This document shows positions 1 through 64,000 of a stretch of DNA of 64,000 nt, piece after piece. Under the pieces are notes generated by a model, which worked only from the letters and a program-made list of their open reading frames with translations, ran no database searches and was not told where the DNA came from. This DNA comes from a virus (taxonomy: Duplodnaviria; Heunggongvirae; Uroviricota; Caudoviricetes). A program made the translations under genes and the position numbers. Numbering within the stretch: position 1 is the first letter of the stretch; every line of letters begins with the position of its first letter. The stretch is taken from IMG/VR virus record IMGVR_UViG_2576861193_000002; one strand, given 5' to 3'.

Positions 1-69
1 AGCACCTCAAAAACACCATCATACACTAAATCAGTAAGTTGGCAGCATCACCATCGCGCCTGAGGCACA

Positions 70-1164
70 TTAAGCGTCGGAGAGATCATCTTCATCACTC
101 CTTACTCTGGCATCAACCACATTAATATTGATCGCCACAGGCTGGGGATGTTCATTATCTTCCACCGTTTCGATCTCTTTGCGCAGCTTCTGGTTTTCCA
201 TTCTGCGCCGTTCAATTTCCAGTTCCTGTAGCCGTTTATCTGCACATAAAGCCCCGCCAGCAGAAAACAAACGCAACAATTCACGCCGGGCGGCAGCCTT
301 ATCCTCCAGCAGGATCTCAACGCCGAATTTTCCGAATTTTGCCCCTGCATATAATTGCCGCGCATCCCCATCAAGCAGAGTGGTATCAGCCATATAAAGC
401 TGTCCCGTTCCCTCACCGCAGCACTTCGGGCAGTCCGGATTGGGTATGGCGTTATCAACAAAGCCGAGGCCTCCATATTCCGGTTCGGGTTTGCCATCTC
501 TGGAAGCCTGCGCCGCTGCCTTGTCGAATTCTGCTATATCGCGCCACTGGTAGAGATGATTCTCGCCCCAGCAATAACGGCAGTTAACACGGCGAAATTG
601 TGCAAGCTGATTGGGGTCGGCCAGGACAATAGCCATCAACTGACTCACTAGTAAATCCAGGTCTGCGGTATAGCGTTTCTGGTACTGATTGCGGAAGTAG
701 CTGATAGCGCGAAAAACCCTGGCATTTCTAAGCATACGACTGGCGTTGCTGTTAGCTGTCGCACCTTGCCCCTCATAACCGGCTAGTCGGTACGCCTCTG
801 TCGGCTTTTTACCCTGAGCAACAAGCATCGCAAACTTAGCCTGCTGGTCAGAAATGCCGAATTCATCGGGACAGAACGAAAATTCCTCCGCGTCGCCCTC
901 ATTCAGGCCCGCATCGAATACTGGCTTTTTTTCCTGAGATTTTTCGTTCCGCTTTTGTGCAGTCTGCGCAGATTTTTTCTGCGCACTTTTTTGCGCAGTT
1001 TTGCACATTTCTGTCTGCGCATTTTTCGGAGTTTTTTTGATGTAACGACGGGCTGTTGCGTAATTCAGTCCCCTTGCTTCACACCATGCCACCGGAGACA
1101 TACCGGAGCGGGTGTATTCAGCAATATACTCCTGCTGCAACGCCCCCCAGTCCGGTCTGCTCAT
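70..1164 (-). CDS. putative terminase small subunit / DNA-packaging protein (N-terminal HTH, Cys cluster, C-terminal coiled coil)
   Basis: 364 aa ORF; position downstream of lysis genes and trkG in the late operon; HTH-like N-terminus; CPKCCGEG motif. Confidence 0.45.
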   Translation of the reverse strand: MSRPDWGALQQEYIAEYTRSGMSPVAWCEARGLNYATARRYIKKTPKNAQTEMCKTAQKSAQKKSAQTAQKRNEKSQEKKPVFDAGLNEGDAEEFSFCPDEFGISDQQAKFAMLVAQGKKPTEAYRLAGYEGQGATANSNASRMLRNARVFRAISYFRNQYQKRYTADLDLLVSQLMAIVLADPNQLAQFRRVNCRYCWGENHLYQWRDIAEFDKAAAQASRDGKPEPEYGGLGFVDNAIPNPDCPKCCGEGTGQLYMADTTLLDGDARQLYAGAKFGKFGVEILLEDKAAARRELLRLFSAGGALCADKRLQELEIERRRMENQKLRKEIETVEDNEHPQPVAININVVDARVRSDEDDLSDA

Positions 1165-1167
1165 CAG

Positions 1168-1419
1168 TTAGTCCTGATTTTTATCCACCCTGAGTAGTTC
1201 GCGCAGAGCAAAGGCATCCCCTTTTCTGGCAAGCTTAAACAATGCCGCTCGTAACTCGGCTTCACCTTTCGCTCTGCCCTTACGGATGGCCGCATAAAAA
1301 TCTGTCATTGCTTCCCGATTTTCTTTCAGTCGGTTCAGATCAACATCCAGAACGTCAGCGATTTGTTGTGCAGTCATCCGGCACGCTGCCAGAGACTCGA
1401 CTTTCGAATACGGAATCAT
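1168..1419 (-). CDS. hypothetical phage protein, possible HTH
   Basis: 83 aa ORF upstream of putative small terminase; start uncertain (overlaps upstream ORF). Confidence 0.35.
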   Translation of the reverse strand: MIPYSKVESLAACRMTAQQIADVLDVDLNRLKENREAMTDFYAAIRKGRAKGEAELRAALFKLARKGDAFALRELLRVDKNQD

Positions 1420-2308
1420 TTGTCACCCCCATTGATATGCAGGGTGTCTTCTTCCTGTATTTTTCGTGAAGGATTTTTACTGCAGCGTTGTTCCAGGTGA
1501 CCTGATGGTGAATGCGTTTATGGCTGGCACCCATCAGTGAGATTTTTACGCACGACGGCGCATACATGACGGAGTAAAAACTTTTAACGTAGGTTCCGGA
1601 ATCCAGATACAGCTCGGTCATTCCGCCGCTGTTTTTCTGCGTCTGTTTCTGCCCTAACTGGACAGCACCGATCGTCATAAACAATTCACCACAGCGACCG
1701 AGATTCGTGTACGTATTCACATCCTCGTTAATGCGCCCCATGAATGAGAACGGTCGATCAACCGAACAGATAAAGCTGTTCATTGCCTTGCGTTTCACCC
1801 ACGAAGCATGGCCGCCATTGTCACCAAGAAAATCCCCGCCCTGCGACATAGCGATGGAAAGAGCAGGTATTGATTCGTAGTACGCCAGCATTTCAGAAAG
1901 GATCGCATCCAGTTTCCTTATCGGAAAATAGGCCTGGTCATAGTTGCGATCCACCCGAAACTGGAACTCGTGATAATCATCATCGAGCTGAATGAAGTAT
2001 TTACACCCGACCAGTTTTGCCAGGTCGAAACAGGCATTACGGGCGTAAAAAATTGAGCGGCGGTCACAGAAATTATCGGCTTCGTCAAAACGACTGGCGA
2101 TATCGGCTTTGGAAAACACCAGCACCTGTTCACCAAATTCAGCCATGTACTGATTTCGTGTCTTATCTTCATCATCAACAACGATAAAAATTTTCCCGGT
2201 ATAGCCAGCACGACGCAACGTCCGGTAAGTCAGAACTTTGTCCGGTCGCCCGTGAGTCAGAATAAAGGCGCAAAAATCATCACGCATATTCCTCCTCCTC
2301 ACCACCAT
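1355..2308 (-). CDS. uncharacterized phage protein (acidic DDED / LDDD motifs; possible nucleotide-sugar transferase-like fold)
   Basis: 317 aa ORF translationally coupled to ParB-like gene; not recognised as a known family. Confidence 0.5.
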   Translation of the reverse strand: MVVRRRNMRDDFCAFILTHGRPDKVLTYRTLRRAGYTGKIFIVVDDEDKTRNQYMAEFGEQVLVFSKADIASRFDEADNFCDRRSIFYARNACFDLAKLVGCKYFIQLDDDYHEFQFRVDRNYDQAYFPIRKLDAILSEMLAYYESIPALSIAMSQGGDFLGDNGGHASWVKRKAMNSFICSVDRPFSFMGRINEDVNTYTNLGRCGELFMTIGAVQLGQKQTQKNSGGMTELYLDSGTYVKSFYSVMYAPSCVKISLMGASHKRIHHQVTWNNAAVKILHEKYRKKTPCISMGVTNDSVFESRVSGSVPDDCTTNR

Positions 2309-3071
2309 GCATGATCTCCACCATGCGCTGCGTCATCCGGACAAATCCATTTTCAATAGCCTGCTGATAATCAATGATCACCAGCGCCGACTCCTCGAAA
2401 AAACACTGAATTTCAGAGGGGGCGTGAGCGTAATAGTCCGCAATTCTGCTGAAATTAAACACCGTGTGACGTTCTGCCGCACACAGGAGGAATTTCTCAA
2501 TATCAGGCTCAAGGGACGCCGAACGTATCCGGCTGATCAGCTCCTGAGTTTTCGTATCGTCGTACAGTTCACTGATATCCGGTTTACCGCCCGACGGCTC
2601 ATAAACAGGCGTATCAATTTTCGTCGTATACGGCTCCTCCTCATTTCCTGTACCGGGCAAAACATCCGTCAACAGTTCATCAATTTCTGTCGGGATGAAG
2701 CCTGTCAGGGAGACATCAAAATCAGCATTGATTAGGTCCGACAGCTCCATCCGCAACAGATCTTCATCCCAGCCAGCATTCATCGGCAGGCGATTATCTG
2801 CCAGGCGGTACGCCTTTTTCTGCTCATCCGTCAGGCCAGACAGAACAATGACCGGAACAGAATCCATTTTGAGCATTTCAGCCGCCATAACACGACCGTG
2901 ACCCGCAATAATTTCGCCCTTTTCGTCAATCAGCACCGGATTAGTCCAGCCGAATTGCTTAATACTTTCTACCAGTTGTGCCACCTGCTCAGGGCTGTGC
3001 GTCCTGGCGTTGTGCGCATACGGTGACAATTCTTGTAATGGGCGATAGACTATCTTTAATTTCTCGCTCAT
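2280..3071 (-). CDS. ParB-like nuclease domain protein
   Basis: 263 aa; N-terminal ParB/Srx-like motif (…EIIAGHGRVMAA…); phage late region between trkG and terminase. Confidence 0.7.
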   Translation of the reverse strand: MSEKLKIVYRPLQELSPYAHNARTHSPEQVAQLVESIKQFGWTNPVLIDEKGEIIAGHGRVMAAEMLKMDSVPVIVLSGLTDEQKKAYRLADNRLPMNAGWDEDLLRMELSDLINADFDVSLTGFIPTEIDELLTDVLPGTGNEEEPYTTKIDTPVYEPSGGKPDISELYDDTKTQELISRIRSASLEPDIEKFLLCAAERHTVFNFSRIADYYAHAPSEIQCFFEESALVIIDYQQAIENGFVRMTQRMVEIMHGGEEEEYA

Positions 3072-3208
3072 ACAGCCTTGCTTTATGAATAAAACGCACC
3101 CCAGCAGCCAGTGCTACTGGGGACGGAGGGGTTGCTGGTAAAGTTAGGTATTGGATCAATGAGTGAGTCAACATAATATTAAACTCACAATTATAAATCA
3201 GCCATATA

Positions 3209-4666
3209 TTAGGAGCGCCAAAAAAAACCTGAAAACAATATAATAACAGGATAAATTTCAAGGCGACCAAGAATCATAGCTATGCACATTAAACATTTTG
3301 CAATGTCATTAAGCACTCCGAATGACGATACAGTAGCCCCAAAACCTAATCCCATATTATTAATACATGCAGCCACTGTTGCAAATGATGTAAGAAAATC
3401 ATATCCCATACCATTTAACACCAGTATAAAAAACACCGTGAAGAGAGTATAAAGAAAAAAGAAACTCCATACAGACCTCATTACACGATCTGTAACTATC
3501 TTCCCTCCTACATTTACACTCAACAACGCTCTGGGATGAGAAAGCTGATTTATCTCGTGTTTGCTTTGTTTGAAAAGTATAAGAAATCGAAGTGACTTAA
3601 TTCCACCACAAGTTGAACCTATACATCCCCCAAAGAAACTTGACAACAGCAAAAACACTATCGTGTGCGTGGGCCAACTTGCATAATCCTGCGTAGCTAA
3701 ACCATTATCAGTGAGCATGGAGCTGGCAAGAAAAAACGAATGAATAAAACTTCCATGCAAGTCATACATACCTATATGCCAGACCTGGAAAGAGGTAACA
3801 ATGATCACCCCTAAGGCTATTAACAGAAAGAAACGAAGTTCAATATCTCTGATTAAAGGTTTTATCGTTTTCCTGCTAATAACAATATACCAAAGAGTGA
3901 AGTTGAAAGCCGATAGCAGGGAAAAAGAACCAGCCACCAGCTCAACCAAATAGTTATTAAAATATCCGATACTCTCGCTATGAGTTGAGAAACCACCAAG
4001 CGAAACTGTGGAAATCCCGTGACAAATAGCATCAAACAAAGGCATTCCTGCAAGTCTATAACAGACAATACAAGCAATACCTAATAAAGAATAAGTTATC
4101 CACAGTGTCCGTGACGTATCGGCCAGGCGGGGAGTGAGTTTGTCATCCTTAAATGGCCCCGGCATTTCTGACTGATAAAGCTTTGCACCACCAATACCCA
4201 ATAATGGCAATACAGCAACCGCCAGAACAATAACTCCTAAACCACCTATAAAATTTAACTGTGACCGATAGTACAAATATGCCCGAGGTAATGAACTAAC
4301 ATCATCAATTACAGTTGCTCCTGTTGTTGTTATTCCAGAAACCCCTTCAAACAGAGCATCAATGAACGTTAAATTAAGTTCTGAGTCAATCCATAAAGGG
4401 AATGCACTAATAACAGAAAACAAAATCCAAAACATTACAATTATAATAAACCCATCACGGGTACGTAATTGAATGCCAGATTTCTTAGTTGTATACCACG
4501 CTCCGCCACCAATGCAAAAAAATATAACGAAAGTTATAAAGAAAACGAACAGGCTTTTTTCTTTATAAAACAATGCTACAACCATTGGTGGCAACATTGA
4601 AAGACTATAGAGCCAAACCAGGAACCCACACATATGAGTAACAACTCTTACATGAGATGTATTCAT
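3209..4666 (-). CDS. trkG: Trk potassium uptake protein TrkG (prophage-borne TrkH paralog)
   Basis: Polytopic membrane protein; N-terminus MNTSHVRVVTHMCGFLVWLYSL recognised as TrkG; AT-rich gene inside Rac, as in E. coli K-12. Confidence 0.9.
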   Translation of the reverse strand: MNTSHVRVVTHMCGFLVWLYSLSMLPPMVVALFYKEKSLFVFFITFVIFFCIGGGAWYTTKKSGIQLRTRDGFIIIVMFWILFSVISAFPLWIDSELNLTFIDALFEGVSGITTTGATVIDDVSSLPRAYLYYRSQLNFIGGLGVIVLAVAVLPLLGIGGAKLYQSEMPGPFKDDKLTPRLADTSRTLWITYSLLGIACIVCYRLAGMPLFDAICHGISTVSLGGFSTHSESIGYFNNYLVELVAGSFSLLSAFNFTLWYIVISRKTIKPLIRDIELRFFLLIALGVIIVTSFQVWHIGMYDLHGSFIHSFFLASSMLTDNGLATQDYASWPTHTIVFLLLSSFFGGCIGSTCGGIKSLRFLILFKQSKHEINQLSHPRALLSVNVGGKIVTDRVMRSVWSFFFLYTLFTVFFILVLNGMGYDFLTSFATVAACINNMGLGFGATVSSFGVLNDIAKCLMCIAMILGRLEIYPVIILFSGFFWRS

Positions 4667-4803
4667 ATCTAAATATTCTTTCAATTATAACCACCTTGCT
4701 GCAATATTATGATTATACTGTATAAAATTTAACTCCTCTTAGATCTTACTTCACTGTTCCTTATGAAACAATCATCAAAATGAATCATATTGTAGTTAAG
4801 ATT

Positions 4804-5268
4804 TTACTTTAAACACTGCTCGGTTATGTATTGCTGAGCACCTTCAAGTTGGGCCTGCATCATTACCAGTCGTTCCCGGAGGGTGAAATAATCCCGTTCA
4901 GCGGTGTCTGCCAGTCGGGGGGAGGCTGCATTATCCACGCCGGAGGCGGTGGTGGCTTCACGCACTGACTGACAGACTGCTTTGATGTGCAACCGACGAC
5001 GACCAGCGGCAACATCATCACGCAGAACATCATTTTCAGCTTTCGCATCAGCTAACTCCTTCGTGTATTTTGCATCGAGCGCAGCAACATCACGCTGACG
5101 CATCTGCATGTCAGTAATTGCCGCGTTCGCCAGCTTCAGTTCTCTGGCATTTTTGTCGCGCTGTTCTTTGTAGGCGATGGCGTTATCACGGTAATGATTA
5201 ACACCCCATGACAGGCAGACGACGATGCAGATAACCAGAGCGGAGATAATCGCGGTTACTCTGTTCAT
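4804..5268 (-). CDS. Rz i-spanin (inner membrane spanin)
   Basis: Near-identical to lambda Rz by eye ([15 protein letters not shown]… [41 protein letters not shown]). Confidence 0.9.
4863..5048 (-). CDS. Rz1 o-spanin lipoprotein, embedded in Rz in another frame
   Basis: 61 aa, lipobox VVGC, proline-rich ([15 protein letters not shown]); classic embedded Rz1. Confidence 0.85.
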
Positions 5269-5762
5269 TGCTGACCCCACAAACAGATTTCACGCTCAAT
5301 CTCACGACGAGTCATGAGACCTTTCCATTGCTTACCGCCAGCATATGTCCAGCGACGTAGCTGATCACATGCGCCTTTGATATCGCCCTGGTTTATTTTG
5401 CGAAGAAGCGTCGATGTTCTGAAATTGCCAGCACCCACGTTGTAAACGAATGAGTAAAGAGCGCCGCGCGTTGTTTCCGGTATATCGACTTTGATGTACG
5501 GGTTAATTTGTCTGGCGACCGTGGCAAGGTCTTTATTCAGCAGGGCTTTGCATTCTGCTTTGGTATACGTTTTACCGAGCATGATGTCTTTTCCTGTATG
5601 CCCGTGACATACAGTCCATACACCAACAATATCTTTGTATGGTATGTAGCTGACACCTTCCAGACCATCGTTACCACTTGGGCCAGTGATTAACACTGAT
5701 GCTATAGCAATTGCTCCGCCACCAATAGCAGCAGCAACGACTTTTCGTAATGATGGAGGCAT
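5265..5762 (-). CDS. SAR endolysin (phage 21 R-like lysozyme)
   Basis: 165 aa; N-terminal SAR segment [16 protein letters not shown]; lysozyme-like core; directly downstream of holin. Confidence 0.9.
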
Positions 5763-5977
5763 TATTCACCTCTCGCAGCCTTGCGCTTATCTTCTTTAAT
5801 CTTGAAATAAAGGTTTGTCAGGTACGTCAGCAGGCCAAATACCAGACTACCCAGCACACCGATTGCAGCCCACTGTGACGGAGTTACTCTATCGAGCAAC
5901 TGTAAAAACCAGTAGCCAGCACTGCCTGCGGAGGTGCCGTAGGCAATGCCTGTTGAAATTTTGTCCATGGATTTCAT
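5762..5977 (-). CDS. pinholin (phage 21 S-like) with MKSM dual start
   Basis: [26 protein letters not shown]… matches S21; SD ggaggtga upstream; starts at 5977 and 5968. Confidence 0.85.
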
Positions 5978-6228
5978 AGCCTCACCTCCGCACGGAACGG
6001 ATGGCATAGTTATTATATGTAGGCTTTCAGACACATCAATCAGAGCCTTAATTGATATATATGCTGGAGACGATGCAATATAAAAAGCTCGCCGTAGCGA
6101 GCTAATAAAATGTATTTCTCTGATATTATGTTTATTTGTATTAGCTCAGACTTGACATCACAGGTTTCGTATATAGAACATCATCAAATCTGTCAGTTTG
6201 CTATGAATGAGATATAGTAATTGAAGAG

Positions 6229-6624
6229 CTAACCTCGCATGTCAAAGCCAGATTTCTGAAAATCTCTGTAGACTTCCGGATTGTTGAAGGCCGGAAATTT
6301 GGCTTTATGAGCTGCGGACTTTATCGCTTCGCAATAGGCTTTATCACCGTTACTGGTAGATATTTTTAACGCCGTGCCATCCTGAGAGAATTCCATATGC
6401 AACCTGCATTTTTTCCCTTTCCAGTTATGCGGCTCATCAAGTTTGGCATTAATTGCAGCTCTGATTCCCCGCGCTTGCGCCCCCCATTCATCCTGATCAT
6501 CCCAGCGTCCTGAACTGCAACTACCTGTAGCAGTAGTTTTGTGGCAATCTGAAGGGTGTAAAGGTGTGCATCCCGCAACAAAACCGACCCAAAAAGTCAA
6601 CATAACGATTTTCTTTAATCCCAC
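6229..6624 (-). CDS. prophage lipoprotein with divergent TolA domain III-like C-terminus
   Basis: 131 aa; signal peptide + lipobox (VAGC); C-terminal region alignable with the paralog at 6775-7203. Confidence 0.6.
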   Translation of the reverse strand: MGLKKIVMLTFWVGFVAGCTPLHPSDCHKTTATGSCSSGRWDDQDEWGAQARGIRAAINAKLDEPHNWKGKKCRLHMEFSQDGTALKISTSNGDKAYCEAIKSAAHKAKFPAFNNPEVYRDFQKSGFDMRG

Positions 6625-6774
6625 TTCTTGCTCCTCAATCCATTAAAATCTCAGCAATAGTAGTTGTTACGTCCGCCACTGGCTCAGAGCTGACTATCCG
6701 CTAAATTTAGCTCAGTGCCGTAGCTGTGTCAGAACAAACCTAAGCCGAAACCGTTTATTACAAAACAATAAATA

Positions 6775-7203
6775 TCAGGGTTTAAAATCCAGCACCCCAT
6801 TTTGAAATACTTTATATACTTCCGGCGAAGGGGGGGCAGGTATATCAGCATTCTTTATCGCATTCATCGCTTCACGACATAAATCGAGGTCTCCACTTTC
6901 TCTTTTAACCTCCAGTAGAAGGCCATTCGGGGCCATATGCATTCTCAGTGTACACTCTTTTCCTGAATACTTACTCGCATCCCCGAACTGTTTTTCGATG
7001 GCGCTCTTGATTTGATGGGCATACAGACGGATATCCTCACTAACATCAGAAGTACGTTCAGATGAACTCACATACTGTGTCTCTATTGCTTTATCGGAGT
7101 AATATGATGTACGGTCATGATAATTTGTCGATACAGCATCAGTGCACCCGATAATAATCCCACTAATAATCAACGTAAGAATTGATGCGCTACGAAAACC
7201 CAT
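6775..7203 (-). CDS. prophage lipoprotein carrying a TolA C-terminal domain (domain III)-like module
   Basis: 142 aa; lipobox IIGC; C-terminus …IKSAIEKQFGDASKYSGKECTLRMHMAPNGLLLEVKRESGDLDLCREAMNAIKNADIPAPPSPEVYKVFQNGVLDFKP closely resembles E. coli TolA C-terminus as recalled. Confidence 0.7.
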   Translation of the reverse strand: MGFRSASILTLIISGIIIGCTDAVSTNYHDRTSYYSDKAIETQYVSSSERTSDVSEDIRLYAHQIKSAIEKQFGDASKYSGKECTLRMHMAPNGLLLEVKRESGDLDLCREAMNAIKNADIPAPPSPEVYKVFQNGVLDFKP

Positions 7204-8140
7204 TTTTCCTCACATATGTCATATAGTAAAGGATTATATATACCGTTGTTTTGGACGCTCAAACAGCGAATCAGATCAAATAAAACGCACATTTGTTAAC
7301 ATTTACACAAAGTCTGCGTGGGATATTCTGAAAGAATATCCATAATGTGGAGAGAATCTATTGAAGTGCATGGTGCCGGGTGCCTCCCGGTGAACAAAAT
7401 GTTCGTGATACCTGTCGGCGACAGAAAAGGTTAATGGTATCACCCCACCGCACAGGGGGATTCACCATGCAGGAGTTTTCTTAGCAAACTCACTGCGCGC
7501 CCGGCAACTCCCAACCACATAAAATGCGGAGTTTGTGGTATTTATGCATATAACTCGCAGGAATTATCTTAAAAAACTGATGTCGATCCGGATTAAAAAG
7601 AAGCAGGTCATCATCAGATGACTGGAAAAAAGGAAAACAAAAAATACTCATCATACAGTTTTGATTGCAGGGATGAGCCTGCTATGCACAATATGCAGAA
7701 TATAAGCAAGATAAAAATATGCAGGCATATTATTTCGGATTTTGTTATTAACACAACCTTTTTAATAATCATTTGGCATACAATAAACCAGCCCAAAAAG
7801 AACCGCCTAAACAGGCGGTTGGTCAATACAAAGGATGCTTCGTCTTTATTATAGTAATCTGAGGCGTCGGGTGTCTTGTATCAGACAACATATTGTCCCG
7901 CTAAACAGCGAATTACAAACCACCCTGCAATGATCTCTCATCTCATTTTATATGAGTTGACGACATCAGGATAACGCATCATCAGCCCCTGCCAAGAAAT
8001 ATCAAAACTCCCGCCAGCAATGTGTTATCACAATAATGTAAAAAAAACACAGCACCGAAACTATAACTGGTCTCTGTTATAATTTGGAGCAGAAAGACCA
8101 GTTGCCCAACTAGCAGCATTCTCCCCTGCTTTCCTGACGT

Positions 8141-8167
8141 AAAAAAACCGCATTAAGCGGTTTTTTT
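8141..8167. terminator. bidirectional intrinsic terminator downstream of Q (tR'-like)
   Basis: A7-ccgc-attaa-gcgg-T7 perfect hairpin flanked by A and T runs. Confidence 0.6.
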
Positions 8168-8247
8168 ACGATGTCCATGTCTGCAATCCGCCTCGCGATA
8201 CAGCTTTGCGAAGCATAGCAAAATTGAAGCAGTTTATACGTAAGAAA

Positions 8248-8790
8248 TCAAGCCATTTTCTCAGCAAATGATTCACGCATGGGAATATATAGGGCATACT
8301 CAGCAACAGCTAACCAATTAGCAATCCGTTTTTCGCATGTGCTAAAACACCACTCTGGGTGTGCATCATTTAGCAATTCAGCCATTTTGCGCTTAGTCAT
8401 CCCCCGCCCTTCATAGCGTTGCCGGAGAATGCAAATCAATCCTGGATGCTCTGCCAGCACCTCACTTATGACTCGATCAATACATAACGCCTCTGCATCA
8501 GTACAATGCGCCAGCCAGCTCTTTTGCTTGCCGTTGATCATCTCTCGCAAAAACGCTTCCAGCTCAGCTTTCTCTATTCCCGCTTTTTTCATTCTGCGCA
8601 GGGCTTCATTAATGGCTGTTTTCGTCAGTTTTTTGGATGCCAACAACTGATTGAACATATTCCCTGACCTGCCACCGCCAATATACGACCAGCGCCCCCA
8701 CATACGTAGTTTTCCCTGAATCCAGACACTTTCCAGCGTGGTGAGGCGAAGGTGTTCTCCGCTTTTTCCTGTATTCGTTGGGTAAATCAT
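8248..8790 (-). CDS. late antiterminator Q-like protein
   Basis: 180 aa; position between nin-like genes and tR'/lysis cassette; Cys-containing Q-like C-terminus. Confidence 0.7.
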   Translation of the reverse strand: MIYPTNTGKSGEHLRLTTLESVWIQGKLRMWGRWSYIGGGRSGNMFNQLLASKKLTKTAINEALRRMKKAGIEKAELEAFLREMINGKQKSWLAHCTDAEALCIDRVISEVLAEHPGLICILRQRYEGRGMTKRKMAELLNDAHPEWCFSTCEKRIANWLAVAEYALYIPMRESFAEKMA

Positions 8791-9077
8791 AAATGACCTT
8801 TCTTTCTCCAGATTTCTTGTGTGCGAAAAACCCCTTCAGCATGCATCAGGCGCAATTCTTCTTTGGTGTAATCGCTGGTTTTTACCCGCCCGTCGATTAG
8901 ATCGTGGCATGAGCTACAGGCTATCGCCGCCTGCATATCGTGTGGTTTTGTCGCTGTTCCGCACGTCCCCGCCAGCCTGTAATGCGCCAGCACAGAGGTT
9001 TCGGGATTGTGATTGCAGTAGCCAGGGATTCTGATCTGGCACATCTGGCCTTTAGCCGCTTTACGTAAATTCACCAT
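8787..9077 (-). CDS. YbcO-like nin-region protein (DUF1364-like, Cys-rich)
   Basis: 96 aa with multiple CxxC/H motifs; translationally coupled to Q. Confidence 0.65.
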   Translation of the reverse strand: MVNLRKAAKGQMCQIRIPGYCNHNPETSVLAHYRLAGTCGTATKPHDMQAAIACSSCHDLIDGRVKTSDYTKEELRLMHAEGVFRTQEIWRKKGHL

Positions 9078-9676
9078 TACGCAAACTCCAGTAGTTGTGC
9101 GGCCACATTTTCAACTTCCTCCTGAGAGGAGAATTTACGGAACAGAATCCAGTTCCACAGCACATTCAGTACAGATTTATAAACCTGCTGAAACTCGACT
9201 TCGTCCACATTCGCAAAAGCGATGGATTTTGCCCGACGCCCACGGCTACCGTCCGGATAAATATGCTCGGTGTAAAATCCGGCCTGAATGGTTACCCACT
9301 CGCGGAAAGCCTCAAACGACTTTAGCAACGCCGTATCCCGGGTTCTACGAGTCGCAACGGTGTTAAGGTATTGCTCTGCGGCATCACTCAGGGCTGGCGT
9401 GTGTTCCCGACCAACTGATTCGCACAGGTAATCAACGAAACCAGACAGCAGTTCTCGTTCGCGAGGCGTGATCGCCCCACCGACCGGAGTCCAGTAATCG
9501 AATCCCAGTTGCAGGAGTTTGAAAAAACGCTTGTGGAATGCGTAGTTACGCACACGCTTAAAGTCTGCGTGTATCCACTCACCTATTTTGATTTGATGCA
9601 GAAAATCGCAACTCTCCGGCGTCGCCGGGAGAAGTAAACCAGAAGAAGTTTGTTTGACCAGTTGTATATGCGCCAT
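9077..9676 (-). CDS. YbcN-like nin-region protein (DUF1367-like)
   Basis: 199 aa; synteny with ybcN-ybcO-Q of lambdoid prophages. Confidence 0.65.
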   Translation of the reverse strand: MAHIQLVKQTSSGLLLPATPESCDFLHQIKIGEWIHADFKRVRNYAFHKRFFKLLQLGFDYWTPVGGAITPRERELLSGFVDYLCESVGREHTPALSDAAEQYLNTVATRRTRDTALLKSFEAFREWVTIQAGFYTEHIYPDGSRGRRAKSIAFANVDEVEFQQVYKSVLNVLWNWILFRKFSSQEEVENVAAQLLEFA

Positions 9677-9949
9677 TTCTCAATCTCTCGATGGCGCAGT
9701 GCAGCAGATGCCAGTTGTTCAGGCTGACGTATAAAGTATAAATAAACTGGTTCCAGTGTAAAGCCCCCACCTTAATGGAATAAAAACCAAACAACAGATT
9801 GCTGGGATACAAACAACGCTTATTATTAAAAGCGGTTAAACAAATTAAATTTTAATGTTATGCAAATTTGTCAGATCACCATAATATCTCATTTGAAAAC
9901 CGCTGAAATAACAATCCTATCAGGATTAATCATATTAAGGTGAGTAAAT

Positions 9950-10036
9950 ATGGAAAACAACAAATCTGCACATTACGCTCCTTTTTTATCTGTAATACTT
10001 TTTGTTTTTTGCTGTGTATGGGCATTATTTTTATAA
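9950..10036 (+). CDS. candidate 28-aa hydrophobic small protein
   Basis: ATG preceded by SD aaggtgag; MENNKSAHYAPFLSVILFVFCCVWALFL; AT-rich intergenic region next to hok. Confidence 0.3.
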   Translation: MENNKSAHYAPFLSVILFVFCCVWALFL

Positions 10037-10113
10037 AAATATTCACAGATAAAATAAACTCGCCGAATCAGGTTAAGTGTGGGTGCGTTGAGGATGCCTG
10101 ACACATCAGAGGC

Positions 10114-10135
10114 GGCGAGGGATTTCTCCCTCGCC
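10114..10135 (-). other. stable stem-loop at 3' end of hok transcript
   Basis: ggcgaggga-tttc-tccctcgcc perfect 9-bp stem just downstream of hok stop. Confidence 0.4.
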
Positions 10136-10144
10136 TAGTCACTC

Positions 10145-10300
10145 TTACTCCTCAGGTTCGTAAGCTGTGAAGACAGCGACCTCCGTCTGACCGGTTCGGA
10201 TTCGCACCTCGCAGAGGTCTTTCCTCGTTACCAGTGCCGTCACTATGACGGTTAAACAGATGACAATCAGTGCGACTAACATCGCCTTTTGCTGCTTCAT
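10145..10300 (-). CDS. hok: Hok/Gef family type I toxin (HokD/RelF-like)
   Basis: MKQQKAMLVALIVICLTVIVTALVTRKDLCEVRIRTGQTEVAVFTAYEPEE; SD aaggag upstream; in-frame upstream extension in the six-frame ORF. Confidence 0.85.
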   Translation of the reverse strand: MKQQKAMLVALIVICLTVIVTALVTRKDLCEVRIRTGQTEVAVFTAYEPEE

Positions 10301-10780
10301 AGCCTGCTTCTCCTTGCCTTCCGGCGCGTAAGAGGCTAACCTACATGTGCAAAGCATGAAATTGGCCTCAGATTAATGTTAAGCGTCTTGCCGGACGCGT
10401 AATGTTATCTGGGGCTTTTCTCTATCTGCCTTTGGTGTTCATGCCTGAGGCAGATAGCCTCAAGCACCCGCAGCAATTCTACTTAACTCCCGTCACCTCG
10501 CCAATATAAAATCAATCAGAAAGGCGATCCATAAGAACAACAGCAAGACAATAAATTGCCATTACAGCCGCAATAGCTAGCGCACATTTGAGAACCAGCA
10601 CGACAACCTCCTGTATTGGACGTACACCAGTTCTGATAAATATGAGGCTGTCTCATCATTGATTCAATATAACTATTGGGTATAGTTTCTGTGATTTTGT
10701 TCTGTAGAAATGGAACACAACAACCAGTCACCACCAGCACTTCTTTAAATACGCCAAGTCCGACGCAAGCTAACCTTCTA

Positions 10781-10804
10781 GTCCGCTTTGAGCGAGGAGC
10801 GGAC
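10781..10804. repeat. hairpin repeat R0 (GTCCGCT-10 nt-AGCGGAC)
   Basis: Same 7-bp stem as copies at 13847 and 17520. Confidence 0.55.
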
Positions 10805-11020
10805 CAAACCCGGCCAACTGACTCTTAAAGGGGCCGCAGGAATTTTTCGTCTGAACTTTCGAAGCTCCTCTCCCTGAAGACAGAAAACTTCTGTGTGCTG
10901 TGGGAATATTGAATCTTTGCCTTAGATATAAATAATTTTATCCCGCCTGAAGTTTACATTATTTTATTTATCTGTTTTTCTAAATCAGACTGCACTCCTT
11001 ACTTAAATCAGGAGCCAGTC

Positions 11021-12220
11021 ATGCCATTTGTTATTTATGTGTTTACTATCAGTGCCTTTGCGCTCGGACTCGCGGAATTTGTCCCCATTGGGCTGACAGA
11101 CGTTATGGCTCAGGGGTTGTGTGTGGGTGTGGAGCAGACCGGGGCAGCGGTTACAACCTATGCACTGGGGGCAACGTTCGCGGCACCCGTACTGTCTGCG
11201 CTGACAGCAAGCTGGAGCCGGAAAAATGTAATGCTTACAACTGCCGTTGTGTTTACTGCCGGTAGTCTGGCGGCCGCGTTTGCAGCCACATTACCTCAGC
11301 TCCTGTTAGCGCGGTTCATTGCTGGTCTGGGACACGGCCTGTTTCTGGCTGCGGCATCCAGTACCGCAGCTCGTCTTGCTGGACCGGGTAAAGCAGGCAG
11401 AGCGGTGGCTGTGGTATTTGGTGGCTTTACTCTGGCGATGGCAATCGGCGTACCGCTGAGTACATGGTTGGGGGGGGTGGTCTCATGGCGTCCAGTTCTC
11501 GGCGCTATTGCCGCTTTTGGCGCGTTCGGATTCCTTGGACTGTTGTTCGGTATGAAAGATCCCGTACGCAGCGTGCCCGGTGAACATAGTGACTCAGCAA
11601 TGCAGAATATCGGCATGCTGTTTAACCGTAAGTTGCTGGCCGGCGCGCTGGTTACGGTGCTGGCGTATGCAGGCTCGTTTACGGATTACACCTTTATCGC
11701 ACCTATTCTGACGCAGGTGACAGGGGTTACCGGAGCAACGGTGAGTCTGTTTATGCTGGTTTACGGTATTACAGCTGCGGTAGGTAATATTCTTGGTGGG
11801 AAACTTACCGACAGCATGGGGGTTAATCGTGCCAATATACTCATCATTAGCGGCATTGTTGTTGTCGTGCTTGGTATGTGGCTGCTGTCATCCTCACCGG
11901 TGAGCATGGGCATTCTGGTTGCGCTGCTGGGTATGGTGACATTTGCCGCAGTGCCGGCACTGCAGGCCCGTCTGATTGGTGTCGCTGAGCAACATGCTCC
12001 TCATGCGCATGGTGTTGCTGCCGGCCTGAATATTGCGGGCTTCAACTCAGGTATAGCGCTGGGATCAGTACTGGGCAGCATTACTATAAGCCACGCCGGT
12101 ATCGTGTATACCGGTATCAGCGGTGCGATTGTTTCTCTGCTCGGCCTGCTGTTGCTGCTTGCACAAATCCGTCGCAGCCACAGTCGTAAATTTCAACAGG
12201 TTAAAATCGTAGGCCAGTAA
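11021..12220 (+). CDS. MFS transporter (cargo gene)
   Basis: 399 aa, ~12 TM, Gly/Ala-rich MFS signature; GC-rich versus surrounding phage DNA. Confidence 0.85.
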   Translation: MPFVIYVFTISAFALGLAEFVPIGLTDVMAQGLCVGVEQTGAAVTTYALGATFAAPVLSALTASWSRKNVMLTTAVVFTAGSLAAAFAATLPQLLLARFIAGLGHGLFLAAASSTAARLAGPGKAGRAVAVVFGGFTLAMAIGVPLSTWLGGVVSWRPVLGAIAAFGAFGFLGLLFGMKDPVRSVPGEHSDSAMQNIGMLFNRKLLAGALVTVLAYAGSFTDYTFIAPILTQVTGVTGATVSLFMLVYGITAAVGNILGGKLTDSMGVNRANILIISGIVVVVLGMWLLSSSPVSMGILVALLGMVTFAAVPALQARLIGVAEQHAPHAHGVAAGLNIAGFNSGIALGSVLGSITISHAGIVYTGISGAIVSLLGLLLLLAQIRRSHSRKFQQVKIVGQ

Positions 12221-12231
12221 AGGGAGGTTAT

Positions 12232-12924
12232 ATGCTTACCCGTGAAAATATGCTTAATGGCACATTTGTCAGGGTGCATGAAGCGCTGCTCCCGGCGAAT
12301 ATGCTCTGGGACGCTGAAAAAATACGCGCATCAATGAACTCTACTCTGGAGGAGCGCCCGACGGGTGCTCCTGTCTGGATATTTGCCTACGGGTCATTGA
12401 TGTGGAATCCCGTGCTGGCGATTGAAGAAATGCAACGGGCCCGTCTGAAAGGATGGCAGCGCAGTTTCTGCATTCGTTTGATATCCGGACGAGCGACTCC
12501 TGATGTCCCCGGCAGGATGTTATCGCTCGACGAAGGTGGAATTACCGAAGGTATTGCGTTCAGACTGCCGGAATCGACTCTTATTAATGAGCTGGAAATT
12601 GTCTGGACGCGCGAGATGATAACCGGTCTTTACCGTCCGGTCTGGGCAGACGTTTCGCTAGGAAACGGTGAGGAAATTCAGGCGCTGGCTTTCGTATCAG
12701 ACAGACTGCATCCGCATTATGAACAGGACAATCTTACAGCGACCGTAGCGTTGAGCATCGCATCTGCCCGTGGAGACATTGGCACGAATGCAGATTATGT
12801 ATGGAAACTGCAGGCCACTCTGGGTGCGTTGGGAATACGGGATGATTACGTGAGTGAACTGGCCCTTGCTCTGCATGAGGCTCCCTGTAACGATAAACTT
12901 CATCAGCGAGGCGCTTCACTATGA
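12232..12924 (+). CDS. ChaC/gamma-glutamylcyclotransferase-like protein
   Basis: 230 aa; IFAYGSLMWNP motif typical of GGCT/ChaC fold. Confidence 0.7.
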   Translation: MLTRENMLNGTFVRVHEALLPANMLWDAEKIRASMNSTLEERPTGAPVWIFAYGSLMWNPVLAIEEMQRARLKGWQRSFCIRLISGRATPDVPGRMLSLDEGGITEGIAFRLPESTLINELEIVWTREMITGLYRPVWADVSLGNGEEIQALAFVSDRLHPHYEQDNLTATVALSIASARGDIGTNADYVWKLQATLGALGIRDDYVSELALALHEAPCNDKLHQRGASL

Positions 12925-13802
12925 GCCATCTGAGCCATCTGCGAACGTTTCTTGAGGCCTATCGCTCTGGCTCCTTTTCAAAGGCGGCAGAACTACTGGG
13001 CATCACTCAGCCCGCGGCGTCACAGCATATCCAGTCTCTTGAGACTCTGGTTGGTAAGCGTCTGTTTATCAGGCAGGCCAGAGGCGTGACGGCAACCGAA
13101 GCTGCGGATGAGCTTGCCCGCTCAGTTTCACCCTTCATTGATGGTCTGGAAGAAAAGCTGTCCTCTTTCCGGTCAGGCTCTGTACGCGGGGGAACAATTA
13201 ATCTGGCAGGACCGCCAGATTTTATTCATTCCCGGCTTGGGACAGTAATGGCTCCACTAATGAAGGAGGGGTATCGCCTACGCTTTCATACCGGCAATAA
13301 GCAACGTATTTATTCCCTTTTGCATGACGGGAGCGCCGATCTCGCTGTTACCGCATCTATGCCTGATGACCGTCTGTACGGCTATGCACATCTACTGACT
13401 GAACGCATGCTCCTTGTTCATGCTCCCGCCATGTCAGAGATCATCGGATCAGAACCTGGTGCTGAAACGCTTGCCTCATTACCGCTGATTGCTTATGACG
13501 AAGAGTTGCCACTGATTAGAGCGCTCTGGGCCTCCATGTTTCAGAGAGCCCCTGAGATGCAGGCTACATTCACCATTCCGGATTTACGTATTATCCGCGA
13601 CTTGGTCTGTGACGGCCACGGGTGGACAGTGCTGCCGGATTATCACTGTGACAATGACCTGAAAAGTGGTCGCCTGATTTCAGTGACACCTGCAGACCTC
13701 GCTCCGACTAATCATCTTTATCTGGTCTGGAACAAAAGGACGGCTAATAACAGCCGAACCGCCTATGTTCGGGATTACATTCTTAAAACGTTTCCGCGTT
13801 GA
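12921..13802 (+). CDS. LysR-family transcriptional regulator
   Basis: 293 aa; N-terminal HTH (…FSKAAELLGITQPAASQHIQSLE…); overlaps previous gene by 4 nt. Confidence 0.85.
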   Translation: MSHLSHLRTFLEAYRSGSFSKAAELLGITQPAASQHIQSLETLVGKRLFIRQARGVTATEAADELARSVSPFIDGLEEKLSSFRSGSVRGGTINLAGPPDFIHSRLGTVMAPLMKEGYRLRFHTGNKQRIYSLLHDGSADLAVTASMPDDRLYGYAHLLTERMLLVHAPAMSEIIGSEPGAETLASLPLIAYDEELPLIRALWASMFQRAPEMQATFTIPDLRIIRDLVCDGHGWTVLPDYHCDNDLKSGRLISVTPADLAPTNHLYLVWNKRTANNSRTAYVRDYILKTFPR

Positions 13803-13846
13803 TGTTTGAAACGGATGATTGGCGATGCGTATCATAAGTTACGTAT

Positions 13847-13870
13847 GTCCGCTTCTGGCACAAAGCAGAC
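13847..13870. repeat. hairpin repeat R1 (GTCCGCT-tctggcacaa-AGCAGAC)
   Basis: 24/30 identical to R2; sits between the LysR and DUF2254-like genes. Confidence 0.55.
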
Positions 13871-13932
13871 GCCCACTCTCACGCGAATGCTTTGCCCTTG
13901 ACTTGCCAACAACCGTATCGCTTGCTCCGCAA

Positions 13933-15225
13933 CTATGGTTTTTTATTAGAATCTTCGCCACTAAATAAATTATAATAAATTGATTTTATTAGATATCTGT
14001 CAGAATCTATATGGTCAGCACGAGTAGCATGCTCTAATGTTTCAAATGCTAGGGTTTGTGCGGCTTCAGCAAAAATTCCAGGCCAACCCTTACTCAGCAT
14101 CGACAGTCCTTTAAGTACCCTTATCTGAATTTCCCTCATACTGGCACCATCGCGCGCAACAGGTGAGAAAAAGTCTTCAAGTAGATCGTTATTCTGAAGT
14201 GGTGCAACATGTACAGAAGGATATTTCACTTCTATTTCATCAGATTTATTCTGCGCGTAAGCGGAAAGTATACGTACACCTCTGCCAATGACATCAATGG
14301 CGGTTCCAGGATCGTTCACTGCGGGGGAAAGGGCTCGGCAGGCTATTTCGGCCATGACGCTAAGACAAAATCGGGGGTCCTGAGCAAATGAACGTACATC
14401 CGAGACAATAATCGTCTCAAGTAAATCGGTGCTGATTGATGACTCCTGGCCCTGACTCAGGTACAAAACTGGCGTGGACGGATGTATGAAACTGCCCGGC
14501 TGCGCCACGAGGTATACATGACGGGGATCATTGGTCAGCAGCTTGCTGAGTTTCACCATATCAACATATTCAACATAGCCAATCTTTTTCGGATAAACTG
14601 CAACCGTTCCTTTCGGCTGTTCATTGTTCTCAAGCCATGGATATCCGCCGAGACAGGGATTTCTTGCTCTCGCAATAAATGTTTCGATGGCCGCCTGTTC
14701 TACTTTTGCCGTTGTCTCACCAACCCTCCCCAGAGAGGTCAAATGCTGTATCCAGCGAAGCAATGTGATGAGGATTAAGGCAATGACAACCAGTGTTACA
14801 ATGAATAAAATGACTCTCCCCCTTTCTCCATAAGCTCCCATATTGAGGGCAATAATCCCTACCAGACTGAAGAGAAAAGAACCGATGAAGGTGGCCAGTA
14901 CATTTTGTGTGGTGACGTCTTCAACAACTAAACGAGTAGCTCTGGGAGTCACATTAGTAGTGGCTGAACCGTAGGCTGTGACCATGATGCTCAGCGAAAA
15001 TGTGGTCACTGCCAGCATACTCGATGCCAGTATGTTCAGAATGTTATCGACTGCTTCCGCACCAACCTTCACGGAAACCGACTCAGGTATCATTGATTTA
15101 AAAAGAATTGATAAAAGGGCCGTTATTATTGCGACAATTGCGAATAACGTTGCCCTGAACCATAGTTTTTTAAATGTCTGCTTCAGCATCCATTTCCAGC
15201 GTGAAATCATTCTGCATTCCCTCAT
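13933..15225 (-). CDS. DUF2254-like membrane protein
   Basis: 430 aa; N-terminal TM helices then soluble domain. Confidence 0.55.
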   Translation of the reverse strand: MRECRMISRWKWMLKQTFKKLWFRATLFAIVAIITALLSILFKSMIPESVSVKVGAEAVDNILNILASSMLAVTTFSLSIMVTAYGSATTNVTPRATRLVVEDVTTQNVLATFIGSFLFSLVGIIALNMGAYGERGRVILFIVTLVVIALILITLLRWIQHLTSLGRVGETTAKVEQAAIETFIARARNPCLGGYPWLENNEQPKGTVAVYPKKIGYVEYVDMVKLSKLLTNDPRHVYLVAQPGSFIHPSTPVLYLSQGQESSISTDLLETIIVSDVRSFAQDPRFCLSVMAEIACRALSPAVNDPGTAIDVIGRGVRILSAYAQNKSDEIEVKYPSVHVAPLQNNDLLEDFFSPVARDGASMREIQIRVLKGLSMLSKGWPGIFAEAAQTLAFETLEHATRADHIDSDRYLIKSIYYNLFSGEDSNKKP

Positions 15226-15273
15226 ATTGCAGCCGGGATAAATAAATGCCGCCTCTGTGGCGGCATGTTGCTG

Positions 15274-17277
15274 TTAACGAACCAGATGCAGGAAGTGCAG
15301 GTGTTTTTCGTACTGGTCCAGTATGTCATTAATCAGCTGTTCCTGATTCCAGCCCATTACATCATAATTTTGGCCGCCCTCTTTGAGATAGACTTCAGCG
15401 CGATAATATCGATGTTGTTCACTCTGCTGCTCATCATTATCCAGCGCAGCGAGCGCGAAGGTCGGTGAGTTATACCCGCGAAGCCTCACTTCATATATAT
15501 AATTCAGCTCGTTGCCCAAATCGACTTCAAGGCGAATACGATCCTCGGCGGCGTCACTGATGTGGCTTATCGTTCCCTGCTTGTTAAGTTCCTCCTGAAC
15601 CAGCGTCATGGCGGGTTGGATAATGTCGTCCATAAAACGTTTCACAAGAGAGCGCTTCGGCAAATACGCGATATTGCGTAACCTTCTCTGCCAGGGAATT
15701 GGGTTACGTGCAGCCGTAGGAGCAATAGTCGCCATGCTAAGGCTTTCACGCTTGGTCAAATCCCGACGCAGGGCTTTTAACAGTCCGTATATGGATATTA
15801 ATAAGATAACTGAGAAGGGCAATGCACTCGCTATCGTTACGGTTTGCAACGCACTCAGCCCCCCTGCGATCAGCAGGGCAATAGCAACAACGCCCATGAG
15901 CGATGCCCAGAAAATTCGCTGCCAGACGGGCGTGTTTGCCACCCCACCTGATGCCAGAGTATCCACAACCATTGCCCCCGAATCAGCAGACGTTACAAAG
16001 AAGACGATGACCATCGCCATTGCAATGAATGACAGCACGGAAGAGAACGGGAAATGCTCCAGGAAATTAAACAGGGCAAGCGCAACATCCTGCTGAACGG
16101 TATTGGCGAGGTCAGTGGCGCCCTGGTTCATGATGAGATAGATGGCGCTGTTTCCAAACACCGTCATCCACATGAGCGTAAAGCCGGCGGGAACAAACAA
16201 CACGCCAGTCACGAACTCACGAATTGTCCTGCCGCGGGAAACGCGTGCAATGAACATACCTACAAACGGCGACCATGAAAGCCACCATCCCCAGTATAAT
16301 AATGTCCAGCCCCCCAGCCAGTTGCTCGACTTGGGTTCATACGCGTAAAGGTTGAACGTTTTACTCACCAGTTCCGACAGATAACCACCCGTATTTTCCA
16401 CAAATGACTTCAGCAGAAGCACAGTGGGACCCAGGCACAAGACCAGCGCCAGGAGCAACACCGCCAGGCCCAGATTAAGCTCAGACAGGATGCGTATTCC
16501 CTTGTCCAGGCCGGACACCACCGAAATCGTCGCTAACCCCGTGATGACCACGATCAAAATGACCTGTACCGTTTCATTGATGGGCACGCCGAAAAGATGG
16601 TTCAAACCGGCATTCACCTGCAATACACCGTAACCCAGCGATGTTGCAACGCCAAAGACAGTGCCTATCACGGCGAAGATATCAACCGCGTGGCCTATAG
16701 GCCCGTAAATGCGATCGCCGATAATGGGATAGAGCGCAGAACGCAGCGTTAAAGGCAGACCGTGACGGTAACTGAAAAAGGCCAGAATCAGCGCCACGAT
16801 GGCATAAATTGCCCATGCGTGCAGACCCCAGTGGAAGAACGTCAGGCGCATGGCTTCCTTCGCTGCCGCAACGGTCTCTGGAGTGCCGACAGGTGGCGAA
16901 AGATAATGCATCACAGGTTCGGCAACGCCAAAGAACATCAGGCCGATCCCCATCCCTGCCGAAAAAAGCATCGCGAACCAGGAGTGGTAGCTGAAATCAG
17001 GCTGCGCATGGTCTGGGCCCAGCTTTATATCACCGTAACGTGAGAGTCCAAGGAACGTGACGCTCAGTAAAATCAGGGCCACAGCAAGTATGTAGAACCA
17101 GCTGGCATTCGTGAAGATTTGTTGCTGAAGTAGTTTAAAATTTTTGTCGGCGACATCCGGGAATACGGCGGCAAAGGCGACAAGAAGGAAAATTAGCAAA
17201 GCAGATGTAAAGAATACCGCTTTGTTAATCTGGCTTGTAGACTTCTTTGGGGTTGTATCATTTTCACTCATAATCAT
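15274..17277 (-). CDS. BCCT-family (betaine/carnitine/choline) transporter
   Basis: 667 aa; 12-TM BCCT-like core with Trp-rich signature (…GGWTLLYWGWWLSWSPFVGMFIARVSRGRTIREF…). Confidence 0.85.
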   Translation of the reverse strand: MIMSENDTTPKKSTSQINKAVFFTSALLIFLLVAFAAVFPDVADKNFKLLQQQIFTNASWFYILAVALILLSVTFLGLSRYGDIKLGPDHAQPDFSYHSWFAMLFSAGMGIGLMFFGVAEPVMHYLSPPVGTPETVAAAKEAMRLTFFHWGLHAWAIYAIVALILAFFSYRHGLPLTLRSALYPIIGDRIYGPIGHAVDIFAVIGTVFGVATSLGYGVLQVNAGLNHLFGVPINETVQVILIVVITGLATISVVSGLDKGIRILSELNLGLAVLLLALVLCLGPTVLLLKSFVENTGGYLSELVSKTFNLYAYEPKSSNWLGGWTLLYWGWWLSWSPFVGMFIARVSRGRTIREFVTGVLFVPAGFTLMWMTVFGNSAIYLIMNQGATDLANTVQQDVALALFNFLEHFPFSSVLSFIAMAMVIVFFVTSADSGAMVVDTLASGGVANTPVWQRIFWASLMGVVAIALLIAGGLSALQTVTIASALPFSVILLISIYGLLKALRRDLTKRESLSMATIAPTAARNPIPWQRRLRNIAYLPKRSLVKRFMDDIIQPAMTLVQEELNKQGTISHISDAAEDRIRLEVDLGNELNYIYEVRLRGYNSPTFALAALDNDEQQSEQHRYYRAEVYLKEGGQNYDVMGWNQEQLINDILDQYEKHLHFLHLVR

Positions 17278-17519
17278 TTATTCCATTAATTAAATCCGCA
17301 CTGGATAGAAGGTACTACCTCTCACAGAGTAGCAAAGTTCAACTGGCTATGCGGGGTTAATCGGAATGCATGGTGGAATGAGTGCCGATACAAATCATCC
17401 TATATTCTAAGGAGTTTTAAGTTACTCAGCCTGCCAATTACTGGGGCATTTAATTTGTATGATCTGTATCAAAGCTGGGATATAAGTTAAGTGAAGTATA
17501 TTAGGCACGAATTACCAGC

Positions 17520-17543
17520 GTCTGCTCTTGGCACAAAGCGGAC
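17520..17543. repeat. hairpin repeat R2 (GTCTGCT-cttggcacaa-AGCGGAC)
   Basis: Related to R0/R1; lies just beyond the BCCT gene. Confidence 0.55.
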
Positions 17544-17611
17544 AACCACGCTAGCTCTACCCTGTGCCACAAAATGTCAATTTGCATCTGAACTAATGCA
17601 CTTTAATCTCG

Positions 17612-18034
17612 TCACTTCAATAAATACCGAACATCCCCCTGATAAAACGACAATATGCGCTGCATAACTTCGCTCTTCCGGCACTCGCGACAGATTATGT
17701 TTAGGCGACTGTCGTAGCGACGTATTTCTCCGTCAGGTAATGACCAGATAAGGTCCGGATCAACCACAACCGGTTTCTTCAGCTTTGCCCTCGATAATTT
17801 TTTGCGGGCATTTTGCCAGTCTTTACGAGCCTGTTCAGACGGGAATAACCCGTAGCCAGAATTGTATACATCGCCACTGGCAACCAGCTCTCTGGCCAGA
17901 ACGCTCATCAGATATCTTGTTGCCCCAGTTTTAGCTTCCAGTTGTCGTAACGTCTCGCGCCCACTCTGGCGTACGAGTTCAAGAACCTGCCCTTTAATTT
18001 TTTCCCGCTCTTCTTGTGTAAAAACTTTTGCCAC
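17612..18034 (-). CDS. hypothetical phage replication-region protein
   Basis: 140 aa ORF immediately downstream of O-like initiator; no recognised helicase-loader motifs. Confidence 0.45.
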   Translation of the reverse strand: MAKVFTQEEREKIKGQVLELVRQSGRETLRQLEAKTGATRYLMSVLARELVASGDVYNSGYGLFPSEQARKDWQNARKKLSRAKLKKPVVVDPDLIWSLPDGEIRRYDSRLNIICRECRKSEVMQRILSFYQGDVRYLLK

Positions 18035-18074
18035 AAGCCCTCCTGAAAATTACCTCATGACCAGAAATTAACAC

Positions 18075-19151
18075 TTACCCCCTGAAGCCCGGCGGAATTT
18101 CGTTATCCGGTTCAGAAATATGATTCACACAACGCTGGTTGTTCGTGCCGCTTACCGGGAGCAACCAGGGGTTCTCAAAATTCCGGTCCGGTCCAAAAAA
18201 CGTCGTCGCTCGCTGAACAAATTCCGTTCCCGTTTTCCCGGTAGCCGCCAAGTATCTTGCGTAACGCCTCACGCCATCCAGCATGGCCTCTGGTGGCACC
18301 CCCTCGCGTAATCTGGCCTTCCAGGCACTGAAAGCGGATTTCTTCGGGTTTGCCCCAGCACGCAACGGGTACTCCCGCCAGACCTGTTCGAACACATCCG
18401 GATAATCCACTCGTCCCACAGACTGCCCGGTGTTTTCCGGGACTACCCGATCGGCTTCCCGCTGAATGGCGGAATCGGCTTCAGGCTGCTGCAGTTGGTG
18501 TGATTGCTCCGCCCTTGCGGTCATCACCTGCTGCACAGCGCCCGAATCGGCTTTCAGCGCATACGCTGAATCGGCTTCCGGTGTCGTGCCTGCTGGCTGA
18601 CCAAGATTGACGGTCTGAACATCCCCTGCCTGGTTCGTGGCGTTTTTTACGCCATGGACCATAGTGTTTTGATCTTCTTGATCTGTATCTTTATCTGTAT
18701 CTTTATCTGTCGTGACTCGTCGTGACATGTGCGTGACATTTCGTGACGCGCCGTGACAATCGCCATTTTGTTCCCGCTTTCTTTCCCTCTCTCGCTGCGC
18801 CCTCTTGCGCTCTGCAGGAGATTTTGCGGTTTGCGAAATATTGCCGTTGTCCTCTTTAAGCACCTGGCGTTTTTCCCATCCAGTGATTAAATCACCATCA
18901 AGTACCCGCCCCTGCATCGTCTGCAAAATTGAATCAATTACCTCTTCTGTCACGTCGAGCGCACTTGCCAAATCTTCTGTCGTGACATCAATGTGACCTC
19001 GCGTGACATTTCGTGACGCGCTCACCAGGAGGTGGATATACACTGCCATCACTGTTGCAATTGGCTGTCCTGACACCCTGGCAATTGTTCGCCACTTAGG
19101 GTCATTTGGCATGTCATGCCATAATCTGAGCCAGGCGTTAGCCATACTCAC
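18075..19151 (-). CDS. replication initiator (O-like N-terminus, YdaU/DnaT-like DUF1376-type C-terminus)
   Basis: 358 aa; encloses two iteron clusters; acidic DKDTDKDTD linker; position after ydaS/ydaT. Confidence 0.65.
   Translation of the reverse strand: MSMANAWLRLWHDMPNDPKWRTIARVSGQPIATVMAVYIHLLVSASRNVTRGHIDVTTEDLASALDVTEEVIDSILQTMQGRVLDGDLITGWEKRQVLKEDNGNISQTAKSPAERKRAQRERERKREQNGDCHGASRNVTHMSRRVTTDKDTDKDTDQEDQNTMVHGVKNATNQAGDVQTVNLGQPAGTTPEADSAYALKADSGAVQQVMTARAEQSHQLQQPEADSAIQREADRVVPENTGQSVGRVDYPDVFEQVWREYPLRAGANPKKSAFSAWKARLREGVPPEAMLDGVRRYARYLAATGKTGTEFVQRATTFFGPDRNFENPWLLPVSGTNNQRCVNHISEPDNEIPPGFRG
18682..18757. repeat. candidate replication origin: AT-rich tandem repeats plus five CGTGAC iterons at ~10-bp spacing
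   Basis: CGTGAC at 18711, 18721, 18732, 18742, 18752 preceded by atctgtatcttt tandem repeats, inside the initiator gene. Confidence 0.55.
18981..19017. repeat. second iteron cluster (4 x C/TGTGAC at 10-bp spacing)
   Basis: Motif starts at 18981, 18992, 19002, 19012. Confidence 0.5.
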
Positions 19152-19216
19152 CTCTTTTGATACCGAATCTTTTTACTCACAAATTGCCGGAAGTGATCCG
19201 GTATGAATATTGCGAG

Positions 19217-19642
19217 TCAATGCACAGCCACAATATTTCCTGCAGGGCCACCACGATTCATCTGGTTGAAACCAGCGATCGCCACTGCGACAAAATCATC
19301 AGCGTCTCTCACCAGTCGTTCCCGCGTCTCCACTAGTTCCCGAAAATAGGCTGAGCTATGGCTGCGCATTCGGGCCACCAGCAGAGGTGGCATTGCTTTT
19401 TCGATAGCTGGTAACAACGCCTGAATTTTTTCAACTGCATCAGGGGTGTCTTTCTCTACCCAGCGGAAAATTTTCTGGGTATTGCGAGCCAGGGCTTCCG
19501 GATGGCTGTCGTCATACAGTTCTGGGAACGTCATACCCAGTTCAAAATAAGCCCTGGTTATTTCAGCTGCCGGAACTTTTTCACCGTCCGGATGCGCCCA
19601 GGCATTCATCGCCATGCGGATGTGTTCATGCTTGATTTTCAT
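19217..19642 (-). CDS. ydaT: YdaT-like protein (CII-like regulator / putative toxin domain)
   Basis: 141 aa; synteny racR - ydaS - ydaT - initiator as in Rac. Confidence 0.65.
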   Translation of the reverse strand: MKIKHEHIRMAMNAWAHPDGEKVPAAEITRAYFELGMTFPELYDDSHPEALARNTQKIFRWVEKDTPDAVEKIQALLPAIEKAMPPLLVARMRSHSSAYFRELVETRERLVRDADDFVAVAIAGFNQMNRGGPAGNIVAVH

Positions 19643-19907
19643 GAATCAAGCTCCTAGAAAGTGGTTGTGTTAACATTTTGGTATCTTCCAGCTCGGGCCA
19701 AATATTCATCCAATCAAAAGGCCTTAGTTGCTGACGTGTAACTTCACCATTACTGGCTCGCTCAATAAGGACACATAACGATGCCCCTAACACTTGACCT
19801 TTACTCAATGCCTTTCTTAGATAACCGATGCTGGTACCACACTCGCATGCAAACATACGCTGTTCATCTGACGAAAGAGAATTGAGAAATATTCTTAATT
19901 CTTCCAT
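19626..19907 (-). CDS. ydaS: YdaS-like Cro/C1-type HTH protein
   Basis: 93 aa; divergent from repressor gene; HTH (…ECGTSIGYLRKALSKGQ…). Confidence 0.65.
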   Translation of the reverse strand: MEELRIFLNSLSSDEQRMFACECGTSIGYLRKALSKGQVLGASLCVLIERASNGEVTRQQLRPFDWMNIWPELEDTKMLTQPLSRSLIHENQA

Positions 19908-20007
19908 AGCTACTCCTTAGTAAACACAGCAAAGAATACCCATAGGTAAACAAAAGTCAATACCCACAGGTTGTTTACCTTGCAGTAATCGCATCTATTA
20001 TTTACCT
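19908..20007. promoter_or_regulatory. divergent immunity promoter/operator region (pR/pRM-like)
   Basis: Three related dyad sites of the TACCCAT(A/G)GGTA family (aatacccataggtaaaca, tacccacaggttgtttacc, tttacctatgg). Confidence 0.55.
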
Positions 20008-20427
20008 ATGGACAAATATGAATTTAGACGACAGCAACTCATCAAAATTCGTGATGAGAAATGCGATGGTAAAGCGGTTAACGTGGCCAGAAAGATCGGG
20101 CGCGAGCCTTCTTATGTATCAAGAATGTTGTACCCAGAGGGGAAAAAGGGAAAAAAACGGATCGCTGATGATATGGTGGAGATTATCGAAGAGTCCTTTG
20201 GGTTACCCCGGGGATGGATGGATGGTATCGTTTCATCATCAACGAACACAGCCTCCAGTTATGAAACAAGGGTTCTAACGCCACGACAACGTATTTTTTT
20301 AGATCTCTTAGACGAACTGCCAGAAAGTGAAGCGGATAACTTATTAAAAACTCTTGAAGAGAAAAAACAGTATTACAATATGATCTACGAAGAAATCCGT
20401 AAAAAGAAAGCACAAAACGCATCATAG
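20008..20427 (+). CDS. racR: prophage repressor RacR-like
   Basis: 139 aa; N-terminal HTH (…AVNVARKIGREPSYVSRML…); divergent from cro-like ydaS. Confidence 0.7.
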   Translation: MDKYEFRRQQLIKIRDEKCDGKAVNVARKIGREPSYVSRMLYPEGKKGKKRIADDMVEIIEESFGLPRGWMDGIVSSSTNTASSYETRVLTPRQRIFLDLLDELPESEADNLLKTLEEKKQYYNMIYEEIRKKKAQNAS

Positions 20428-20468
20428 CTCACCAAACAACTAGTCACCAGTTAAGACACCGCAAAAAG

Positions 20469-20507
20469 TTACCCATGGGTATTTACCTTTTAAATACCTA
20501 TGGGTAT
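20469..20507. promoter_or_regulatory. oL-like operator pair
   Basis: Palindrome ttACCCATGGGTat and aaatACCTATGGGTAt, same family as sites at 19935-20012. Confidence 0.5.
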
Positions 20508-20681
20508 CCTTCTTTTCATACCAACCCACCCCGCCCCACAGAATGCAGGGCAATACTTCGAGTTACCAGGCAGTGGTCAGGGGTTAAGTAGCCAGCCCGA
20601 GGCGTAAGAACATGACGGCGGGATTCAAATTTTGCAGTGCAGCAGTTAGTTCCGCCACCCGGCGTTAAGGGGAGAGATAAG

Positions 20682-20816
20682 ATGGTGCATTACGAAGTAG
20701 TTCAGTATTTGATGGATTGTTGCGGTATCACTTACAACCAGGCTGTGCAGGCTTTACGCAGCAACGACTGGGATCTCTGGCAGGCAGAAGTCGCTATACG
20801 TAGCAACAAGATGTGA
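20682..20816 (+). CDS. ydaG: small Rac protein YdaG-like (44 aa)
   Basis: Below the ORF-track cutoff; MVHYEVVQYLMDCCGITYNQAVQALRSNDWDLWQAEVAIRSNKM; synteny. Confidence 0.55.
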   Translation: MVHYEVVQYLMDCCGITYNQAVQALRSNDWDLWQAEVAIRSNKM

Positions 20817-20826
20817 GATTCGCAAA

Positions 20827-20982
20827 ATGCAAAAAATCGACCTCGGCAACAACGAATCCCTGGTGTGCGGCGTGTTCCCCAACCAGGATGGAACGTTCAC
20901 TGCCATGACGTATACCAAAAGCAAAACATTTAAAACCGAAACTGGTGCGCGCCGATGGTTGGAGAAGCACACAGTAAGCTAA
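20827..20982 (+). CDS. ydaF: small Rac protein YdaF-like (51 aa)
   Basis: MQKIDLGNNESLVCGVFPNQDGTFTAMTYTKSKTFKTETGARRWLEKHTVS; synteny. Confidence 0.55.
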   Translation: MQKIDLGNNESLVCGVFPNQDGTFTAMTYTKSKTFKTETGARRWLEKHTVS

Positions 20983-21467
20983 CGATTAAAACGTCTACTC
21001 CTGCTGTTCCAGAATAACTTCATAAAATGGGAGTATTTTTCGGTGACGAGATAATAAGAACAGTTTGCGCTATCACTCTGATGTTGAATGATGCCCTTCC
21101 GTTCTAATTTTTTCATAACCGGGTTACGGCAAGGAGAAGTGATAATAAGATTTCCTGTTTTAAGGAAATCTTTAAATACAGCGATTTCTTTCTCAGATAA
21201 ACGAAGCAATACTCGTTGCTCTGGTAGTAATGAATAATGCTTTTGAATATGTGCTCGCAATCTTGAGAAGGAAATGGCGACCACGAAAGAAAAGGCAAAA
21301 ACGATAATCTGAAAGAGCCAAGGTATTTCAGTATAAGCATTGAATGCGTCAGTAAACTCTTTCGGTATCAGCCAGAGAGTGAGACCAAAAATGATAATCG
21401 TATACATAAGTCTTTCGAGTGGCTCGTTAGCAAAAAGTTTCAACAATGGAGTAAATACATCCAACAT
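20979..21467 (-). CDS. sieB: superinfection exclusion protein SieB
   Basis: 162 aa from internal Met (MLDVFTPLLKLF…); two TM helices; Rac synteny. Confidence 0.75.
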   Translation of the reverse strand: MLDVFTPLLKLFANEPLERLMYTIIIFGLTLWLIPKEFTDAFNAYTEIPWLFQIIVFAFSFVVAISFSRLRAHIQKHYSLLPEQRVLLRLSEKEIAVFKDFLKTGNLIITSPCRNPVMKKLERKGIIQHQSDSANCSYYLVTEKYSHFMKLFWNSRSRRFNR

Positions 21468-21908
21468 ATCAATAACTCTCAACTGTAAGGGTATTGAAAT
21501 GTTAACACAAGCTCTCGCTGTAGGGGTATAGCCGAGACCACCGAAGCCCGGAGGTGGTGAAATAAAACCGGGCACAACACGAAGGCGCATTTCCGATATC
21601 CATAAAGAGTCGGTCTTGTCTGTTAAATTTAAATGGTGGGAGTGCGCCTCCGGTTGTAAATAACGACATTGCTGTGTGTAGTCCTGGCGGCATCAGTTTT
21701 TTTCTTGAAGTTCGGCTGATGTCCGCCCTTTTTAAAGTGAATTTTGTGATGCGGTGAATGCGGCTAAGCGCACGTGGCACAGTTAAAAGTCATGTTAGTC
21801 CTTATTGGTTTGGGTGGGAAAGCCGACTGTAATTGTTAACTGGTTGCAGTCACCTGGAGGCACCAGGCACCGCATCAACAAAGTTCATTTGTAAAAATGG
21901 AGATAATT

Positions 21909-22130
21909 ATGATTGCACATCACTTCGGAACTGATGAAATACCACGTCAGTGTGTGACTCCTGGCGATTATGTTCTTCATGAAGGCCGGACATATATTGC
22001 CTCGGCAAACAATATTAAAAAGCGAAAACTATATATTCGTAACCTGACCACAAAAACATGCATTACTGACCGCATGATTAAAGTCTTCCTCGGTCGTGAT
22101 GGTTTACCTGTAAAGGCGGAGTCATGGTGA
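21909..22130 (+). CDS. kilR: FtsZ-inhibiting killing protein KilR
   Basis: 73 aa ([14 protein letters not shown]…); Rac synteny. Confidence 0.75.
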
Positions 22131-22300
22131 TGACTAAGAAAATAAAATGTGCTTACCACCTTTGCAAAAAAGACGTTGAAGAAAGCAAAGCTATTGAAAG
22201 AATGCTTCACTTCATGCACGGGATTTTATCAAAAGACGAACCGAGAAAATATTGCAGTGAAGCTTGTGCCGAAAAAGACCAGATGGCACATGAACTTTAA
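22130..22300 (+). CDS. ydaE: YdaE-like small Cys-rich protein (56 aa)
   Basis: [14 protein letters not shown]…CSEACAEKDQMAHEL; start overlaps kilR stop. Confidence 0.6.
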   Translation: MTKKIKCAYHLCKKDVEESKAIERMLHFMHGILSKDEPRKYCSEACAEKDQMAHEL

Positions 22301-22374
22301 TTAATTGACTATTCGAAACTGAATTTATGCCAGAAATGGCAGGTATTCGCTCAACCTTAATTAAGGAGAAAAAC

Positions 22375-22650
22375 ATGATTACCAATTATGAAGCCACTGT
22401 TGTAACTACCGATGACATTGTTCACGAGGTGAATCTGGAAGGAAAGCGCATTGGCTACGTAATTAAAACAGAAAATAAAGAAACCCCATTCACTGTGGTT
22501 GATATCGATGGTCCATCAGGCAACGTAAAAACACTTGATGAAGGTGTCAAAAAAATGTGCCTGGTGCATATCGGAAAGAATCTGCCCGCAGAAAAAAAAG
22601 CCGAATTTCTGGCAACTCTAATTGCAATGAAATTAAAAGGTGAAATCTGA
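22375..22650 (+). CDS. racC: RacC
   Basis: 91 aa from ATG with SD aaggag; precedes recE. Confidence 0.7.
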   Translation: MITNYEATVVTTDDIVHEVNLEGKRIGYVIKTENKETPFTVVDIDGPSGNVKTLDEGVKKMCLVHIGKNLPAEKKAEFLATLIAMKLKGEI

Positions 22651-22750
22651 AAGAAATAGCCTGCGTATGGCGCAGGCTATGAACAGTGTGTATCCGGCAA
22701 GATCATTCACTGAACAAAACGAATTTTAATCTGAGTTGAGGTTAAAAAAA

Positions 22751-25351
22751 ATGAGCACAAAACCACTCTTCCTGTTACGGAAAGCGAAAAAATCATCCGG
22801 TGAACCTGACGTCGTCCTGTGGGCAAGCAACGATTTTGAATCGACCTGTGCCACTCTGGACTACCTGATCGTTAAGTCAGGTAAAAAACTGAGCAGCTAT
22901 TTTAAAGCTGTTGCCACGAATTTTCCTGTCGTTAATGACCTGCCCGCTGAAGGTGAGATCGATTTTACCTGGAGTGAACGCTATCAACTCAGCAAAGACT
23001 CCATGACATGGGAACTAAAACCGGGAGCAGCACCAGACAACGCTCACTATCAAGGCAATACCAACGTCAACGGCGAAGACATGACTGAGATTGAGGAGAA
23101 TATGCTACTCCCAATTTCTGGCCAGGAACTGCCCATTCGTTGGCTTGCTCAACACGGCAGCGAAAAACCGGTAACGCACGTTTCACGCGACGGACTCCAG
23201 GCATTACACATTGCTCGGGCTGAAGAACTACCGGCTGTTACTGCCCTGGCTGTTTCCCACAAAACCAGCCTGCTCGACCCGCTGGAAATTCGCGAACTCC
23301 ACAAACTGGTTCGTGACACTGACAAAGTTTTCCCTAATCCTGGTAATTCAAACCTGGGACTGATAACTGCTTTTTTCGAAGCATACCTGAACGCTGACTA
23401 CACCGATCGAGGACTGCTGACAAAAGAGTGGATGAAGGGTAATCGTGTTTCACACATCACTCGCACGGCTTCCGGTGCTAATGCTGGCGGCGGAAACCTC
23501 ACCGATCGCGGCGAAGGTTTCGTACACGATCTGACGTCACTGGCGCGCGACGTAGCCACTGGCGTACTGGCCCGTTCAATGGATCTGGACATCTATAACC
23601 TTCATCCGGCACACGCTAAACGCATTGAGGAAATTATCGCTGAAAATAAACCGCCCTTTTCTGTTTTCCGCGACAAATTCATCACCATGCCTGGCGGGCT
23701 GGATTATTCCCGCGCCATCGTGGTTGCGTCCGTAAAAGAAGCACCAATTGGGATCGAGGTCATCCCCGCGCACGTCACTGAATATCTGAACAAAGTACTG
23801 ACTGAAACCGATCATGCCAACCCTGATCCGGAAATCGTGGATATTGCCTGCGGTCGCTCCTCTGCCCCGATGCCGCAGCGAGTAACAGAAGAAGGAAAAC
23901 AGGATGATGAAGAAAAACCGCAACCATCTGGAACAACGGCAGTTGAACAGGGAGAGGCTGAAACAATGGAACCGGACGCAACTGAACATCATCAGGACAC
24001 GCAGCCGCTGGATGCTCAGTCACAGGTAAATTCTGTTGATGCGAAATATCAGGAACTGCGGGCAGAACTCCATGAAGCCCGGAAAAACATTCCATCAAAA
24101 AATCCTGTCGATGCCGATAAATTGCTTGCTGCATCACGTGGTGAATTTGTTGACGGAATTAGCGACCCGAACGATCCGAAATGGGTAAAGGGGATCCAGA
24201 CTCGCGATTGTGTGTACCAGAACCAGCCAGAAACGGAAAAAACCAGCCCAGATATGAATCAACCTGAGCCAGTAGTGCAACAGGAACCGGAAATAGCCTG
24301 CAATGCCTGCGGCCAGACTGGCGGGGATAACTGCCCTGACTGTGGTGCGGTGATGGGCGACGCAACATACCAGGAAACATTCGCTGAAGAGAGTCAGGTT
24401 GAAGCTAAGGAAAATGATCCGGAGGAAATGGAAGGCGCTGAACATCCGCACAATGAGAATGCTGGCAGCGATCCGCATCGCGATTGCAGTGATGAAACTG
24501 GCGAAGTCGCAGATCCCGTAATCGTAGAAGACATAGAGCCAGGTATTTATTACGGAATTTCGAATGAGAATTACCACGCGGGTCCCGGTATCAGTAAGTC
24601 TCAGCTCGATGACATTGCTGATACTCCGGCACTATATTTGTGGCGTAAAAATGCCCCCGTGGACACCACAAAGACAAAAACGCTCGATTTAGGAACTGCT
24701 TTCCACTGCCGGGTACTTGAACCGGAAGAATTCAGTAACCGCTTTATCGTAGCACCTGAATTTAACCGCCGTACAAACGCCGGAAAAGAAGAAGAGAAAG
24801 CGTTTCTGATGGAATGCGCAAGCACAGGAAAAACGGTTATCACTGCGGAAGAAGGCCGGAAAATTGAACTCATGTATCAAAGCGTTATGGCTTTGCCGCT
24901 GGGGCAATGGCTTGTTGAAAGCGCCGGACACGCTGAATCATCAATTTACTGGGAAGATCCTGAAACAGGAATTTTGTGTCGGTGCCGTCCGGACAAAATT
25001 ATCCCTGAATTTCACTGGATCATGGACGTGAAAACTACGGCGGATATTCAACGATTCAAAACCGCTTATTACGACTACCGCTATCACGTTCAGGATGCAT
25101 TCTACAGTGACGGTTATGAAGCACAGTTTGGAGTGCAGCCAACTTTCGTTTTTCTGGTTGCCAGCACAACTATTGAATGCGGACGTTATCCGGTTGAAAT
25201 TTTCATGATGGGCGAAGAAGCAAAACTGGCAGGTCAACAGGAATATCACCGCAATCTGCGAACCCTGTCTGACTGCCTGAATACCGATGAATGGCCAGCT
25301 ATTAAGACATTATCACTGCCCCGCTGGGCTAAGGAATATGCAAATGACTAA
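22751..25351 (+). CDS. recE: exodeoxyribonuclease VIII RecE
   Basis: 866 aa from MSTKPLFLL; acidic middle region; C-terminal nuclease domain; followed by recT. Confidence 0.9.
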
Positions 25352-26153
25352 GCAACCACCAATCGCAAAAGCCGATCTGCAAAAAACTCAGGGAAACCGT
25401 GCACCAGCAGCAGTTAAAAATAGCGACGTGATTAGTTTTATTAACCAGCCATCAATGAAAGAGCAACTGGCAGCAGCTCTTCCACGCCATATGACGGCTG
25501 AACGTATGATCCGTATCGCCACCACAGAAATTCGTAAAGTTCCGGCGTTAGGAAACTGTGACACTATGAGTTTTGTCAGTGCGATCGTACAGTGTTCACA
25601 GCTCGGACTTGAGCCAGGTAGCGCCCTCGGTCATGCATATTTACTGCCTTTTGGTAATAAAAACGAAAAGAGCGGTAAAAAGAACGTTCAGCTAATCATT
25701 GGCTATCGCGGCATGATTGATCTGGCTCGCCGTTCTGGTCAAATCGCCAGCCTGTCAGCCCGTGTTGTCCGTGAAGGTGACGAGTTTAGCTTCGAATTTG
25801 GCCTTGATGAAAAGTTAATACACCGCCCGGGAGAAAACGAAGATGCCCCGGTTACCCACGTCTATGCTGTCGCAAGACTGAAAGACGGAGGTACTCAGTT
25901 TGAAGTTATGACGCGCAAACAGATTGAGCTGGTGCGCAGCCTGAGTAAAGCTGGTAATAACGGGCCGTGGGTAACTCACTGGGAAGAAATGGCAAAGAAA
26001 ACGGCTATTCGTCGCCTGTTCAAATATCTGCCCGTATCAATTGAGATCCAGCGTGCAGTATCAATGGATGAAAAGGAACCACTGACAATCGATCCTGCAG
26101 ATTCCTCTGTATTAACCGGGGAATACAGTGTAATCGATAATTCAGAGGAATAA
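25344..26153 (+). CDS. recT: recombinase RecT
   Basis: 269 aa from [12 protein letters not shown]; overlaps recE stop. Confidence 0.9.
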
Positions 26154-26209
26154 TTCAGGCTGGCGGTGTAATGCACCGCCAACTTGAAATATTTTTTATG
26201 AGAAAAATT

Positions 26210-26404
26210 ATGAGATATGACAATGTTAAACCATGTCCATTTTGTGGTTGTCCATCAGTAACGGTGAAAGCCATTTCAGGATATTACCGAGCGAAGTGTA
26301 ACGGATGCGAATCCCGAACCGGTTATGGTGGAAGTGAAAAAGAAGCACTCGAAAGATGGAATAAACGAACCACTGGAAATAATAATGGAGGTGTTCATGT
26401 ATAA
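26210..26404 (+). CDS. ralR: restriction alleviation protein RalR (Lar)
   Basis: 64 aa, MRYDNVKPCPFCGCPS… zinc ribbon. Confidence 0.8.
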   Translation: MRYDNVKPCPFCGCPSVTVKAISGYYRAKCNGCESRTGYGGSEKEALERWNKRTTGNNNGGVHV

Positions 26405-26606
26405 AATTACCGCCACTATTGAAAAGGAAGGTGGCACTCCTACTAACTGGACAAGATATTCAAAATCTAAACTAACGAAATCAGAATGCGAAAAAATGCT
26501 CTCAGGTAAAAAAGAAGCAGGCGTTTCCAGAGAGCAGAAAGTAAAACTGATAAATTTTAATTGCGAGAAACTTCAGTCCTCGAGAATTGCATTGTATTCA
26601 AATTAA
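26397..26606 (+). CDS. ydaC: YdaC-like protein
   Basis: 69 aa, MYKITATIEKEGG…; Rac synteny. Confidence 0.7.
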   Translation: MYKITATIEKEGGTPTNWTRYSKSKLTKSECEKMLSGKKEAGVSREQKVKLINFNCEKLQSSRIALYSN

Positions 26607-26684
26607 AACTTCATAGCTGATTATTAATAATCAACATCGGGCGTCAATTTCAGTCTAACATTGGCGCCTGCCAGAGGTGATGCG

Positions 26685-26900
26685 ATGGCACAAGTAATCT
26701 TTAATGAAGAGTGGATGGTTGAATACGGCCTGATGCTTCGCACTGGTCTGGGGGCCAGACAAATTGAAGCATACCGCCAGAACTGTTGGGTGGAGGGCTT
26801 CCACTTCAAACGAGTATCTCCTTTAGGTAAGCCAGACAGCAAACGAGGGATTATCTGGTACAACTATCCAAAGATAAATCAGTTTATCAAAGACTCATGA
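26685..26900 (+). CDS. xisR: excisionase XisR
   Basis: 71 aa immediately upstream of integrase. Confidence 0.75.
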
Positions 26901-26901
26901 T

Positions 26902-28137
26902 ATGTCTAAATTACCAACAGGTGTCGAGATTAGAGGTAGATACATTCGCATCTGGTTCATGTTTCGAGGAAAACGATGTCGGGAAACATTAAAAGGCTGG
27001 GAGATTACAAACAGTAATATTAAAAAGGCCGGAAATTTAAGAGTGCTGGTAGTTCATGAAATAAACTCCGGTGAATTTGAGTATTTAAGACGTTTTCCCC
27101 AGTCCAGCACTGGGGCAAAAATGGTGACAACGAGAGTCATAAAAACGTTCGGAGAGCTTTGTGATATCTGGACAAAAATTAAAGAGACAGAGTTAACAAC
27201 AAACACAATGAAGAAAACGAAATCACAATTAAAAACACTCAGAATAATAATTTGTGAAAGTACCCCGATATCACATATTCGTTATAGCGATATCTTAAAC
27301 TACCGGAATGAACTGCTGCATGGAGAAACGCTTTACCTGGATAATCCAAGATCCAACAAAAAAGGAAGAACCGTGCGCACAGTTGATAACTATATCGCCC
27401 TGCTCTGTTCGCTGTTGCGTTTTGCGTATCAGTCGGGATTTATATCAACCAAACCATTTGAAGGAGTAAAAAAATTACAGCGAAACAGAATAAAGCCTGA
27501 TCCGTTATCTAAAACAGAATTCAATGCATTAATGGAAAGTGAAAAAGGACAGAGCCAGAACTTGTGGAAATTTGCCGTTTACTCAGGACTTCGTCACGGG
27601 GAACTGGCAGCTCTGGCGTGGGAGGATGTGGATCTCGAAAAGGGAATAGTGAATGTCAGAAGAAACCTGACGATACTTGATATGTTCGGTCCCCCAAAAA
27701 CAAATGCCGGGATCCGAACAGTAACACTACTGCAGCCTGCTCTTGAAGCACTGAAGGAGCAATACAAACTGACCGGGCATCATCGCAAAAGCGAAATCAC
27801 CTTTTATCATCGGGAGTACGGCAGAACCGAAAAGCAAAAACTGCATTTTGTTTTCATGCCCAGGGTGTGTAACGGAAAACAAAAACCTTATTACTCGGTA
27901 AGCAGTTTGGGGGCAAGGTGGAATGCAGCAGTAAAACGTGCTGGTATTCGCCGCCGTAATCCGTACCATACGCGGCATACTTTTGCCTGCTGGCTGTTGA
28001 CGGCAGGAGCGAACCCGGCATTTATAGCCAGCCAAATGGGGCATGAAACTGCGCAGATGGTGTATGAAATTTACGGTATGTGGATTGATGACATGAACGA
28101 CGAACAGATAGCCATGTTGAATGCGCGGTTATCGTAG
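26902..28137 (+). CDS. intR: tyrosine integrase IntR
   Basis: 411 aa; C-terminal catalytic region; adjacent to ttcA. Confidence 0.9.
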   Translation: MSKLPTGVEIRGRYIRIWFMFRGKRCRETLKGWEITNSNIKKAGNLRVLVVHEINSGEFEYLRRFPQSSTGAKMVTTRVIKTFGELCDIWTKIKETELTTNTMKKTKSQLKTLRIIICESTPISHIRYSDILNYRNELLHGETLYLDNPRSNKKGRTVRTVDNYIALLCSLLRFAYQSGFISTKPFEGVKKLQRNRIKPDPLSKTEFNALMESEKGQSQNLWKFAVYSGLRHGELAALAWEDVDLEKGIVNVRRNLTILDMFGPPKTNAGIRTVTLLQPALEALKEQYKLTGHHRKSEITFYHREYGRTEKQKLHFVFMPRVCNGKQKPYYSVSSLGARWNAAVKRAGIRRRNPYHTRHTFACWLLTAGANPAFIASQMGHETAQMVYEIYGMWIDDMNDEQIAMLNARLS

Positions 28138-28188
28138 TTGCAAAGTTTGCCCCCAATTTGCCCCACTTAGTACCAGAGAACTGAAATA

Positions 28189-29124
28189 ATGCAAGAAAAT
28201 CAACAAATTACAAAGAAAGAACAATACAACCTGAACAAATTACAAAAACGTCTGCGTCGTAACGTGGGCGAAGCCATTGCTGACTTCAATATGATTGAAG
28301 AAGGCGATCGCATCATGGTTTGCCTCTCCGGGGGTAAAGACAGCTATACCATGCTGGAGATTCTGCGCAATTTGCAGCAAAGCGCGCCAATCAATTTTTC
28401 GCTGGTGGCTGTTAACCTCGATCAAAAGCAACCGGGCTTCCCGGAACACGTTCTGCCCGAGTATCTTGAAAAGCTGGGCGTTGAGTACAAGATTGTTGAA
28501 GAGAATACTTACGGTATCGTGAAAGAGAAGATTCCAGAGGGCAAAACCACTTGCTCACTGTGTTCTCGCCTTCGTCGCGGTATCCTTTATCGTACCGCAA
28601 CGGAACTGGGGGCGACGAAGATCGCGTTGGGTCACCATCGTGACGATATCCTGCAAACGTTGTTCTTAAATATGTTCTACGGCGGTAAGATGAAAGGTAT
28701 GCCTCCGAAACTGATGAGCGATGATGGCAAACATATCGTTATTCGTCCGCTGGCCTACTGCCGCGAGAAAGATATTCAGCGATTTGCCGATGCAAAAGCG
28801 TTCCCGATTATTCCGTGCAACCTGTGCGGTTCACAGCCTAACCTGCAACGTCAGGTGATTGCTGACATGTTGCGTGACTGGGATAAACGTTATCCAGGGC
28901 GTATCGAGACGATGTTCAGCGCGATGCAGAATGTGGTGCCGTCGCATCTGTGCGATACCAACCTGTTCGATTTCAAAGGCATCACCCACGGTTCTGAAGT
29001 GGTTAACGGGGGTGATCTGGCGTTTGATCGCGAAGAGATCCCACTACAACCGGCGTGCTGGCAGCCAGAAGAAGATGAAAATCAGTTGGATGAGTTACGG
29101 CTGAATGTGGTTGAAGTGAAATAA
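28189..29124 (+). CDS. ttcA: tRNA 2-thiocytidine(32) synthetase TtcA
   Basis: 311 aa; PP-loop SGGKDS; CxxC pairs; Rac attachment locus. Confidence 0.9.
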
Positions 29125-29252
29125 CCAGGATAGCGCCCGATGCGCAAGCGTATCGGGCTACTCTTATGGAGGCCGGATAAGACGCGGCCAGCGTCGCATC
29201 CGGCAATCCCGAATAAGATGTTTACTCTTGCACCCGGCAATTCAACATTTCA

Positions 29253-30626
29253 TTATTTTAATAACCGCACCCGGCACGTTTTTCCTTTAATCTTCCCGCC
29301 CTGTAACTGTTTCCATGCTTTATGAGCAACAGCCTGACGGACCGCGACATAGACATGCGCCGGATGCACGGCGATTTTGCCAATATCTGCGCCATCAAGC
29401 CCGATATCTCCTGTCAGTGCACCTAATACATCACCCGGGCGCATTTTGGCTTTTTTCCCGCCATCGATACACAACGTTGCCATTTCTGCTTCCAGCGTCG
29501 CAATGGAACTATTAGCTGGCGGCGTTTGCCAGTTAAGTTTTATCTGCAACATGTCAGAAATGATATTGGCCCGCTGTGCTTCTTCCGGAGCACAGAAACT
29601 GATCGCCAGACCGCTATTTCCTGCACGAGCTGTACGACCGATGCGATGTACATGAACTTCAGGGTCCCACGCCAGCTCAAAGTTCACCACCAGCTCAAGC
29701 GATTTAATATCCAGACCACGCGCAGCAACATCAGTCGCGACCAGTACACGGGCGCTACCGTTAGCAAAACGTACCAGGGTCTGATCGCGATCGCGTTGCT
29801 CCAAATCGCCGTGTAATGACAATGCACTTTGCCCTACTTCATTCAGCGCGTCGCAGACAGCCTGGCAATCTTTTTTGGTATTGCAAAACACCACGCAAGA
29901 GGATGGCTGATGCAAGCTTAATAACCGTTGCAACAGAGGAATTTTGCCTTTGCTGGATGTCTCATAAAATTGTTGTTCAATGGGTGGCAAAGCATCTGTT
30001 GAGTCAATTTCAATCGCCAAAGGATCGCGTTGCACTCGTCCGCTGATTGCAGCGATGGCTTCCGGCCAGGTTGCCGAAAACAGAAGCGTCTGTCGAGATG
30101 CAGGCGCAAAACGGATGACATCATCAATGGCATCGCTAAATCCCATATCCAGCATGCGGTCGGCCTCATCCATCACCAGCGTATTCAACGCATCCAGTGA
30201 TACCGTGCCTTTTTGCAGGTGATCCAGCAAACGCCCCGGCGTTGCCACGATAATATGCGGCGCATGTTGCAACGAATCACGCTGCATACCGAACGGTTGA
30301 CCACCGCACAACGTCAAAATTTTGGTATTTGGCAGAAAACGCGCCAGCCGACGCAATTCACCTGCCACCTGATCCGCCAGTTCACGCGTAGGACACAGCA
30401 CTAAAGCCTGGGTTTGAAATAGCGACGCATCAATTTGCTGTAACAAGCCGAGGCCAAAAGCCGCCGTTTTGCCGCTGCCGGTTTTCGCCTGCACGCGAAC
30501 ATCTTTTCCGGCAAGGATCGCCGGAAGCGCGGCGGCCTGCACCGGCGTCATGGTTAAATAACCCAACTCATTAAGGTTCGTGAGTTGGGCGGGAGGCAAA
30601 ACATTCAGGGTAGAAAAAGCGGTCAC
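29253..30626 (-). CDS. dbpA: ATP-dependent RNA helicase DbpA
   Basis: 457 aa DEAD-box helicase (Walker A GSGKT, DEAD motif); GTG start. Confidence 0.9.
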   Translation of the reverse strand: MTAFSTLNVLPPAQLTNLNELGYLTMTPVQAAALPAILAGKDVRVQAKTGSGKTAAFGLGLLQQIDASLFQTQALVLCPTRELADQVAGELRRLARFLPNTKILTLCGGQPFGMQRDSLQHAPHIIVATPGRLLDHLQKGTVSLDALNTLVMDEADRMLDMGFSDAIDDVIRFAPASRQTLLFSATWPEAIAAISGRVQRDPLAIEIDSTDALPPIEQQFYETSSKGKIPLLQRLLSLHQPSSCVVFCNTKKDCQAVCDALNEVGQSALSLHGDLEQRDRDQTLVRFANGSARVLVATDVAARGLDIKSLELVVNFELAWDPEVHVHRIGRTARAGNSGLAISFCAPEEAQRANIISDMLQIKLNWQTPPANSSIATLEAEMATLCIDGGKKAKMRPGDVLGALTGDIGLDGADIGKIAVHPAHVYVAVRQAVAHKAWKQLQGGKIKGKTCRVRLLK

Positions 30627-30655
30627 AATCTATTCTCGTGGTCATCGACGCAAAG

Positions 30656-30829
30656 TTAGCAGGCGCGTATCCTCGCAGATCTACGCTCACGATGCGACAA
30701 TTTAATCGGTTCTTCATCGGGTGGTGGGTCAGGCATGGGTTGCGGGCGAGGGATCGGATCGGGCACTGGAACAGGATCGCCAGGAATCGGTTCAGGGACA
30801 GGAATTTGCAAATAAATAAGTGTCGTCAT
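30656..30829 (-). CDS. candidate 57-aa proline-rich upstream ORF
   Basis: SD gaggga + ATG; MTTLIYLQIPVPEPIPGDPVPVPDPIPRPQPMPDPPPDEEPIKLSHRERRSARIRAC; ends 30 nt before dbpA start. Confidence 0.3.
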   Translation of the reverse strand: MTTLIYLQIPVPEPIPGDPVPVPDPIPRPQPMPDPPPDEEPIKLSHRERRSARIRAC

Positions 30830-30886
30830 ATTTCCCTCTGGTCATTGGGTGGACTCTTAAAGGGTAGACGCTGATAAATAACAGGC

Positions 30887-30998
30887 AAAAAAAAGCCGAC
30901 TCATCAAAGTCGGCGTCGTACGAATCAATTGTGCTATGCAGTAATTCAAAAAAGGAAGTAAGACAATATGGAGCGCAACGCCCATCGCTTGACGTTGC
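30887..30998 (-). ncRNA. fnrS: FnrS small RNA
   Basis: Reverse complement reads GCAGGTGAATGCAACGTCAAGCGATGGGCG…GCCGACTTTGATGAGTCGGCTTTTTTTT, matching FnrS as recalled; terminal hairpin + U-run. Confidence 0.8.
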
Positions 30999-31043
30999 AT
31001 TCACCTGCAAGAGAGATATTGCCCTGAATGGGTAGAGAGTTTA

Positions 31044-31057
31044 TTGACTTCGCTCAA
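31044..31057. promoter_or_regulatory. FNR box upstream of fnrS
   Basis: TTGAG-cgaa-GTCAA close to FNR consensus TTGAT-N4-ATCAA. Confidence 0.6.
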
Positions 31058-31103
31058 ACTTTGCGGCGTTTTTGTATACAGACAGCCGGAAAAATTGCTT
31101 TTG

Positions 31104-32108
<1,005 letters not shown>

Positions 32109-32482
32109 TTATTTTGTAGTCTAGCCTTCTGGCCCTGTTACGCAACATCTCATCACCCCATTACCCTGAAATGATTAATAAAATTCTGTCTAAATTGAAT
32201 ACAAAAAGCAAAATGCTTTTCCGTATACAAACCGTGTGAAGTGTTAAATAGCGTCTATCATTATCAGAATTATCTGATCATATGACGTGGCTTTTTTGCG
32301 ATCGGATAGCAACAAAAATTGATAAAAATAACGGGATCTCAATGATTACGCACAACTTCAATACCCTGGACTTACTCACCAGTCCTGTCTGGAATGGTTA
32401 GCACTATTAATAATAATTTATAAAACAGTATGTTATAGTGCTTTTGTTTTTGGTTTTGGATATTTGGTCACTATTTGGTACA

Positions 32483-32510
32483 CAAAAAGAAACGAGGCGT
32501 TAGCCTCGTT
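32483..32510 (-). terminator. intrinsic terminator after tail fibre gene
   Basis: Hairpin aacgaggc-gtta-gcctcgtt followed by U-run on minus strand. Confidence 0.55.
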
Positions 32511-32541
32511 TCGCGCGGCGATGTTCTTCGCACATCACCTC

Positions 32542-34731
32542 TTATTCTTCGCTTCCGGTCAACTGCCGGACAAGCTCTTCAAGTTTTGTGATCCGTTCAT
32601 CCATGACGGCAATGTTAGCTCGTAGGCTGGCATTCTCCCCTTCCAGTTCGGTGACGCGGTTATCTGTTTCGTGTGCCACCTGGACAAGTAAGCCAGTCAC
32701 TGCGGCATAATCAACATTGAGGTAACGCGATTCTTCGCGTAGCTCGTTGCCATCAATGGTCGGCCCCTGCAACTCTTTGCCGTAATGAGTAAACGATCCA
32801 ACAGCCTCCGGTAGCGCCTCCATAACCTCCTGAGCGATAACACCAGCGTAAGGCAGGCCGTTTTCCTTAAGGGTATAAGTGTACCCGTTCATTTTGCGGA
32901 TGGCTTCAGTTGCGTTATTTATAACCTGAATGTTGTCTTTAAGGTCGCGATCAGATGATTGATTTACTGATAAGCAAGTAACGCTTCCAGACGCTTTAAT
33001 ATTTGTCACATCAAGTCTGTCGTTTGCAAAATTATATGAGATTGCTGTGCTTGTGCTTCCGGCATCATCATAATTGCTTTTATGAATAAACCAGTTTCCG
33101 CCATTAGCAATAAGGGTATAAGCTGGCGTGTTAGCCGGGCGATCTGTTTCATCAAATCTTATTGCAGGGTTAGCACTATTTATTTGCAAAGGTTTTTCAA
33201 GCGTTGATTTCAGTATCGCACTATCTACAATTAAATTACCTTCTGAGTTAAGGTTTAGATATTTTGAATCACCAGTTGAACCATTGTATACAAACCTTAT
33301 TGTTAATTGACTTTTCCCTTCTGATAAAGTCTGAGCATACATATAAGCTGCAAGACGCAAATCGTCGTTAGTTGACAATAGTCTTGTGCGGAGGATTCCA
33401 CTAGATGTGCCTACGTCTGTCGAATCACTATATTTATCAAGAAATAGACTATTAAGCTGAGGGCTATTATCCCTGCCCAACCCTAGATTAGTTCTGGCAT
33501 TATCAAGGCTTGTCGCACCAGTGCCGCCTTGAGCAACGGCTAACGGTATCCATTTTTTTTGCGTATCGCTGTAACAACCCCACGATGAGGCAGATAAACC
33601 AAGTCGCATAGAGTTGTCAGCGTTATATATCCATGTTTCGCTGCCCCACTCACTAACCCTTTCGGTTGATACCATTTTTTTCCATGCGCTCCAACCTTGC
33701 CCGCCATACGACCTTCTGTAACTAATTTTCATATCGTTAAACAAATAATAGGTCTGCATGCACCCTTCTGAATCACCTGCGCCAGTTTTTTGCACTAACA
33801 ATGAACCAGCAATCTGTATGGGGTAATTTAATTCAGGTTTTGCGTTTGCTGATAATACTTGATGATAAAATCCTGCTGCGCTTCCTTTTAAGTCATCAAG
33901 ATTCTGTCTATCGCTAAGGGTAGTTTTTGCATCATGCATAACCATTAGGTTTTTTCTGGCTTCTGCTGCGTTTCCAGCACCAGTACCGCCATACATAACG
34001 CCTAACTTAAGTGCCCCGGCGGTTGAATAAGCACCCCACCCAGCGTTATTAACGAAGATGTAATTTTTATTTTCTCCGTCCCGCAACTGAGTTTCTTTTG
34101 AGGAACCACCATTTTGAAGCAAGCGATTTACTTCATCCTTGCGTGCGTGGCGTGTCCAGTTCTGGCCTGATGCTGCGACCCATGTATAAGTATAAAGTGA
34201 TCGCGTAGACCAACCGACAAAGACGCCAGCATATGAAGGCGACGCATCCCGCTGACAGATAAATCCACTCAAAAATGATTCGCCAGCCGCTACGGAAGGA
34301 AAGCCCTTAGTCGTTTCCTTTATGCGCAAAAAGCCAACGTAAGAAGACGGATCGCCTGATATATCGACGCAATCTCGCGGCTCTGGACCCAAGCCAATAT
34401 TGCTGCCATCTATTGCGCTTGATATTTCATCTTCCTTTTCCTGATAAAAACGAAGTGTTTCAGCTACATCCTGGGCAAGCCCATCAACTGAGATCGAATC
34501 AGAAAGCAGAATACTAAATTTTGTTCCGGCAGGGATGGCGGGGTTAGCCGCTGGCGTTACTGACAGTTCAGTACCGCTTTTAATTTCTGTGATGGTAAAG
34601 ATCTGCACCGGATTGCCGATTGCAATGAGCGTGCAACCTACACGAATGAGAGAAAGCGGCGCGGAAAAGTTTGTTCCCGTGCCTGTAACAGTATTGCCAT
34701 TAATGGCAATTGTTCCAGTTGTGTAAATCAT
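32542..34731 (-). CDS. tail fibre/tailspike with C-terminal intramolecular chaperone (peptidase S74-like) domain
   Basis: 729 aa; C-terminus …DLKDNIQVINNATEAIRKMNGYTYT… with coiled-coil tail, typical of autoproteolytic fibre chaperone domains. Confidence 0.75.
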   Translation of the reverse strand: MIYTTGTIAINGNTVTGTGTNFSAPLSLIRVGCTLIAIGNPVQIFTITEIKSGTELSVTPAANPAIPAGTKFSILLSDSISVDGLAQDVAETLRFYQEKEDEISSAIDGSNIGLGPEPRDCVDISGDPSSYVGFLRIKETTKGFPSVAAGESFLSGFICQRDASPSYAGVFVGWSTRSLYTYTWVAASGQNWTRHARKDEVNRLLQNGGSSKETQLRDGENKNYIFVNNAGWGAYSTAGALKLGVMYGGTGAGNAAEARKNLMVMHDAKTTLSDRQNLDDLKGSAAGFYHQVLSANAKPELNYPIQIAGSLLVQKTGAGDSEGCMQTYYLFNDMKISYRRSYGGQGWSAWKKMVSTERVSEWGSETWIYNADNSMRLGLSASSWGCYSDTQKKWIPLAVAQGGTGATSLDNARTNLGLGRDNSPQLNSLFLDKYSDSTDVGTSSGILRTRLLSTNDDLRLAAYMYAQTLSEGKSQLTIRFVYNGSTGDSKYLNLNSEGNLIVDSAILKSTLEKPLQINSANPAIRFDETDRPANTPAYTLIANGGNWFIHKSNYDDAGSTSTAISYNFANDRLDVTNIKASGSVTCLSVNQSSDRDLKDNIQVINNATEAIRKMNGYTYTLKENGLPYAGVIAQEVMEALPEAVGSFTHYGKELQGPTIDGNELREESRYLNVDYAAVTGLLVQVAHETDNRVTELEGENASLRANIAVMDERITKLEELVRQLTGSEE

Positions 34732-34865
34732 CGCAATGACTCCATTTTGTTAATTAACGGAATAATTCTACCATTTTGTGATCTGTGTTGCATTTTATGC
34801 TTATACAAAATGTATATTATAATAAACAAAGCAACAAATACACACAATCTGAGTGGGGTGTACTA

Positions 34866-35084
34866 ATGAAAATGGTAACAATTATCGCTGTTGCGGCTAT
34901 TCTGGTTGGTTGCGCTGACACTAATCGACACAACGGTCATTGTGCAACTAGCGCATACGGTGTCTGCTATGAAAGATGGGTTGATGGTGTAATGGTTCCT
35001 GCCGGGGAAATTTGTCGGGTGTATGATGGCACTGATGGCCATAGTGGCAAGACTAGAGATTGCGGAAGTAAGGAGTGGTATTAA
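34866..35084 (+). CDS. Cys-rich small lipoprotein (candidate receptor-masking / superinfection exclusion)
   Basis: 72 aa; signal peptide + lipobox LVGC; 6 Cys; counter-oriented between tail fibre and J. Confidence 0.55.
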   Translation: MKMVTIIAVAAILVGCADTNRHNGHCATSAYGVCYERWVDGVMVPAGEICRVYDGTDGHSGKTRDCGSKEWY

Positions 35085-36019
35085 TGGGTGCAGGTATATA
35101 TATTGGGCTGAATGACGGACGCCCTGCAATGGAAATAACAAGCGGGTTGCGTGCGTTCTCACACGCTGGAGATTTCAATATTCAAAAGGCCGGGTTTTTG
35201 CAAAGTTTTTCCATAAAGGATTTAACTGGCGGAGATAAGTTTTTAATCCCAAAGGCAGGCGCTTACGCGTTTGAGCTTGACCGGGGCGTTGAAACATATT
35301 TTATATCAGGCTTTAGTGCTTCTGGTGGCACGGCAAGGATTTCAATTAGTGGTGAGAACGCATATTCTGATAGGATCACTAATTTTAGCGGTAGCGTGTT
35401 TGAGATAGCAAAGGCGTCTACTGGTGAGGGTATATTAGTTGCAGATAGCACAGGTTTTGCATCGATAACGACTAACGATACATTGATGTCATGTTTATGG
35501 GTTGGAAGTGTTAGCTTTACTGGGTCTTACACTATGCCAGTTGCTGGCGTTCCTTTCGGTAACTGGAGCAATAGCGGAGTTTCAGTTGAGTTTGACGGAA
35601 ACAATAAATTGATCTGTACAAACACAAACACCTCTTCCACTGGTGACACATATGGATCTGTGGCGATGAATTTGGCTATTTTTAGCAAATCACCGCCATC
35701 ACCTGGCGACGGAATAACCATCATCAATAAAAATAATCAATGCGTGTTTTCAACAAAACAAAGGCCATTGGTTGTTAAGGGATTTATAACGTTATCTAAT
35801 AGTTATCAGAATATTGGTGACGCATTCTTCCCAATATTGAGATGCGGCTTTAATACCAGAGCCATTAAAGCATACAAGGAGCTAAGATACAAAGGCATTA
35901 TGATGTACAATGGGCAGGTGAAAAGCGGAACAGGATCAAGGATTGTCAGGTATGAAATAGGTAACAGGCCGGATTTCTGTATAGGTATGAAGCTACCTTA
36001 TTTGCCAGCAATTTATTAA
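35084..36019 (+). CDS. hypothetical Ser/Thr/Gly-rich protein
   Basis: ~311 aa; ATG overlaps lipoprotein stop, SD aaggag; no recognisable family. Confidence 0.5.
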   Translation: MGAGIYIGLNDGRPAMEITSGLRAFSHAGDFNIQKAGFLQSFSIKDLTGGDKFLIPKAGAYAFELDRGVETYFISGFSASGGTARISISGENAYSDRITNFSGSVFEIAKASTGEGILVADSTGFASITTNDTLMSCLWVGSVSFTGSYTMPVAGVPFGNWSNSGVSVEFDGNNKLICTNTNTSSTGDTYGSVAMNLAIFSKSPPSPGDGITIINKNNQCVFSTKQRPLVVKGFITLSNSYQNIGDAFFPILRCGFNTRAIKAYKELRYKGIMMYNGQVKSGTGSRIVRYEIGNRPDFCIGMKLPYLPAIY

Positions 36020-36059
36020 TAAAATTAGTTGCCCCAACCATTTGGCGGGGCAACAGTTA

Positions 36060-39000
36060 TTACCAAACACCAATAATAATTTTACCACCACTAGGAAGAT
36101 TTACCGTAATGCCGTTATTGTTAATAATTACCCGTCCGTCACTATTGCGTACATCGAAATTTTGATTGCCTTTAACAATGACGTTACCCCTTACGGTGAC
36201 TTCGTTGAATTGCGCCCATCCATCTTTGTTAATCATCCAACCTTTTGAGTCTTGAACAAATACGGTTGACTGGATTTGCTGCGCTATTTTTGCAGTACCG
36301 ATAGATCCGTCTTTAATAAACGCTTCTTTAACATACATTGCATCATTGGTGGTATAGAAAGGTGATGTGTATGTGCCGTTTGCTGCGGTCATCAACACGA
36401 AGCGGTCAACGAGGAAAATACACTGCGATTGAACGTTAGTGCCGCTACCAGTCAGCCCAAGAGACATACCTGTTGCATACTTCATGCCGTTGTTGTCGGT
36501 TGCCAGCTTGATAGAGTACGTCGCATCAACATTACCTTTGAAGTCGGTTAACGCTTTCGACGTCGTCTGTATCGCTGTTGTGTTCCCGTTAACGGTCACT
36601 GTTAGCTGATCGATTTTGCTTGATAATGCCTCGTCAGCCGTCGCCATTGCCTGCGACCATTCTGTAATATTTGAGTTTACAGAATCGAAAGACGCTGAGA
36701 TCTGGCCAAATTTTTCCGCGCTTGATGCTTCATGCGTAGAAAGTGCCGTTGACACCTCTGATACCTTCGAATTAATCGTACTGGTAAGCGATGAGTTAAG
36801 ACTACTGATTGCGTCAGTACGGGCCTTCGTTTCGTCTGCAATAGCCTTATCAATACGGGTTACGTTACTTGTCACCTTACTATCAAGCGTGGAAATTGAT
36901 GCGTTCACTCCGCTGATAGCCTGGGCGCGGGCGCTTGATTCGTCGGCAATAGCCTGATCCAGCCTGCTAACTTCAGATTCAGTGTTGTTTTCAAGCGTGC
37001 TAATACTTGCATTCACTCCACTGATAGCTTCAGTTCTTGCGCTTGTCTCATCTGCAATGGCTTTATCAAGACGGCTTATTCTTGAATCCGTTTTCTTGTC
37101 TAGCGCTGACACTGAGGCATTTACTCCGCTGATAGCCTCGCTGCGTGCGCTGGTTTCGTCTGCAATTGCCCTATCAAGGCGGTTGACGCTTGCTTCCGTC
37201 TTCCTATCAAGATCGGTGATCGATGCGTTTACGGAGCTAATGGCTTCCGCTGTGGCTTTTTTCTCCTCTGCTATAACATTGTCAATACGGTCAATTTGCG
37301 CGTTGGTTTCTTTGCGGCCTTTCTTGTATTGGGCCGTGAGAGTAACCCGCGTGTTGGTTTGAGCAATAGAGTTGTTGATAAGTGCGATTGAGGCGTTTTG
37401 CAGACTTGCTTTAGTCTGATTTATTTCGTCGCTGTTTTTGTCAACGTTATTTTCAACAGTGCCAAGCTCCGCGCTGATGCCCGATATTGCCTGTGCACGG
37501 GCGCTTGATTCATCTGCAATTGCCTGATCAAGACGTTTAACGCTGGCGTTTGTGCTATTTTCAAGCGTTGTTAAATCAGCTTTAACCTCTGTTATTGCGG
37601 CGCTTCTTGCCTGCGTTTCATCTGATATTGCTTTATCAAGACGGGAAACGCTCGCGTCAGTTTTGCTTTCAAGATTGCTTATTGAGGCGTTAACGTCGCT
37701 AATGGCCTGGGTGCGGGCACTGGTTTCATCTGCAACCGCTTGATCCAGTCTGCTTACTTCTGATTCTGTATTGTTTTCAAGTGTGCTAATACTTGCATTC
37801 ACGCTACTGATAGCGTCTGTGCGTGCTTTTGTTTCGTCTGCTATCGCTTTATCAATGCGGTTAATGTTGCTTGTAACTTTGCCGTCAAGCGTGGAAATTG
37901 AGGTATTCACGCCGCTGATGGCTTCAGTTCTTGCACTGGTTTCATCTGCAATTGCCTGATCCAAGCGTTTTACGCTGGCGTCAGTTTTCTTGTCTAGCGT
38001 TGAAATACTTGCATTTACGTCGCTGATGGCTTGAGTCCGCGCGCTAGTCTCGTCAGCGATTGCTTGATCAAGGCGGTTAACGCTTGCGTCAGTTTTCTTA
38101 TCAAGATTGCTTATTGAAGCGTTTACACCGTTAATAGCTTCAGCGCGGGCGCTGGCCTCGTCAGCTACTGCGCGCTGCACGTTAGAAATCTGACCTTTAA
38201 GGTTGGAGTCCATCGTATTCATTTCTGCTGTGATGGTTTCCAGTGATTCCGCTGTCGCTTTTTTCTCTTCAGCGATAACGTTGTCAATGCGGTCGATTTC
38301 CGCTTTAGTCTCTGTCCTGCCTTTCTTGTACTGAGCGGTAAGAGTTACGCGCGTGTTTGTCTGTGCAAGTGAGTTATTAATAAGAGCAAGTGACGCGTTT
38401 TGCAGGCTTGCTTTTGCTTGCGCCAGTTCGCTGCCAACTTTTTCGCTGGACACTTCTAATGAGTCAATTCTTGCCTCATGCTGTCCAATATCATCGGCGT
38501 TTTCCTCAACCTTTTTATAAAGATCTTCCGTTTCTTTTTTCAGTGTGTCCGTATCAGCTTTTATGGCCCCTGTTTCTGTGATTAGGCCGTCCGTATCAAT
38601 CCTCAAATCGTCAGTGATGTTTGTCAGGTTGTCCGTGTCAACCCTCAAATCGTCAGTGATGTTTGTCAGGTTATCAGTTGCAGTTTTGAGGTTGTCGGTA
38701 GCAGTTTTAAGGTCATTTGTAGCGCTTTCGATAAGATCAGCGCGGTCGCCAAGATCTTTAATGTCGCTAATCATCCCCTTAAACTGTTCTGAATTAATTA
38801 CGTCTTTTGTGACGTAGTCGCTAATTTCATCGAAGTTTTCAGTTGGTTTGCCTGATGCCTCAACGAAATCTGACACGCCAAAAGCGTTACGTGTACGAAT
38901 ATAAACGTAATAGGTGTGCCCCGTGTTCATGCCGCCAAAAGTCCACTGATAGCCGCGCCCGGTAAACTGCGCTGATGTGGTTACTTTTGATGGATCTGTG

Positions 39001-41243
39001 ATCTGGTTTTCACCTGCGAAGTAAAATTCGTATGCTGTATCAGTGGTCAGGGTTGTTTTGCTAATCGGATACACTGTTGCCTGGAAAACACCAGGAACCC
39101 AATTAACGCCGACCGGGGCCGCTGGTGCACCAATAACCAGGTCCACAATACTTTCCGCACCCTTCATGCCAGTGTCATTACGCCCGCGAATACCAAGCGT
39201 GTAGCTGCCAGTATCAAGGCCATAAAACTCATAGCGGTAATTCGTTGTTTCATAAGTTGCCACCACGCGGCCTTCGGCGTTATATACGCGTATTTCAAAG
39301 GTCAGGCGATGCGTTGTCGTCTGTGTTTCCCATGTAGCGCGACATTGAACAGTTTCAGAACCAACATTTAACACCTTCAGGTTTTCAATGTTCGGCACGC
39401 GGAAGTGATTAAGCGTGTCGTTGTTTACCTCAAAGATTGCGCCTTCATCGACTACAGCCTGTTTATGTGGGTCATGCTGTGCTGCCTCGATGGTGTACAC
39501 GCTGTTGTTTTCAGTTTCTGCTACGCTGATGATTCGGCACAGGACGGGTTTTGCTGCGTCAGTTGATACAGCAAAAACAGTTCCGTTACGAATCCACGCG
39601 GGGGCGGCTGCAAGGGTGATATTGTTTCCGTTAACTCCGGTGATCTGGTGTTTTTTAAACTTGCCATCACTATCAAGTAAACTAATGGTATCGCCTGCGG
39701 CGATGTATTCCGAATCAACCTTATCTACCGTTATCACCTTGCCATTATTCGCCACGATACGACCGCCAAAACGAGCGCCTGCGCGGTTATTGTCGAGTAT
39801 CTCGATAATATCCCCAGGGGTGAAGTGAATTGCGTCGCGGGCCATTTTAAACGTGAATTTTGATGGTTCGCGTTTTGCTGTTTCTATCAGCCACTTGCCA
39901 GCGCGGTATGCCTGCCCGCGTGAAGTGCAACCGAAAGCCTCTAGCGTGGTTTCGTTATAACCATCGCGGGCGATCAATTCATCATCTGCCACGTATTCTT
40001 TTGATTGCTCCCAACCGTTTTCCGGGTCAGTCCATGACACGATAACTGCGTTGTAAGATTCTGCACGGGCAATACTTGAACGAGTAAACGCGCCATCAAC
40101 AACGTTAGCATTCGTGATGGTAGCAATTGGATCTTGCGGTGCATCAATCATCACCGTAAGGCGCTGCCCATCCCATAACGCGATACCACGGAACATGCCT
40201 GCGATATTGTCCAGTAAGTCGCGGGCGCTCATTTGCTCAGTTATGTAAGCATTAAGCGTCATGCGAGGTTCAAAGCCGCCGTAACCGTCGTTTACCAACT
40301 GGTCGCAGTATTGAGAAAGCGTATATAATGCGCCGTCGTCAACATCAATGTAACCAGCATGACGTGCAAGCCCGAAACGTTCATTTTTAACCAGATACCG
40401 GAATAGCCACGCAGGGTTATTGGTGTACGCTTTTTTAAATCCACCTAGCCATAAACCTGAATACGTGCGCGTTTCAGGGTTATAGTTGTCAGGCACATCA
40501 ACAATCAGTCCGCGCAGATGATAGGTGCGGGTAGGTGTATCAGTATACTGGTCATGGTCAATTACAGCACCAGCTACAGCGGTATGAGGGTAAGACAGGT
40601 TATCGTCGATTATTTCGCTGTAGCTACTCCACCGCGTATCATTACGAAGAAGATCGCTTTTGCTGTCTGCTGTTACGCGACGAACGCGAATATCAAACGG
40701 CTTTTCATCCGGCGCTTTGATAATGTGAGCTTCCAGATATTCACCGCTTTGTTTACCGGGACCAATGTGTATACCTTTAACCGGCGACCACGTAGAAGAT
40801 GATGACGGTTTAACATCAACCACCAACATAACGGATGTATTATATTGATTGCCCTCATCATCTGACTGAACAAGAGCATCAACGCCAAGATTTAACCTTA
40901 CGCGGGTAACGTTTGGATCTGAAACAGTCCTTATTATTGGCGTGTCGTGAGTTACCTTTGCGTTGACAATAACGGTTGATTCGATGGCATTAAAACCATT
41001 AATCGGCGATTGGTCAGCCGTGCCGTTGCGCCAGGCTATACTAATCCCAGGAATTGATGTGTTTCCGTTTGCGTCAGTGATAGGCGTGTCATTAAGCATT
41101 ACGTTGTTTAATGGCGCATTCTGGTTAACTACTCCAAAAATTGGTCCTTCACTTAGAATATCTAAAACCCGATAAAATTGTTTATGAAACAAATTATCAT
41201 TAAGCAAAGTTGGTGTTTTTGCTTTACCGCCGCCACTAGACAT
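36060..41243 (-). CDS. J-like host specificity / central tail fibre protein with long coiled-coil repeat insert
   Basis: 1727 aa; follows L-K-I; middle third is tandem ~35-aa repeats (…DETSARTQAISDVNASISTLDKKTDASVKRLDQAIA…). Confidence 0.85.
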   Translation of the reverse strand: MSSGGGKAKTPTLLNDNLFHKQFYRVLDILSEGPIFGVVNQNAPLNNVMLNDTPITDANGNTSIPGISIAWRNGTADQSPINGFNAIESTVIVNAKVTHDTPIIRTVSDPNVTRVRLNLGVDALVQSDDEGNQYNTSVMLVVDVKPSSSSTWSPVKGIHIGPGKQSGEYLEAHIIKAPDEKPFDIRVRRVTADSKSDLLRNDTRWSSYSEIIDDNLSYPHTAVAGAVIDHDQYTDTPTRTYHLRGLIVDVPDNYNPETRTYSGLWLGGFKKAYTNNPAWLFRYLVKNERFGLARHAGYIDVDDGALYTLSQYCDQLVNDGYGGFEPRMTLNAYITEQMSARDLLDNIAGMFRGIALWDGQRLTVMIDAPQDPIATITNANVVDGAFTRSSIARAESYNAVIVSWTDPENGWEQSKEYVADDELIARDGYNETTLEAFGCTSRGQAYRAGKWLIETAKREPSKFTFKMARDAIHFTPGDIIEILDNNRAGARFGGRIVANNGKVITVDKVDSEYIAAGDTISLLDSDGKFKKHQITGVNGNNITLAAAPAWIRNGTVFAVSTDAAKPVLCRIISVAETENNSVYTIEAAQHDPHKQAVVDEGAIFEVNNDTLNHFRVPNIENLKVLNVGSETVQCRATWETQTTTHRLTFEIRVYNAEGRVVATYETTNYRYEFYGLDTGSYTLGIRGRNDTGMKGAESIVDLVIGAPAAPVGVNWVPGVFQATVYPISKTTLTTDTAYEFYFAGENQITDPSKVTTSAQFTGRGYQWTFGGMNTGHTYYVYIRTRNAFGVSDFVEASGKPTENFDEISDYVTKDVINSEQFKGMISDIKDLGDRADLIESATNDLKTATDNLKTATDNLTNITDDLRVDTDNLTNITDDLRIDTDGLITETGAIKADTDTLKKETEDLYKKVEENADDIGQHEARIDSLEVSSEKVGSELAQAKASLQNASLALINNSLAQTNTRVTLTAQYKKGRTETKAEIDRIDNVIAEEKKATAESLETITAEMNTMDSNLKGQISNVQRAVADEASARAEAINGVNASISNLDKKTDASVNRLDQAIADETSARTQAISDVNASISTLDKKTDASVKRLDQAIADETSARTEAISGVNTSISTLDGKVTSNINRIDKAIADETKARTDAISSVNASISTLENNTESEVSRLDQAVADETSARTQAISDVNASISNLESKTDASVSRLDKAISDETQARSAAITEVKADLTTLENSTNASVKRLDQAIADESSARAQAISGISAELGTVENNVDKNSDEINQTKASLQNASIALINNSIAQTNTRVTLTAQYKKGRKETNAQIDRIDNVIAEEKKATAEAISSVNASITDLDRKTEASVNRLDRAIADETSARSEAISGVNASVSALDKKTDSRISRLDKAIADETSARTEAISGVNASISTLENNTESEVSRLDQAIADESSARAQAISGVNASISTLDSKVTSNVTRIDKAIADETKARTDAISSLNSSLTSTINSKVSEVSTALSTHEASSAEKFGQISASFDSVNSNITEWSQAMATADEALSSKIDQLTVTVNGNTTAIQTTSKALTDFKGNVDATYSIKLATDNNGMKYATGMSLGLTGSGTNVQSQCIFLVDRFVLMTAANGTYTSPFYTTNDAMYVKEAFIKDGSIGTAKIAQQIQSTVFVQDSKGWMINKDGWAQFNEVTVRGNVIVKGNQNFDVRNSDGRVIINNNGITVNLPSGGKIIIGVW

Positions 41244-41802
41244 ATAGACCCCCTGTTTCGTGTAATTTCGTGTATCCTGCGCCAGCTTTATTTAGCTCTT
41301 CAATCATGAATGACCGCCACGCGACGGCGGCATTAATAGCCATTTCAAGTCCACCGCACGCTATAACGCTAAATGATTTACTAACTCTTTTGTCGTTATC
41401 AGCGGTGATACGTGCTCTAATAGATCTCCCTTCTGCGTGCCAACATATCCCAAATGGCAATCCGCTCTCCCTTGTCGCGCGACCTATGGTCATATTTCTG
41501 GCGTTACCTTTTTTATCTGTTACGCGTATGTTATTGAATTTATTATTAAGCCCATTACCATCAATGTGATCGATGATCTCACTGCGTTTTAATTTTCTGC
41601 CACTGCATAATTCGTAAACAATCCGGTGAGCATAATAGCGACGGCCCTTCCATGTGATTTTCCAGTACTTATTGCCGCTTTTTGCCGCTACTATTTTTCC
41701 TGCCGCATCGCCAGTCCTCGCCGTTCTGCTGTTAGCGGTGACTTTCCACCTTAAACATGAAGGAGAATCTTCATCATAAACAAACAATTCAGACCAGTTC
41801 AC
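41236..41802 (-). CDS. HNH homing endonuclease (HNH_3-type)
   Basis: 188 aa; motif IDHIDGNGLNNKFNNIR; inserted between tail genes I and J. Confidence 0.75.
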   Translation of the reverse strand: MNWSELFVYDEDSPSCLRWKVTANSRTARTGDAAGKIVAAKSGNKYWKITWKGRRYYAHRIVYELCSGRKLKRSEIIDHIDGNGLNNKFNNIRVTDKKGNARNMTIGRATRESGLPFGICWHAEGRSIRARITADNDKRVSKSFSVIACGGLEMAINAAVAWRSFMIEELNKAGAGYTKLHETGGLYV

Positions 41803-41814
41803 TGTAACCCCCTA

Positions 41815-42345
41815 TTAACTTACAACGTCTAAGGCGTCTCTGTTGTTACTTGTATCTATGCCTAACGATCCGACGTTTGAACCTATTTTCATTTCACCCA
41901 ACAGGATCGGCACTGGCCTACCCTGGCCTACCTTGTTTTCAATGCTGGTGTAGGTGTTGTTAGATATGGTGTTATCTTGTGCGCTTTCTGCTGATGTCTT
42001 TATCTTCATATTGCGAGACATGAAGATCGAGAACGCAACACTAACAACCGAAACACCGATCAAAATCCAGCCTACAACGCCAATTCCTGCAATACCACCT
42101 TCCACCACTGGCGCAACAATGACTGTAGTCCCATCCGGGTATTTACTGTTAACCGCTGCTGGCGCGGTCTTTTCGTCATAATCTTTCCCGGCAATTCGTA
42201 AGCGCAATGGTGTGTTTAAAAACGCCTTCTTGAACTCCTGATTCTGTGCGGTCAATAAGCCAAGTCCCTGCGCTGGCGTATCAACGTTTAAACACACCTT
42301 GCCGTAATATCTTCGAAGATTGCCCGTAAATCTAAATTTGAGCAT
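41815..42345 (-). CDS. tail assembly protein I-like
   Basis: 176 aa; position between K and J; hydrophobic central segment. Confidence 0.7.
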   Translation of the reverse strand: MLKFRFTGNLRRYYGKVCLNVDTPAQGLGLLTAQNQEFKKAFLNTPLRLRIAGKDYDEKTAPAAVNSKYPDGTTVIVAPVVEGGIAGIGVVGWILIGVSVVSVAFSIFMSRNMKIKTSAESAQDNTISNNTYTSIENKVGQGRPVPILLGEMKIGSNVGSLGIDTSNNRDALDVVS

Positions 42346-43019
42346 TTGTCAGATCTCCATATTGAATGCGTTTGTCTAACATAAGCGGGCCGCATTTGCT
42401 CGCGGCGGCTTAATAGTCCGGCATTGTCATGATGCAAAACGGTGTTATCTCCCAGGTAAATCATCGCGTGACATGGGTCAGCACCCTTAAACGGCTGACG
42501 GATAATCACGTCACCCGGCTGAATGCTTTGCGCGTCAACCATGAAAAACCCGTTCAATGGCAGGTTTTTTATATACAGGTTTTCCCCACGCAGCCACCAC
42601 CCATCGTGGCGTTCAAAGTCCGGTAGATCCACGCCGCAAAGGTGATAGGCGTCACGGAAAAGCGAGTAGCAGTCTGTTTTACCGTGCTCAAATTTACGAC
42701 CTAACAGGTGAGCTACAGGGCGGAACTTTCTTACCCTGCCACCGGAACATAAAAACCACGGCAGGCCGGAAATAACTTGCTGTTGTCGATCCCGTGCTGA
42801 CAATACTAATGAATTGTCAGTATGGGAGTGAAAAACTGCAGTTATAACGCCTAATTCGTCAGCTTTGATATAATCGTCAGGCGAGATTTTAAAGCTGTTG
42901 TGAGGCGTTTCAGACACGTTTAAGCATGGGTAAAAATAATCGTTATCTATCACCAGCCCGCACACCTCCTCTTCCTGGTGGGCTGCTGCATAGCGAATCA
43001 TTTTATCTTCAAGTGCCAT
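42288..43019 (-). CDS. tail assembly protein K-like (JAB/MPN + NlpC/P60-type)
   Basis: Start set at internal Met MALEDKMIRYAAAH; EVCGLV motif; C-terminal Cys/His region. Confidence 0.7.
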   Translation of the reverse strand: MALEDKMIRYAAAHQEEEVCGLVIDNDYFYPCLNVSETPHNSFKISPDDYIKADELGVITAVFHSHTDNSLVLSARDRQQQVISGLPWFLCSGGRVRKFRPVAHLLGRKFEHGKTDCYSLFRDAYHLCGVDLPDFERHDGWWLRGENLYIKNLPLNGFFMVDAQSIQPGDVIIRQPFKGADPCHAMIYLGDNTVLHHDNAGLLSRREQMRPAYVRQTHSIWRSDKCSNLDLRAIFEDITARCV

Positions 43020-43021
43020 AA

Positions 43022-43726
43022 TTAACCCACCTTGCTCGATCCAGGAAAACATGAAATTGGTAACGGATTCGGGCGCGGAAAACGCAAACGGCAACCGCTT
43101 AGGCGGTGGCTGCATTTGTCCATCCTTGGATCGTTGGTTGATTCGTCTTTATCGGTAGCTACAGGGCCGCCACTATATCCGCAACCGTCGCCGCGATACT
43201 GCCACTGGCAAACGTCAGCGAGAATTGTGCGCCCAGGGATAACAGCTTTATCAGCATCAATTGGCGTTGACAGTTCATATTGCACCTGGTCGGCTGTTTC
43301 TTCGCTCATCGCCTCAACGACGTAAAAAGATACAGCCTCAATAGATGGATCTGCATCTGGGTTGCCGTTGGGGAAGTTGATAGCGTCCAGGTATTTTACT
43401 TCCACCTGGCGGCGCGTAACCTTCATTCCTCGAAGGTCGTTAAAATCGTTATTCATCCCAGTGATTAGCCCGCCAATGTTGGCTACTACCATTTGGGGGC
43501 GTGAGTAAACGCCTTCGTTTTTCATTTCGAAGCCAGTCGCCTCGATTGGGTAGCTGTTGTAGGCCACTCCCTTCCAGATAACCGGGCCGTAATAGCCATT
43601 CGCGCCGGAATGGAAGCGGATAATCTCGCCACCCAGGGGCGTGAGGTCTAATTCAAACAAGTCAATTACCGCACCGACTCCGGCATCCACGGAATCAATA
43701 ATCATTTCTGTAGGTATGCTGCGCAT
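43022..43726 (-). CDS. minor tail protein L-like
   Basis: 234 aa; synteny M-L-K-I-J; C-terminal Cys cluster. Confidence 0.75.
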   Translation of the reverse strand: MRSIPTEMIIDSVDAGVGAVIDLFELDLTPLGGEIIRFHSGANGYYGPVIWKGVAYNSYPIEATGFEMKNEGVYSRPQMVVANIGGLITGMNNDFNDLRGMKVTRRQVEVKYLDAINFPNGNPDADPSIEAVSFYVVEAMSEETADQVQYELSTPIDADKAVIPGRTILADVCQWQYRGDGCGYSGGPVATDKDESTNDPRMDKCSHRLSGCRLRFPRPNPLPISCFPGSSKVG

Positions 43727-43743
43727 TTTATCACCTTGTAATT

Positions 43744-43807
43744 TGTGATCGACGTCACGCTAAATCATACCAAAACGGTTGATAGCGCTTTTTACAATAT
43801 GTATATT
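43744..43807 (+). promoter_or_regulatory. sigma70-type promoter with upstream CRP-like site for the moron cassette
   Basis: TGTGA-tcgacg-TCACg (43744-43759) centred ~62 bp upstream of predicted TSS; -35 TTGATA (43779-84), 17-bp spacer, -10 TATATT (43802-07). Confidence 0.5.
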
Positions 43808-43853
43808 GTACTCAAAAGGAAGCATGGTTAACAAAATGGCGCGGAGGTGTGAG

Positions 43854-44009
43854 ATGGTTGATAAGGTGTGGAGGTTGAAGGTATTCCTGGCGGATGGCAG
43901 GGAAATGACTGTAGCTCTGTATAAGGATGAAGGCGAGGCACTTACTGACGCGCTTTTACTCGCTGAAGACGAACGCGTTTTGGGGTACAGGATCGAACCC
44001 GTCAAATGA
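43854..44009 (+). CDS. hypothetical small protein (moron cassette gene 1)
   Basis: SD ggagg + ATG at 43854 (51 aa); the longer track ORF starts at 43779 inside the promoter. Confidence 0.45.
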   Translation: MVDKVWRLKVFLADGREMTVALYKDEGEALTDALLLAEDERVLGYRIEPVK

Positions 44010-44021
44010 GGGTTTAACAAA

Positions 44022-44372
44022 ATGCAAAAATACAGCTTAGATGTGTGGACTGATAAATGTGAATGGGAATGCATGGGCCTATTTGACACATATGCTGCGG
44101 CGCGTGATGAAGGTCGCGAATTACTTCTCTGTTGGTCTAACGCTCGTGATTTTGATATTACTCCGGTCCAAGTACCGGATAAGGTGGAAGAGATGAACCC
44201 TAAAGATATTGATGTTAGCTTCAATGTTAACTTTGCTGACTCTATGGATCAGTCTTGCCCTGGTGAAATACACGCAAAAGGTTTCCCCGCTGACGATCCA
44301 GAAGCAAAACGCGAATACGAAAAAGCGGCAAAAGATTTCTGTATCGACAATTTGTCTGCGTTCGATAAATAA
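44022..44372 (+). CDS. hypothetical acidic protein (moron cassette gene 2)
   Basis: 116 aa, rich in D/E, 5 Cys; no recognised family. Confidence 0.5.
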   Translation: MQKYSLDVWTDKCEWECMGLFDTYAAARDEGRELLLCWSNARDFDITPVQVPDKVEEMNPKDIDVSFNVNFADSMDQSCPGEIHAKGFPADDPEAKREYEKAAKDFCIDNLSAFDK

Positions 44373-44381
44373 GGCGGCAAC

Positions 44382-44630
44382 ATGGGGCGGCGCAATCACG
44401 GTGATTATGTGTACACGTTGAAACAGGCCGCCCGCCTCATCGGTTATCATGAGCACGAATTTATTGATTTGCTGATCGAGCGCGGGATTTTGTATCAGGT
44501 TTGTTTAACGCTGTACCCGAAAGCTAAGTACCTACAAGAAAAGTTATTCATCATTATGACGGATGAAAACCAGGTCAATCACTCATTCGTCACTGATAAA
44601 GGCGTTAATTATCTGCGTGATAACTTATAG
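44382..44630 (+). CDS. hypothetical protein with HTH-like segment (moron cassette gene 3)
   Basis: 82 aa; …YTLKQAARLIGYHEHEFIDLLIERGIL…. Confidence 0.5.
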   Translation: MGRRNHGDYVYTLKQAARLIGYHEHEFIDLLIERGILYQVCLTLYPKAKYLQEKLFIIMTDENQVNHSFVTDKGVNYLRDNL

Positions 44631-44781
44631 GTGACAGATTATAAAATAGAAGTTTTGGCGCTAATAATAATGGGACTGATAGTATTTGGCGTTCACGCTG
44701 TCGATTGGGACTGGGCGGCGATAGCCAATAACATGGCGCACGCTCACCCAATGAGTTTGATGTACATTAACTACTGACAAG

Positions 44782-44811
44782 AAAAACCCCGCACGAAGCG
44801 GGGTTGTTTTT
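44782..44811. terminator. bidirectional intrinsic terminator
   Basis: aaccccgc-acgaa-gcggggtt flanked by A-run and T-run. Confidence 0.65.
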
Positions 44812-44995
44812 ATACATCATCAACCAAAAATAAAACTTCCTTCCCTTCCCTGGATCTGCACCCCACGTACCCATCACCCATATCATGTAGATACCAGGTA
44901 TCGCCATTGTCAGCCTTTACAGTAAGGTCGTTGATCTCGTAGTCGTCAAATAATGTAAAAGCGTCAGTTTTGTCCACTACACAAGTCCCGTACAT
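44810..44995 (-). CDS. hypothetical small protein downstream of M
   Basis: 61 aa from MYGTCVV with SD gggggt; acidic. Confidence 0.4.
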   Translation of the reverse strand: MYGTCVVDKTDAFTLFDDYEINDLTVKADNGDTWYLHDMGDGYVGCRSREGKEVLFLVDDV

Positions 44996-45006
44996 ATTAA
45001 CCCCCA

Positions 45007-45360
45007 CTAGCTGACAACTTGCTCAAATGTTGCGTTTAGCGTGTATACAGGCCCGTCCTTTGTCATACTCCAGCTACGGCAAACAAAAAGCCTTTGCACG
45101 CCATCCATAGACGGCGACCAGTAAAAAGCCTCGACAGCGCCGCGCGCCCTCAAGAATGCTTCTGCCTGGATCGCTACGTTCCCACCATCACCGCATCCTG
45201 CACTACTGCCTTTAAAGACCAGGGTGTAGCTATCAAGCAACGTGTTAATCCCTTTCGCCTGGCGCTGTTCATAACCATCACCAAGTTTAATGACAGATAC
45301 GTTTGGTTCCCTGGTCACGCTGTAGCTTCTTTGCGGCGTCCATCTGAAAACTTCTGGCAT
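45007..45360 (-). CDS. minor tail protein M-like
   Basis: 117 aa; between tape measure and L. Confidence 0.65.
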   Translation of the reverse strand: MPEVFRWTPQRSYSVTREPNVSVIKLGDGYEQRQAKGINTLLDSYTLVFKGSSAGCGDGGNVAIQAEAFLRARGAVEAFYWSPSMDGVQRLFVCRSWSMTKDGPVYTLNATFEQVVS

Positions 45361-45529
45361 GATTCCCCCTATAAGTTACATATTGCATACATCTTTACGC
45401 GCTTCTACGCGAAAAATGAGAAATTCATCACAAGAATTATAACCAGTTTACAAAATGGCTTCACATAAGGCGTGACAAGATGTATATAGTAAGCAAGAAG
45501 AAAAAGCAGTACCGACAAAGGGGGGCAAT

Positions 45530-45685
45530 ATGGAACGCTATGTGGTTGTGATGCTGAACAAAGCATTCGAACAGGTGGAAGTTGCGATTGTGAAGGGCTT
45601 TGATGATGCATTCAAATACGGTCAATTTATGATGAATGCGAAGGAAAATGAGTACCGTGATTTCTTCCTAAAAGTAGTCAACTGA
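45530..45685 (+). CDS. hypothetical 51-aa protein (first gene of T5orf172 cassette)
   Basis: Strong SD aaagggggg then ATG; MERYVVVMLNKAFEQVEVAIVKGFDDAFKYGQFMMNAKENEYRDFFLKVVN. Confidence 0.45.
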   Translation: MERYVVVMLNKAFEQVEVAIVKGFDDAFKYGQFMMNAKENEYRDFFLKVVN

Positions 45686-45705
45686 TTGATTGCGTGGGGT
45701 GAGTT

Positions 45706-45960
45706 ATGAAATTGGTAATGATTGGCAAAAACCTGAAAGCTCAGAAAAACGCGCCGGAACATGTAGTTAAAAAAGCAAAGGAACTTTTGAACGCGTTTTT
45801 AAACAAGAATGCGTCACCCAAAAAATTGAAAGACGGTTACGGCTACGCCTTCCGCGCCAATTTAGACTGGCGAGTCTATAGCCAGGATCTGAAGGAGTGG
45901 GTGATTGTTGAACACCATAAATTCAATGAATTGTCTGGCGTTCGCGGTTGCCATAAGTAA
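45706..45960 (+). CDS. hypothetical 84-aa basic protein (weak RelE/ParE-like C-terminal pattern)
   Basis: SD ggggtgag; …GYGYAFRANLDWRVYSQDLKEWVIVEHHKF… is reminiscent of RelE-fold toxins but unconfirmed. Confidence 0.45.
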   Translation: MKLVMIGKNLKAQKNAPEHVVKKAKELLNAFLNKNASPKKLKDGYGYAFRANLDWRVYSQDLKEWVIVEHHKFNELSGVRGCHK

Positions 45961-46047
45961 GGCGGGATATGGATGACGATAAATTCACCCGGCGGGAGAT
46001 CTGGAATATTTAGTTGGTGATTTTCGTGAGGGGATATATCTCGCGGA

Positions 46048-47007
46048 ATGGTCGGATATAAAATGGGTGTGATTATGGCGCGAAAAATGACACATGAAGA
46101 ACATATTGCAGATATAGCAAATGTCAATCCTCGTGTTGATATTTTAGGAGAAATTACAGGCTGCAATGATAAGGTGTCGTGTCGTTGCAGAGTTTGTAAC
46201 CACAAATGGCGTACTACGCCGCACAGCCTTAAGGCTGGCAGGGGCTGCCCCGAATGTAAAAGAACAAAGATAGCACGAATAAAACAACTATCACATAACG
46301 ATCATGTTGCTGCAATTGCTAATGTTAATCCATTTGTTGAAGTGCTAGAAAAAATTGTTAATGTAAAGAAAAAGATCGCATGTCGTTGTAATAATTGCAA
46401 AAACATATGGATGACTACGCCAAATGATCTCAAAAACGGTCACGGCTGTCCGAAATGCTCTGGCGTAGCGAAGCTGTCACATGAAGAGCAGATTGCAGCT
46501 ATTGCGAAAGTTAACCAAAATGTTGATGTAATAGGCAATATTGTTAATGACAAAACAAAAGTATCATGCCGCTGCAAGGCTTGCGGTCATGTGTGGTCGG
46601 CTACGCCTAACGACCTTAAAAATGGGCGCGGCTGCCCGAAATGCGCGAAACGAGGGTTTTTATCCCACGAACACGGAAAACTTTACATCATGGTTGATGA
46701 TCTTGAAGTGCCAACAATGATGAAAATCGGCGTGAGCGTTAAGGAGAACGAGCGAAGAAATAAAGTATTAAAAAGCGCACATAAAGCAGGTGTCAGAATC
46801 CCTGATTTGTATGTCGTGAAAACGTGGGTGGGGCCAACTGAAAAAGTACAAGAATTAGAAAGCACGATGCATAAGGCTTTTAGCAATTATAAAATTAACT
46901 TCCCTGTAAAATTTGATGGCAGTAATGAATTTTTCTACTACAGGCCGGAAGTATTCAGCATGGTAGAAAGTACATACAGTGATATTGTAAATAAAAATGC
47001 GGCATGA
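46048..47007 (+). CDS. T5orf172 / GIY-YIG-like domain protein with three tandem zinc-ribbon repeats
   Basis: 319 aa; three ~60-aa repeats each with CRCxxC…GCPxC; C-terminal LYIMVDD…MMKIGVS GIY-YIG-like motif. Confidence 0.6.
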   Translation: MVGYKMGVIMARKMTHEEHIADIANVNPRVDILGEITGCNDKVSCRCRVCNHKWRTTPHSLKAGRGCPECKRTKIARIKQLSHNDHVAAIANVNPFVEVLEKIVNVKKKIACRCNNCKNIWMTTPNDLKNGHGCPKCSGVAKLSHEEQIAAIAKVNQNVDVIGNIVNDKTKVSCRCKACGHVWSATPNDLKNGRGCPKCAKRGFLSHEHGKLYIMVDDLEVPTMMKIGVSVKENERRNKVLKSAHKAGVRIPDLYVVKTWVGPTEKVQELESTMHKAFSNYKINFPVKFDGSNEFFYYRPEVFSMVESTYSDIVNKNAA

Positions 47008-47047
47008 ATATTCAGCCCACCACCATTAGTGACGGGCTTATTCTTAG

Positions 47048-49255
47048 TTATCTTTTTCGTGGCTGTATAATCCCCCCGGGGCGCGTGCTCTGCTCCCTCA
47101 CAACACCCATAGCAACCTTCTTCATCGTCTCTTGCAGTTTGGCGCTGTCCTGCTCGGTCCATCCGTTCTCGGCTGTTATGTTGATGGTAACAGGCATGTT
47201 GATGCCGCCACCGCCGCCAATGTCGCGATTTGGTATTACCCTGCCGTTGTCACCCGGAATCATGTACTGCTCGCCGTTTCGAGATTGGAAGATCTCTGGC
47301 TTGCCGTGCTCGCCAACCCTATAAAGATTATTGCTATTAACCGCACCGCCGTTATAACGAGCGCCAGCAAGCCCAAGCGCCTTAGCCCCAGCCACACCAG
47401 TGGCAAGACTCGTGCCCCCCACGGTCGCCGCTCCGCCCATCGTGGCAACGTTTGCCAGGTATGCAGGAGTGGCCCACGCAGATCCTAATGCAGTAGCCTC
47501 GGCTAGTGCTTTAGCTGTTGCCGCAGCGCTGGCGGCCTCACCGATCAATTGCTGTTTAACCCATTCAGCCCCCATTTGAACAAGTGTACCGATAACGGAG
47601 GAAAGGATTGTATTGCCAATGTTAGCCAGCGCCTGCTGCCAACTTTGAGTGCCGTTAACCAGGCCCACAAGCGCATTTGTTGCAGATCCTCCCATTGCAT
47701 CAACGGTATCACCCAATAGTTTGTAGCTCATTGACTGTGCTTTATATCGCTCCCATTCAATGGAGATCATTTCTTGTGCGTGCGCTCTTTCTTGCTCCTT
47801 CATGTATTGCTCGGTAGCGCCAAGATCTTCCAGCATTTGCTTGCGTATGGTCCATTCATTTTGCGCCTGCTGTATTGGGTCCAGCTCGCCGCGCTTCTGA
47901 TCCAGTGATGAAATCATTTTGTCCCATTTTTCTTGCAGCCTATTGATCGGGTCGTTAATTTCTGCTAGAGTTTCGCGCAATTCATCACCAATTCCCTTCA
48001 TTGCGCCTTTGTATTCAAGCATGGTTATTTTCCCGGCTTTAAAGGCTGCATCTATGGCTTTTTGTGATTCAAGCGCTTTGCGCATTGCTGCTGAATCTTC
48101 GTTGTATGCATCTGAAATGCGCACACCCTGTTCCGCAAGGCGCTCGGCTTCTGATTTGCCGGATTTTTTACCTTTGCCTTTATTACCCTTGCCACCAGGT
48201 TGAGGCTTAAATGTTATGCGACTTACACCAGCTTGCCCCGTGGGGAGAGTGGAAACAAATGGCTGTTCTCCATCGCCAAACCATCCAACCTGTTTTGCTT
48301 GAGCGCGGAACAAACTAAGCCCAGGCACTATACCCTCAAACGCCCCAGCCAATAGCCACAATTTGTCAGTTAATGACGTGCTGTCGCTCGCCAGGGACTT
48401 AAACCAGCCGGATAATATTTGGACTTCACTAGAGATAGCTTGTATACCAGTAACCACCAAATCGGACACGCCAAGCGTTTGATTTAGCGTGTCGATTAGC
48501 AGATCGAAGTTGTTTTTTAGCTCGTTAAATGCCTGATCTGTTGTTGTTGGCAGCTTTGCGAAGTCCTTCTCTATGTCTTCTGCGCCAGCAAGAATTGCGT
48601 TGGTAACATCCTCAGCGGTGAGCTTACCATCAAGCATTCTTGCGCGAAGTTCACCCATCGAGATTCCCATTTGTTTGGATACGCGCCGCCACACCTCTGG
48701 CATGTTTTCAAGTACAGAGTTGTATTCTTCCGCGCGAACAATGCCGCCCGTCAGTGACTGCCCTAACTGGCGAAGTGCGTTTGACATTTCATCTGATGAG
48801 CTACCACCGATACGCCCTATTTTTTGAAGCGAGTCGGTAAGCTGCAATACCTGCTGACTTGTCGCACTGGTATCCTGAAGGCTGGCCTTCAGGCTTTCCC
48901 ACAGCTTCCCGGTGCTTTGAACGCTCATCCCTGTACGATTCGATATCTGAATAATCCCGTCAAAATTCGATTTTGCGTCAGCAATGCCACTCGACAGGCG
49001 CGTCACCCTGGCACGAAGCAGATTTACGTTATCCGCGATCTCCAGGAATTTTTTTGCAGCCATAACCATCATCCCAATGTTCACAGCTTTAGATAAATTA
49101 CTTATTGTGGTGTTAAGTGACTTTACTGATTTATCGGTGCGTTTAGCGCCTTGCTCGATTTTATCAAACGAGTCTTCAGCCTTGCGTTGAGCTACAAGTA
49201 ACCGTTCGGTTTTTGCGTCAACGGTATATTCGATCGTGCCTACATTTGTGGTCAT
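47048..49255 (-). CDS. tail tape measure protein
   Basis: 735 aa, coiled-coil rich, Gly-rich C-terminal region; between tail chaperone and M. Confidence 0.85.
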   Translation of the reverse strand: MTTNVGTIEYTVDAKTERLLVAQRKAEDSFDKIEQGAKRTDKSVKSLNTTISNLSKAVNIGMMVMAAKKFLEIADNVNLLRARVTRLSSGIADAKSNFDGIIQISNRTGMSVQSTGKLWESLKASLQDTSATSQQVLQLTDSLQKIGRIGGSSSDEMSNALRQLGQSLTGGIVRAEEYNSVLENMPEVWRRVSKQMGISMGELRARMLDGKLTAEDVTNAILAGAEDIEKDFAKLPTTTDQAFNELKNNFDLLIDTLNQTLGVSDLVVTGIQAISSEVQILSGWFKSLASDSTSLTDKLWLLAGAFEGIVPGLSLFRAQAKQVGWFGDGEQPFVSTLPTGQAGVSRITFKPQPGGKGNKGKGKKSGKSEAERLAEQGVRISDAYNEDSAAMRKALESQKAIDAAFKAGKITMLEYKGAMKGIGDELRETLAEINDPINRLQEKWDKMISSLDQKRGELDPIQQAQNEWTIRKQMLEDLGATEQYMKEQERAHAQEMISIEWERYKAQSMSYKLLGDTVDAMGGSATNALVGLVNGTQSWQQALANIGNTILSSVIGTLVQMGAEWVKQQLIGEAASAAATAKALAEATALGSAWATPAYLANVATMGGAATVGGTSLATGVAGAKALGLAGARYNGGAVNSNNLYRVGEHGKPEIFQSRNGEQYMIPGDNGRVIPNRDIGGGGGINMPVTINITAENGWTEQDSAKLQETMKKVAMGVVREQSTRPGGIIQPRKR

Positions 49256-49381
49256 GATTGCTACTCCAGTTTTGTGATCTGTGTCTCTATTTTATACAAA
49301 ATGGCTTTACTTCAGCGACTCCATTTTGTATAAGGAAGCCATAGGGAACAGTTAAGAAATCAAACAAAAACGAGGTGAATT

Positions 49382-49561
49382 ATGAAAAGTTTAATCAACA
49401 AAATTCTGGTGGTTGCCATTGCTCTTGCAATCTGTGTGCACATGACCGTGCTTTACTGGCAAGCTCCAAATGCAATGCTCATGATGCAGATCGCAGGTCA
49501 AAAGGCGTTCATCCCTGGCTGGGGTGCGCTGGATGCTTTAATCCGCTGGTTTATGGCTTAA
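49382..49561 (+). CDS. small membrane protein (59 aa)
   Basis: SD gaggtg + ATG; MKSLINKILVVAIALAICVH… with one TM helix. Confidence 0.5.
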   Translation: MKSLINKILVVAIALAICVHMTVLYWQAPNAMLMMQIAGQKAFIPGWGALDALIRWFMA

Positions 49562-49572
49562 AGGTGCTAATT

Positions 49573-49947
49573 ATGAAAAACGTATTAAAAGCCGCGCTGA
49601 TTGGTGTTATTGCTCTGTCGCTCGCTGGGTGTGCAAGATCAACTGATTTTGTTAGGTTGGCTGATAATAAGTTGCAGGCTGGAATGACTTGCGAGCAGGT
49701 TACTAAAATCATGGGTGAGCCTCAAAGGATTGAGTATGACGGTAAGTACAGCTATCACGTATGGTGGTCGGTAACAAGTACGGTAGGTTTTACATACATG
49801 GATGTTGAAGAGTTATCCCCTTCAAGGGTTATAGCGAAGTTTGATAATTGTATTCTGAAAGAATGGAAAGATCGCAGCAAGGCGAAGACTGTATATGGCA
49901 CAATTACTCACAGCTCACCAGGCGCTGCCGTCAAAGATTTCAATTAA
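49573..49947 (+). CDS. lipoprotein (124 aa)
   Basis: Signal peptide + lipobox LAGC; translationally coupled to preceding small ORF. Confidence 0.6.
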   Translation: MKNVLKAALIGVIALSLAGCARSTDFVRLADNKLQAGMTCEQVTKIMGEPQRIEYDGKYSYHVWWSVTSTVGFTYMDVEELSPSRVIAKFDNCILKEWKDRSKAKTVYGTITHSSPGAAVKDFN

Positions 49948-49976
49948 AGAAAGGCCCGGCTAATTCCGGGCTTTTT
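49948..49976. terminator. bidirectional intrinsic terminator
   Basis: gcccgg-ctaatt-ccgggc followed by T5, preceded by A-rich run. Confidence 0.55.
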
Positions 49977-50652
49977 GTTCTTTGGATTTTTTTAGTCTTT
50001 CCAGCACCTCCATAGCCTCCCTCATTCCATCGTCATAAGCCTTTTTATCAAGCAATACATTTGGTCGTTTTTGTTTGTTTCTTGCTTCTTGCGGCGTTTT
50101 GGCGCGTACTGCGGCCCTGTATCCGGTCATTGTCATGCCCCATGCTTCTGATTCAGATAGCCCCAGGTGAGCAACGGCGGAGTAAACATATTCAAGGATG
50201 TCGAATGTTGGCTTGTACTCGCCTTCCTGGGTTGTGACCGTGTCTTCTTCTGGACCGTCACCAATTAAACCGTGATACATACAGTGTTGCGCCAGTGTGA
50301 TAACGTCGCTGGTGGGCATCAACCCAGGTTTTAGTCTCAACTTACCCGAAGGAGTGAAGCTGCATTCGCCCAATAACGGGCCTATTTCGTCCTCTGAGCA
50401 ACATTTCAGGACGTGGATGGACGTTTGCACTAACTCACCATAACAACGCGCCATAATGCGATTGCGGAGGTCTGGATCCGTTGGCAAACGCTGTGGGTAT
50501 TTACCACCGTGCACAGTTGCGAAGTATTCAACTAATTCCCTGTCACTGCCGACCTTAGCCATTGCAGCAAAGCAGGGGTTAAACACATACCGCCTGCCAT
50601 CAACCACAACCGCAAATTGTCCTGTTCGAACATGGATCATAACTGTCACCAT
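49960..50652 (-). CDS. tail assembly chaperone (G/GT-like)
   Basis: 230 aa between major tail and tape measure genes. Confidence 0.5.
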   Translation of the reverse strand: MVTVMIHVRTGQFAVVVDGRRYVFNPCFAAMAKVGSDRELVEYFATVHGGKYPQRLPTDPDLRNRIMARCYGELVQTSIHVLKCCSEDEIGPLLGECSFTPSGKLRLKPGLMPTSDVITLAQHCMYHGLIGDGPEEDTVTTQEGEYKPTFDILEYVYSAVAHLGLSESEAWGMTMTGYRAAVRAKTPQEARNKQKRPNVLLDKKAYDDGMREAMEVLERLKKSKEQKARN

Positions 50653-50693
50653 AAAATAAAGGGGCCAAATGGCCCCGATGTTAATATTTACTG

Positions 50694-51170
50694 TTACACT
50701 GACGGAACGTCACCTACCGTGACCTTGCCAGCGCTTTCGCATTCAATGGACCAGGTGGACACATCATCGTTAGGGTCTTCTTCTTTGAATGAAGTGCAAA
50801 GGAACGGACCCTCAGTTACGTCAACCGGGGAAACAAGTTTAAGCCACACATAAGGTTGTGATCCGGTAGTTTCACCGGGGCTGACAACGTGGCGCTTCAG
50901 TTCTTTTTGGTTGTGGATTGCTTCGGTGCGGGATACGCCGTCACCAGAGAAAGAAACAGATTTGTAAGTTACCAATGATTCTTTCGTGTAGTCTGCTGAT
51001 TTGTCAGCGGTGGCGTCTGCGGTTTCCCATTCTACGGAAAGCGATTTACCACGCATCATGCCTAACGCTTTATATGCTTCGTCATTAGGTTTCGCATTAG
51101 GGCAAGCGATAGCAAAGAATACAGCCACGTCGCGGCCCAAGAATGCGCCTTTTTCGCAAGTCTGAGACAT
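50694..51170 (-). CDS. major tail (tube) protein
   Basis: 158 aa; position upstream of chaperone and tape measure. Confidence 0.65.
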   Translation of the reverse strand: MSQTCEKGAFLGRDVAVFFAIACPNAKPNDEAYKALGMMRGKSLSVEWETADATADKSADYTKESLVTYKSVSFSGDGVSRTEAIHNQKELKRHVVSPGETTGSQPYVWLKLVSPVDVTEGPFLCTSFKEEDPNDDVSTWSIECESAGKVTVGDVPSV

Positions 51171-51182
51171 GTTTGTTACCTC

Positions 51183-51569
51183 TTATCTGGATATAATGGT
51201 TTGGAAAGCTACGGTAAAAATAAAGCGCCCTTCTCTCGTCTGCATTGCAGGAATAGCGCCAACTGGCTTCATGTGTGTAATTTTATCAGTTTTATACTCT
51301 GTTATCATACTTTGCCGTATTGCGTCGGCGAGATCTTCCACTTCACTGATATTTGCGTCATTGCGCGCTGAAATAACCAGGATGCGGAAGTAGTCACGGG
51401 TTACCGCTTCTTCACCAGCCGCGCCGCCGTTTTGCTGTATGACAATATATCTGCTGTTATTCGAATTGGATCGCTCATTCCAGAAACGGGCCTGCAAAAT
51501 ATAACCTTCGTCGTACCCGTGGGATTTAATCCAATCCCTTATTTCGTCGTATACTTCGCTGCGTTTCAT
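51183..51569 (-). CDS. tail terminator / tail completion protein
   Basis: 128 aa, synteny. Confidence 0.5.
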   Translation of the reverse strand: MKRSEVYDEIRDWIKSHGYDEGYILQARFWNERSNSNNSRYIVIQQNGGAAGEEAVTRDYFRILVISARNDANISEVEDLADAIRQSMITEYKTDKITHMKPVGAIPAMQTREGRFIFTVAFQTIISR

Positions 51570-52045
51570 GATTGTTTCGTCCAGTACCCAAGTTTAATCG
51601 TGTTCCAGATTTCATTGAAATTATCTGGTTCCTCGAACGCCTTGCGCAAAAATTCCGGTTCCGCGTTCGGATCCCAGTAATAACCTTTCCCAGTACCGCC
51701 GCCGAACTCAATTACCTGTTTCGGTCCGAAATCTGAAAGGTTATTGGTTTTCCCGAAATGCTCGCGCGGCTGTCCCATTAATGTACCTGGCATGTCATGC
51801 ACCCACTCAGCATAGCGGGCGGTATATCCAACCCTGAGACAAAGGCCGTTACCGTTTTTCTCAACTGTCTGGTACATACTGTTAATTAAAAACCCTGTAT
51901 CAACTGGAGTCATTCCAGACGCAAGGCCAGAGGCAACATTGCCAACCATCCATAGCACTTCATAAGTTTTTTTATCTGCTATATTCCTGATCTCTTCCGT
52001 CATTTTCATGCGGACGCGCCTGACGCCTTTTAGCGGCATAATCAA
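51566..52045 (-). CDS. HK97 gp10-like neck protein
   Basis: 159 aa, synteny. Confidence 0.5.
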   Translation of the reverse strand: MIMPLKGVRRVRMKMTEEIRNIADKKTYEVLWMVGNVASGLASGMTPVDTGFLINSMYQTVEKNGNGLCLRVGYTARYAEWVHDMPGTLMGQPREHFGKTNNLSDFGPKQVIEFGGGTGKGYYWDPNAEPEFLRKAFEEPDNFNEIWNTIKLGYWTKQS

Positions 52046-52431
52046 CCCCCTGTCACGATCTTATAATCCGGCGTGTCGTTAAACATGCTCATGTCCCATT
52101 CAACGACTCCGGTTATAAAGTTGGCCCCAGCCGCCAGCGGGTCAGCAATAGTAGTGGTGTCACCAGTGGCAAGCATCCAGCCTTTTTCCGGGCGCTGTAC
52201 TGGCTGCATATCGTGAAGCAGTTCGGTATATACGGTTATTGTGTTGCTAACCTCATTCCCGTTTGCGTCTGTTGCGGTTCCGTCAGTGCGTTCCCATGCA
52301 CAATCAATCAGGTATGGCGTTCCGTATACGTCGGAGTTTGTCCAGTCGTCACGCGTCACGGGGTAAATGGTGGCCAACGCTTTGTAGCTGAATCTCGCGA
52401 TCTTACTCATAGCCATAGCTCCATTTAACAA
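52042..52431 (-). CDS. head closure / head-tail adaptor protein
   Basis: 129 aa, synteny. Confidence 0.5.
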   Translation of the reverse strand: MLNGAMAMSKIARFSYKALATIYPVTRDDWTNSDVYGTPYLIDCAWERTDGTATDANGNEVSNTITVYTELLHDMQPVQRPEKGWMLATGDTTTIADPLAAGANFITGVVEWDMSMFNDTPDYKIVTGG

Positions 52432-52588
52432 TTTTCGGATGGGTTTTCGCCACGCGCGGGCAAAGAATCACCCATTCTCCAGCGTCATTAAGATATGCCG
52501 CCACCTGTCGCCCGGTATCAGTCTGCACCCATACGCGGGTAAACAGTTTTGGTAATAGCGGATCCGGTAATGTCAGGTCATTCCACAT
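52403..52588 (-). CDS. hypothetical small protein
   Basis: 61 aa ORF between connector genes. Confidence 0.3.
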   Translation of the reverse strand: MWNDLTLPDPLLPKLFTRVWVQTDTGRQVAAYLNDAGEWVILCPRVAKTHPKIVKWSYGYE

Positions 52589-52590
52589 TG

Positions 52591-52977
52591 TTACATCCTC
52601 CCGCTTTTACCTATCCACAGCCCAGCGTGTGCGGTGTTTTCTGGATCCGGCGGAATCAGTTCTGCTGTGCAATGGTGTTTGTCCAGTGAGTAAAGCAACG
52701 AATAGGCTGCCTTCCATTTCTTATTGAAATCGACATAGCGGTAAGACTGGCTTGCACCGTTCGTGCCTGTGTGTGAGGAAACGTATTTATTCGCCTGTGT
52801 GAGTCCTAACAGTCCGATCAGATAAAGTTGAATTAATGTTGCAGTGGGGGCCGGATAGTTAGCATCAAGGCATTCGTTAACGCTGTTTGCCTGCTCCACC
52901 AGCAAGGATAAAACCACGTCTGGTATTTCAATTCCCTGACTTTCAAGATATTCCCGCGCCTGTTGTGTAGTAACCAT
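52591..52977 (-). CDS. head-tail connector (gp6-like) protein
   Basis: Start at MVTTQQAREYL; directly downstream of major capsid gene. Confidence 0.55.
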   Translation of the reverse strand: MVTTQQAREYLESQGIEIPDVVLSLLVEQANSVNECLDANYPAPTATLIQLYLIGLLGLTQANKYVSSHTGTNGASQSYRYVDFNKKWKAAYSLLYSLDKHHCTAELIPPDPENTAHAGLWIGKSGRM

Positions 52978-53042
52978 TTTGTTTTCTCCACATACAAAAA
53001 AAATCCCCGGCATTGCGCCGGGGAGTTACAGGAAACGTTATA

Positions 53043-54095
53043 TTAGGAATTTTTGCCGTAAACGACTCCGGAACGGCCCAGCATGTCGCAGGTGATTTGT
53101 AAACCTTCGGCAGACATGATTTTGAAATTGTAGTTATCGGTAGGCATGGTGCGCGGTACAGGTACTACGCCAGTAGTCATACCGATCAGCGGGGTGATAA
53201 CGTCACGACGGCGCTGATAAGCAATGATTTCGTTGCCTTTCAGTGCAAAGGTCTGGCGGATTTCACCAACCGGGGCGAACGGCATAACCGTATTGAGCAC
53301 GCTGCCAACTACAGCACCGTTAACGATGTGCGGGCGGGCCAGGTTAGCCATGATTTCAGGTGATACCCACATAACATCATATTTAGCAACGAAGTTATTG
53401 CGGGCCAGAACACCAAATTCACCAATGGTGAAGAAGTCGATCAGTGCGTCAAATTTTGCAGTGGTCAGGTCAGTGGTCATGGTTAGTTGTTGGGTGTTTT
53501 TGTGGTTTTTAATACCCATAGCTTTATGACCATCAACCGCGATGTTTTCGTTACCTTCCAGGTAGAAGTTAACGCGTTTTTTGTTGAATTTTTTCAGTTT
53601 CAGGCGCTGACTGTCCAGGGCGAGGTCAATACCTACAGTATTTAAGCCCTGAGCTAAACGCCAGTTAACACCGTAACCAGCTGCGAACATCGGGATCGGG
53701 TCGCCATCGCTGCCGTATTCGGTGTGATCAAAGCCGTGTGGCGCCTGACCATCCATAGACATTACGACTTCATCGTTGATGTCGCCGGATACGCTGTACA
53801 TTTTCAGCGTTTTACCGATAGGCAGTACGGTTTGCACACCCATCAGGTCGTTGACGATCTCAATACCGATTTCCTCGGTGTTCAGTTCGATGATCTGGTT
53901 ATCAATTTCTTTCCAGAACTCTTTTGCGAAGCCACCAACAGCGTTACAGGCAAGCATTTCAGAAGTCATGTTTGCTTTGTTTGCTGCAATCATGGCGTCA
54001 TGCTGAGCGTTGAAGATATTGCGCTGCGCCCACAGTTCGCTCCAATGACCCTGCATACGGGCGTTGGTAGCAAGGTTTTCTTTAGTAAAGTACAT
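53043..54095 (-). CDS. major capsid protein (lambda E-like)
   Basis: 350 aa; preceded by decoration protein gene. Confidence 0.8.
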   Translation of the reverse strand: MYFTKENLATNARMQGHWSELWAQRNIFNAQHDAMIAANKANMTSEMLACNAVGGFAKEFWKEIDNQIIELNTEEIGIEIVNDLMGVQTVLPIGKTLKMYSVSGDINDEVVMSMDGQAPHGFDHTEYGSDGDPIPMFAAGYGVNWRLAQGLNTVGIDLALDSQRLKLKKFNKKRVNFYLEGNENIAVDGHKAMGIKNHKNTQQLTMTTDLTTAKFDALIDFFTIGEFGVLARNNFVAKYDVMWVSPEIMANLARPHIVNGAVVGSVLNTVMPFAPVGEIRQTFALKGNEIIAYQRRRDVITPLIGMTTGVVPVPRTMPTDNYNFKIMSAEGLQITCDMLGRSGVVYGKNS

Positions 54096-54112
54096 GTTTT
54101 TCCCCTTTTAAA

Positions 54113-54535
54113 TTAAGCGACGCGAACGCGGATAAAGTCTTCCGCTTCCAGTCTTACGTCTTCCTGGCAGAATGCAATGGTTTTTGCCGATCCGCCGTCC
54201 ACAGCAGAAGACAATTTAGCGCCATCTGACGCAAGGGCAATGGCTGCGCCTTTGGTGTAGGTTGCAGCAGGAACACGAAGAGCAAACTCACGCCCCTGTT
54301 CCACATAATCAGCAACAACCGTAGCATTAGCTGCGATTGCATCTGCAATGGTTTTACCTTCATGGAATGCTGGGTTAACGATATACAACTGCTCATTGTC
54401 AACATCAGCAGTGACCGCTTTAACGAATTTACCGCCCTGCAGTTTAACCAGTTCACCTGGTTTTAATTCAGCACCAGCGAGGCGGGTTTCGGTGATGGAC
54501 TTGCCATCAATATTTACACGACGAAAACGAAACAT
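54113..54535 (-). CDS. head decoration protein (gpD-like)
   Basis: 140 aa immediately upstream of major capsid gene. Confidence 0.65.
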   Translation of the reverse strand: MFRFRRVNIDGKSITETRLAGAELKPGELVKLQGGKFVKAVTADVDNEQLYIVNPAFHEGKTIADAIAANATVVADYVEQGREFALRVPAATYTKGAAIALASDGAKLSSAVDGGSAKTIAFCQEDVRLEAEDFIRVRVA

Positions 54536-54551
54536 TGTGATCCCCTTTTAA

Positions 54552-55835
54552 TTAGAAATAAGTGTTAAAGTCCGGGACTTCGCCTTTTTTACCTTCGCTT
54601 GCTGCGTTGGCTGCCATCGGCGCGGCTTTGCCCAGGGATTTAAACATTGCTTCTAACGCTTCACCATTTAATGCGTTAGCAACAATTTCGCCGTGAACTT
54701 TTGCTACTGCGGCGCGTTTTTCTGCTTCTTCTTTATTTGCGTTTGCTGCGATCTCTTCTTTGATCGCTTTCTGGTTGGTCTGTAATTCTTCAACGCTTGC
54801 CTGTACTGGTTTTAATGCCTCTGCTACTGCATTAGCGATATTAGCGGCTAAACCTTCGTTAATTTCTTTTACCAGTTCGGCGCGTTCTTCTTTGGTCAAA
54901 GGCATGGGTTCACCCTCCGATTTATTGGCCTTAATTTTTTCATTCAGGGAGAAAAGATTAGATAAGTGTTCAGCGAACTGAGCGAACCACGATTTGCTTT
55001 CCTCATTGGTTGCAAGCTCGCCATTATTGAGAACAATTTTATCAGCCTGTTTTTGGTAGTTGTATTTTTCCGCGTAATTTTTATTGGTGGCGATCGTCAC
55101 TTCTTTATCAGTGAAGTCCACGACATAGACATAATCGGCATCAGGAAGCAATTCACGCGCAGCTTCAGCAAGTTGTCTTTCAAGCGTGCGATAGCTGTTT
55201 TCTTTCATTGCCACCGCCATTAACGGTTTTGCCTGGTCAGTGTTAACCATCAGGCCAACGCCCTGCTCTGGTGATGCGGCTGGCGGCTCATGCAGCAAAA
55301 TAGCGTCATGATCAATCGACATGATTTTGACAACGCTGTCAGCACCCTGGGCTTTCATCTCTTCAGTAGCTGGCATACGTTGACGGTATACGGCTACGGA
55401 TGACCAGATCGGATCTTTGCTTTCGCCTTTTTCCAGCGCTTCCAGTCGGCTTAATAATTCGCGTCCTTGTTCTGAATGGCTGGCAGTTTCAACATCCACC
55501 CATTTTTCCACATAAACACGGTTCCCACGCAATTCAACATTCCTGTTCCATGCACCACAAAAACCAATATTTAGTCCTTCAGGGCTAAATGCGGAAACAA
55601 ATTCACCGTCAACCGTAGGATGGCCCAACGGTGCGAGTGTTCCTTCCAGCGACTGATAATTAGCGATAATTTCAGCTTCCGGGTAATATTCCCGATTCAT
55701 AACGATATTGAAGGGCAACGTATAGGACGGGACTACAATGTGTTCACGCCCGTTATATGTTTCCCGACGGATGGTATTAGCGGTTAATTTGGTATTAACC
55801 TGAATCAATTCTTTATTCACGGTTTTTACTCCCAA
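54552..55835 (-). CDS. prohead protease / scaffolding protein
   Basis: 427 aa; C-terminal half Ala/Glu/Lys-rich coiled coil typical of scaffold. Confidence 0.55.
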   Translation of the reverse strand: MGVKTVNKELIQVNTKLTANTIRRETYNGREHIVVPSYTLPFNIVMNREYYPEAEIIANYQSLEGTLAPLGHPTVDGEFVSAFSPEGLNIGFCGAWNRNVELRGNRVYVEKWVDVETASHSEQGRELLSRLEALEKGESKDPIWSSVAVYRQRMPATEEMKAQGADSVVKIMSIDHDAILLHEPPAASPEQGVGLMVNTDQAKPLMAVAMKENSYRTLERQLAEAARELLPDADYVYVVDFTDKEVTIATNKNYAEKYNYQKQADKIVLNNGELATNEESKSWFAQFAEHLSNLFSLNEKIKANKSEGEPMPLTKEERAELVKEINEGLAANIANAVAEALKPVQASVEELQTNQKAIKEEIAANANKEEAEKRAAVAKVHGEIVANALNGEALEAMFKSLGKAAPMAANAASEGKKGEVPDFNTYF

Positions 55836-56770
55836 TCTTCGCCATATTTAGCGTGCGCAACCTTATAATTTTCTTGCGCTCGCTCTAATATTCGTTTGTT
55901 TAATATGTTACCAGACTCATCAACCATCACGGTAATAGTGCTACATTTGCAGTTAATTGAATTTGGCGATCTGCTCCACCATTCGCGCTGCTCTTCTATG
56001 GTGTACGTTTTCCCGTGCCGCTGTGCGTGTGACAGCCTGGTAGTCGGTGACAATGCTGAAATGTGCATTTGCATAGTGCGCAAATTAAGCTCTTCCGTCG
56101 CCGCTTCTGCCTCATCCATACGCGCTGTGCGTAACGCTGTGCATATTTCAGTGCGGGCAATACGTTTGCACCTGTATAGCGGTAATTGCGTTTCCTGCTG
56201 CAATGTGCGCGCTATTTCAAGTGGATTTAAACCACGGGCCATGCCTTCAGTTAATCGGCGGGCCATATCCTTCTTGATCTGTGCGGTCAGCCCGCGCATC
56301 TCTTCAAATACACGGGTACGGACCAGGGCAAGGCGCGTGCGATAGGTCTGGCTGGTTAATACCGCCGACACTTCAGGGTAAGCCCTGGAATATGTGACTG
56401 ACTGATTAGCGAGGTTGGCGTATTCCTGAGAAGTGCCGCGTTGATATGCCACCTTTACATATTCTTGCCAGAACCAGAAGTTTTCCGGGTCTGTTAACTC
56501 GAATATTTCATCAATCATGTCGCTGGCGTCTTCCAGCAAGTCATGTAATTCGTCAATGTAGATCTGAAAGGTGTATTTTTTATTAACAGCCAGGCTATAT
56601 TGCATTCTGTCCAGTATGGCAATATACGGATCCGCAACTTTCTTCAGGCAGGCTTTAAAACGCTTGATAGCGCCAGACCGTAACTTCCCTGTCATGGTCG
56701 GGTCTTCGGTGTTAGATGGCATTATCGCGGCGGGAGGTATTCGCCTGATTATTTTCTTCACCTTCATCAT
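55826..56770 (-). CDS. head morphogenesis protein (SPP1 gp7 / Mu F-like)
   Basis: 314 aa immediately after portal. Confidence 0.65.
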   Translation of the reverse strand: MMKVKKIIRRIPPAAIMPSNTEDPTMTGKLRSGAIKRFKACLKKVADPYIAILDRMQYSLAVNKKYTFQIYIDELHDLLEDASDMIDEIFELTDPENFWFWQEYVKVAYQRGTSQEYANLANQSVTYSRAYPEVSAVLTSQTYRTRLALVRTRVFEEMRGLTAQIKKDMARRLTEGMARGLNPLEIARTLQQETQLPLYRCKRIARTEICTALRTARMDEAEAATEELNLRTMQMHISALSPTTRLSHAQRHGKTYTIEEQREWWSRSPNSINCKCSTITVMVDESGNILNKRILERAQENYKVAHAKYGEDWE

Positions 56771-58085
56771 CGTTTTCCTCGTCTTCCAGTTCTACTTCAC
56801 TAGCTGGGCCATCGTATCCGGCAGCTTCGCGGATCTCGTCACCGCTAAATATTTCCTCACCAGTAGCAAGACAAGCCTGATTGATTTGCGCCATTTTGTG
56901 TGCCGCTTCCAGTAGCTCGGCTTTTGTCATGGCGTTAAGGTCATCCCATAAAACTGATACATCGACTGGCATACTGATAAGGCGGAGATCTGCCATCTTG
57001 CGGAATAGTTCCTCAAGCTCGCCTCCAATTTCCTCACGGCGGGTCATACAGCGATTATTGAAGTAGCGTAGGTCTTCAGTTGATGCGCGTTCGCCCTGCT
57101 GATTCCCTACCAGGATACGCGTCGGAATGTCGATACCAGCGGCGGCAGTTTGCAGGTTGACGTCATAGGTTGCAGATGGATCGGCTACGGCAGTTACCAG
57201 CGGGCTAACACTTGCCCCTTGTAATGCCATCATCACATCATTACCCCTATTCATTTCTGCTGCTGCCTCGTTGAATTTCTCGCGTAGCTCTGTAACGTCG
57301 CAATCGTATGTTGCAGCCAGGGAACGGAAATCAATCTCTTTATCGAACGAGATAGCCAGTTGACGAGCGGCATTTTTCAGGAATGACTCACCGCTACCGC
57401 CTTCCACTTTCTCCAGCGAAACGAAAGCGTTATAGGACGGCTCAAGGAAAGCGATAGCATCATCAGAATAATCACCGAAAATAAAGATACGGTCTGGATG
57501 AATCTTTCTTGCTATGGTCTTACTGTTGATGCGCTCCTTGTATTCCCACCATGTCGGCAGGCCATAGTTTTCTTTATCCGGGTTTTCTTCGAAGTCCTTC
57601 GGCGTAAGAGCACCAGCCCACACAGGGGTGAATTTGGCAATGCCTACGCCTTTTGTTACTGGCTGATCCCACGGCTGATTATCTCTGACATGAATTAACA
57701 GGCCCGCATAACGACCGATGAGGCGGCGGCGATCGCATTCAGCTATGACGCGCCAGAAACGATTATCAAATTGCTTTTTAATTTCTCTTTCCCACGGCGT
57801 TTCCGTTTCTGCTTTCTCGTCTTCCGTACCTTCAATCAGCGTTGGCCTGGTGCGCCAGCACGTAGTGATGATCTTCTCAATGGCACCGTGAGCGATACCA
57901 CCGCGACGATACAGCTTGTAAAGATCTTCATAGGTGATTTCTTCTTTGAATCCGTATTCACTCCACGCAGCGTCACGTTTTGCGTCAATACCCATTGAGA
58001 ATGGGTTAGCGGCTGCATAGCGGGCAAAGGCCGCCTGGCGTTGTGACAAGGCAGCATTAACCGCCAATTCTAAATTGGATGGCAT
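56712..58085 (-). CDS. portal protein
   Basis: Start at MPSNLE with SD aggag; acidic C-terminus; downstream of large terminase. Confidence 0.75.
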   Translation of the reverse strand: MPSNLELAVNAALSQRQAAFARYAAANPFSMGIDAKRDAAWSEYGFKEEITYEDLYKLYRRGGIAHGAIEKIITTCWRTRPTLIEGTEDEKAETETPWEREIKKQFDNRFWRVIAECDRRRLIGRYAGLLIHVRDNQPWDQPVTKGVGIAKFTPVWAGALTPKDFEENPDKENYGLPTWWEYKERINSKTIARKIHPDRIFIFGDYSDDAIAFLEPSYNAFVSLEKVEGGSGESFLKNAARQLAISFDKEIDFRSLAATYDCDVTELREKFNEAAAEMNRGNDVMMALQGASVSPLVTAVADPSATYDVNLQTAAAGIDIPTRILVGNQQGERASTEDLRYFNNRCMTRREEIGGELEELFRKMADLRLISMPVDVSVLWDDLNAMTKAELLEAAHKMAQINQACLATGEEIFSGDEIREAAGYDGPASEVELEDEENDDEGEENNQANTSRRDNAI

Positions 58086-58163
58086 AATGTTTACTCCTGA
58101 ATACATGTTTACGCGTTGCTACGCGAAAAATAGAAAAATTCGTGATGGGTTGTGAGGCAGATT

Positions 58164-59648
58164 TTAAAATCCGCGCAGGCGCTTAGGTAACATAAGGCCT
58201 ATAGCTTGAGGCTGACTCAATTCAGTGATGCCCCACACCATAGCGTCGAGTCGGTCCGGGGATTTTTTGGCGGTAGCTGGCACGTATTCCATCATTTGAT
58301 TTTCCAGCGTGTACAGTTCGCCAGTGTGAGCGACCTTGCCTTGCGCATACAATGCGGATATTGGTTCCGCGCGGGCAAACTTACCCTTACTGGCGTGAAC
58401 CTTAACGATACGACCATCAAAGCGAGCATTGCGTAAGGTTGCCTCCGCCATGTCGCCGCCCTGGTTGGTTTCGATAACTATCGCATCAGCTTCGTGGATC
58501 TTGTAAGCGCGTATTGCAGTTTGCGCCCAATCGTTAGGCGACATGCGGCCTGAATAGTCACCATCAACAGAATACTGAGCATTCTTGCCGCCACCATAGG
58601 CGGAACATGCCACGATCCCGGTTTCGTCAGACTCATCAGATGACGTTGTCGCCGGGTCGATGGCTATCACAGTGCGGATCTTGTCCTGCGTTATCTGCAT
58701 CCGGTGCGCTGCGGTTATCATGGCTTCAGTCCACAATGCACCATCTTCGTCGAATTTACGCGGGCGCTGCATGTACTGGGCTTCAAATGACCGCCTGTGT
58801 GCTTTCAGTCCAGCTTCATGGGCGTCATTGTGCTTTTTAGGCCATAGCCAGCCATCTGGCAGGTTGTGAGCGATAGGGATGGCGAACTCGTTTTCAGGGT
58901 ACAGATCCCAGTAGTCCAGGCTATTGTCTATCTTCACTGGCAGGTTAAGGTGATACCATTTCTCACCACTCCCACCGCGTAGCAGGTAGCCGGACAAATC
59001 ATCATAGTGGATGCGCTGCATGATGACGATGACAGGCGTTGTTTGCACTGCCAGACGTGAAGCAAGTGTGTCGTTATAATTGGTGTTTACCTGCTTTCTC
59101 ACCACGTCAGAGTAAGCGTCAGCGGGTTTCAATGGGTCGTCTATGATTAACGCGCCGTTAAATCCTGATTCCATGTACCCAGCACGGAACCCAGTTACCT
59201 GGCCAAGCGATGACGTTGCATACACGCCGCCACCGTATTCAGTCCACCACATCGATTTACTGTTGGCATCGTTGCGGATCTTCATGGGCCACATTGCCTG
59301 ATATTCAGGCGTACAGATCATGTTTCTTACAGTCGAGGAGTTGAGTAGCGCCAGGTTGTTGGAATAGGAAACGTGAAGGAATCTTGTGCGGGGATTTATT
59401 GCGAGGGACCGCGCCATCATGTTGATAGTCGCGATCATGGTTTTACCGTACCCTGGGGGAATATTAATGATGAGGCGGGTGATCTCACCATTAATAACGC
59501 GTTGCAGTGCATCACGGATGGCTAAATGATGGCCTGAGATTAACATCTTCGTTCCGTTCGCTTGTTTATAGAAATAGCGATTGAAAAACAGGCCATCGTT
59601 TTCACATTTGGACTGAATAACTCGTTCTTTGATTGTCAGCATAATCAC
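58164..59648 (-). CDS. terminase large subunit
   Basis: 494 aa; Walker A-like PPGYGKT; C-terminal nuclease acidic motifs. Confidence 0.9.
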   Translation of the reverse strand: MIMLTIKERVIQSKCENDGLFFNRYFYKQANGTKMLISGHHLAIRDALQRVINGEITRLIINIPPGYGKTMIATINMMARSLAINPRTRFLHVSYSNNLALLNSSTVRNMICTPEYQAMWPMKIRNDANSKSMWWTEYGGGVYATSSLGQVTGFRAGYMESGFNGALIIDDPLKPADAYSDVVRKQVNTNYNDTLASRLAVQTTPVIVIMQRIHYDDLSGYLLRGGSGEKWYHLNLPVKIDNSLDYWDLYPENEFAIPIAHNLPDGWLWPKKHNDAHEAGLKAHRRSFEAQYMQRPRKFDEDGALWTEAMITAAHRMQITQDKIRTVIAIDPATTSSDESDETGIVACSAYGGGKNAQYSVDGDYSGRMSPNDWAQTAIRAYKIHEADAIVIETNQGGDMAEATLRNARFDGRIVKVHASKGKFARAEPISALYAQGKVAHTGELYTLENQMMEYVPATAKKSPDRLDAMVWGITELSQPQAIGLMLPKRLRGF

Positions 59649-60130
59649 ACCTCATCTTCTACTTCCTGAACGATGCGGGCGATCTCTTCTTTCGTGACTT
59701 CAACCCGGACGGGTGCTTCTTCCCTGTTGCCGACGATCTCCTGTGTGACGCGTTCACCATATTTACGCGGTTGCAGTTTTGCCAGTAGCCATTTACGCGT
59801 TTCAATCATCAGTTGATGGCGGCGGCACTCATCTTTGTCGATGTTCTCCGCTGCGTCGGCTATGTCGATAATCTCATCAGCTAATACCTCAAAACCGATC
59901 TCTTTCGCGCGTATGTACATGTCCGAGAACTCTGGCACGTCTCTGAACCATTTAAGAATTGTTGAACGCGCAGGCATATCAGGCATCTTAGAAATTTTGT
60001 TAATGCTCTGACCGTCCGCAACCAGCTCACAGATCTCTAATGCCTTTTCTTCGGTATAACCATGCGGACGGCCCACCTTTTTAGCTGCTGGCTTTTTATC
60101 GTCAGCCTTTGCCTTTTTAGTGCGGGCCAT
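59645..60130 (-). CDS. terminase small subunit
   Basis: 161 aa; N-terminal HTH (…LEICELVADGQSINKISKM…); overlaps large subunit start. Confidence 0.7.
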   Translation of the reverse strand: MARTKKAKADDKKPAAKKVGRPHGYTEEKALEICELVADGQSINKISKMPDMPARSTILKWFRDVPEFSDMYIRAKEIGFEVLADEIIDIADAAENIDKDECRRHQLMIETRKWLLAKLQPRKYGERVTQEIVGNREEAPVRVEVTKEEIARIVQEVEDEV

Positions 60131-60293
60131 AATTCACCTCTTAAAATTTATTCACTATATATAAACACTCGATTAATGTTGCGAAGTATATTGATACACC
60201 CAACCAACTTGATGGATATTTCATTGTCTGCCATTCTCTTTCTTTGGCTTACTAAGTTTAGGAAGCGCATAAAATGCGCGTCCAAGCCATAAC

Positions 60294-60362
60294 CTATTGA
60301 GTCAGCGCGGCCATGGTAAGAACAATCGCAACGATCAGGAAAAAGAAATCAAGCCATTTCAT
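60294..60362 (-). CDS. mini-ORF 1 (22 aa hydrophobic peptide)
   Basis: MKWLDFFFLIVAIVLTMAALTQ; SD aggtga. Confidence 0.4.
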   Translation of the reverse strand: MKWLDFFFLIVAIVLTMAALTQ

Positions 60363-60378
60363 TTTAATCACCTGCGAT

Positions 60379-60450
60379 TCAACTAAGATTTAAAATCACC
60401 GCAATAACAACGATCACTACAATCATGCAAAAGAAGTCTGCTTCTTTCAT
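60379..60450 (-). CDS. mini-ORF 2 (23 aa hydrophobic peptide)
   Basis: MKEADFFCMIVVIVVIAVILNLS; SD gaggg. Confidence 0.4.
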   Translation of the reverse strand: MKEADFFCMIVVIVVIAVILNLS

Positions 60451-60455
60451 CTTTT

Positions 60456-60527
60456 TAACCCTCGATAGAAATCAACGGCAATGACTGCAATAACAGCCAC
60501 CAGCAAAAGCATTTCGTATGCGTTCAT
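60456..60527 (-). CDS. mini-ORF 3 (23 aa hydrophobic peptide)
   Basis: MNAYEMLLLVAVIAVIAVDFYRG; SD gaagg. Confidence 0.4.
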
Positions 60528-60537
60528 GTGAATACCT

Positions 60538-60612
60538 TCAGCTTTCGATGAATATCATTATCGCCAGCCATACAGCGACGCATAAAGAAAGGATAACGAG
60601 CGGGTCAATCAT
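60538..60612 (-). CDS. mini-ORF 4 (24 aa hydrophobic peptide)
   Basis: MIDPLVILSLCVAVWLAIMIFIES; starts 2 nt after stop of HExxH gene. Confidence 0.4.
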   Translation of the reverse strand: MIDPLVILSLCVAVWLAIMIFIES

Positions 60613-60614
60613 AA

Positions 60615-61157
60615 TCAGCCTCGTTTAAAGCTCATAACACGCGGTACAAGCGCCTCTTTTGCTTTCTGCTTACGTTTGCCTTTCTTCGCTGGTTTTTCTT
60701 CTTCCTTCGGCTGCTCTGCCTGCTCTAATGCCTGATCGACGACTTCAGCCGCCTGCATTGCCGCCACCCGTGCTTCATTTGATTCTGCCAGGATGGGGAA
60801 GAAAGCATCAAAGATACGGCCTACCATGTAAGCGTATGTCTCATTTGCAGGGTGGCTCGGATCTGTAGTGGCAACGACGCCTACATCACTTAATACGTGA
60901 AACGTCGTGTGGGCCGCCTCATGTACCAGCGTTCCTAACTCATTGTCGAATACTGCGATCACGTAGAAGTTACCGCCTTTCTCGCCAGTGCAAGTAAGCG
61001 TCAATCCTCCTGCCAGTTCGAAATCAGGTTCGATTGGTACTCCTGCCTTTTCGCAAAATTCATAAAACATCTCGCGGGTCGGGCAAAAGAAAACTGTTGT
61101 ATGCTCAAAGAGCGGGACTTTGAATTGAGGCAACTTAATGCCTTTAGCCTTAGCCAT
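60615..61157 (-). CDS. hypothetical protein with HExxH motif (putative zinc metallopeptidase-like)
   Basis: 180 aa; …GTLVHEAAHTTFHVL…; Lys-rich C-terminal tail. Confidence 0.5.
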   Translation of the reverse strand: MAKAKGIKLPQFKVPLFEHTTVFFCPTREMFYEFCEKAGVPIEPDFELAGGLTLTCTGEKGGNFYVIAVFDNELGTLVHEAAHTTFHVLSDVGVVATTDPSHPANETYAYMVGRIFDAFFPILAESNEARVAAMQAAEVVDQALEQAEQPKEEEKPAKKGKRKQKAKEALVPRVMSFKRG

Positions 61158-61436
61158 CAGAATATTCCTCTATCCTGAAAAATATAACCCCCGCAAAACT
61201 CGACACCGCAGGGAGTGAAAACAGCTATAAAACACTGAAAACGGCGCTGTGTGAGTACCGTTTACAGAATTTTATAAAACTGTAGAATGGCGCTTTCTTC
61301 TACCCAGGTAGCGCCTGACCTGTTAATGGGACTGTTGATCCGGTATTACGTGTTTTTGACTTTTCCGCCGTCGCTCGCGGGAAGGATTGGCCCGGTTATG
61401 GCTGGCTGGCAGAAACGGCGACACGTCCACGCGCTG

Positions 61437-61907
61437 TTATTCTTTGCGTAAGCACTGCGTTTTGATGTAGTCCTGTAGCCCTACGATCTGAGCGTCTTTC
61501 GTTTTTAGTTGTTCTCTGAGGGATAGATAAGCCGATTCAGCGTCGGGAGTGAGTCTACAGGCGGCTCTATCAATGCTGCTGGCGGTTCCGGAGGAGTCTG
61601 ACACTCGCACGGGTATTGCGTTGACGCGCAGCCTGATAGTGCCGTTATCAATGCCAGTGCGCAGATCGGCAATGTCAGATCTGATAGCTTTAATCTCATC
61701 GTGATACCTCTTATCAAGTTTTGACAGTTCGGCGTTTCGCTCCTTCATCTGCTGAATAGTGTTACTTGCTGTTTTCAGTGCGCCTTGCGTGGTCGTTAAT
61801 TCTTCCTGTAACCTTGTCGCCTCACTCTGGTAATGGCATGTCACGGCTGTAAGACTGGCAATGATGCAAACAACAGCGGCGATAATTAACGCCTTCACCT
61901 TGTCCAT
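61437..61907 (-). CDS. Rz-like i-spanin
   Basis: N-terminal TM + coiled coil periplasmic domain; embedded Rz1. Confidence 0.75.
   Translation of the reverse strand: MDKVKALIIAAVVCIIASLTAVTCHYQSEATRLQEELTTTQGALKTASNTIQQMKERNAELSKLDKRYHDEIKAIRSDIADLRTGIDNGTIRLRVNAIPVRVSDSSGTASSIDRAACRLTPDAESAYLSLREQLKTKDAQIVGLQDYIKTQCLRKE
61505..61699 (-). CDS. Rz1-like o-spanin lipoprotein (embedded)
   Basis: Lipobox LSGC; proline-rich (PPEPPAALIEPP). Confidence 0.7.
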   Translation of the reverse strand: MRLKLSDLTLPICALALITALSGCASTQYPCECQTPPEPPAALIEPPVDSLPTLNRLIYPSENN

Positions 61908-62416
61908 GTTCCCCCCTCGCAACCCATCGAAGGTGCATATTCACCATAGAAAAAGTTTTCCGCCAAAATGCGAGCCGCGATCGCTTCGTCCAGTGAATAA
62001 AACAAGCCAATACATATGCGTTTACCGTCATTGTCGGTAATCCTTACCCGCCATTTAGGCTTGCTCCGCTCTGTTTTGTGGTAGGTAACACCCCTAAATC
62101 CAGATGATGTATGAGGGGTAAGGTGTTTTTTATTCATGCTGTTATGCGTATCGTCTACTTCTCGCAAGTTTATAATCCTGTTATCGTGTTTTATCCCATT
62201 GATATGATCGATATCCTTTTCAGGCCATACTCCATAATGGAAAAACCACGCAAGGCGATGCGCTTTATATCTTCCTATGTATATATATCCGCTTTTATGC
62301 TTAAACCCTGCCACACTACCAGCCTTAATCCTCCCGTGAGGACTAATCTTATAGGTAAAAACACCTGTTTCTGGATCATAGTGCAGCTTTCGTTTTAGCT
62401 CATCATCACTTTTCAT
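61895..62416 (-). CDS. HNH homing endonuclease (HNH_3-type), paralog of 41236-41802
   Basis: 173 aa; motif IDHINGIKHDNRIINLR; inserted between endolysin and Rz. Confidence 0.75.
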   Translation of the reverse strand: MKSDDELKRKLHYDPETGVFTYKISPHGRIKAGSVAGFKHKSGYIYIGRYKAHRLAWFFHYGVWPEKDIDHINGIKHDNRIINLREVDDTHNSMNKKHLTPHTSSGFRGVTYHKTERSKPKWRVRITDNDGKRICIGLFYSLDEAIAARILAENFFYGEYAPSMGCEGGTWTR

Positions 62417-62897
62417 TAGTTACGCCCCATTCACAAACAGCGCGTTCAATATCGCGTCGATTTTTTAATCCCTGTATATATCGCCCATTATCATATACCC
62501 AGCGATCCAACTCCTTACACGCCCCCATAAAGTCGCCTTTATTTATTTTTTTTAACAAGGTTGATTTTTTGAAAGCGTCAACCCCGATATTGTATGAAAA
62601 GCTAATTAGCGCGGCGCGTTGGTAGTCATTCATGTCAACTTTTACATAACGATCGACCGCCTTTTTGTAAACGGCTAAGTGTTTTTGTAAAAGTCTCTCG
62701 CATTCATCAGGTGTGTATCTCTTACCAGGGACAACATCAGGGCCGGTTATGCCATTGCATACAGTTAGCACGCCTCCGGTATCGTAATAAGGCTCGTAAG
62801 CCGTACCCTCAACCCATACAAGCAAAACAGATGCAATGGCTAACGTTCCACCAGCCGCCGCCTTAGTTAGTCGGTTTTTCAGCGATTGGCTAATCAT
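62406..62897 (-). CDS. endolysin (lysozyme-like, N-terminal signal-anchor)
   Basis: 163 aa from MISQSLKN; hydrophobic N-terminus then lysozyme-like core resembling the prophage-1 endolysin. Confidence 0.8.
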   Translation of the reverse strand: MISQSLKNRLTKAAAGGTLAIASVLLVWVEGTAYEPYYDTGGVLTVCNGITGPDVVPGKRYTPDECERLLQKHLAVYKKAVDRYVKVDMNDYQRAALISFSYNIGVDAFKKSTLLKKINKGDFMGACKELDRWVYDNGRYIQGLKNRRDIERAVCEWGVTNEK

Positions 62898-62898
62898 G

Positions 62899-63099
62899 TT
62901 ACTTATTCCCCATTCGCGCGTCGTGTTCCTCTTGCGCTCGCTTGTTCTCCTGTGATTTGAAATAATAGTTAACGGCAAATGTGCCAATGGTTGATAAGAT
63001 ACCCACAAAGACGGCAACGTCATTGATGGTTATCGCGCCGAAAAAAGCAGTTACGGCCCCAGTCACATACGCACACGCCGCCCGTATTCTGTCGAACAT
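62899..63099 (-). CDS. holin
   Basis: 66 aa, two TM segments, charged C-terminus; SD ggagg; stop overlaps endolysin start. Confidence 0.7.
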   Translation of the reverse strand: MFDRIRAACAYVTGAVTAFFGAITINDVAVFVGILSTIGTFAVNYYFKSQENKRAQEEHDARMGNK

Positions 63100-63113
63100 A
63101 GATTTACCTCCAA

Positions 63114-63141
63114 CAAAGCAAAAACCCGGCGCGGGGCCGGG
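63114..63141 (-). terminator. intrinsic terminator just upstream of holin (tR'-like)
   Basis: acccggc-gcgg-gccgggt hairpin followed by U-rich run on minus strand. Confidence 0.5.
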
Positions 63142-63565
63142 TAGTTACAGTTTCGCATTGTTAGATAATATTTTAATCTGTTTGTTTACGCCCTACAAAT
63201 ACGGCTTTACGGCTTTCTATATATCAGGCCATTATCAAGCAATCTTTGCATATGCCACCGATCCATGTCGCTTGATTCCCAATACGGAACATCATCAGGT
63301 CTTATCATCACCGCTTCACCTCTAACCAAATAAGCGATGTTGAATACCTTGTGTAAATAGATACCGTCTTCAATCTCGTTCATAGGTCGCTAACCTTCAC
63401 CAGCCATCTTCCGCCACATAGGGATAGATTCATCAAAATATGTATTTTCCATTCCATCATTGTATGCCAGTTCATAAAAACGCCCACGATTTACATCTTC
63501 AATCACGCGGCTGTACGTGCCATCGGTACGACTAACACCGCGCCATAGCCTGAACACAACCATAA

Positions 63566-63865
63566 TTAAAACTCCGCACCAGGTAAGCTACGCGCTTTAT
63601 TTACCGCATCGTGCTTTAAACATAGGCAGGCGTGGTAGTTCATAATCCCCATATTACCAACTGGTATTTCATTATTTTCTGCCTTTATTCTTAACAACTG
63701 GTTTTTAGTGAAGATCCTGTCACCATCAGTGATATATAACCAGTCGCCGCGCTTGCCAACTACAACATGAGTTCCGCCCCAACTGTCTTTAAATTCATAA
63801 TTGTAGAAAACATCATCATTAGGAACTTCGACAAAACAGCACGCAATGAATTTATCGCTTTTCAT
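63566..63865 (-). CDS. hypothetical phage protein
   Basis: 99 aa ORF upstream of lysis cassette. Confidence 0.35.
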   Translation of the reverse strand: MKSDKFIACCFVEVPNDDVFYNYEFKDSWGGTHVVVGKRGDWLYITDGDRIFTKNQLLRIKAENNEIPVGNMGIMNYHACLCLKHDAVNKARSLPGAEF

Positions 63866-64000
63866 GATCCCACCCCTTCTGGTTTAATGGGGCCATTTGG
63901 CCCCTGTTTCGCGCATCTTCCAGGAAAGTAACATTAATCAGAAAACCCCTTTATAATCGACCGTGTATTTTGCTACTAATTTCCATTCACAATAGTTTTC

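What the first reader, a model, noticed from the sequence alone, without database searches (positions are those of the whole stretch)
45385..47007. Counter-oriented cassette between tape measure and M: T5orf172/GIY-YIG-like protein with triplicated zinc ribbons plus two small partner ORFs
Three plus-strand genes sit inside a minus-strand tail operon: a 51-aa ORF, an 84-aa basic ORF with a faint RelE/ParE-like C-terminal pattern, and a 319-aa protein with three ~60-aa CRCxxC…GCPxC repeats and a C-terminal LYIMVDD…MMKIGVS nuclease-like motif. The first two have strong SDs (aaagggggg, ggggtgag). T5orf172-type nuclease domains recur in anti-phage systems and homing elements, so this looks like a prophage-encoded defence or exclusion module, possibly toxin/antitoxin-like. 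I do not recognise it as a named system.
Basis: partly seen in the sequence, partly recalled or inferred. Interest (0 to 1): 0.85.

Follow-up and report, generated by a model that had tools for sequence, protein, structure and literature searches.

The report
Homing-endonuclease-type gene in prophage tail operon
The three counter-oriented genes are real, but they are not one new defence system: the large one belongs to an already described family of selfish phage nuclease genes (T5orf172 "homing endonucleases" with tandem zinc-ribbon DNA-binding modules) that has landed next to a small, lineage-conserved gene pair of unknown function.

Summary
Observation confirmed. Three + strand ORFs (51, 84 and 319 aa) lie between minor tail protein M and the tape measure gene of an mEp021-like (mEpimmI) E. 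coli prophage. The profile calls hold: the 319-aa protein has 3 DUF4379/CapR zinc-ribbon repeats plus a T5orf172 domain with a GIY-YIG fold and conserved Tyr/Arg/Glu, and the 84-aa protein matches Pfam ParE_like.

The "single cassette" reading is not supported. The 51/84 pair is present in every relative examined. The third slot varies: small ORFs in most, an HNH endonuclease in two, and the T5orf172 gene in few. That gene occurs with 3 repeats here, 5 in mEp013, and as a 5-repeat copy broken by two stop codons in mEp021.

Paralogs with 2-6 repeats sit in the replication module of related prophages. Relatives also occur in rV5-like, T5-like and Vibrio phages. This architecture is published as a putative homing endonuclease family (Barth, Dunham, Seed 2023). 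The gene lies at a recombination breakpoint and replaces a terminator conserved in gene-less relatives.

Toxin-antitoxin status of the 51/84 pair is weakened, because each gene is found inactivated while the other stays intact.

Verdict: new member of a known kind; modest interest.

The parts
45361..45529 (+). Intergenic leader between M and the 51-aa ORF, highly conserved. It holds a candidate sigma-70 promoter, TTCACA (45460-45465), 17 nt, TATATA (45483-45488), and a direct repeat TACGCG-N4-TACGCG (45396-45411).
   Evidence: An alignment of 13 related loci shows long invariant blocks, including the -35-like hexamer and TGTATA(T/C)AG. The tool's promoter scan did not report it because position 6 of the -10 is A. 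Promoter function is inferred.
45530..45685 (+). 51-aa ORF, lineage-specific small protein of unknown function (phrog_29810).
   Evidence: Strong SD. PHROG 1.5e-34, no Pfam, NCBIfam or PADLOC hit. 60 homolog clusters at 58-98% identity; every one that carries an organism name is E. coli or mEp013, and the rest are unnamed metagenome or run-assembly sequences. The 68-aa form called elsewhere is out of frame here.
45706..45960 (+). 84-aa basic ORF, member of Pfam PF24732 ParE_like (phrog_1525).
45969..46062 (+). Spacer holding the decayed remnant of a conserved 30-codon ORF (stop at 46011-46013). This is the left edge of the variable slot: homology to gene-less relatives ends at about 46024.
46048..47007 (+). 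Homing-endonuclease-type gene. The maximal ORF is 319 aa; the probable start is 46063 or 46075 (314 or 310 aa).
   Evidence: Pfam DUF4379 x3, CapR x3 and T5orf172. PHROG 681 'endonuclease' 7e-59. 615 homologs. AF2 pLDDT 86.7.
46090..46662 (+). Array of three zinc-ribbon (CapR/DUF4379, treble-clef type) repeats: R1 46090-46290, R2 46291-46476, R3 46477-46662. Presumed modular DNA-binding domain.
   Evidence: repeat alignment. (Cys, Trp, Pro and Gly scaffold invariant in 43 homologs). (hypervariable positions recur at the same places in each repeat; the array is more divergent than the nuclease domain in 39 of 42 homologs). DNA binding by the CapR Cys4 domain was shown experimentally for CapR itself (PMC8096241).
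46663..47004 (+). T5orf172 (GIY-YIG superfamily) nuclease domain. In 319-aa numbering: Tyr213 (LYIM), Lys226-Ile-Gly228 (KIGVS), Arg236 and Glu294 (NEFF).
47008..47047 (.). Gene-linked intergenic spacer with a weak hairpin (AGCCC 47014-47018 / GGGCT 47034-47038). It replaces the bidirectional terminator AACCCCGGCATTG(T/C)(A/G)CCGGGGTT. Eight of the 9 gene-less relatives carry that terminator; the ninth, L019, has a different G+C-rich hairpin at the same place.
47048..47205 (-). 3' end of the tape measure gene (last ~52 codons). This is the right edge of the variable slot and a recombination breakpoint, and a candidate region for the cleavage or co-conversion tract.
   Evidence: The gene-less relatives MLI107 and M15 are 92% nt identical from 47205 onward. 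Before that point they are not alignable at nt level, and 45-62% identical at aa level.
45007..45360 (-). Flank: minor tail protein M.
   Evidence: PF05939 9e-29.
47048..49255 (-). Flank: tape measure protein.
   Evidence: PF20155 4e-52.

Best explanation
The region is a composite accessory island. It is counter-oriented and sits in the M|H gap of the tail operon of an mEp021-like (mEpimmI) temperate coliphage integrated in E. coli.

Part 1 is a lineage-conserved two-gene unit: the 51-aa protein and the 84-aa PF24732 ParE_like protein. Its function is unknown, and it is probably not an obligate toxin-antitoxin pair.

Part 2 is the interesting one: a free-standing homing-endonuclease-type gene of the CapR/DUF4379 + T5orf172 family.

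Proposed mechanism:
1. The three tandem Cys4 zinc-ribbon modules read a long asymmetric DNA site.
2. The C-terminal T5orf172 (GIY-YIG fold) domain cuts nearby.
3. When a gene-carrying and a gene-less relative meet in one cell, the gene-less M|H junction is cut. The target is most likely the terminator / tape-measure 3' end.
4. The break is repaired from the gene-carrying genome, which copies in the gene together with the adjacent tape-measure 3' end.

Shown here: domain architecture, GIY-YIG fold, conserved catalytic-type residues, sporadic presence at one fixed site, flanking recombination breakpoints, repeat-number variation, a decayed copy, and paralogs elsewhere.

Inferred: DNA binding, cleavage, the target, and homing itself.
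For: Architecture and fold:
- Pfam DUF4379/CapR x3 plus T5orf172 and MUG113, all above cut-off.
- PHROG 681 'endonuclease', 7e-59.
- AF2 pLDDT 86.7 with a beta-beta-alpha-beta-alpha C-terminal domain.
- Tyr, Lys-Ile-Gly, Arg and Glu are invariant in 43 homologs.

Sporadic presence at one site:
- None of the complete E. coli genomes that match the 51/84 part of the query (17 by my count of the listed rows), and none of the 7 phage records, matches the nuclease gene contiguously at >=85% nt identity.
- Of those 7 phages, two carry diverged 5-repeat copies at this slot: mEp013 intact, and mEp021 broken by two in-frame stops and annotated as two CDS.
- L003 and L009, found through their proteins, carry close 3-repeat copies at the same site.
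- An HNH endonuclease occupies the island in mEp515 and strain E21845/O/A.

Boundaries:
- Homology to gene-less relatives ends at about 46024 and resumes at 47205, inside the tape measure.
- L009 is 93% identical to the right of the gene and 78% to the left.
- The terminator hairpin conserved in 8 of 9 gene-less genomes is absent from all gene-carrying genomes.

Mobility and family:
- Paralogs at 64-69% aa identity, with 2, 3 and 6 repeats, lie between the replication initiator and DnaB in related prophages.
- Those paralogs reach 87% nt identity over the nuclease domain only.
- tblastn finds relatives in 846 phage records, including rV5-like, T5-like and Vibrio phages. Some are annotated 'putative homing endonuclease'.
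- The zinc-ribbon array evolves faster than the nuclease domain, with recurrent hypervariable positions.

Literature:
- T5orf172 HEGs carry repeated CapR/DUF723/DUF4379 Zn domains (a six-repeat example is figured) and cluster near tape measure and replicase genes (PMC10448857).
- DNA binding by CapR depends on its Cys4 motif (PMC8096241).
- The T5orf172 nuclease Odn cuts DNA in a Glu-dependent way (PMC8263062).
Against: - No cleavage, target site or super-Mendelian inheritance has been shown for this protein. To my knowledge none has been shown for any CapR+T5orf172 gene either; the papers cited call them putative HEGs.
- The tape-measure C-terminal allele linked to the gene (VAMGVVREQS) also occurs in one gene-less genome, L019. 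Linkage is therefore not absolute.
- Mosaic recombination between moron islands could alone produce the breakpoints.
- The gene is counter-oriented to the late operon and probably co-transcribed with the 51/84 pair. That placement fits a lysogen-expressed accessory gene as well as it fits a selfish element.
- No separate promoter for the nuclease gene was found.
Confidence: 0.62

Rival explanations
1. The nuclease is a domesticated conflict gene, either stand-alone or helped by its neighbours. One version is a prophage-expressed exclusion nuclease that cuts related superinfecting phages or satellites, as Odn does. The other is a CapR-like DNA-binding regulator. In neither version is it an actively homing element.
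For: - It lies in a counter-oriented moron island behind a conserved promoter-like leader, a typical place for lysogen-expressed genes.
- Members of this family have been co-opted before: Odn as an anti-satellite nuclease (PMC8263062) and CapR as a repressor (PMC8096241).
- There is a weak PADLOC domain-level hit to the candidate PDC-S57, 2.5e-5.
- Fast-evolving recognition positions suit an arms race.
Against: - Sporadic presence, a pseudogenised copy at the same site and paralogs in lytic phages fit a selfish-element life cycle better.
- There is no system-level PADLOC match.
- The catalytic-type residues are intact, which argues against a pure regulator.
- Exclusion and homing are not mutually exclusive.
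Confidence: 0.2
2. One reading: the three genes form one prophage defence or exclusion module, in which a ParE/RelE-like toxin, its antitoxin and the nuclease act together.
For: - The genes are adjacent, on the same strand and tightly spaced, with strong SDs.
- ParE_like and T5orf172 profile hits.
- Nuclease genes (T5orf172 or HNH) recur immediately downstream of the 84-aa gene.
Against: - The third gene is missing from most genomes that carry the pair.
- L009 keeps the nuclease while its 84-aa gene is frameshifted.
- Nuclease homologs occur without the pair in other genomic contexts.
- No PADLOC system matches.
Confidence: 0.05
3. Independently of the nuclease, the 51-aa and 84-aa genes are a type II toxin-antitoxin pair: an antitoxin upstream and a RelE/ParE-fold toxin downstream. 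The pair would stabilise the prophage or cause abortive infection.
For: - PF24732 ParE_like above cut-off in all 13 family members.
- RefSeq names relatives 'ParE family toxin-like protein'.
- The best PDB profile hits, though sub-threshold, are YoeB toxins, E 0.16-0.22.
- The layout is typical for toxin-antitoxin pairs: a small acidic ORF 20 nt upstream of a basic ORF.
Against: - Two independent lineages have the 51-aa gene inactivated while the 84-aa gene is intact: a 1-nt deletion in L023 (3 contigs) and Gln32-to-stop in L024 (4 contigs).
- Distant ParE_like homologs in 140-kb and 348-kb phage contigs have no 51-aa homolog upstream.
- The 51-aa protein stays 88-98% identical while the 84-aa protein splits into alleles about 60% identical, so there is no co-variation.
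- The 51-aa protein has no recognisable DNA-binding or antitoxin domain.
Confidence: 0.2

Closest known systems
T5orf172 putative homing endonucleases with CapR / DUF723 / DUF4379 zinc-finger repeats (ICP1 gp174, gp165, gp121 and others; T5-like and other phages; Barth, Dunham and Seed 2023, PMC10448857; Netter et al. 2021, PMC8096241)
   Same: - Same two-part architecture: an N-terminal array of repeated Cys4 zinc modules and a C-terminal T5orf172 domain.
- Same variability in repeat number.
- Same tendency to sit next to tape measure or replicase genes and at boundaries of genetic exchange.
- All of these features are seen here.
   Different: - The host is a temperate, Nus-dependent coliphage lineage (mEpimmI), and the gene lies in a counter-oriented moron island inside the tail operon. 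The word 'temperate' does not occur in the text of PMC10448857.
- Sequence similarity to ICP1 proteins is at profile level only.
Odn (ICP1 Gp88), origin-directed T5orf172 nuclease (PMC8263062)
   Same: A T5orf172 catalytic domain with conserved Arg and Glu. Odn is the experimental proof that this domain cleaves DNA where the attached DNA-binding domain directs it.
   Different: Odn uses a RepA_N DNA-binding domain and acts as an anti-satellite weapon. The window protein uses three zinc ribbons, and its target is unknown.
CapR of Vibrio PLE satellites (PMC8096241)
   Same: The zinc-ribbon repeat matches the Pfam CapR model (PF21817, 6.8e-15). DNA binding by CapR depends on its four Cys residues.
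   Different: CapR is a 15.5-kDa repressor without a nuclease domain. Its Cys pattern is CxxC...CxC, whereas here it is CxCxxC...CPxC.
CapR-like x3-5 + EDxHD/Vsr homing endonucleases in phage group I and II introns (PMC12350094)
   Same: Three to five ~60-aa CapR/DUF4379/DUF723-like modules followed by a ~100-aa nuclease domain.
   Different: The nuclease fold differs (Vsr/EDxHD rather than GIY-YIG/T5orf172). Those genes are intron-encoded; this one is free-standing and intergenic.
Free-standing GIY-YIG homing endonucleases of T4 (Seg proteins) and I-TevI
   Different: There is no PF01541 GIY-YIG match; the hit is to the T5orf172 subfamily, which has Lys-Ile-Gly in place of Tyr-Ile-Gly. The DNA-binding part is a zinc-ribbon array rather than NUMOD/HTH modules.
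RelE/ParE/YoeB type II toxins (for the 84-aa protein)
   Same: Pfam PF24732 ParE_like match. The motif KKL..G.G.....R(L/V).S aligns weakly to the helix and beta-strand region of YoeB. Size and gene order are similar.
   Different: - No significant similarity to any solved toxin: E 0.16, hhalign probability 3%.
- The predicted antitoxin is dispensable in nature.
- The family also occurs in large lytic phage genomes.

Membership tests
CapR/DUF4379 + T5orf172 putative homing endonucleases | C-terminal T5orf172 (PF10544/PF13455) domain | tested here: met
   PF10544 scores 24.1 bits against a cut-off of 20. PF13455 scores 22.9 against 22.3. Both cover residues 212-304.
CapR/DUF4379 + T5orf172 putative homing endonucleases | GIY-YIG-type fold with catalytic Arg and Glu retained | tested here: met
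CapR/DUF4379 + T5orf172 putative homing endonucleases | One or more N-terminal Cys4 zinc-finger DNA-binding modules (CapR, DUF723 or DUF4379) | tested here: met
   Three stretches each of PF14311 (1.7e-18) and PF21817 (6.8e-15). All Cys residues are invariant.
CapR/DUF4379 + T5orf172 putative homing endonucleases | Sporadic presence or absence among close relatives at a fixed site next to an essential gene | tested here: met
   Present in the window, L003, L009 and mEp013. Decayed in mEp021. Absent from the 9 gene-less loci examined in detail, and from the other complete E. coli genomes and phage records that match only the 51/84 part.
CapR/DUF4379 + T5orf172 putative homing endonucleases | Site-specific cleavage of the gene-less allele and super-Mendelian inheritance (homing) | not testable with these tools
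   This needs a nuclease assay and phage crosses. It has not been shown for any family member in the papers read.
Canonical GIY-YIG homing endonucleases (PF01541; I-TevI / Seg) | Match to the GIY-YIG catalytic domain profile with the Tyr-x-Gly second motif | tested here: not met
   PF01541 is not among the Pfam hits at E<=1. The second motif is Lys-Ile-Gly. The relationship is at superfamily and fold level only.
Type II toxin-antitoxin (RelE/ParE superfamily), 51/84 pair | Toxin with RelE/ParE fold | tested here: inconclusive
Type II toxin-antitoxin (RelE/ParE superfamily), 51/84 pair | Cognate antitoxin gene adjacent and co-conserved with the toxin | tested here: not met
   The genes are adjacent within the mEpimmI lineage only. 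Distant ParE_like homologs have unrelated upstream ORFs. There is no co-variation: the 51-aa protein is 88-98% identical while the 84-aa alleles are about 60% identical.
Type II toxin-antitoxin (RelE/ParE superfamily), 51/84 pair | Antitoxin indispensable while the toxin gene is intact | tested here: not met
   In L023 the 51-aa gene has a frameshift and in L024 a nonsense codon, while the 84-aa gene is intact in both. These variants are seen in 3 and 4 contigs respectively. Caveat: a truncated or re-initiated product could still act.
Type II toxin-antitoxin (RelE/ParE superfamily), 51/84 pair | Toxicity of the toxin and its neutralisation by the antitoxin | not testable with these tools
   Needs expression experiments.
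Known anti-phage defence systems (PADLOC-DB v2) | Profile match of the component proteins to a described system | tested here: not met
   The only hits are weak domain-level matches of the T5orf172 part to the candidates PDC-S57 (2.5e-5) and PDC-S54 (7e-3). The 51- and 84-aa proteins match nothing.

The most novel reading that the evidence does not exclude
In this temperate lineage the island is transcribed from its own conserved promoter in the lysogen. The zinc-ribbon/T5orf172 enzyme would then act as both a drive and a shield. It cuts the terminator / tape-measure 3' end of incoming gene-less mEpimmI relatives, which excludes them or converts them to gene carriers. The conserved 51/84 pair would serve as a landing pad, or as a helper, for nuclease genes (T5orf172 or HNH). 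This would be a prophage-borne homing endonuclease acting as a superinfection-exclusion device, with a programmable tandem zinc-ribbon reader.
Probability: 0.15. Interest if true: 0.55.

Novelty: new member of a known kind. Interest (0 to 1): 0.3.

Why it matters
The family is abundant. This search found 615 close homologs, and tblastn found relatives in 846 phage records. Yet in the papers read here, no member has a mapped target or demonstrated homing.

The mEpimmI phages infect E. coli K-12 and offer natural allelic states at one site:
- gene-less phages (mEp515, mEp010);
- an intact 5-repeat copy (mEp013);
- a broken copy (mEp021);
- a 3-repeat copy (this prophage).

This makes the lineage a tractable system for three questions. 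Do CapR/T5orf172 genes really home? How do tandem zinc ribbons encode DNA specificity? Does such a gene in a prophage also exclude rival phages?

For genome annotation, the result warns against reading adjacent moron genes as one defence system. It also shows that mEp021_66 and mEp021_65 are the two halves of one broken gene.

Tried and rejected
- **phmmer of the 319- and 84-aa proteins against PDB sequences:** nothing significant.
- **Tandem Repeats Finder on the gene:** no DNA-level tandem repeat; the units are only 58-69% identical.
- **Rfam scan of 43500-47500:** no RNA family.
- **Promoter and terminator scan:** no + strand promoter reported for the island and no terminator after the nuclease gene. 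The candidate promoter comes from conservation only.
- **NCBIfam:** no meaningful hits.
- **Strict linkage between the gene and a tape-measure C-terminal allele:** considered and rejected, because L019 has the allele without the gene.
- **Second copy of the family inside the window:** none found by tblastn.
Full report
**Observation**

The window carries three + strand ORFs: 45530-45685 (51 aa), 45706-45960 (84 aa) and 46048-47007 (319 aa). They lie between two - strand tail genes. One is minor tail protein M at 45007-45360 (PF05939, 9e-29). The other is the tape measure at 47048-49255 (PF20155, 4e-52).

Both small ORFs have strong Shine-Dalgarno sites. The 84-aa protein is basic (pI 9.9) and the 51-aa protein mildly acidic (pI 5.2).

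The large protein contains three units of 62-67 aa that share 47-55% identity. Each carries CxCxxC...CPxC. The C-terminal part contains LYIMVDD...MMKIGVS.

One correction concerns the start codon. The first ATG (46048) lies inside the decayed remnant of a 30-codon ORF that is conserved in relatives. Homologs begin at M[AGS]RK[LM]THEE. The real product therefore probably starts at 46063 or 46075 and is 314 or 310 aa long.

**What the large protein is**

- Pfam gives three stretches each of DUF4379 ("probable treble clef zinc finger", 1.7e-18) and of the CapR homology domain (6.8e-15).
- Pfam also gives T5orf172 (24.1 bits, cut-off 20) and MUG113 (22.9 bits, cut-off 22.3) at residues 212-304.
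- PHROG 681 "endonuclease" matches at 7e-59.
- An AlphaFold2 model built on 43 homologs has mean pLDDT 86.7. It shows three beta-hairpin/helix zinc-ribbon units followed by a beta-beta-alpha-beta-alpha domain.
- In the 43-sequence alignment, all the Cys residues and the Trp/Pro/Gly scaffold of each repeat are invariant. So are Tyr213, Lys226-Ile-Gly228, Arg236 and Glu294 (319-aa numbering) of the nuclease domain.

In the literature, T5orf172 is a GIY-YIG subfamily. The T5orf172 nuclease Odn of phage ICP1 cleaves DNA in vitro, and the cleavage requires the corresponding glutamate (PMC8263062). The CapR zinc domain binds DNA through its four cysteines (PMC8096241).

**This architecture is already described**

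Barth, Dunham and Seed (PMC10448857) define "T5orf172 HEGs". In their set, 87% carry one or more CapR, DUF723 or DUF4379 zinc-finger modules, and a six-repeat example is figured. They note that these genes cluster next to tape measure and replicase genes and sit at boundaries of genetic exchange.

A 2025 paper describes three to five CapR-like modules fused to a different nuclease (EDxHD/Vsr) in intron-borne homing endonucleases (PMC12350094).

This is a member of that family.

**Distribution**

The prophage belongs to the mEp021 / mEpimmI group of Nus-dependent temperate coliphages (PMC11893012). The paper on that group does not discuss these genes.

The 51/84 pair is present at the M|H gap in every relative examined. 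These include the phage records and annotated E. coli loci fetched here (MagusPhagus, mEp515, mEp013, mEp021, MLI107, M15, strain 190, STEC308, RM9245) and several metagenomic contigs.

The slot after the 84-aa gene is polymorphic:
- Most genomes carry only 30-59-aa ORFs there.
- mEp515 and strain E21845/O/A carry an HNH endonuclease.
- The zinc-ribbon/T5orf172 gene is found in this window, in L003 (97% aa identity) and in L009 (82%), with three repeats in each case.
- mEp013 carries it as an intact 436-aa, five-repeat form.
- mEp021 carries it as a five-repeat copy interrupted by two in-frame stop codons, annotated as two separate CDS.

No complete E. coli genome holds the whole cassette.

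Close homologs (64-69% identity) with two, three or six repeats occupy a second hot spot. That site lies between the replication initiator and the DnaB helicase of related prophages, including mEp021 and mEp013. They share up to 87% nucleotide identity with the window gene, but only over the nuclease domain.

tblastn finds relatives in 846 phage records. These include rV5-like and T5-like coliphages, in some of which the gene is annotated "putative homing endonuclease".

Among the best 120 homologs, approximate motif counting gives 2 to 6 repeats, and 118 retain the nuclease motif.

**Boundaries**

- Homology to gene-less relatives stops at about 46024 and resumes at 47205, inside the tape measure gene. 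The last ~52 codons of the tape measure differ between carriers and the otherwise 92%-identical gene-less prophages MLI107 and M15.
- L009 is 93% identical to the window to the right of the gene but only 78% to the left.
- Eight of the nine gene-less genomes examined have a conserved bidirectional terminator hairpin, AACCCCGGCATTG(T/C)(A/G)CCGGGGTT, abutting the tape measure stop codon. The ninth (L019) has a different G+C-rich hairpin there. All four carriers have a different sequence at that place.
- The linkage is not absolute. L019 carries the carrier-type tape-measure C-terminus without the gene.

**Evolutionary pattern within the protein**

The zinc-ribbon array is more divergent than the nuclease domain in 39 of 42 homologs (median identity 57% against 77%). 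The hypervariable positions fall at the same places in each repeat: before the first Cys strand, after the invariant Trp, after the invariant Pro, and between the two Gly residues. This is what one expects of specificity-determining residues on a fixed scaffold.

**The 51/84 pair**

- The 84-aa protein and all twelve relatives tested match Pfam PF24732 ParE_like.
- The family is small: 11 representative clusters in 1.84 billion proteins.
- A profile search of the PDB puts YoeB toxins first, but below significance (E 0.16-0.22).
- hhalign against YoeB gives 3% probability.

Three observations argue against an obligate toxin-antitoxin pair.
1. The 51-aa gene carries a frameshift in L023 and a nonsense codon in L024, while the 84-aa gene is intact in both. 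Conversely, L009 has a frameshifted 84-aa gene with an intact 51-aa gene.
2. The 51-aa protein stays 88-98% identical across relatives, while the 84-aa protein splits into two alleles about 60% identical.
3. Distant ParE_like homologs in 140-kb and 348-kb phage contigs have unrelated upstream genes.

PADLOC, NCBIfam and Pfam give nothing for the 51-aa protein. Its homologs, where they carry an organism name, are all from E. coli or mEp013; most are unnamed metagenomic sequences.

**Expression**

The 170-nt leader upstream of the 51-aa ORF is more conserved than the coding sequences. It contains TTCACA-17 nt-TATATA (45460-45488) and a TACGCG-N4-TACGCG direct repeat. The consensus scan did not report a promoter there, so this is an inference.

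No separate promoter precedes the nuclease gene, which is probably co-transcribed with the pair.

The lineage is Nus-dependent (PMC11893012). It is therefore plausible, though inferred, that antiterminated late transcription reads through these counter-oriented, terminator-flanked islands.

**Conclusion**

However, the region is a composite, not one system. It combines a conserved small gene pair of unknown role with a sporadic, free-standing, homing-endonuclease-type gene of a published family.

The most likely mechanism is as follows. The three-ribbon array recognises a DNA site. The GIY-YIG-type domain cuts the gene-less M|H junction. Recombinational repair then copies in the gene together with the adjacent tape-measure 3' end.

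Rival readings remain possible:
- An exclusion or anti-satellite nuclease, or a domesticated regulator (about 0.2).
- A toxin-antitoxin role for the pair (about 0.2).

The one-module reading is largely refuted by the distribution.

Novelty: new member of a known kind. The value lies in a tractable E. coli K-12 phage system for testing homing and zinc-ribbon DNA recognition in this family.

Noticed in passing
window 43779-44630 (+): A second counter-oriented moron island lies between tail genes L and M. It has ORFs of 76 aa (likely 51 aa; annotated 'transporter' in RefSeq relatives), 116 aa (phrog_38567) and 82 aa (KilAC/ANT C-terminal domain, PF03374 7e-7). The island is conserved across the lineage. 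It has a predicted promoter at 43779-43807 and ends at a bidirectional terminator at 44785-44805.
   Followed up: partly
window 49375-49947 (+): A third counter-oriented island lies between the tape measure and the DUF6246 gene. It encodes a lipoprotein-like ORF (MKNVLKAALIGVIALSLAGC...; weak BamE and DUF7738 hits below cut-off). Relatives carry different genes in this position: 'TagO' in MLI107, and 59-165-aa ORFs elsewhere. Every gap of this tail operon therefore hosts variable + strand cargo.
   Followed up: partly
L025 3186-4520 (phage mEp021, MH706966.1 40127-41461): The CDS annotated as mEp021_66 ('zinc-ribbon domain-containing protein', 158 aa) and mEp021_65 ('hypothetical', 157 aa) are the two ends of one five-repeat T5orf172 gene. 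Two in-frame stop codons in repeat 3 interrupt it. It is either a pseudogene or a sequencing error.
   Followed up: yes
L004-L013, L026, L027 (early regions of related E. coli prophages): A second hot spot for the same nuclease family lies between the replication initiator (HTH_36 or Lin1244_N type) and a 372-aa protein plus DnaB. Alleles there have 2, 3 and 6 zinc-ribbon repeats. mEp021 additionally has an HNH endonuclease two genes downstream.
   Followed up: partly
L009 4491-5001: In this carrier of the nuclease gene, the 84-aa ParE_like gene appears frameshifted at a poly-A run and was not called as a gene. The 51-aa gene is intact.
   Followed up: partly
window 45396-45411 and 45361-45529: A perfectly conserved direct repeat TACGCG-N4-TACGCG and long invariant blocks lie in the M|51-aa intergenic region, which is more conserved than the neighbouring coding sequence. 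This may be an operator or an RNA element. Rfam finds nothing.
   Followed up: partly
PDB 6yxx_E2 and 6sga_Fd (structure matches): The closest solved structures to the zinc-ribbon repeats are trypanosome mitoribosome assembly factors: a 'DUF4379 domain-containing protein' and mt-SAF33. The same repeat fold is therefore used in eukaryotic organellar ribosome biogenesis.
   Followed up: no
window 44810-45007 (-): A conserved 65-aa ORF (phrog_3249) lies directly downstream of M on the tail-operon strand. It is present in most relatives and its function is unknown.
   Followed up: no
window 1-~32000 and 32542-36019: The left part of the window is E. coli chromosome; 11000-15000 is 100% identical to chicken isolates and encodes an MFS transporter, DUF2254, LysR and other genes. 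The prophage tail-fibre end holds a 729-aa protein with a Peptidase_S74 chaperone domain and a + strand DUF6453 gene. The prophage early region lies beyond the right end of the window.
   Followed up: partly

What the first reader, a model, noticed from the sequence alone, without database searches (positions are those of the whole stretch)
45385..45428. Conserved ~40-nt element upstream of gene M and upstream of the portal gene
atacatCtttacgcgCtTctacgcgaaaaatGagaaa (45385-45428) and atacatGtttacgcgTtGctacgcgaaaaatagaaaaa (58101-58146) are about 85% identical. Both lie 16-70 nt upstream of a minus-strand structural gene start and contain a short CGCG(T)…(A)CGCG dyad. This may be a late-transcript RNA element or regulator binding site.
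Basis: seen in the sequence. Interest (0 to 1): 0.4.

Follow-up and report, generated by a model that had tools for sequence, protein, structure and literature searches.

The report
Conserved leader element of mEp021-type phages
A roughly 43-base non-coding element sits just upstream of the portal gene and of the tail-tip gene M in every phage of the newly described mEp021 ("mEpimmI") group, and also in a family of small chromosomal islands that look like satellites of these phages; it is almost certainly a gene-expression signal, but its mechanism is not established.

Summary
Read in the sense of the late genes, the shared core is TTTTTCGCGTAG-N-A-N-CGCGTAAA-N-ATGTAT. It occurs at 45386-45428 and 58100-58142 (minus strand), with 27/30 core identities and none expected by chance.

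The prophage belongs to the mEp021/mEpimmI group: Nus-dependent, with a lambda-type Q and an Sf6-type small terminase. Every relative examined has exactly these two copies, in 35 of 5,426 complete E. coli genomes, about 50 IMG/VR contigs and 7 phage records. Outgroups with about 60% portal or M identity lack the element.

- The core is far more conserved than flanking non-coding DNA or synonymous sites.
- It matches no Rfam family.
- It is not a terminator.
- It has no usable sigma-70 promoter at the portal copy.
- It does not resemble the phage's own nut sites.

New result: homologous copies lie in satellite-like islands inserted next to intZ in the eut operon. These islands encode homologues of the phage small terminase and tape measure. 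There the element travels with the downstream gene, not with the upstream regulator.

Best reading (about 0.45): a sense-strand leader or intercistronic RNA element, a U-tract plus a 4-5 bp hairpin presenting UAG, that controls the downstream cistron. Hairpin covariation is weak and contradictory, so a DNA site made of tandem CGCGTAR repeats remains a serious rival.

The parts
45386..45428 (-). Element copy A (M-type): AUGAAUUUCUCAUUUUUCGCGUAGAAGCGCGUAAAGAUGUAUG, 26 nt upstream of the M start codon
   Evidence: Covariance model hit at 68.5 bits. Pattern search. Sequence.
58100..58142 (-). Element copy B (portal-type): CGAAUUUUUCUAUUUUUCGCGUAGCAACGCGUAAACAUGUAUU, in the TerL-portal gap, 15 nt upstream of the portal ATG
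   Evidence: Covariance model hit at 60.7 bits. Pattern search. Sequence.
45398..45411 (-). Core mini-hairpin / tandem repeat of copy A: CGCG-UAGAAG-CGCG. It can extend with U-A pairs to about 12 bp; predicted -11.8 kcal/mol.
58112..58125 (-). Core mini-hairpin / tandem repeat of copy B: CGCG-UAGCAA-CGCG, predicted about -6 kcal/mol
45007..45360 (-). Minor tail protein M homologue (117 aa), the cistron downstream of copy A
   Evidence: PF05939, E=9e-29. ORF list.
56712..58085 (-). Portal protein (457 aa from the ATG preceded by AGGAG), the cistron downstream of copy B
   Evidence: PF06381 on homologues. RefSeq start in relatives leaves the same 78-nt gap.
58164..59648 (-). Large terminase subunit, the cistron upstream of copy B
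   Evidence: PF17289
45436..45464 (-). Possible promoter for M, seen only at copy A: GTGAAG (45464..45459), 17-nt spacer, TATAAT (45441..45436). The predicted start is about 45429, at the 5' edge of copy A.
   Evidence: Read from the sequence. TATAAT, GTGAAG and the spacer length are invariant in 25 unique relatives. Not reported by the consensus scan, because the -35 matches only 3/6. Inference only.
45449..45458 (-). CCATTTTGTA motif in the spacer of that promoter; part of a separate over-represented motif family
45530..47007 (+). Opposite-strand accessory island separating the tape measure gene from M: a 51-aa ORF, a ParE-like toxin and a zinc-ribbon/T5orf172 protein

Best explanation
The element is a cis-acting signal read on the sense strand of the transcript. 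It forms the 5' end of the expression module of the cistron that follows it: portal, M, or the first gene of the packaging-type operon in the satellite-like islands.

Its anatomy is a purine followed by a run of five U, then a 4-5 bp G+C hairpin (CGCG/CGCG) whose loop always begins UAG, then UAAA-N-R-U.

Proposed action (inferred, not shown): within the long Q-antiterminated late transcript, the element sets the fate of the downstream message independently of the upstream cistron. The most likely route is a processing and stability determinant: endonucleolytic cutting in the R-U-U-U-U tract would leave a 5'-proximal hairpin. Alternatively it could be the docking site of an RNA-binding factor that tunes translation or stability.

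Shown: conservation, copy number, orientation, linkage to the downstream gene, and absence of promoter, terminator and nut features. Inferred: that the RNA rather than the DNA is the active form, and the processing/stability mechanism.
For: - Two copies per genome, always the same two contexts and the same orientation, in all relatives: 87 pattern hits; 43 unique portal-site and 25 unique M-site sequences collected through the proteins, not the motif; 35 E. coli genomes with 2 places each; the covariance model finds nothing else in the window or in the first 50 kb of the 54.7-kb mEp021 record.
- The block from the U-tract to the start codon is nearly invariant, while TerL synonymous sites and the DNA just upstream vary and tolerate a 70-nt insertion.
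- Two of the three contexts are gaps between co-directional genes with no promoter: TerL-portal, and the satellite operon.
- In the islands the element co-segregates with the downstream ORF. L394=L396 and L392=L398 share element and ORF but have different upstream HTH genes. L391 and L394 share the HTH gene but differ in the element.
- All four one-sided substitutions in the phage helix keep a pair through G.U on the sense strand only: C19U, C29U, A13G, A38G.
- A 1-nt loop deletion is tolerated.
- Island L395 replaces G-C/C-G by A-U/U-A, two compensatory pairs.
- At the M site the sense hairpin is more stable than the antisense in 29/30 variants, -9.7 versus -5.8 kcal/mol.
- The purine before the U-run is invariant (40 A, 1 G). 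This fits the R-N-W-U-U RNase E preference, which I cite from my own knowledge.
Against: - No significant covariation: shuffles match the observed values.
- The outer helix is broken in several variants: U.C in all portal copies, plus L382, L384 and P19.
- At the portal site sense and antisense folds are equally weak, -6.8 versus -7.3, with z-scores near 0 in context.
- Island variants L394/L396 and L397 have no predicted hairpin at all (0 kcal/mol) yet keep TTT-YRNG-TAG. In L394 both CGCG units changed in parallel (CACG...CACT), which fits a tandem repeat better than a stem.
- The conserved UAG and UAAA are not explained by a pure stabiliser hairpin.
- There are no transcript data.
Confidence: 0.45

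Rival explanations
1. The element is a double-stranded DNA site for a sequence-specific protein. Two tandem CGCGTAR units, 10 bp apart and on one helical face, would be bound by a phage-, satellite- or host-encoded regulator. That regulator would act on the late genes and on the island operon, for example as a roadblock or architectural factor, or as the contact point for helper-satellite cross-talk.
For: - Everything invariant lies in the two 7-bp units (CGCGTAG / CGCGTAA), and everything variable lies in the 3-bp spacer.
- The two C-to-T changes hit the same position of either unit.
- In L394/L396 both units changed in parallel, CACGTAG / CACTTAA.
- Diverged island copies keep sequence (TTT-YRNG-TAG-M) but not structure.
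- An isolated non-coding segment is shared by a phage and islands that otherwise share only terminase and tape-measure homologues. This is what a trans-factor site would look like.
Against: - The 1-nt spacer deletion in L205/L206 changes the phasing.
- L395 loses the repeat (TATGTAG / CATCAAT) but keeps pairing.
- Orientation relative to the downstream gene is fixed in all three contexts.
- There is no promoter to regulate at the portal site or in the island gap.
- The half-site is not enriched elsewhere in the phage.
- The element does not co-vary with the adjacent HTH protein in the islands.
Confidence: 0.25
2. The element is an antitermination-type RNA site, nut-like (bound by the N-like Gp17 with Nus factors) or put-like (acting directly on RNA polymerase). 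It would renew terminator resistance for transcripts entering the head genes and for transcripts started at the M promoter.
For: - The phage group is Nus-dependent and uses an N-like protein with three nut sites (PMC11893012).
- The element is a small G+C hairpin with a purine-rich loop, like boxB.
- Copy A lies about 15-40 nt downstream of a conserved TATAAT.
- Terminators follow downstream in mEp021: TERM_7, 8, 10 and 12.
Against: - There is no boxA. The mEp021 nut sites have GCTC(T/A)TTAA(A/C)AA; the element has UUCUCAUUUUU or UUUCUAUUUUU abutting the stem.
- mEp021 boxB loops are GNRA-like (GAAA, GCGA, GGAAG), whereas here they are AGAA/AGCA and vary freely.
- The covariance model of the element does not hit nutL, nutR1 or nutR2 even at E<=10.
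- The late operon already has a lambda-family Q (PF03589).
- put RNAs are two-hairpin elements of about 65-70 nt (my own knowledge).
Confidence: 0.1
3. The element is a recombination linker or scar with little function of its own: a segment copied from the portal leader to the M junction when the accessory island was inserted, and exchanged with the eut islands by recombination.
For: - Both complete loop variants (AGAAG and AGCAA) occur at both sites, which suggests exchange between copies.
- A truncated 25-nt copy lies in non-coding DNA of island L394.
- The island versions diverge about as fast as the flanking genes (L391 versus L394).
- An HNH gene was inserted right after copy A in one contig.
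Against: - The core is much more conserved than adjacent non-coding DNA and synonymous sites across about 70 unique phage sequences.
- Both copies are retained in every genome examined.
Confidence: 0.1
4. The element is part of an activator-dependent late promoter, like the P2/P4 late promoters, with the CGCG units replacing the -35.
For: - The shared helper-plus-satellite distribution mirrors the P2/P4 late promoter elements (my own knowledge).
- The element sits at the head of the head-assembly and tail-tip gene blocks.
- The invariant A35...T39 (AAANRT) after the second CGCG is a minimal -10-like signature.
Against: - The consensus scan finds nothing.
- At the portal copy, any start downstream of the candidate -10 falls on or after the Shine-Dalgarno sequence, only 15 nt before the ATG.
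- There is no -35.
- The -7 T is missing from the TAAACA/TAAAGA hexamer.
Confidence: 0.05

Closest known systems
Lambda-type nut sites (boxA + boxB), including mEp021 nutL/nutR1/nutR2
   Same: A short G+C hairpin with a purine-rich loop in a transcribed leader. The phage is Nus-dependent. Copies are repeated at more than one place in the genome.
   Different: There is no boxA. The loops are not GNRA-like and are variable. The element lies in the late region, which is already served by Q. It is not detected reciprocally by the covariance model.
P2/P4 late-promoter activator sites (Ogr/Delta dyad shared by helper and satellite)
   Same: A short conserved non-coding element at the head of several late gene blocks of a phage, also carried by a satellite-like element ahead of its own operon.
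   Different: No sigma-70 -10 at a workable distance at the portal copy. The arrangement is tandem repeat or mini-hairpin, not TGT-N12-ACA. The phage has a Q antiterminator rather than an Ogr-type activator.
Intercistronic mRNA processing/stabiliser elements (5' stem-loop stabilisers such as the ompA leader; T7 RNase III sites repeated between genes)
   Same: Repeated, oriented, intercistronic. An AU-rich single-stranded tract lies next to a hairpin. The element belongs to the downstream message.
   Different: The hairpin is only 4-5 bp (up to about 12 with U-A pairs), too short for RNase III. The conserved loop UAG and 3' UAAA are unexplained. No cleavage data exist.
Mycobacteriophage stoperators (L5 gp71 sites)
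   Same: Short asymmetric sites in intergenic gaps, oriented with transcription, present in several copies.
   Different: Only two copies. The sequence is unrelated to the motif that looks like this phage's operator, CCATTTTGTW. No binding protein is known.

Membership tests
Lambda-type nut site | boxA (GCTCTTTAA-like) 5' of the hairpin, with a spacer of about 8 nt | tested here: not met
   The mEp021 nut sites read have CGCTCATTAACAA, TGCTCTTTAAAAA and AGCTCTTTAAAAA. The element has UUCUCAUUUUU (M copy) or UUUCUAUUUUU (portal copy) directly abutting the stem.
Lambda-type nut site | boxB hairpin with a conserved GNRA-like loop | tested here: not met
   The loops are AGAA, AGCA, AGAG, AGCU, AGCG and AGA, and vary among phages. 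Only one variant (GGAA) is GNRA.
Lambda-type nut site | Sequence and structure similarity to the phage's own nut sites | tested here: not met
   Model R1 finds only the two late-region copies in mEp021 bases 1-50000 at E<=10.
Intrinsic terminator | G+C hairpin followed by a U-run | tested here: not met
   The U-run precedes the hairpin, and UAAAGAUG follows it. The opposite strand has an A-run after the hairpin. The scan lists nothing at either site.
Sigma-70 promoter | -35 and -10 hexamers with 16-18 nt spacing and a start site upstream of the ribosome-binding site | tested here: not met
   No site inside the element. At copy B any start would fall on or after the SD. A separate candidate promoter (GTGAAG-17-TATAAT) lies upstream of copy A only.
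Any Rfam 15 family | Covariance-model match | tested here: not met
   Only noise (SNORA51 at E=6.9; a coronavirus UTR at E=0.42) in permissive scans of both sites. No gathering-score hit at the sites.
RfaH ops element | GGCGGTAGnnTG on the non-template strand | tested here: not met
   Only GTAGC is shared. 6 of 10 specified positions differ when aligned on GTAG (sequence; consensus from my own knowledge).
HK022 put RNA | Two adjacent stem-loops of about 65-70 nt, just downstream of a promoter | tested here: not met
   A single small hairpin in folds of 80 nt. Copy B is not near a promoter.
Helper/satellite shared late-promoter site (P2/P4 type) | The same element in helper late operons and ahead of a satellite operon | tested here: met
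   28 nt identical to the portal-type copy in island L391, and 34/36 identical in L392/L398. Model R1 scores 50, 37.9 and 32.6 bits. The islands encode Sf6-type TerS and tape-measure homologues of the phage. That the islands are satellites of this phage is an inference.
Helper/satellite shared late-promoter site (P2/P4 type) | The element lies about 55 nt upstream of a start site with a usable -10 | tested here: not met
RNase E site plus 5' stabiliser hairpin | A single-stranded R-N-W-U-U segment within a few nt of a stem-loop | tested here: inconclusive
   A/G followed by U5 is invariant next to the stem. However, the same U-run is predicted to pair with UAAA in the extended helix.
RNase E site plus 5' stabiliser hairpin | A processed 5' end at the site, and rne-dependent stability of the downstream message | not testable with these tools
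   No transcript data are available.
Structured RNA in general | Compensatory covariation in the helix | tested here: inconclusive
   93% of cells are paired, but this is no better than shuffles. There are four G.U-compatible single changes and two compensatory pairs in L395, yet the hairpin is lost in L394/L396/L397.

The most novel reading that the evidence does not exclude
The element is the recognition site of an unidentified trans-acting late regulator that binds either the RNA or the DNA form. It would be a previously unrecognised control layer on top of Q in mEpimmI phages, governing the head-assembly block (from portal) and the tail-tip block (from M). The eut-inserted islands, which carry homologues of the phage small terminase and tape measure, would have captured the same site to time their packaging operon to the helper's late phase, or their own factor would use it to interfere with the helper.
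Probability: 0.15. Interest if true: 0.75.

Novelty: new variant of a known kind. Interest (0 to 1): 0.45.

Why it matters
mEpimmI phages were characterised only in 2025 (PMC11893012) and, by that paper's account, are as common as lambdoid phages in human faeces. Their late gene control is inferred only by analogy with lambda Q. A strictly conserved two-copy element ahead of portal and M points to an extra control point within the late region. Its presence in islands that carry terminase and tape-measure homologues gives a concrete, testable handle on a possible new helper-satellite pair in E. coli. If it turns out to be only an mRNA processing or stability signal, it is an ordinary though previously unannotated feature.

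Tried and rejected
- **Terminator on either strand.** Rejected: no U-run after the hairpin.
- **Sigma-70 promoter within the element, both orientations and several registers.** Rejected, mainly because copy B is too close to the portal start.
- **CII-like activator box (tetrad-N6-tetrad).** The repeat arrangement fits, but no -10 follows at copy B.
- **MerR-type spacer operator.** No -35.
- **nut and put.** See the membership tests.
- **RfaH ops.** Only GTAGC is shared.
- **cos/pac site.** TerS is Sf6-type, so packaging is headful. The element is not upstream of or inside terS. Two CGCGTAAA in terS are explained by Arg-Lys codons.
- **Host-factor boxes compared from my memory of the consensus sequences, not by a scan.** The CpxR box GTAAA-N5-GTAAA matches 8-9/10 in copy A only. 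CRP, IHF, ArgR, NarL and Fis were also compared; only a CRP-like TGTGA-N6-TCTCA overlaps the non-shared 5' edge of copy A.
- **Upstream ORF or leader peptide.** The AUG after the hairpin is not conserved at M sites.
- **Further degenerate copies.** None.
- **More distant relatives for covariation.** None carry the element.
- **Metagenome scan with TTGTAAACTNGNTATAAT.** The pattern was too unspecific. Only 5 of the 120 stored loci were true M sites, and none was a new variant.
- **Literature.** The 2025 mEpimmI paper does not mention the element or the operator motif. The 2023 Gp17 paper (Arch Virol 168:92) is not held in the library.

Full report
**1. Observation**

On the minus strand, the sense of the late genes, the window carries two related sequences:
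- AUGAAUUUCUCAUUUUUCGCGUAGAAGCGCGUAAAGAUGUAUG at 45428..45386
- CGAAUUUUUCUAUUUUUCGCGUAGCAACGCGUAAACAUGUAUU at 58142..58100

The 30-nt cores share 27 positions. The 43-nt spans are 82% identical with gaps. A 30-nt degenerate pattern allowing three mismatches hits only these two places, with none in 100 shuffles.

**2. Context**

- Copy A lies 26 nt upstream of a 117-aa lambda-M-type minor tail protein (PF05939).
- Copy B lies in a 78-nt gap between the large terminase and the portal gene, and ends 15 nt before the portal ATG.
- Between the tape measure gene and M the phage carries an opposite-strand accessory island: a 51-aa ORF, a ParE-like toxin and a zinc-ribbon/T5orf172 protein. Copy A therefore sits in a divergent gap, and copy B in a co-directional one.
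- The prophage belongs to the mEp021/mEpimmI group (86-95% DNA identity). These are Nus-dependent non-lambdoid coliphages described in 2025, with an N-like Gp17 and three nut sites (PMC11893012).
- mEp021 gp37 is a lambda-family Q (PF03589). The small terminase is Sf6-type.
- The paper does not mention this element.

**3. Distribution**

- An exact scan for TTTCGCGTAGNANCGCGTAAA in IMG/VR gave 82 stretches. With the mEp021 loci and the window these gave 87 pattern hits, nearly all from contigs of about 54 kb, two per contig. Each hit lies ahead of either portal or M, and always in the sense orientation.
- Sets collected through the proteins, and so not biased towards the motif, gave 43 unique portal-site and 25 unique M-site sequences. 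All of them carry the element.
- In 5,426 complete E. coli genomes, the same 35 genomes have both regions. The 47-nt element itself hits two places in each, all unannotated.
- A covariance model of the element finds no further copies in the window or in mEp021 at E<=10.
- Outgroups lack it:
  - M homologues at 60-70% identity in other genera are preceded directly by the tape measure gene or by a terminator.
  - ES18 and Kp4864-1 (portal 57-59% identical) have other sequences upstream of portal.
  - The closest outgroup portal, at 61% identity, has a gap of similar size but unrelated sequence.
  - No portal between 61% and 81% identity was found among 5.8 billion proteins, and the only one below 87% is an N-terminally truncated 81% fragment whose contig does not reach the upstream gap.
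- The element is therefore specific to the clade.

**4. Conservation pattern**

At the portal site the block from the U-tract to the start codon is almost invariant. TerL synonymous sites vary, and the 25 nt just upstream vary. A 70-nt palindromic insertion is tolerated right after the TerL stop.

Across both sites the invariant positions are U14-16, GCGU, G of UAG, GCGUAAA and U39. The three loop positions after UAG vary freely. This shows purifying selection. It rules out a neutral remnant in the phages, though not in the islands.

**5. What the element is not**

- Not an Rfam family.
- Not a terminator: the U-run precedes the hairpin.
- Not a sigma-70 promoter in any register that would leave the portal ribosome-binding site on the transcript.
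- Not like the phage's own nut sites, which have a clear boxA and GNRA-type boxB loops.
- Not ops, put, cos or pac (see the membership tests and the rejected ideas).

**6. RNA or DNA?**

For an RNA hairpin:
- All four single substitutions seen in the phage helix keep pairing through G.U on the sense strand only.
- A one-base loop deletion is tolerated.
- The sense fold at the M site is about 4 kcal/mol more stable than the antisense in 29/30 variants.
- The orientation relative to the downstream gene is fixed in all three contexts.
- Two of the three contexts are promoter-less gaps inside operons.

Against it:
- There is no statistically meaningful covariation.
- The outer helix is often broken.
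- The portal copy folds weakly and equally on both strands.
- The conserved letters fall neatly into two tandem CGCGTAR units 10 bp apart.

**7. A third context**

The blastn search with the element alone also found partial hits outside mEpimmI prophages.
- In E. coli FDAARGOS_1284, a roughly 9-kb island inserted next to intZ between eutB and eutA (the CPZ-55 position) carries ATTTTTCGCGTAGCAACGCGTAAACATG. This is 28 nt identical to the portal-type copy. It lies in a 101-nt gap between co-directional genes, 45 nt ahead of the first ORF of an operon that leads to an Sf6-type small-terminase homologue.
- Related islands in at least 24 complete genomes carry the same gap with graded versions of the element.
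  - L392, L393 and L398 differ from the portal type at 2 of 36 positions.
  - L394/L396 have CACG-TAG-CGT-CACT.
  - L395 has TATG-TAG-AGT-CATC.
  - L397 is degenerate.
- The covariance model scores L391, L392/L393 and L398 at 50, 37.9 and 32.6 bits.
- These islands share with the phage only a TerS homologue (37-38% identity) and, in some, a full-length tape measure homologue (about 50% identity). That is the signature expected of a satellite of this phage group. This is my inference, and I found no literature on it.

**8. What the islands add**

- The element segregates with the downstream ORF, not with the upstream AlpA/Xis-like HTH gene. L394 and L396, and likewise L392 and L398, share element and ORF but have unrelated HTH genes. 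L391 and L394 share the HTH gene but not the element. The element therefore belongs to the expression module of the following gene and is not the operator of the neighbouring regulator.
- L395 shows two compensatory pair changes: G-C to A-U and C-G to U-A.
- L394/L396 and L397 have no predicted hairpin at all, and in L394 both units changed in parallel. The structural evidence is therefore contradictory.
- What survives in every version is TTT-YRNG-TAG-M.

**9. Mechanism**

I commit, at about 0.45, to a sense-strand leader or intercistronic RNA element that sets the fate of the downstream message within a long antiterminated transcript. The most likely route is processing in the purine-U5 tract that leaves a 5'-proximal hairpin. 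The alternative route is binding of an RNA-binding factor to a hairpin presenting UAG.

A double-stranded DNA site of tandem CGCGTAR units for an unknown regulator is the main rival (0.25). Lesser rivals are a nut/put-like antitermination site (0.10), a recombination linker (0.10) and an activator-dependent promoter (0.05).

At copy A only, a conserved GTGAAG-17-TATAAT lies just upstream. It could make the element promoter-proximal there.

**10. Verdict**

This is a real, strongly conserved and previously unannotated cis element, specific to a recently defined phage group and shared with a putative satellite family. Its mechanism is unresolved. It is of moderate interest now, and would be of higher interest if the helper-satellite link and a trans-acting factor are confirmed.

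Noticed in passing
window 43830-43839(-), 45449-45458(-), 49295-49304(-), 49321-49330(+); mEp021 (L128) 11172, 11927, 20078, 20143, 37675, 42049, 43921: The motif CCATTTTGTW / WACAAAATGG is strongly over-represented: 7 hits versus 0.65 expected in the window, and 10 versus 0.38 in mEp021. It sits in every divergent gap between late genes and the opposite-strand accessory islands, in the immunity region abutting a TTGACT-17-TATATT promoter, and on both sides of nutR2. It abuts the -35 of the opposite-strand island promoters (ACAAAATGGC-TTCACA-17-TATATA at 45450-45488). It looks like an operator, possibly the repressor's. That would put the 'moron' islands under immunity control. The 2025 paper does not describe it.
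   Followed up: partly
L391 (NZ_CP070170 1329806-1357836) 9648-18637; also L392-L398: A family of 9-12 kb islands inserted next to intZ between eutB and eutA (the CPZ-55 position). They carry a YafO toxin pair, an AlpA/Xis-like HTH gene, about 8 small ORFs, an Sf6-type TerS homologue and, in some, a 733-aa tape measure homologue about 50% identical to the phage's. There are no capsid genes. Probably satellites of mEpimmI-type phages. No literature link was found.
   Followed up: partly
L135, L137, L138, L140, L141, L159, L166 (about 75-145 nt upstream of the portal ATG); E. coli hits H54, H57, H58, H61, H69, H83: A 70-nt palindromic insertion (GTTATTGATTATTATCAACTTCGAAAAATTTTCGAAGATGAACAAGAATAATTCTCAATT) lies immediately after the TerL stop codon in a subset of relatives. 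It may be a miniature mobile element or an added hairpin. Copy B is intact downstream of it.
   Followed up: no
L394 9054-9078 (NZ_CP074756); the same in CP132063, CP074760, CP074819: A truncated 25-nt copy (TTTTCTATTTTTCGCGTAGAAGCGC), exactly matching the phage sequence, lies in non-coding DNA after the TerS-like operon of one island lineage, under a probably spurious opposite-strand ORF. This suggests recent recombination between island and phage.
   Followed up: partly
L075 (IMGVR_UViG_2695420423_000006), minus strand about 8668-9300: A 157-aa HNH/AP2-type homing endonuclease gene is inserted between copy A and the M gene, in the same orientation. Copy A and its upstream region are unchanged.
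   Followed up: yes
window 45365-45380(-); M-site alignments: A nearly invariant block A(A/U)AUGUAACUU lies between copy A and the M ribosome-binding site. It contains an AUG-UAA start-stop and resembles the T7 gene 10 'epsilon' enhancer UUAACUUUA. It is absent from the portal copy.
   Followed up: no
window 45417-45432: A CRP-like site TGTGA-N6-TCTCA (9/10 match) overlaps the 5' edge of copy A. It is centred about 70.5 nt upstream of the predicted start of the opposite-strand island promoter, a class I activation position. TGTGA is conserved at M sites and absent at the portal site.
   Followed up: no
window 45530-45960(+), 46048-47007(+): The accessory island between the tape measure gene and M begins with a 51-aa ORF plus an 84-aa ParE-like toxin (PF24732), a likely toxin-antitoxin pair. 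A 319-aa protein follows, with three treble-clef zinc-finger/CapR repeats and a T5orf172 (GIY-YIG-like) domain. The cargo differs between relatives, while the first two genes are shared.
   Followed up: partly
mEp021 MH706966 28919-28945 (L002): The mEp021 record starts the portal at the AUG inside the 3' flank of copy B. In that phage the usual ATG is replaced (ATATTG), so a TTG 11 nt after the AGGAG is the likely true start. RefSeq prophage annotations use the downstream ATG.
   Followed up: no
window 7314-7500, 10295-10469, 26403-26581, 30891-31008: Rfam gathering-score hits to STnc100, sok, RalA and FnrS. The first ~31 kb of the window is therefore host chromosome with Rac-type prophage material, and the mEpimmI prophage lies beyond FnrS.
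   Followed up: no

Follow-up and report, generated by a model that had tools for sequence, protein, structure and literature searches.

A counter-oriented cassette for two predicted envelope proteins beside the tape measure gene of an mEpimmI prophage, a candidate superinfection exclusion moron

What are two small genes doing inside the tail region of a prophage, on the strand opposite to the tail operon that surrounds them? They occupy nt 49270–49976 of the window, by which we mean the whole 64,000-nt stretch of viral DNA analysed here (IMG/VR record IMGVR_UViG_2576861193_000002), and encode a 59-aa protein (hereafter TM59) and a 124-aa protein. An earlier note on this DNA took them for a superinfection exclusion module. 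A moron is a self-contained accessory unit of transcription lodged in the late operon of a phage (Juhala et al. 2000; PMC3594210), and the best explanation, to which we give a probability of roughly 0.5, is that the cassette is a moron in a conserved slot whose envelope products exclude other phages.

A slot with interchangeable cargo beside the tape measure gene

Both ORFs proved to be genuine genes at the positions assigned to them in the earlier note, on the + strand between the DUF6246 and tape measure genes of the − strand (Table 1), so that the counter-orientation to the tail operon described there also holds. The dN/dS values (0.06–0.23 across both genes and for the 124-aa gene, 0.18 for the TM59 gene against a relative with 68% identity) point to purifying selection, and a reading as non-coding ORFs was rejected on this ground. 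The window derives from an E. coli prophage of the mEpimmI (mEp021-like) group of coliphages. Genes 86 and 85 of phage mEp013, annotated as hypothetical only, share 98.9% identity with the cassette, the TM59 product is 100% identical to that of mEp013_86, and the tape measure gene shares 94–99% nucleotide identity with its mEp013 counterpart. The GC content of the cassette (44.0%) and of the intergenic region (35.7%) differs modestly from that of the flanking tail genes (48.6–49.8%), and a base composition unlike that of the neighbouring genes is a mark of morons. As for the proposed placement between chaperone and tape measure genes, the tape measure flank was confirmed by its PF20155 match, whereas the chaperone role of the DUF6246 gene, which lies downstream of the tail tube gene (50694–51170), is inferred from position only; a sequence comparison of DUF6246 with the PDB found no relative.

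Table 1 Positions of the cassette genes, their control sequences and the flanking tail genes in the window.
Feature	Position	Strand	Remarks
Tape measure protein gene, 735 aa, left slot flank	47048–49255	−	PF20155 TMP_3, E 4e-52
Conserved upstream element TTTTGTGATCTGTGT	49270–49284	+	between tape measure RBS and inverted repeat
Perfect 13-bp inverted repeat TTATACAAAATGG / CCATTTTGTATAA	arms 49292–49304, 49321–49333	.	brackets −35-like hexamer
Promoter-like hexamers TTTACT (49306–49311), 17 nt, TATAAG (49329–49334)	49306–49334	+	sigma-70 match 9/12
TM59 gene, 59-aa bitopic membrane protein	49382–49561	+	ORF; RBS GAGGTG at 49372–49377
124-aa lipoprotein gene	49573–49947	+	RBS AAGGTG; 11-nt gap after TM59 stop
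Hairpin terminator	49949–49976	.	scored on both strands; annotated T16 in mEp013
DUF6246 gene, 230 aa, right slot flank	49960–50652	−	PF19759, E 9e-56

The slot was surveyed in 46 related IMG/VR viral contigs. It was occupied and counter-oriented in every one. Its cargo comprised at least 11 gene families, in no fewer than 12 arrangements; most of the products are secreted proteins, lipoproteins or membrane proteins, and the genes stand behind a conserved control region. Variable slot content was also found in mEp021, MagusPhagus, mEp010, mEp515 and E. coli prophages; in the distant DUF6246 phage L073 the tape measure gene follows DUF6246 directly, without a slot. The cassette itself is present in some of these phages and absent or replaced in close relatives, as is typical of morons; it has a clear terminator of its own, and its putative promoter is a conserved 9/12 match lacking the final T of the −10 hexamer. 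Because the cargo is interchangeable, mostly of envelope type and always counter-oriented, we conclude with high confidence that this is a moron occupying a cargo hot-spot and not a part of the tail. Comparative genomics of the chaperone/tape-measure junction had been proposed earlier as a check, with homologues serving as essential tail components as the outcome that would speak against exclusion; what emerged was an accessory unit, replaced by unrelated cargo in close relatives, and an essential tail component was rejected since the slot cargo varies.

Admittedly, the genes sit within the tail operon beside the tape measure gene, and the pairing of an inner-membrane protein and an outer-membrane lipoprotein bears a superficial likeness to i-spanin and o-spanin. 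It is nevertheless highly improbable, and largely refuted, that the cassette serves tail assembly or lysis of the phage itself, whether as an accessory factor of the tape measure or tail or as a spanin-like pair: most close relatives do without the cassette, it is counter-oriented to the late operon, its products are exported, and the prophage already has a canonical Rz/Rz1 pair beside holin and endolysin (61437–61922 and 61505–61717, the proline-rich lipoprotein gene being embedded). Location in the tail operon, a periplasmic part of 33 residues in TM59 and a globular lipoprotein also set the cassette apart from Rz/Rz1 spanins, which belong to the lysis cassette and combine an i-spanin having a long coiled coil in the periplasm with an o-spanin that is a short, proline-rich lipoprotein. 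In mEp021, whose virion proteins were mapped by mass spectrometry (PMC11893012), the slot gene is still annotated as hypothetical, which counts against slot products as virion or tail parts.

Slot cargo did not co-vary with tape measure type, nor did it co-vary with the receptor, as mEp021 (OmpA) and mEp010 (LamB) carry the same cargo (receptors from PMC11893012). A cargo tied to either was accordingly rejected, and over all its cargo the slot gives no indication of self-exclusion specific for a receptor or a tape measure.

Two predicted envelope proteins

TM59 has a single hydrophobic stretch (residues 8–26) with K2 and K7 on its N side, and is predicted by the positive-inside rule to adopt an N-in/C-out topology; the topology prediction thus bore out the single-TM protein described earlier. 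Its C-terminal tail GQKAFIPGWGALDALIRW is conserved, and 33 residues are predicted to be periplasmic. The AF2 model contains three helices (2–27, 29–43 and 47–58) at a pLDDT of 72. A tblastn search of 50,697 phage records matched mEp013 alone, while a word-seeded search of 5.8 billion proteins, run both with the sequence alone and with a profile, returned three close clusters, to which Pfam, PHROGs, NCBIfam, PADLOC and the PDB added nothing. These only relatives adjoin tape measure genes 50–51% identical to that of the window, and lie on the other side of the tape measure gene, in a different, satellite-like element at the eut locus. In this slot TM59 occurs in the window, mEp013 and L013 only; the small protein is found alone or with a different, 123-aa secreted protein.

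The 124-aa product carries a signal peptide (residues 1–19) and the lipobox LAGC with Cys20 and Ala at +2, in agreement with its earlier assignment as a lipoprotein. The pattern [LVI][ASTVI][GAS]C is matched by MKNVLKAALIGVIALSLAG followed by the Cys, which is unchanged in 8/8 aligned homologues. Under the Lol rule, Ala at +2 leads to outer-membrane sorting, and an envelope location of both cassette products is very likely. In the mature lipoprotein Cys40 and Cys93 are invariant, which suggests a periplasmic disulfide. Its core is BamE/OsmE/BLIP-like (alpha-alpha-beta-beta-beta), a fold of the protein-binding type, and conforms to the BamE fold. In structure its neighbours are OsmE, BamE, BLIP-like inhibitors and BtiO, a T6SS immunity protein of Bacteroides; remotely related in sequence are BamE/DUF3192-repeat proteins. 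Against Pfam BamE (SmpA_OmlA, PF04355) it scored 17.9 bits, below the gathering threshold of 23.2 and over residues 32–50 only, and against the OsmE model 14 bits, far under the cut-off of 65. An exhaustive HMMER search of 1.84 billion representatives gave one further true homologue (46% identity) and BamE-type repeat proteins, and the matches of a BFVD fold search were weak and uninformative. Elsewhere the lipoprotein gene occurs alone or behind genes for a TagO/VasI-like lipoprotein, a 138-aa secreted protein or other small ORFs. The coupling of the two genes claimed in the earlier note is therefore not obligate, and an obligate two-gene system was rejected, as either gene is found with other partners.

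The BamE/OsmE/BLIP fold is generic and would also suit roles in stress, envelope homeostasis or immunity, which somewhat weakens the exclusion reading. The cassette might instead be a lysogenic-conversion unit without phage exclusion, its envelope proteins changing host physiology by conferring tolerance to outer-membrane or osmotic stress (BamE/OsmE-like), by inhibiting a periplasmic enzyme (BLIP-like), or by giving immunity to type VI effectors, colicins or other envelope toxins. None of the structural neighbours is a known exclusion protein, slot cargo is independent of receptor and tape measure type, and in many relatives the lipoprotein follows a lipoprotein named "T6SS-associated TagO" by PGAP. 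However, that partner scores far under the TIGR03360 VasI cut-off (47 vs 124 bits), T6SS genes are absent nearby, the TM59 relatives are linked to tape measure genes, and slot position and Lpp-like regulation indicate phage–phage conflict. Taken together, these conversion options appear rather unlikely.

Control sequences around the cassette

The 15-mer TTTTGTGATCTGTGT occurs twice in the window against 0.16 matches expected, its identical second copy (34774–34788) lying upstream of an Lpp-type lipoprotein gene (34867–35084), and the upstream regions of the cassette and of this gene have TTTTGTGATCTGTGT...ATACAAAATG in common. The TGTGAT of this element is conserved in 45 of the 46 related slots. 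Speculatively, TGTGA might be read as a CRP half-site lookalike about 61 bp upstream of the predicted start, with a poor second half-site. The arms of the inverted repeat show no variation in an alignment of 10 relatives; the repeat was found in 41 of the 46 slots, and folding of its single-stranded RNA gave −14.3 to −14.5 kcal/mol (z about −3.6). TTTACT-17-TATAAG, named as the cassette promoter in the earlier note, is the best sigma-70 match of the intergenic region, and the same hexamer layout and 17-nt spacing recur in 41 of the 46 related slots (−10 TATAAA in 29, TATAAG in 12). A stricter promoter scan did not list this candidate because its −10 lacks the conserved final T. By consensus the putative promoter would be weak, and it is its conservation that supports it.

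Twelve matches to the half-site of the repeat were counted in the mEp013 genome against 2.05 expected, a number reached in 0 of 100 shuffles. One copy of this operator-like motif lies directly 5′ of a good −35/−10 pair just past the cI terminator, and the motif is thus also present at the early promoter beside cI; a degenerate inverted pair precedes cI, and an inverted pair precedes ninG. At the cassette the −35 lies between the two arms, which also cover parts of the spacer and the −10, a geometry of the repression type, and since the motif brackets the promoter the cassette may be repressed in the lysogen. It could then be an early lytic-cycle unit under immunity control, the TATACAAAATG(G) repeat serving as operator for a repressor or Cro-like protein; switched on after infection or induction, such a unit could shield the infected cell from secondary injection or stop progeny adsorbing to debris, as with T4 Imm/Sp and T5 Llp. 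We regard this as distinctly unlikely: no operator has been defined in these phages, the motif could instead serve an activator or act as a promoter element of the UP type, the exact repeat is missing from 5/46 slots, and classical morons and the Lpp gene are assumed to be expressed in the lysogen.

At the other end of the cassette, the hairpin terminator overlaps the final codons of the DUF6246 gene. Scored on both strands, it is bidirectional as formerly described but asymmetric, with a strong face on the cassette strand (−19.1 kcal/mol, z −3.6, followed by a U-run) and a weaker one on the tail-operon strand (−13.7 kcal/mol, z −2.35, with a poor U-run). Late tail-operon transcription would pass this weaker face by antitermination.

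Proposed role and comparison with known systems

Superinfection exclusion is the most likely role of the cassette, and by analogy we put it at slightly less than even odds as the actual function. TM59 and the lipoprotein would stop DNA delivery by other phages at the cell envelope. TM59 might act on the periplasmic side of the inner membrane by disturbing the channel formed by the incoming tape measure protein, and so resemble HK97 gp15, T4 Imm or P22 SieA in function. The lipoprotein might attach to an incoming tail protein or to a partner in the outer membrane or periplasm, a function comparable to that of T5 Llp, Cor, the mEp Lpp proteins or TP-J34 Ltp. We favour exclusion because the slot is that of a proven exclusion moron, HK97 gene 15, because the upstream region resembles that of the Lpp-type gene, and because the only relatives of TM59 adjoin tape measure genes. 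A bolder and doubtful version would make the junction a dedicated, rapidly shuffling "envelope armour" locus, in which the TATACAAAATGG repeat, as a single conserved promoter/operator module under phage control, drives interchangeable exclusion genes and TM59 is a new DNA-entry blocker specific for a tape measure family. Such a blocker would explain why the TM59 relatives of the satellite-like element adjoin tape measure genes with 50% identity, and that element at the eut locus could use its TM59 relative against its helper's kin.

Among the phages of a human faecal collection, the mEpimmI group equalled the lambdoid phages in frequency (PMC11893012). Prophages of this group are widespread in E. 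coli, and their slot genes are all annotated as "hypothetical". If the cargo does serve exclusion or envelope modification, the slot would amount to a catalogue of at least 11 uncharacterised envelope-acting families of phage conflict, easily located at the DUF6246/tape measure junction by the conserved control region of 75 bp that precedes it; should no phenotype exist, this is one more accessory cassette. TM59 is a second, unrelated small membrane protein at the position of HK97 gp15, and the two together would permit a comparative test of how tape-measure-mediated DNA entry is blocked.

HK97 gene 15 is the moron for gp15, a protein of superinfection exclusion that is related to YebO (Cumby et al. 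2012, summarised in PMC3594210), and its placement at the chaperone/tape measure junction, which the earlier note gave from recall, is correct according to PMC3594210 and the HK97 record. Gene 15 and the cassette share this slot between tail assembly chaperone and tape measure genes, each has its own terminator, and both are accessory and missing from relatives. Like gp15, TM59 is a small protein of about 60 residues that spans the inner membrane once, by an N-terminal TM helix, and its gene too lies between those at the chaperone and tape measure positions. However, BLASTP of TM59 against gp15 gave no alignment at E ≤ 100, and a homologue of gp15 was rejected for this reason. TM59 is predicted N-in/C-out whereas the prediction for gp15 is the opposite topology, its charged C-tail being cytoplasmic. 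Gene 15 runs in the direction of the tail genes and the cassette against it, and the cassette has a second gene, for the lipoprotein. The label "gp15-type" given to the membrane protein was therefore abandoned.

Neither cassette protein matched a known exclusion or defence family (such as Cor, Llp, Imm, Sp, SieA or Ltp) in Pfam, PHROGs, NCBIfam and PADLOC profiles; phrog_18614 and phrog_3135 are of "unknown function" in PHROGs. Cor and T5 Llp are the classical receptor-blocking lipoproteins. Closer to the cassette are the Lpp proteins of the mEpimmI phages, of type A in mEp021 and type C in mEp010, of which type C excludes phages (PMC11893012). Like the 124-aa protein they are prophage-encoded outer-membrane lipoproteins from counter-oriented units in the tail region of the same phage group, and their upstream control sequences are partly common to the cassette. 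They differ in locus, the Lpp-type gene of the window lying beside J and the tail fibre gene, in length (72–82 aa) and in sequence, which is unrelated to that of the 124-aa lipoprotein; with its BamE-like fold, the latter stands outside the set of lipoproteins assayed in PMC11893012. It has in common with BamE, OsmE and BLIP the alpha-alpha-beta-beta-beta core and the GMTxxQVxxxMGxP motif, and differs from BamE and OsmE in an extra C-terminal segment, in the conserved Cys pair and in being phage-borne. As Ltp of TP-J34 reportedly shows, a lipoprotein that targets the tape measure protein can block its insertion. In phage T4, Imm is a membrane protein that blocks DNA entry and Sp a membrane-anchored periplasmic inhibitor of the tail lysozyme. 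T4 Imm/Sp and TP-J34 Ltp have unrelated sequences and belong to other phage types and hosts, and the likeness to the cassette is one of functional analogy, an envelope barrier of two components in which a small inner-membrane protein would act together with a periplasm-facing one.

Coding content and surroundings of the cassette

The E. coli chromosome next to the prophage matches complete E. coli genomes at 100% identity across 24 kb, and their annotation of the matching region includes recE and intR. The prophage shares 88-93% identity, in reverse orientation, with phage mEp013 (PP180002.1), a member of the mEpimmI group of Nus-dependent, non-lambdoid coliphages (PMC11893012). The two plus-strand ORFs reported in the earlier note, encoding a 59-aa single-TM protein and a 124-aa lipoprotein, were indeed present between the DUF6246 gene and the tape measure gene. 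Their mEp013 counterparts, at 98.9% nucleotide identity across the cassette, are mEp013_86 and mEp013_85, each annotated only as a 'hypothetical protein'. The dN/dS values were low for the small ORF (0.18 against a 68%-identical relative) and the lipoprotein (0.06-0.23 against three relatives), and therefore both are coding.

The 59-aa protein has a single hydrophobic stretch (residues 8-26) preceded by K2 and K7, for which the positive-inside rule gives a predicted N-in/C-out topology. Its AF2 model contains three helices (2-27, 29-43 and 47-58; pLDDT 72), and the C-terminal 20 residues (GQKAFIPGWGALDALIRW) are invariant in three aligned sequences, the most distant being 68-69% identical. The lipoprotein carries a textbook lipobox (LAG|C20) with Ala at +2, which implies sorting to the outer membrane, and C40 and C93 of the mature protein are invariant as far as a 46-48%-identical homologue. 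Its match to Pfam BamE was below threshold (17.9 vs 23.2 bits), an exhaustive HMMER search of 1.84 billion representatives returned only one further homologue together with BamE/DUF3192-repeat proteins, and viral structure matches were uninformative. The fold is a small protein-binding fold from which alone the binding partner is not deducible. A spanin-pair reading of the cassette was ruled out by the canonical Rz/Rz1 pair in the lysis cassette, where a 173-aa HNH-type endonuclease-like ORF lies between the endolysin and Rz/Rz1 genes.

Positions of the cassette, its control elements and related features (window positions unless another record is named)
Feature	Position	Strand	Remark
E. coli chromosome	8-32 kb		left of prophage
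Prophage	about 32.5-64 kb		
Lpp-type lipoprotein gene	34867-35084		
Cassette between J and tail fibre gene	34867-36019	+	
Repeats in J-like gene	36775-38275	-	
Cassette between M and L	44022-44777	+	
Cassette between tape measure gene and minor tail gene M	45530-47007	+	
Zinc-ribbon protein gene	46048-47007	+	319 aa; repeats at 46088, 46289, 46475
Tape measure gene	47048-49255	-	PF20155, E 4e-52
13-bp inverted repeat	49292-49304, 49321-49333		perfect
Promoter-like TTTACT-17-TATAAG	49306-49334		9/12
59-aa ORF	49382-49561	+	upstream GAGGTG
124-aa lipoprotein ORF	49573-49947	+	upstream AAGGTG; start 11 nt past stop of 59-aa ORF
Terminator	49949-49976	both	asymmetric
DUF6246 gene	49960-50652	-	E 9e-56
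Tail tube gene	50694-51170	-	PF06199
Rz/Rz1 spanin genes	61437-61922, 61505-61717		
HNH-type ORF	61895-62416	-	
Endolysin gene	62406-63023		
TATACAAAATG(G) sites, window	49292-49333, 45447-45457, 34802-34812		
TATACAAAATG(G) sites, mEp013 (L007)	9674, 17704/17772, 6434, 10140, about 8831-8880		
TagO-like lipoprotein gene, L004	3608-4267		
59-aa protein homologue, eut-locus element	8001-8177 or 5001-5177		L075-L078 and L008

A moron in a hypervariable cargo slot

With DUF6246 as bait we retrieved 59 viral contigs, 46 of which were mEpimmI-like and were scored for the slot between DUF6246 and the tape measure gene. The gap measured 640-1270 bp; it was never empty, and all 46 contigs carried ORFs on the opposite strand. 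At least 11 cargo families in at least 12 arrangements were found. A 138-aa secreted protein stood alone in 13 contigs, as it does in mEp021, MagusPhagus and mEp010. Nine contigs had a TagO/VasI-like lipoprotein ahead of the 124-aa lipoprotein, seven a 54-aa TM protein ahead of a 100-aa two-TM protein, and seven a TagO-like protein ahead of one of 106 aa. A 117-aa secreted protein was the sole cargo in two contigs and in mEp515, and it also occurred in further combinations; a 165-aa secreted protein and a 245-aa lipoprotein were single cases. A signal peptide, lipobox or TM segment is present in most of the cargo proteins. The 59-aa gene occurred in 0/46 of these contigs; its sole occurrences were in the window, in mEp013 and in the Logan contig L013. 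Cargo tracked neither the receptor, as mEp021 (OmpA) and mEp010 (LamB) share the 138-aa protein, nor the tape measure type.

In L073, a distant DUF6246 phage, the tape measure gene directly follows DUF6246, which supports both a chaperone-like position for DUF6246 and the slot as an insertion hot-spot. GC content is 44% in the cassette and 36% in the intergenic region, against 49-50% in the flanks. Variable cargo among relatives, slotless L073, lower GC and the recombination boundary described below together establish the cassette as a moron in a hypervariable slot, which strongly supports the proposal of the earlier note and extends it from one cassette to a cargo hot-spot. An essential tail role is excluded by the same observations.

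The two genes are not an obligate pair, contrary to the 'coupled module' first proposed. The lipoprotein gene stands by itself in L009. Elsewhere it is preceded by other cargo: the 138-aa protein in L010 and L024, the TagO-like lipoprotein in L004, L005 and nine viral contigs, and a pair of small ORFs in L011. A 46-48%-identical version follows two different ORFs in the divergent phage L014. In every case the lipoprotein gene was the one adjoining the terminator. Conversely, P0002 and P0020, relatives with 63-68% identity to the 59-aa protein, occur without the lipoprotein. Their genes follow, at a distance of 465-530 nt and in the same direction, a tape measure homologue (732-733 aa, 50-51% identical to that of the window). 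The element concerned, about 10 kb long, sits beside eutA/eutH in E. coli contigs. It also has genes for an AlpA-like HTH protein, an HNH protein, a peptidyl-prolyl isomerase, an Sf6-type small terminase and an HTH_3 regulator, and no capsid or further tail genes were seen in the retrieved stretches. The element resembles a phage satellite, or a cryptic element, with its own tape measure gene. Since the rare 59-aa family adjoins related tape measure genes in two architectures, on opposite sides, a functional link to these genes is suggested, albeit from no more than two independent contexts.

Identity to mEp013 is 94-99% for the cassette and tape measure gene and 71-84% on the DUF6246 side. 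The fall, from 98% to about 80%, occurs within the 3' part of DUF6246 and indicates a recombination boundary near 50100. At least four length and sequence types of tape measure protein (about 735, 780, 960 and 1047 aa; L016-L063) exist in the group, and slot cargo is reshuffled among them. The commonest lipoprotein cargo is the TagO-like protein (about 204-219 aa; L004, L005, L006 and 17 IMG/VR slots). PGAP calls this protein, which is borne in a siphophage tail operon, 'type VI secretion system-associated protein TagO'; it scored only 47 bits against TIGR03360 VasI (cut-off 124).

The late region as a whole is a mosaic of minus-strand tail genes and plus-strand cargo, with at least three more counter-oriented cassettes interrupting the tail module. 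One includes a 72-aa Lpp-type lipoprotein (MKMVTIIAVAAILVGC...). Another encodes a 319-aa protein with three zinc-ribbon repeats of about 62-67 aa and a C-terminal domain, standing where mEp013 has the unrelated 436-aa mEp013_88; its L013 homologue gave weak DUF4379/CapR Pfam matches. In the 1727-aa J-like host-specificity protein, a 108-nt (36-aa) unit of the type ...RLDQAIADETSARTQAISDVNASISTLDKKTDASV... occurs in at least nine tandem copies, and variable-length repeats in the J-like region have been mentioned for mEpimmI phages (PMC11893012).

Control region and recurrent motif

The promoter proposed in the earlier note is the best sigma-70 match of the intergenic region, but it was not listed by a stricter scanner and its -10 lacks the final T. 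The terminator was detected on both strands as claimed, although unequally: the cassette strand has a value of -19.1 kcal/mol (z -3.6) and a U-rich sequence after the hairpin, the tail-operon strand a value of -13.7 kcal/mol (z -2.35) and a poor U tract. This asymmetry fits the halting of cassette transcripts while late transcription, if antiterminated, would pass on to the tape measure gene.

The 75 bp upstream of the cassette are conserved in all relatives examined, independent of cargo (alignment A1, 10 relatives). They contain the inverted repeat TTATACAAAATGG / CCATTTTGTATAA, with its arms on either side of the -35 hexamer and reaching into the spacer and -10; the repeat and the 17-nt hexamer spacing are kept in 41/46 slots. 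Similar elements lie upstream of the Lpp-type lipoprotein gene (TTTTGTGATCTGTGT...TTATACAAAATG) and of the counter-oriented cassette starting at 45530 (ACAAAATGGCTTCAC-N-17-TATATA). In mEp013, the half-site TATACAAAATG (at most one mismatch) gave 12 matches against 2.05 expected, a number reached in 0/100 shuffles. One copy immediately precedes a good TTGACT-17-TATATT promoter just past the cI terminator; inverted pairs lie upstream of ninG and, in degenerate form, upstream of cI. Sites of the form TATACAAAATG(G) lie at transcription-unit boundaries, where many immediately precede a -35 hexamer or are arranged in inverted pairs, the vicinity of cI included. We found no prior description of the motif, and no defined operators, in the literature consulted on these phages. 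It may be bound by the phage repressor or by some other regulator and is a candidate for an operator or an activator site, and so the cassettes may be either lysogen-expressed or early lytic genes. The slot-wide cargo diversity and this operator-like motif are the aspects most worth follow-up.

Comparison with known exclusion systems

Exclusion has been shown for two further lipoproteins, one of type A from mEp021 and one of type C from mEp010 (PMC11893012), and mEp013 carries a type-C copy, mEp013_104. Superinfection exclusion is, by analogy, the most likely function of the cassette, with a probability of about 0.45, somewhat short of even odds; in its favour are the position, the envelope targeting, a control region resembling that of a tested exclusion gene, and the linkage to tape measure genes. 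HK97 gene 15, a moron encoding a 62-aa inner-membrane exclusion protein (PMC3594210), does lie between chaperone and tape measure genes, as the earlier note had it. Its product resembles the 59-aa protein in slot, size and single TM helix, but the two have no sequence in common and opposite predicted topologies, and the label 'gp15-type' is not supported. Gene 15 is co-directional with the tail genes, whereas the cassette is counter-oriented.
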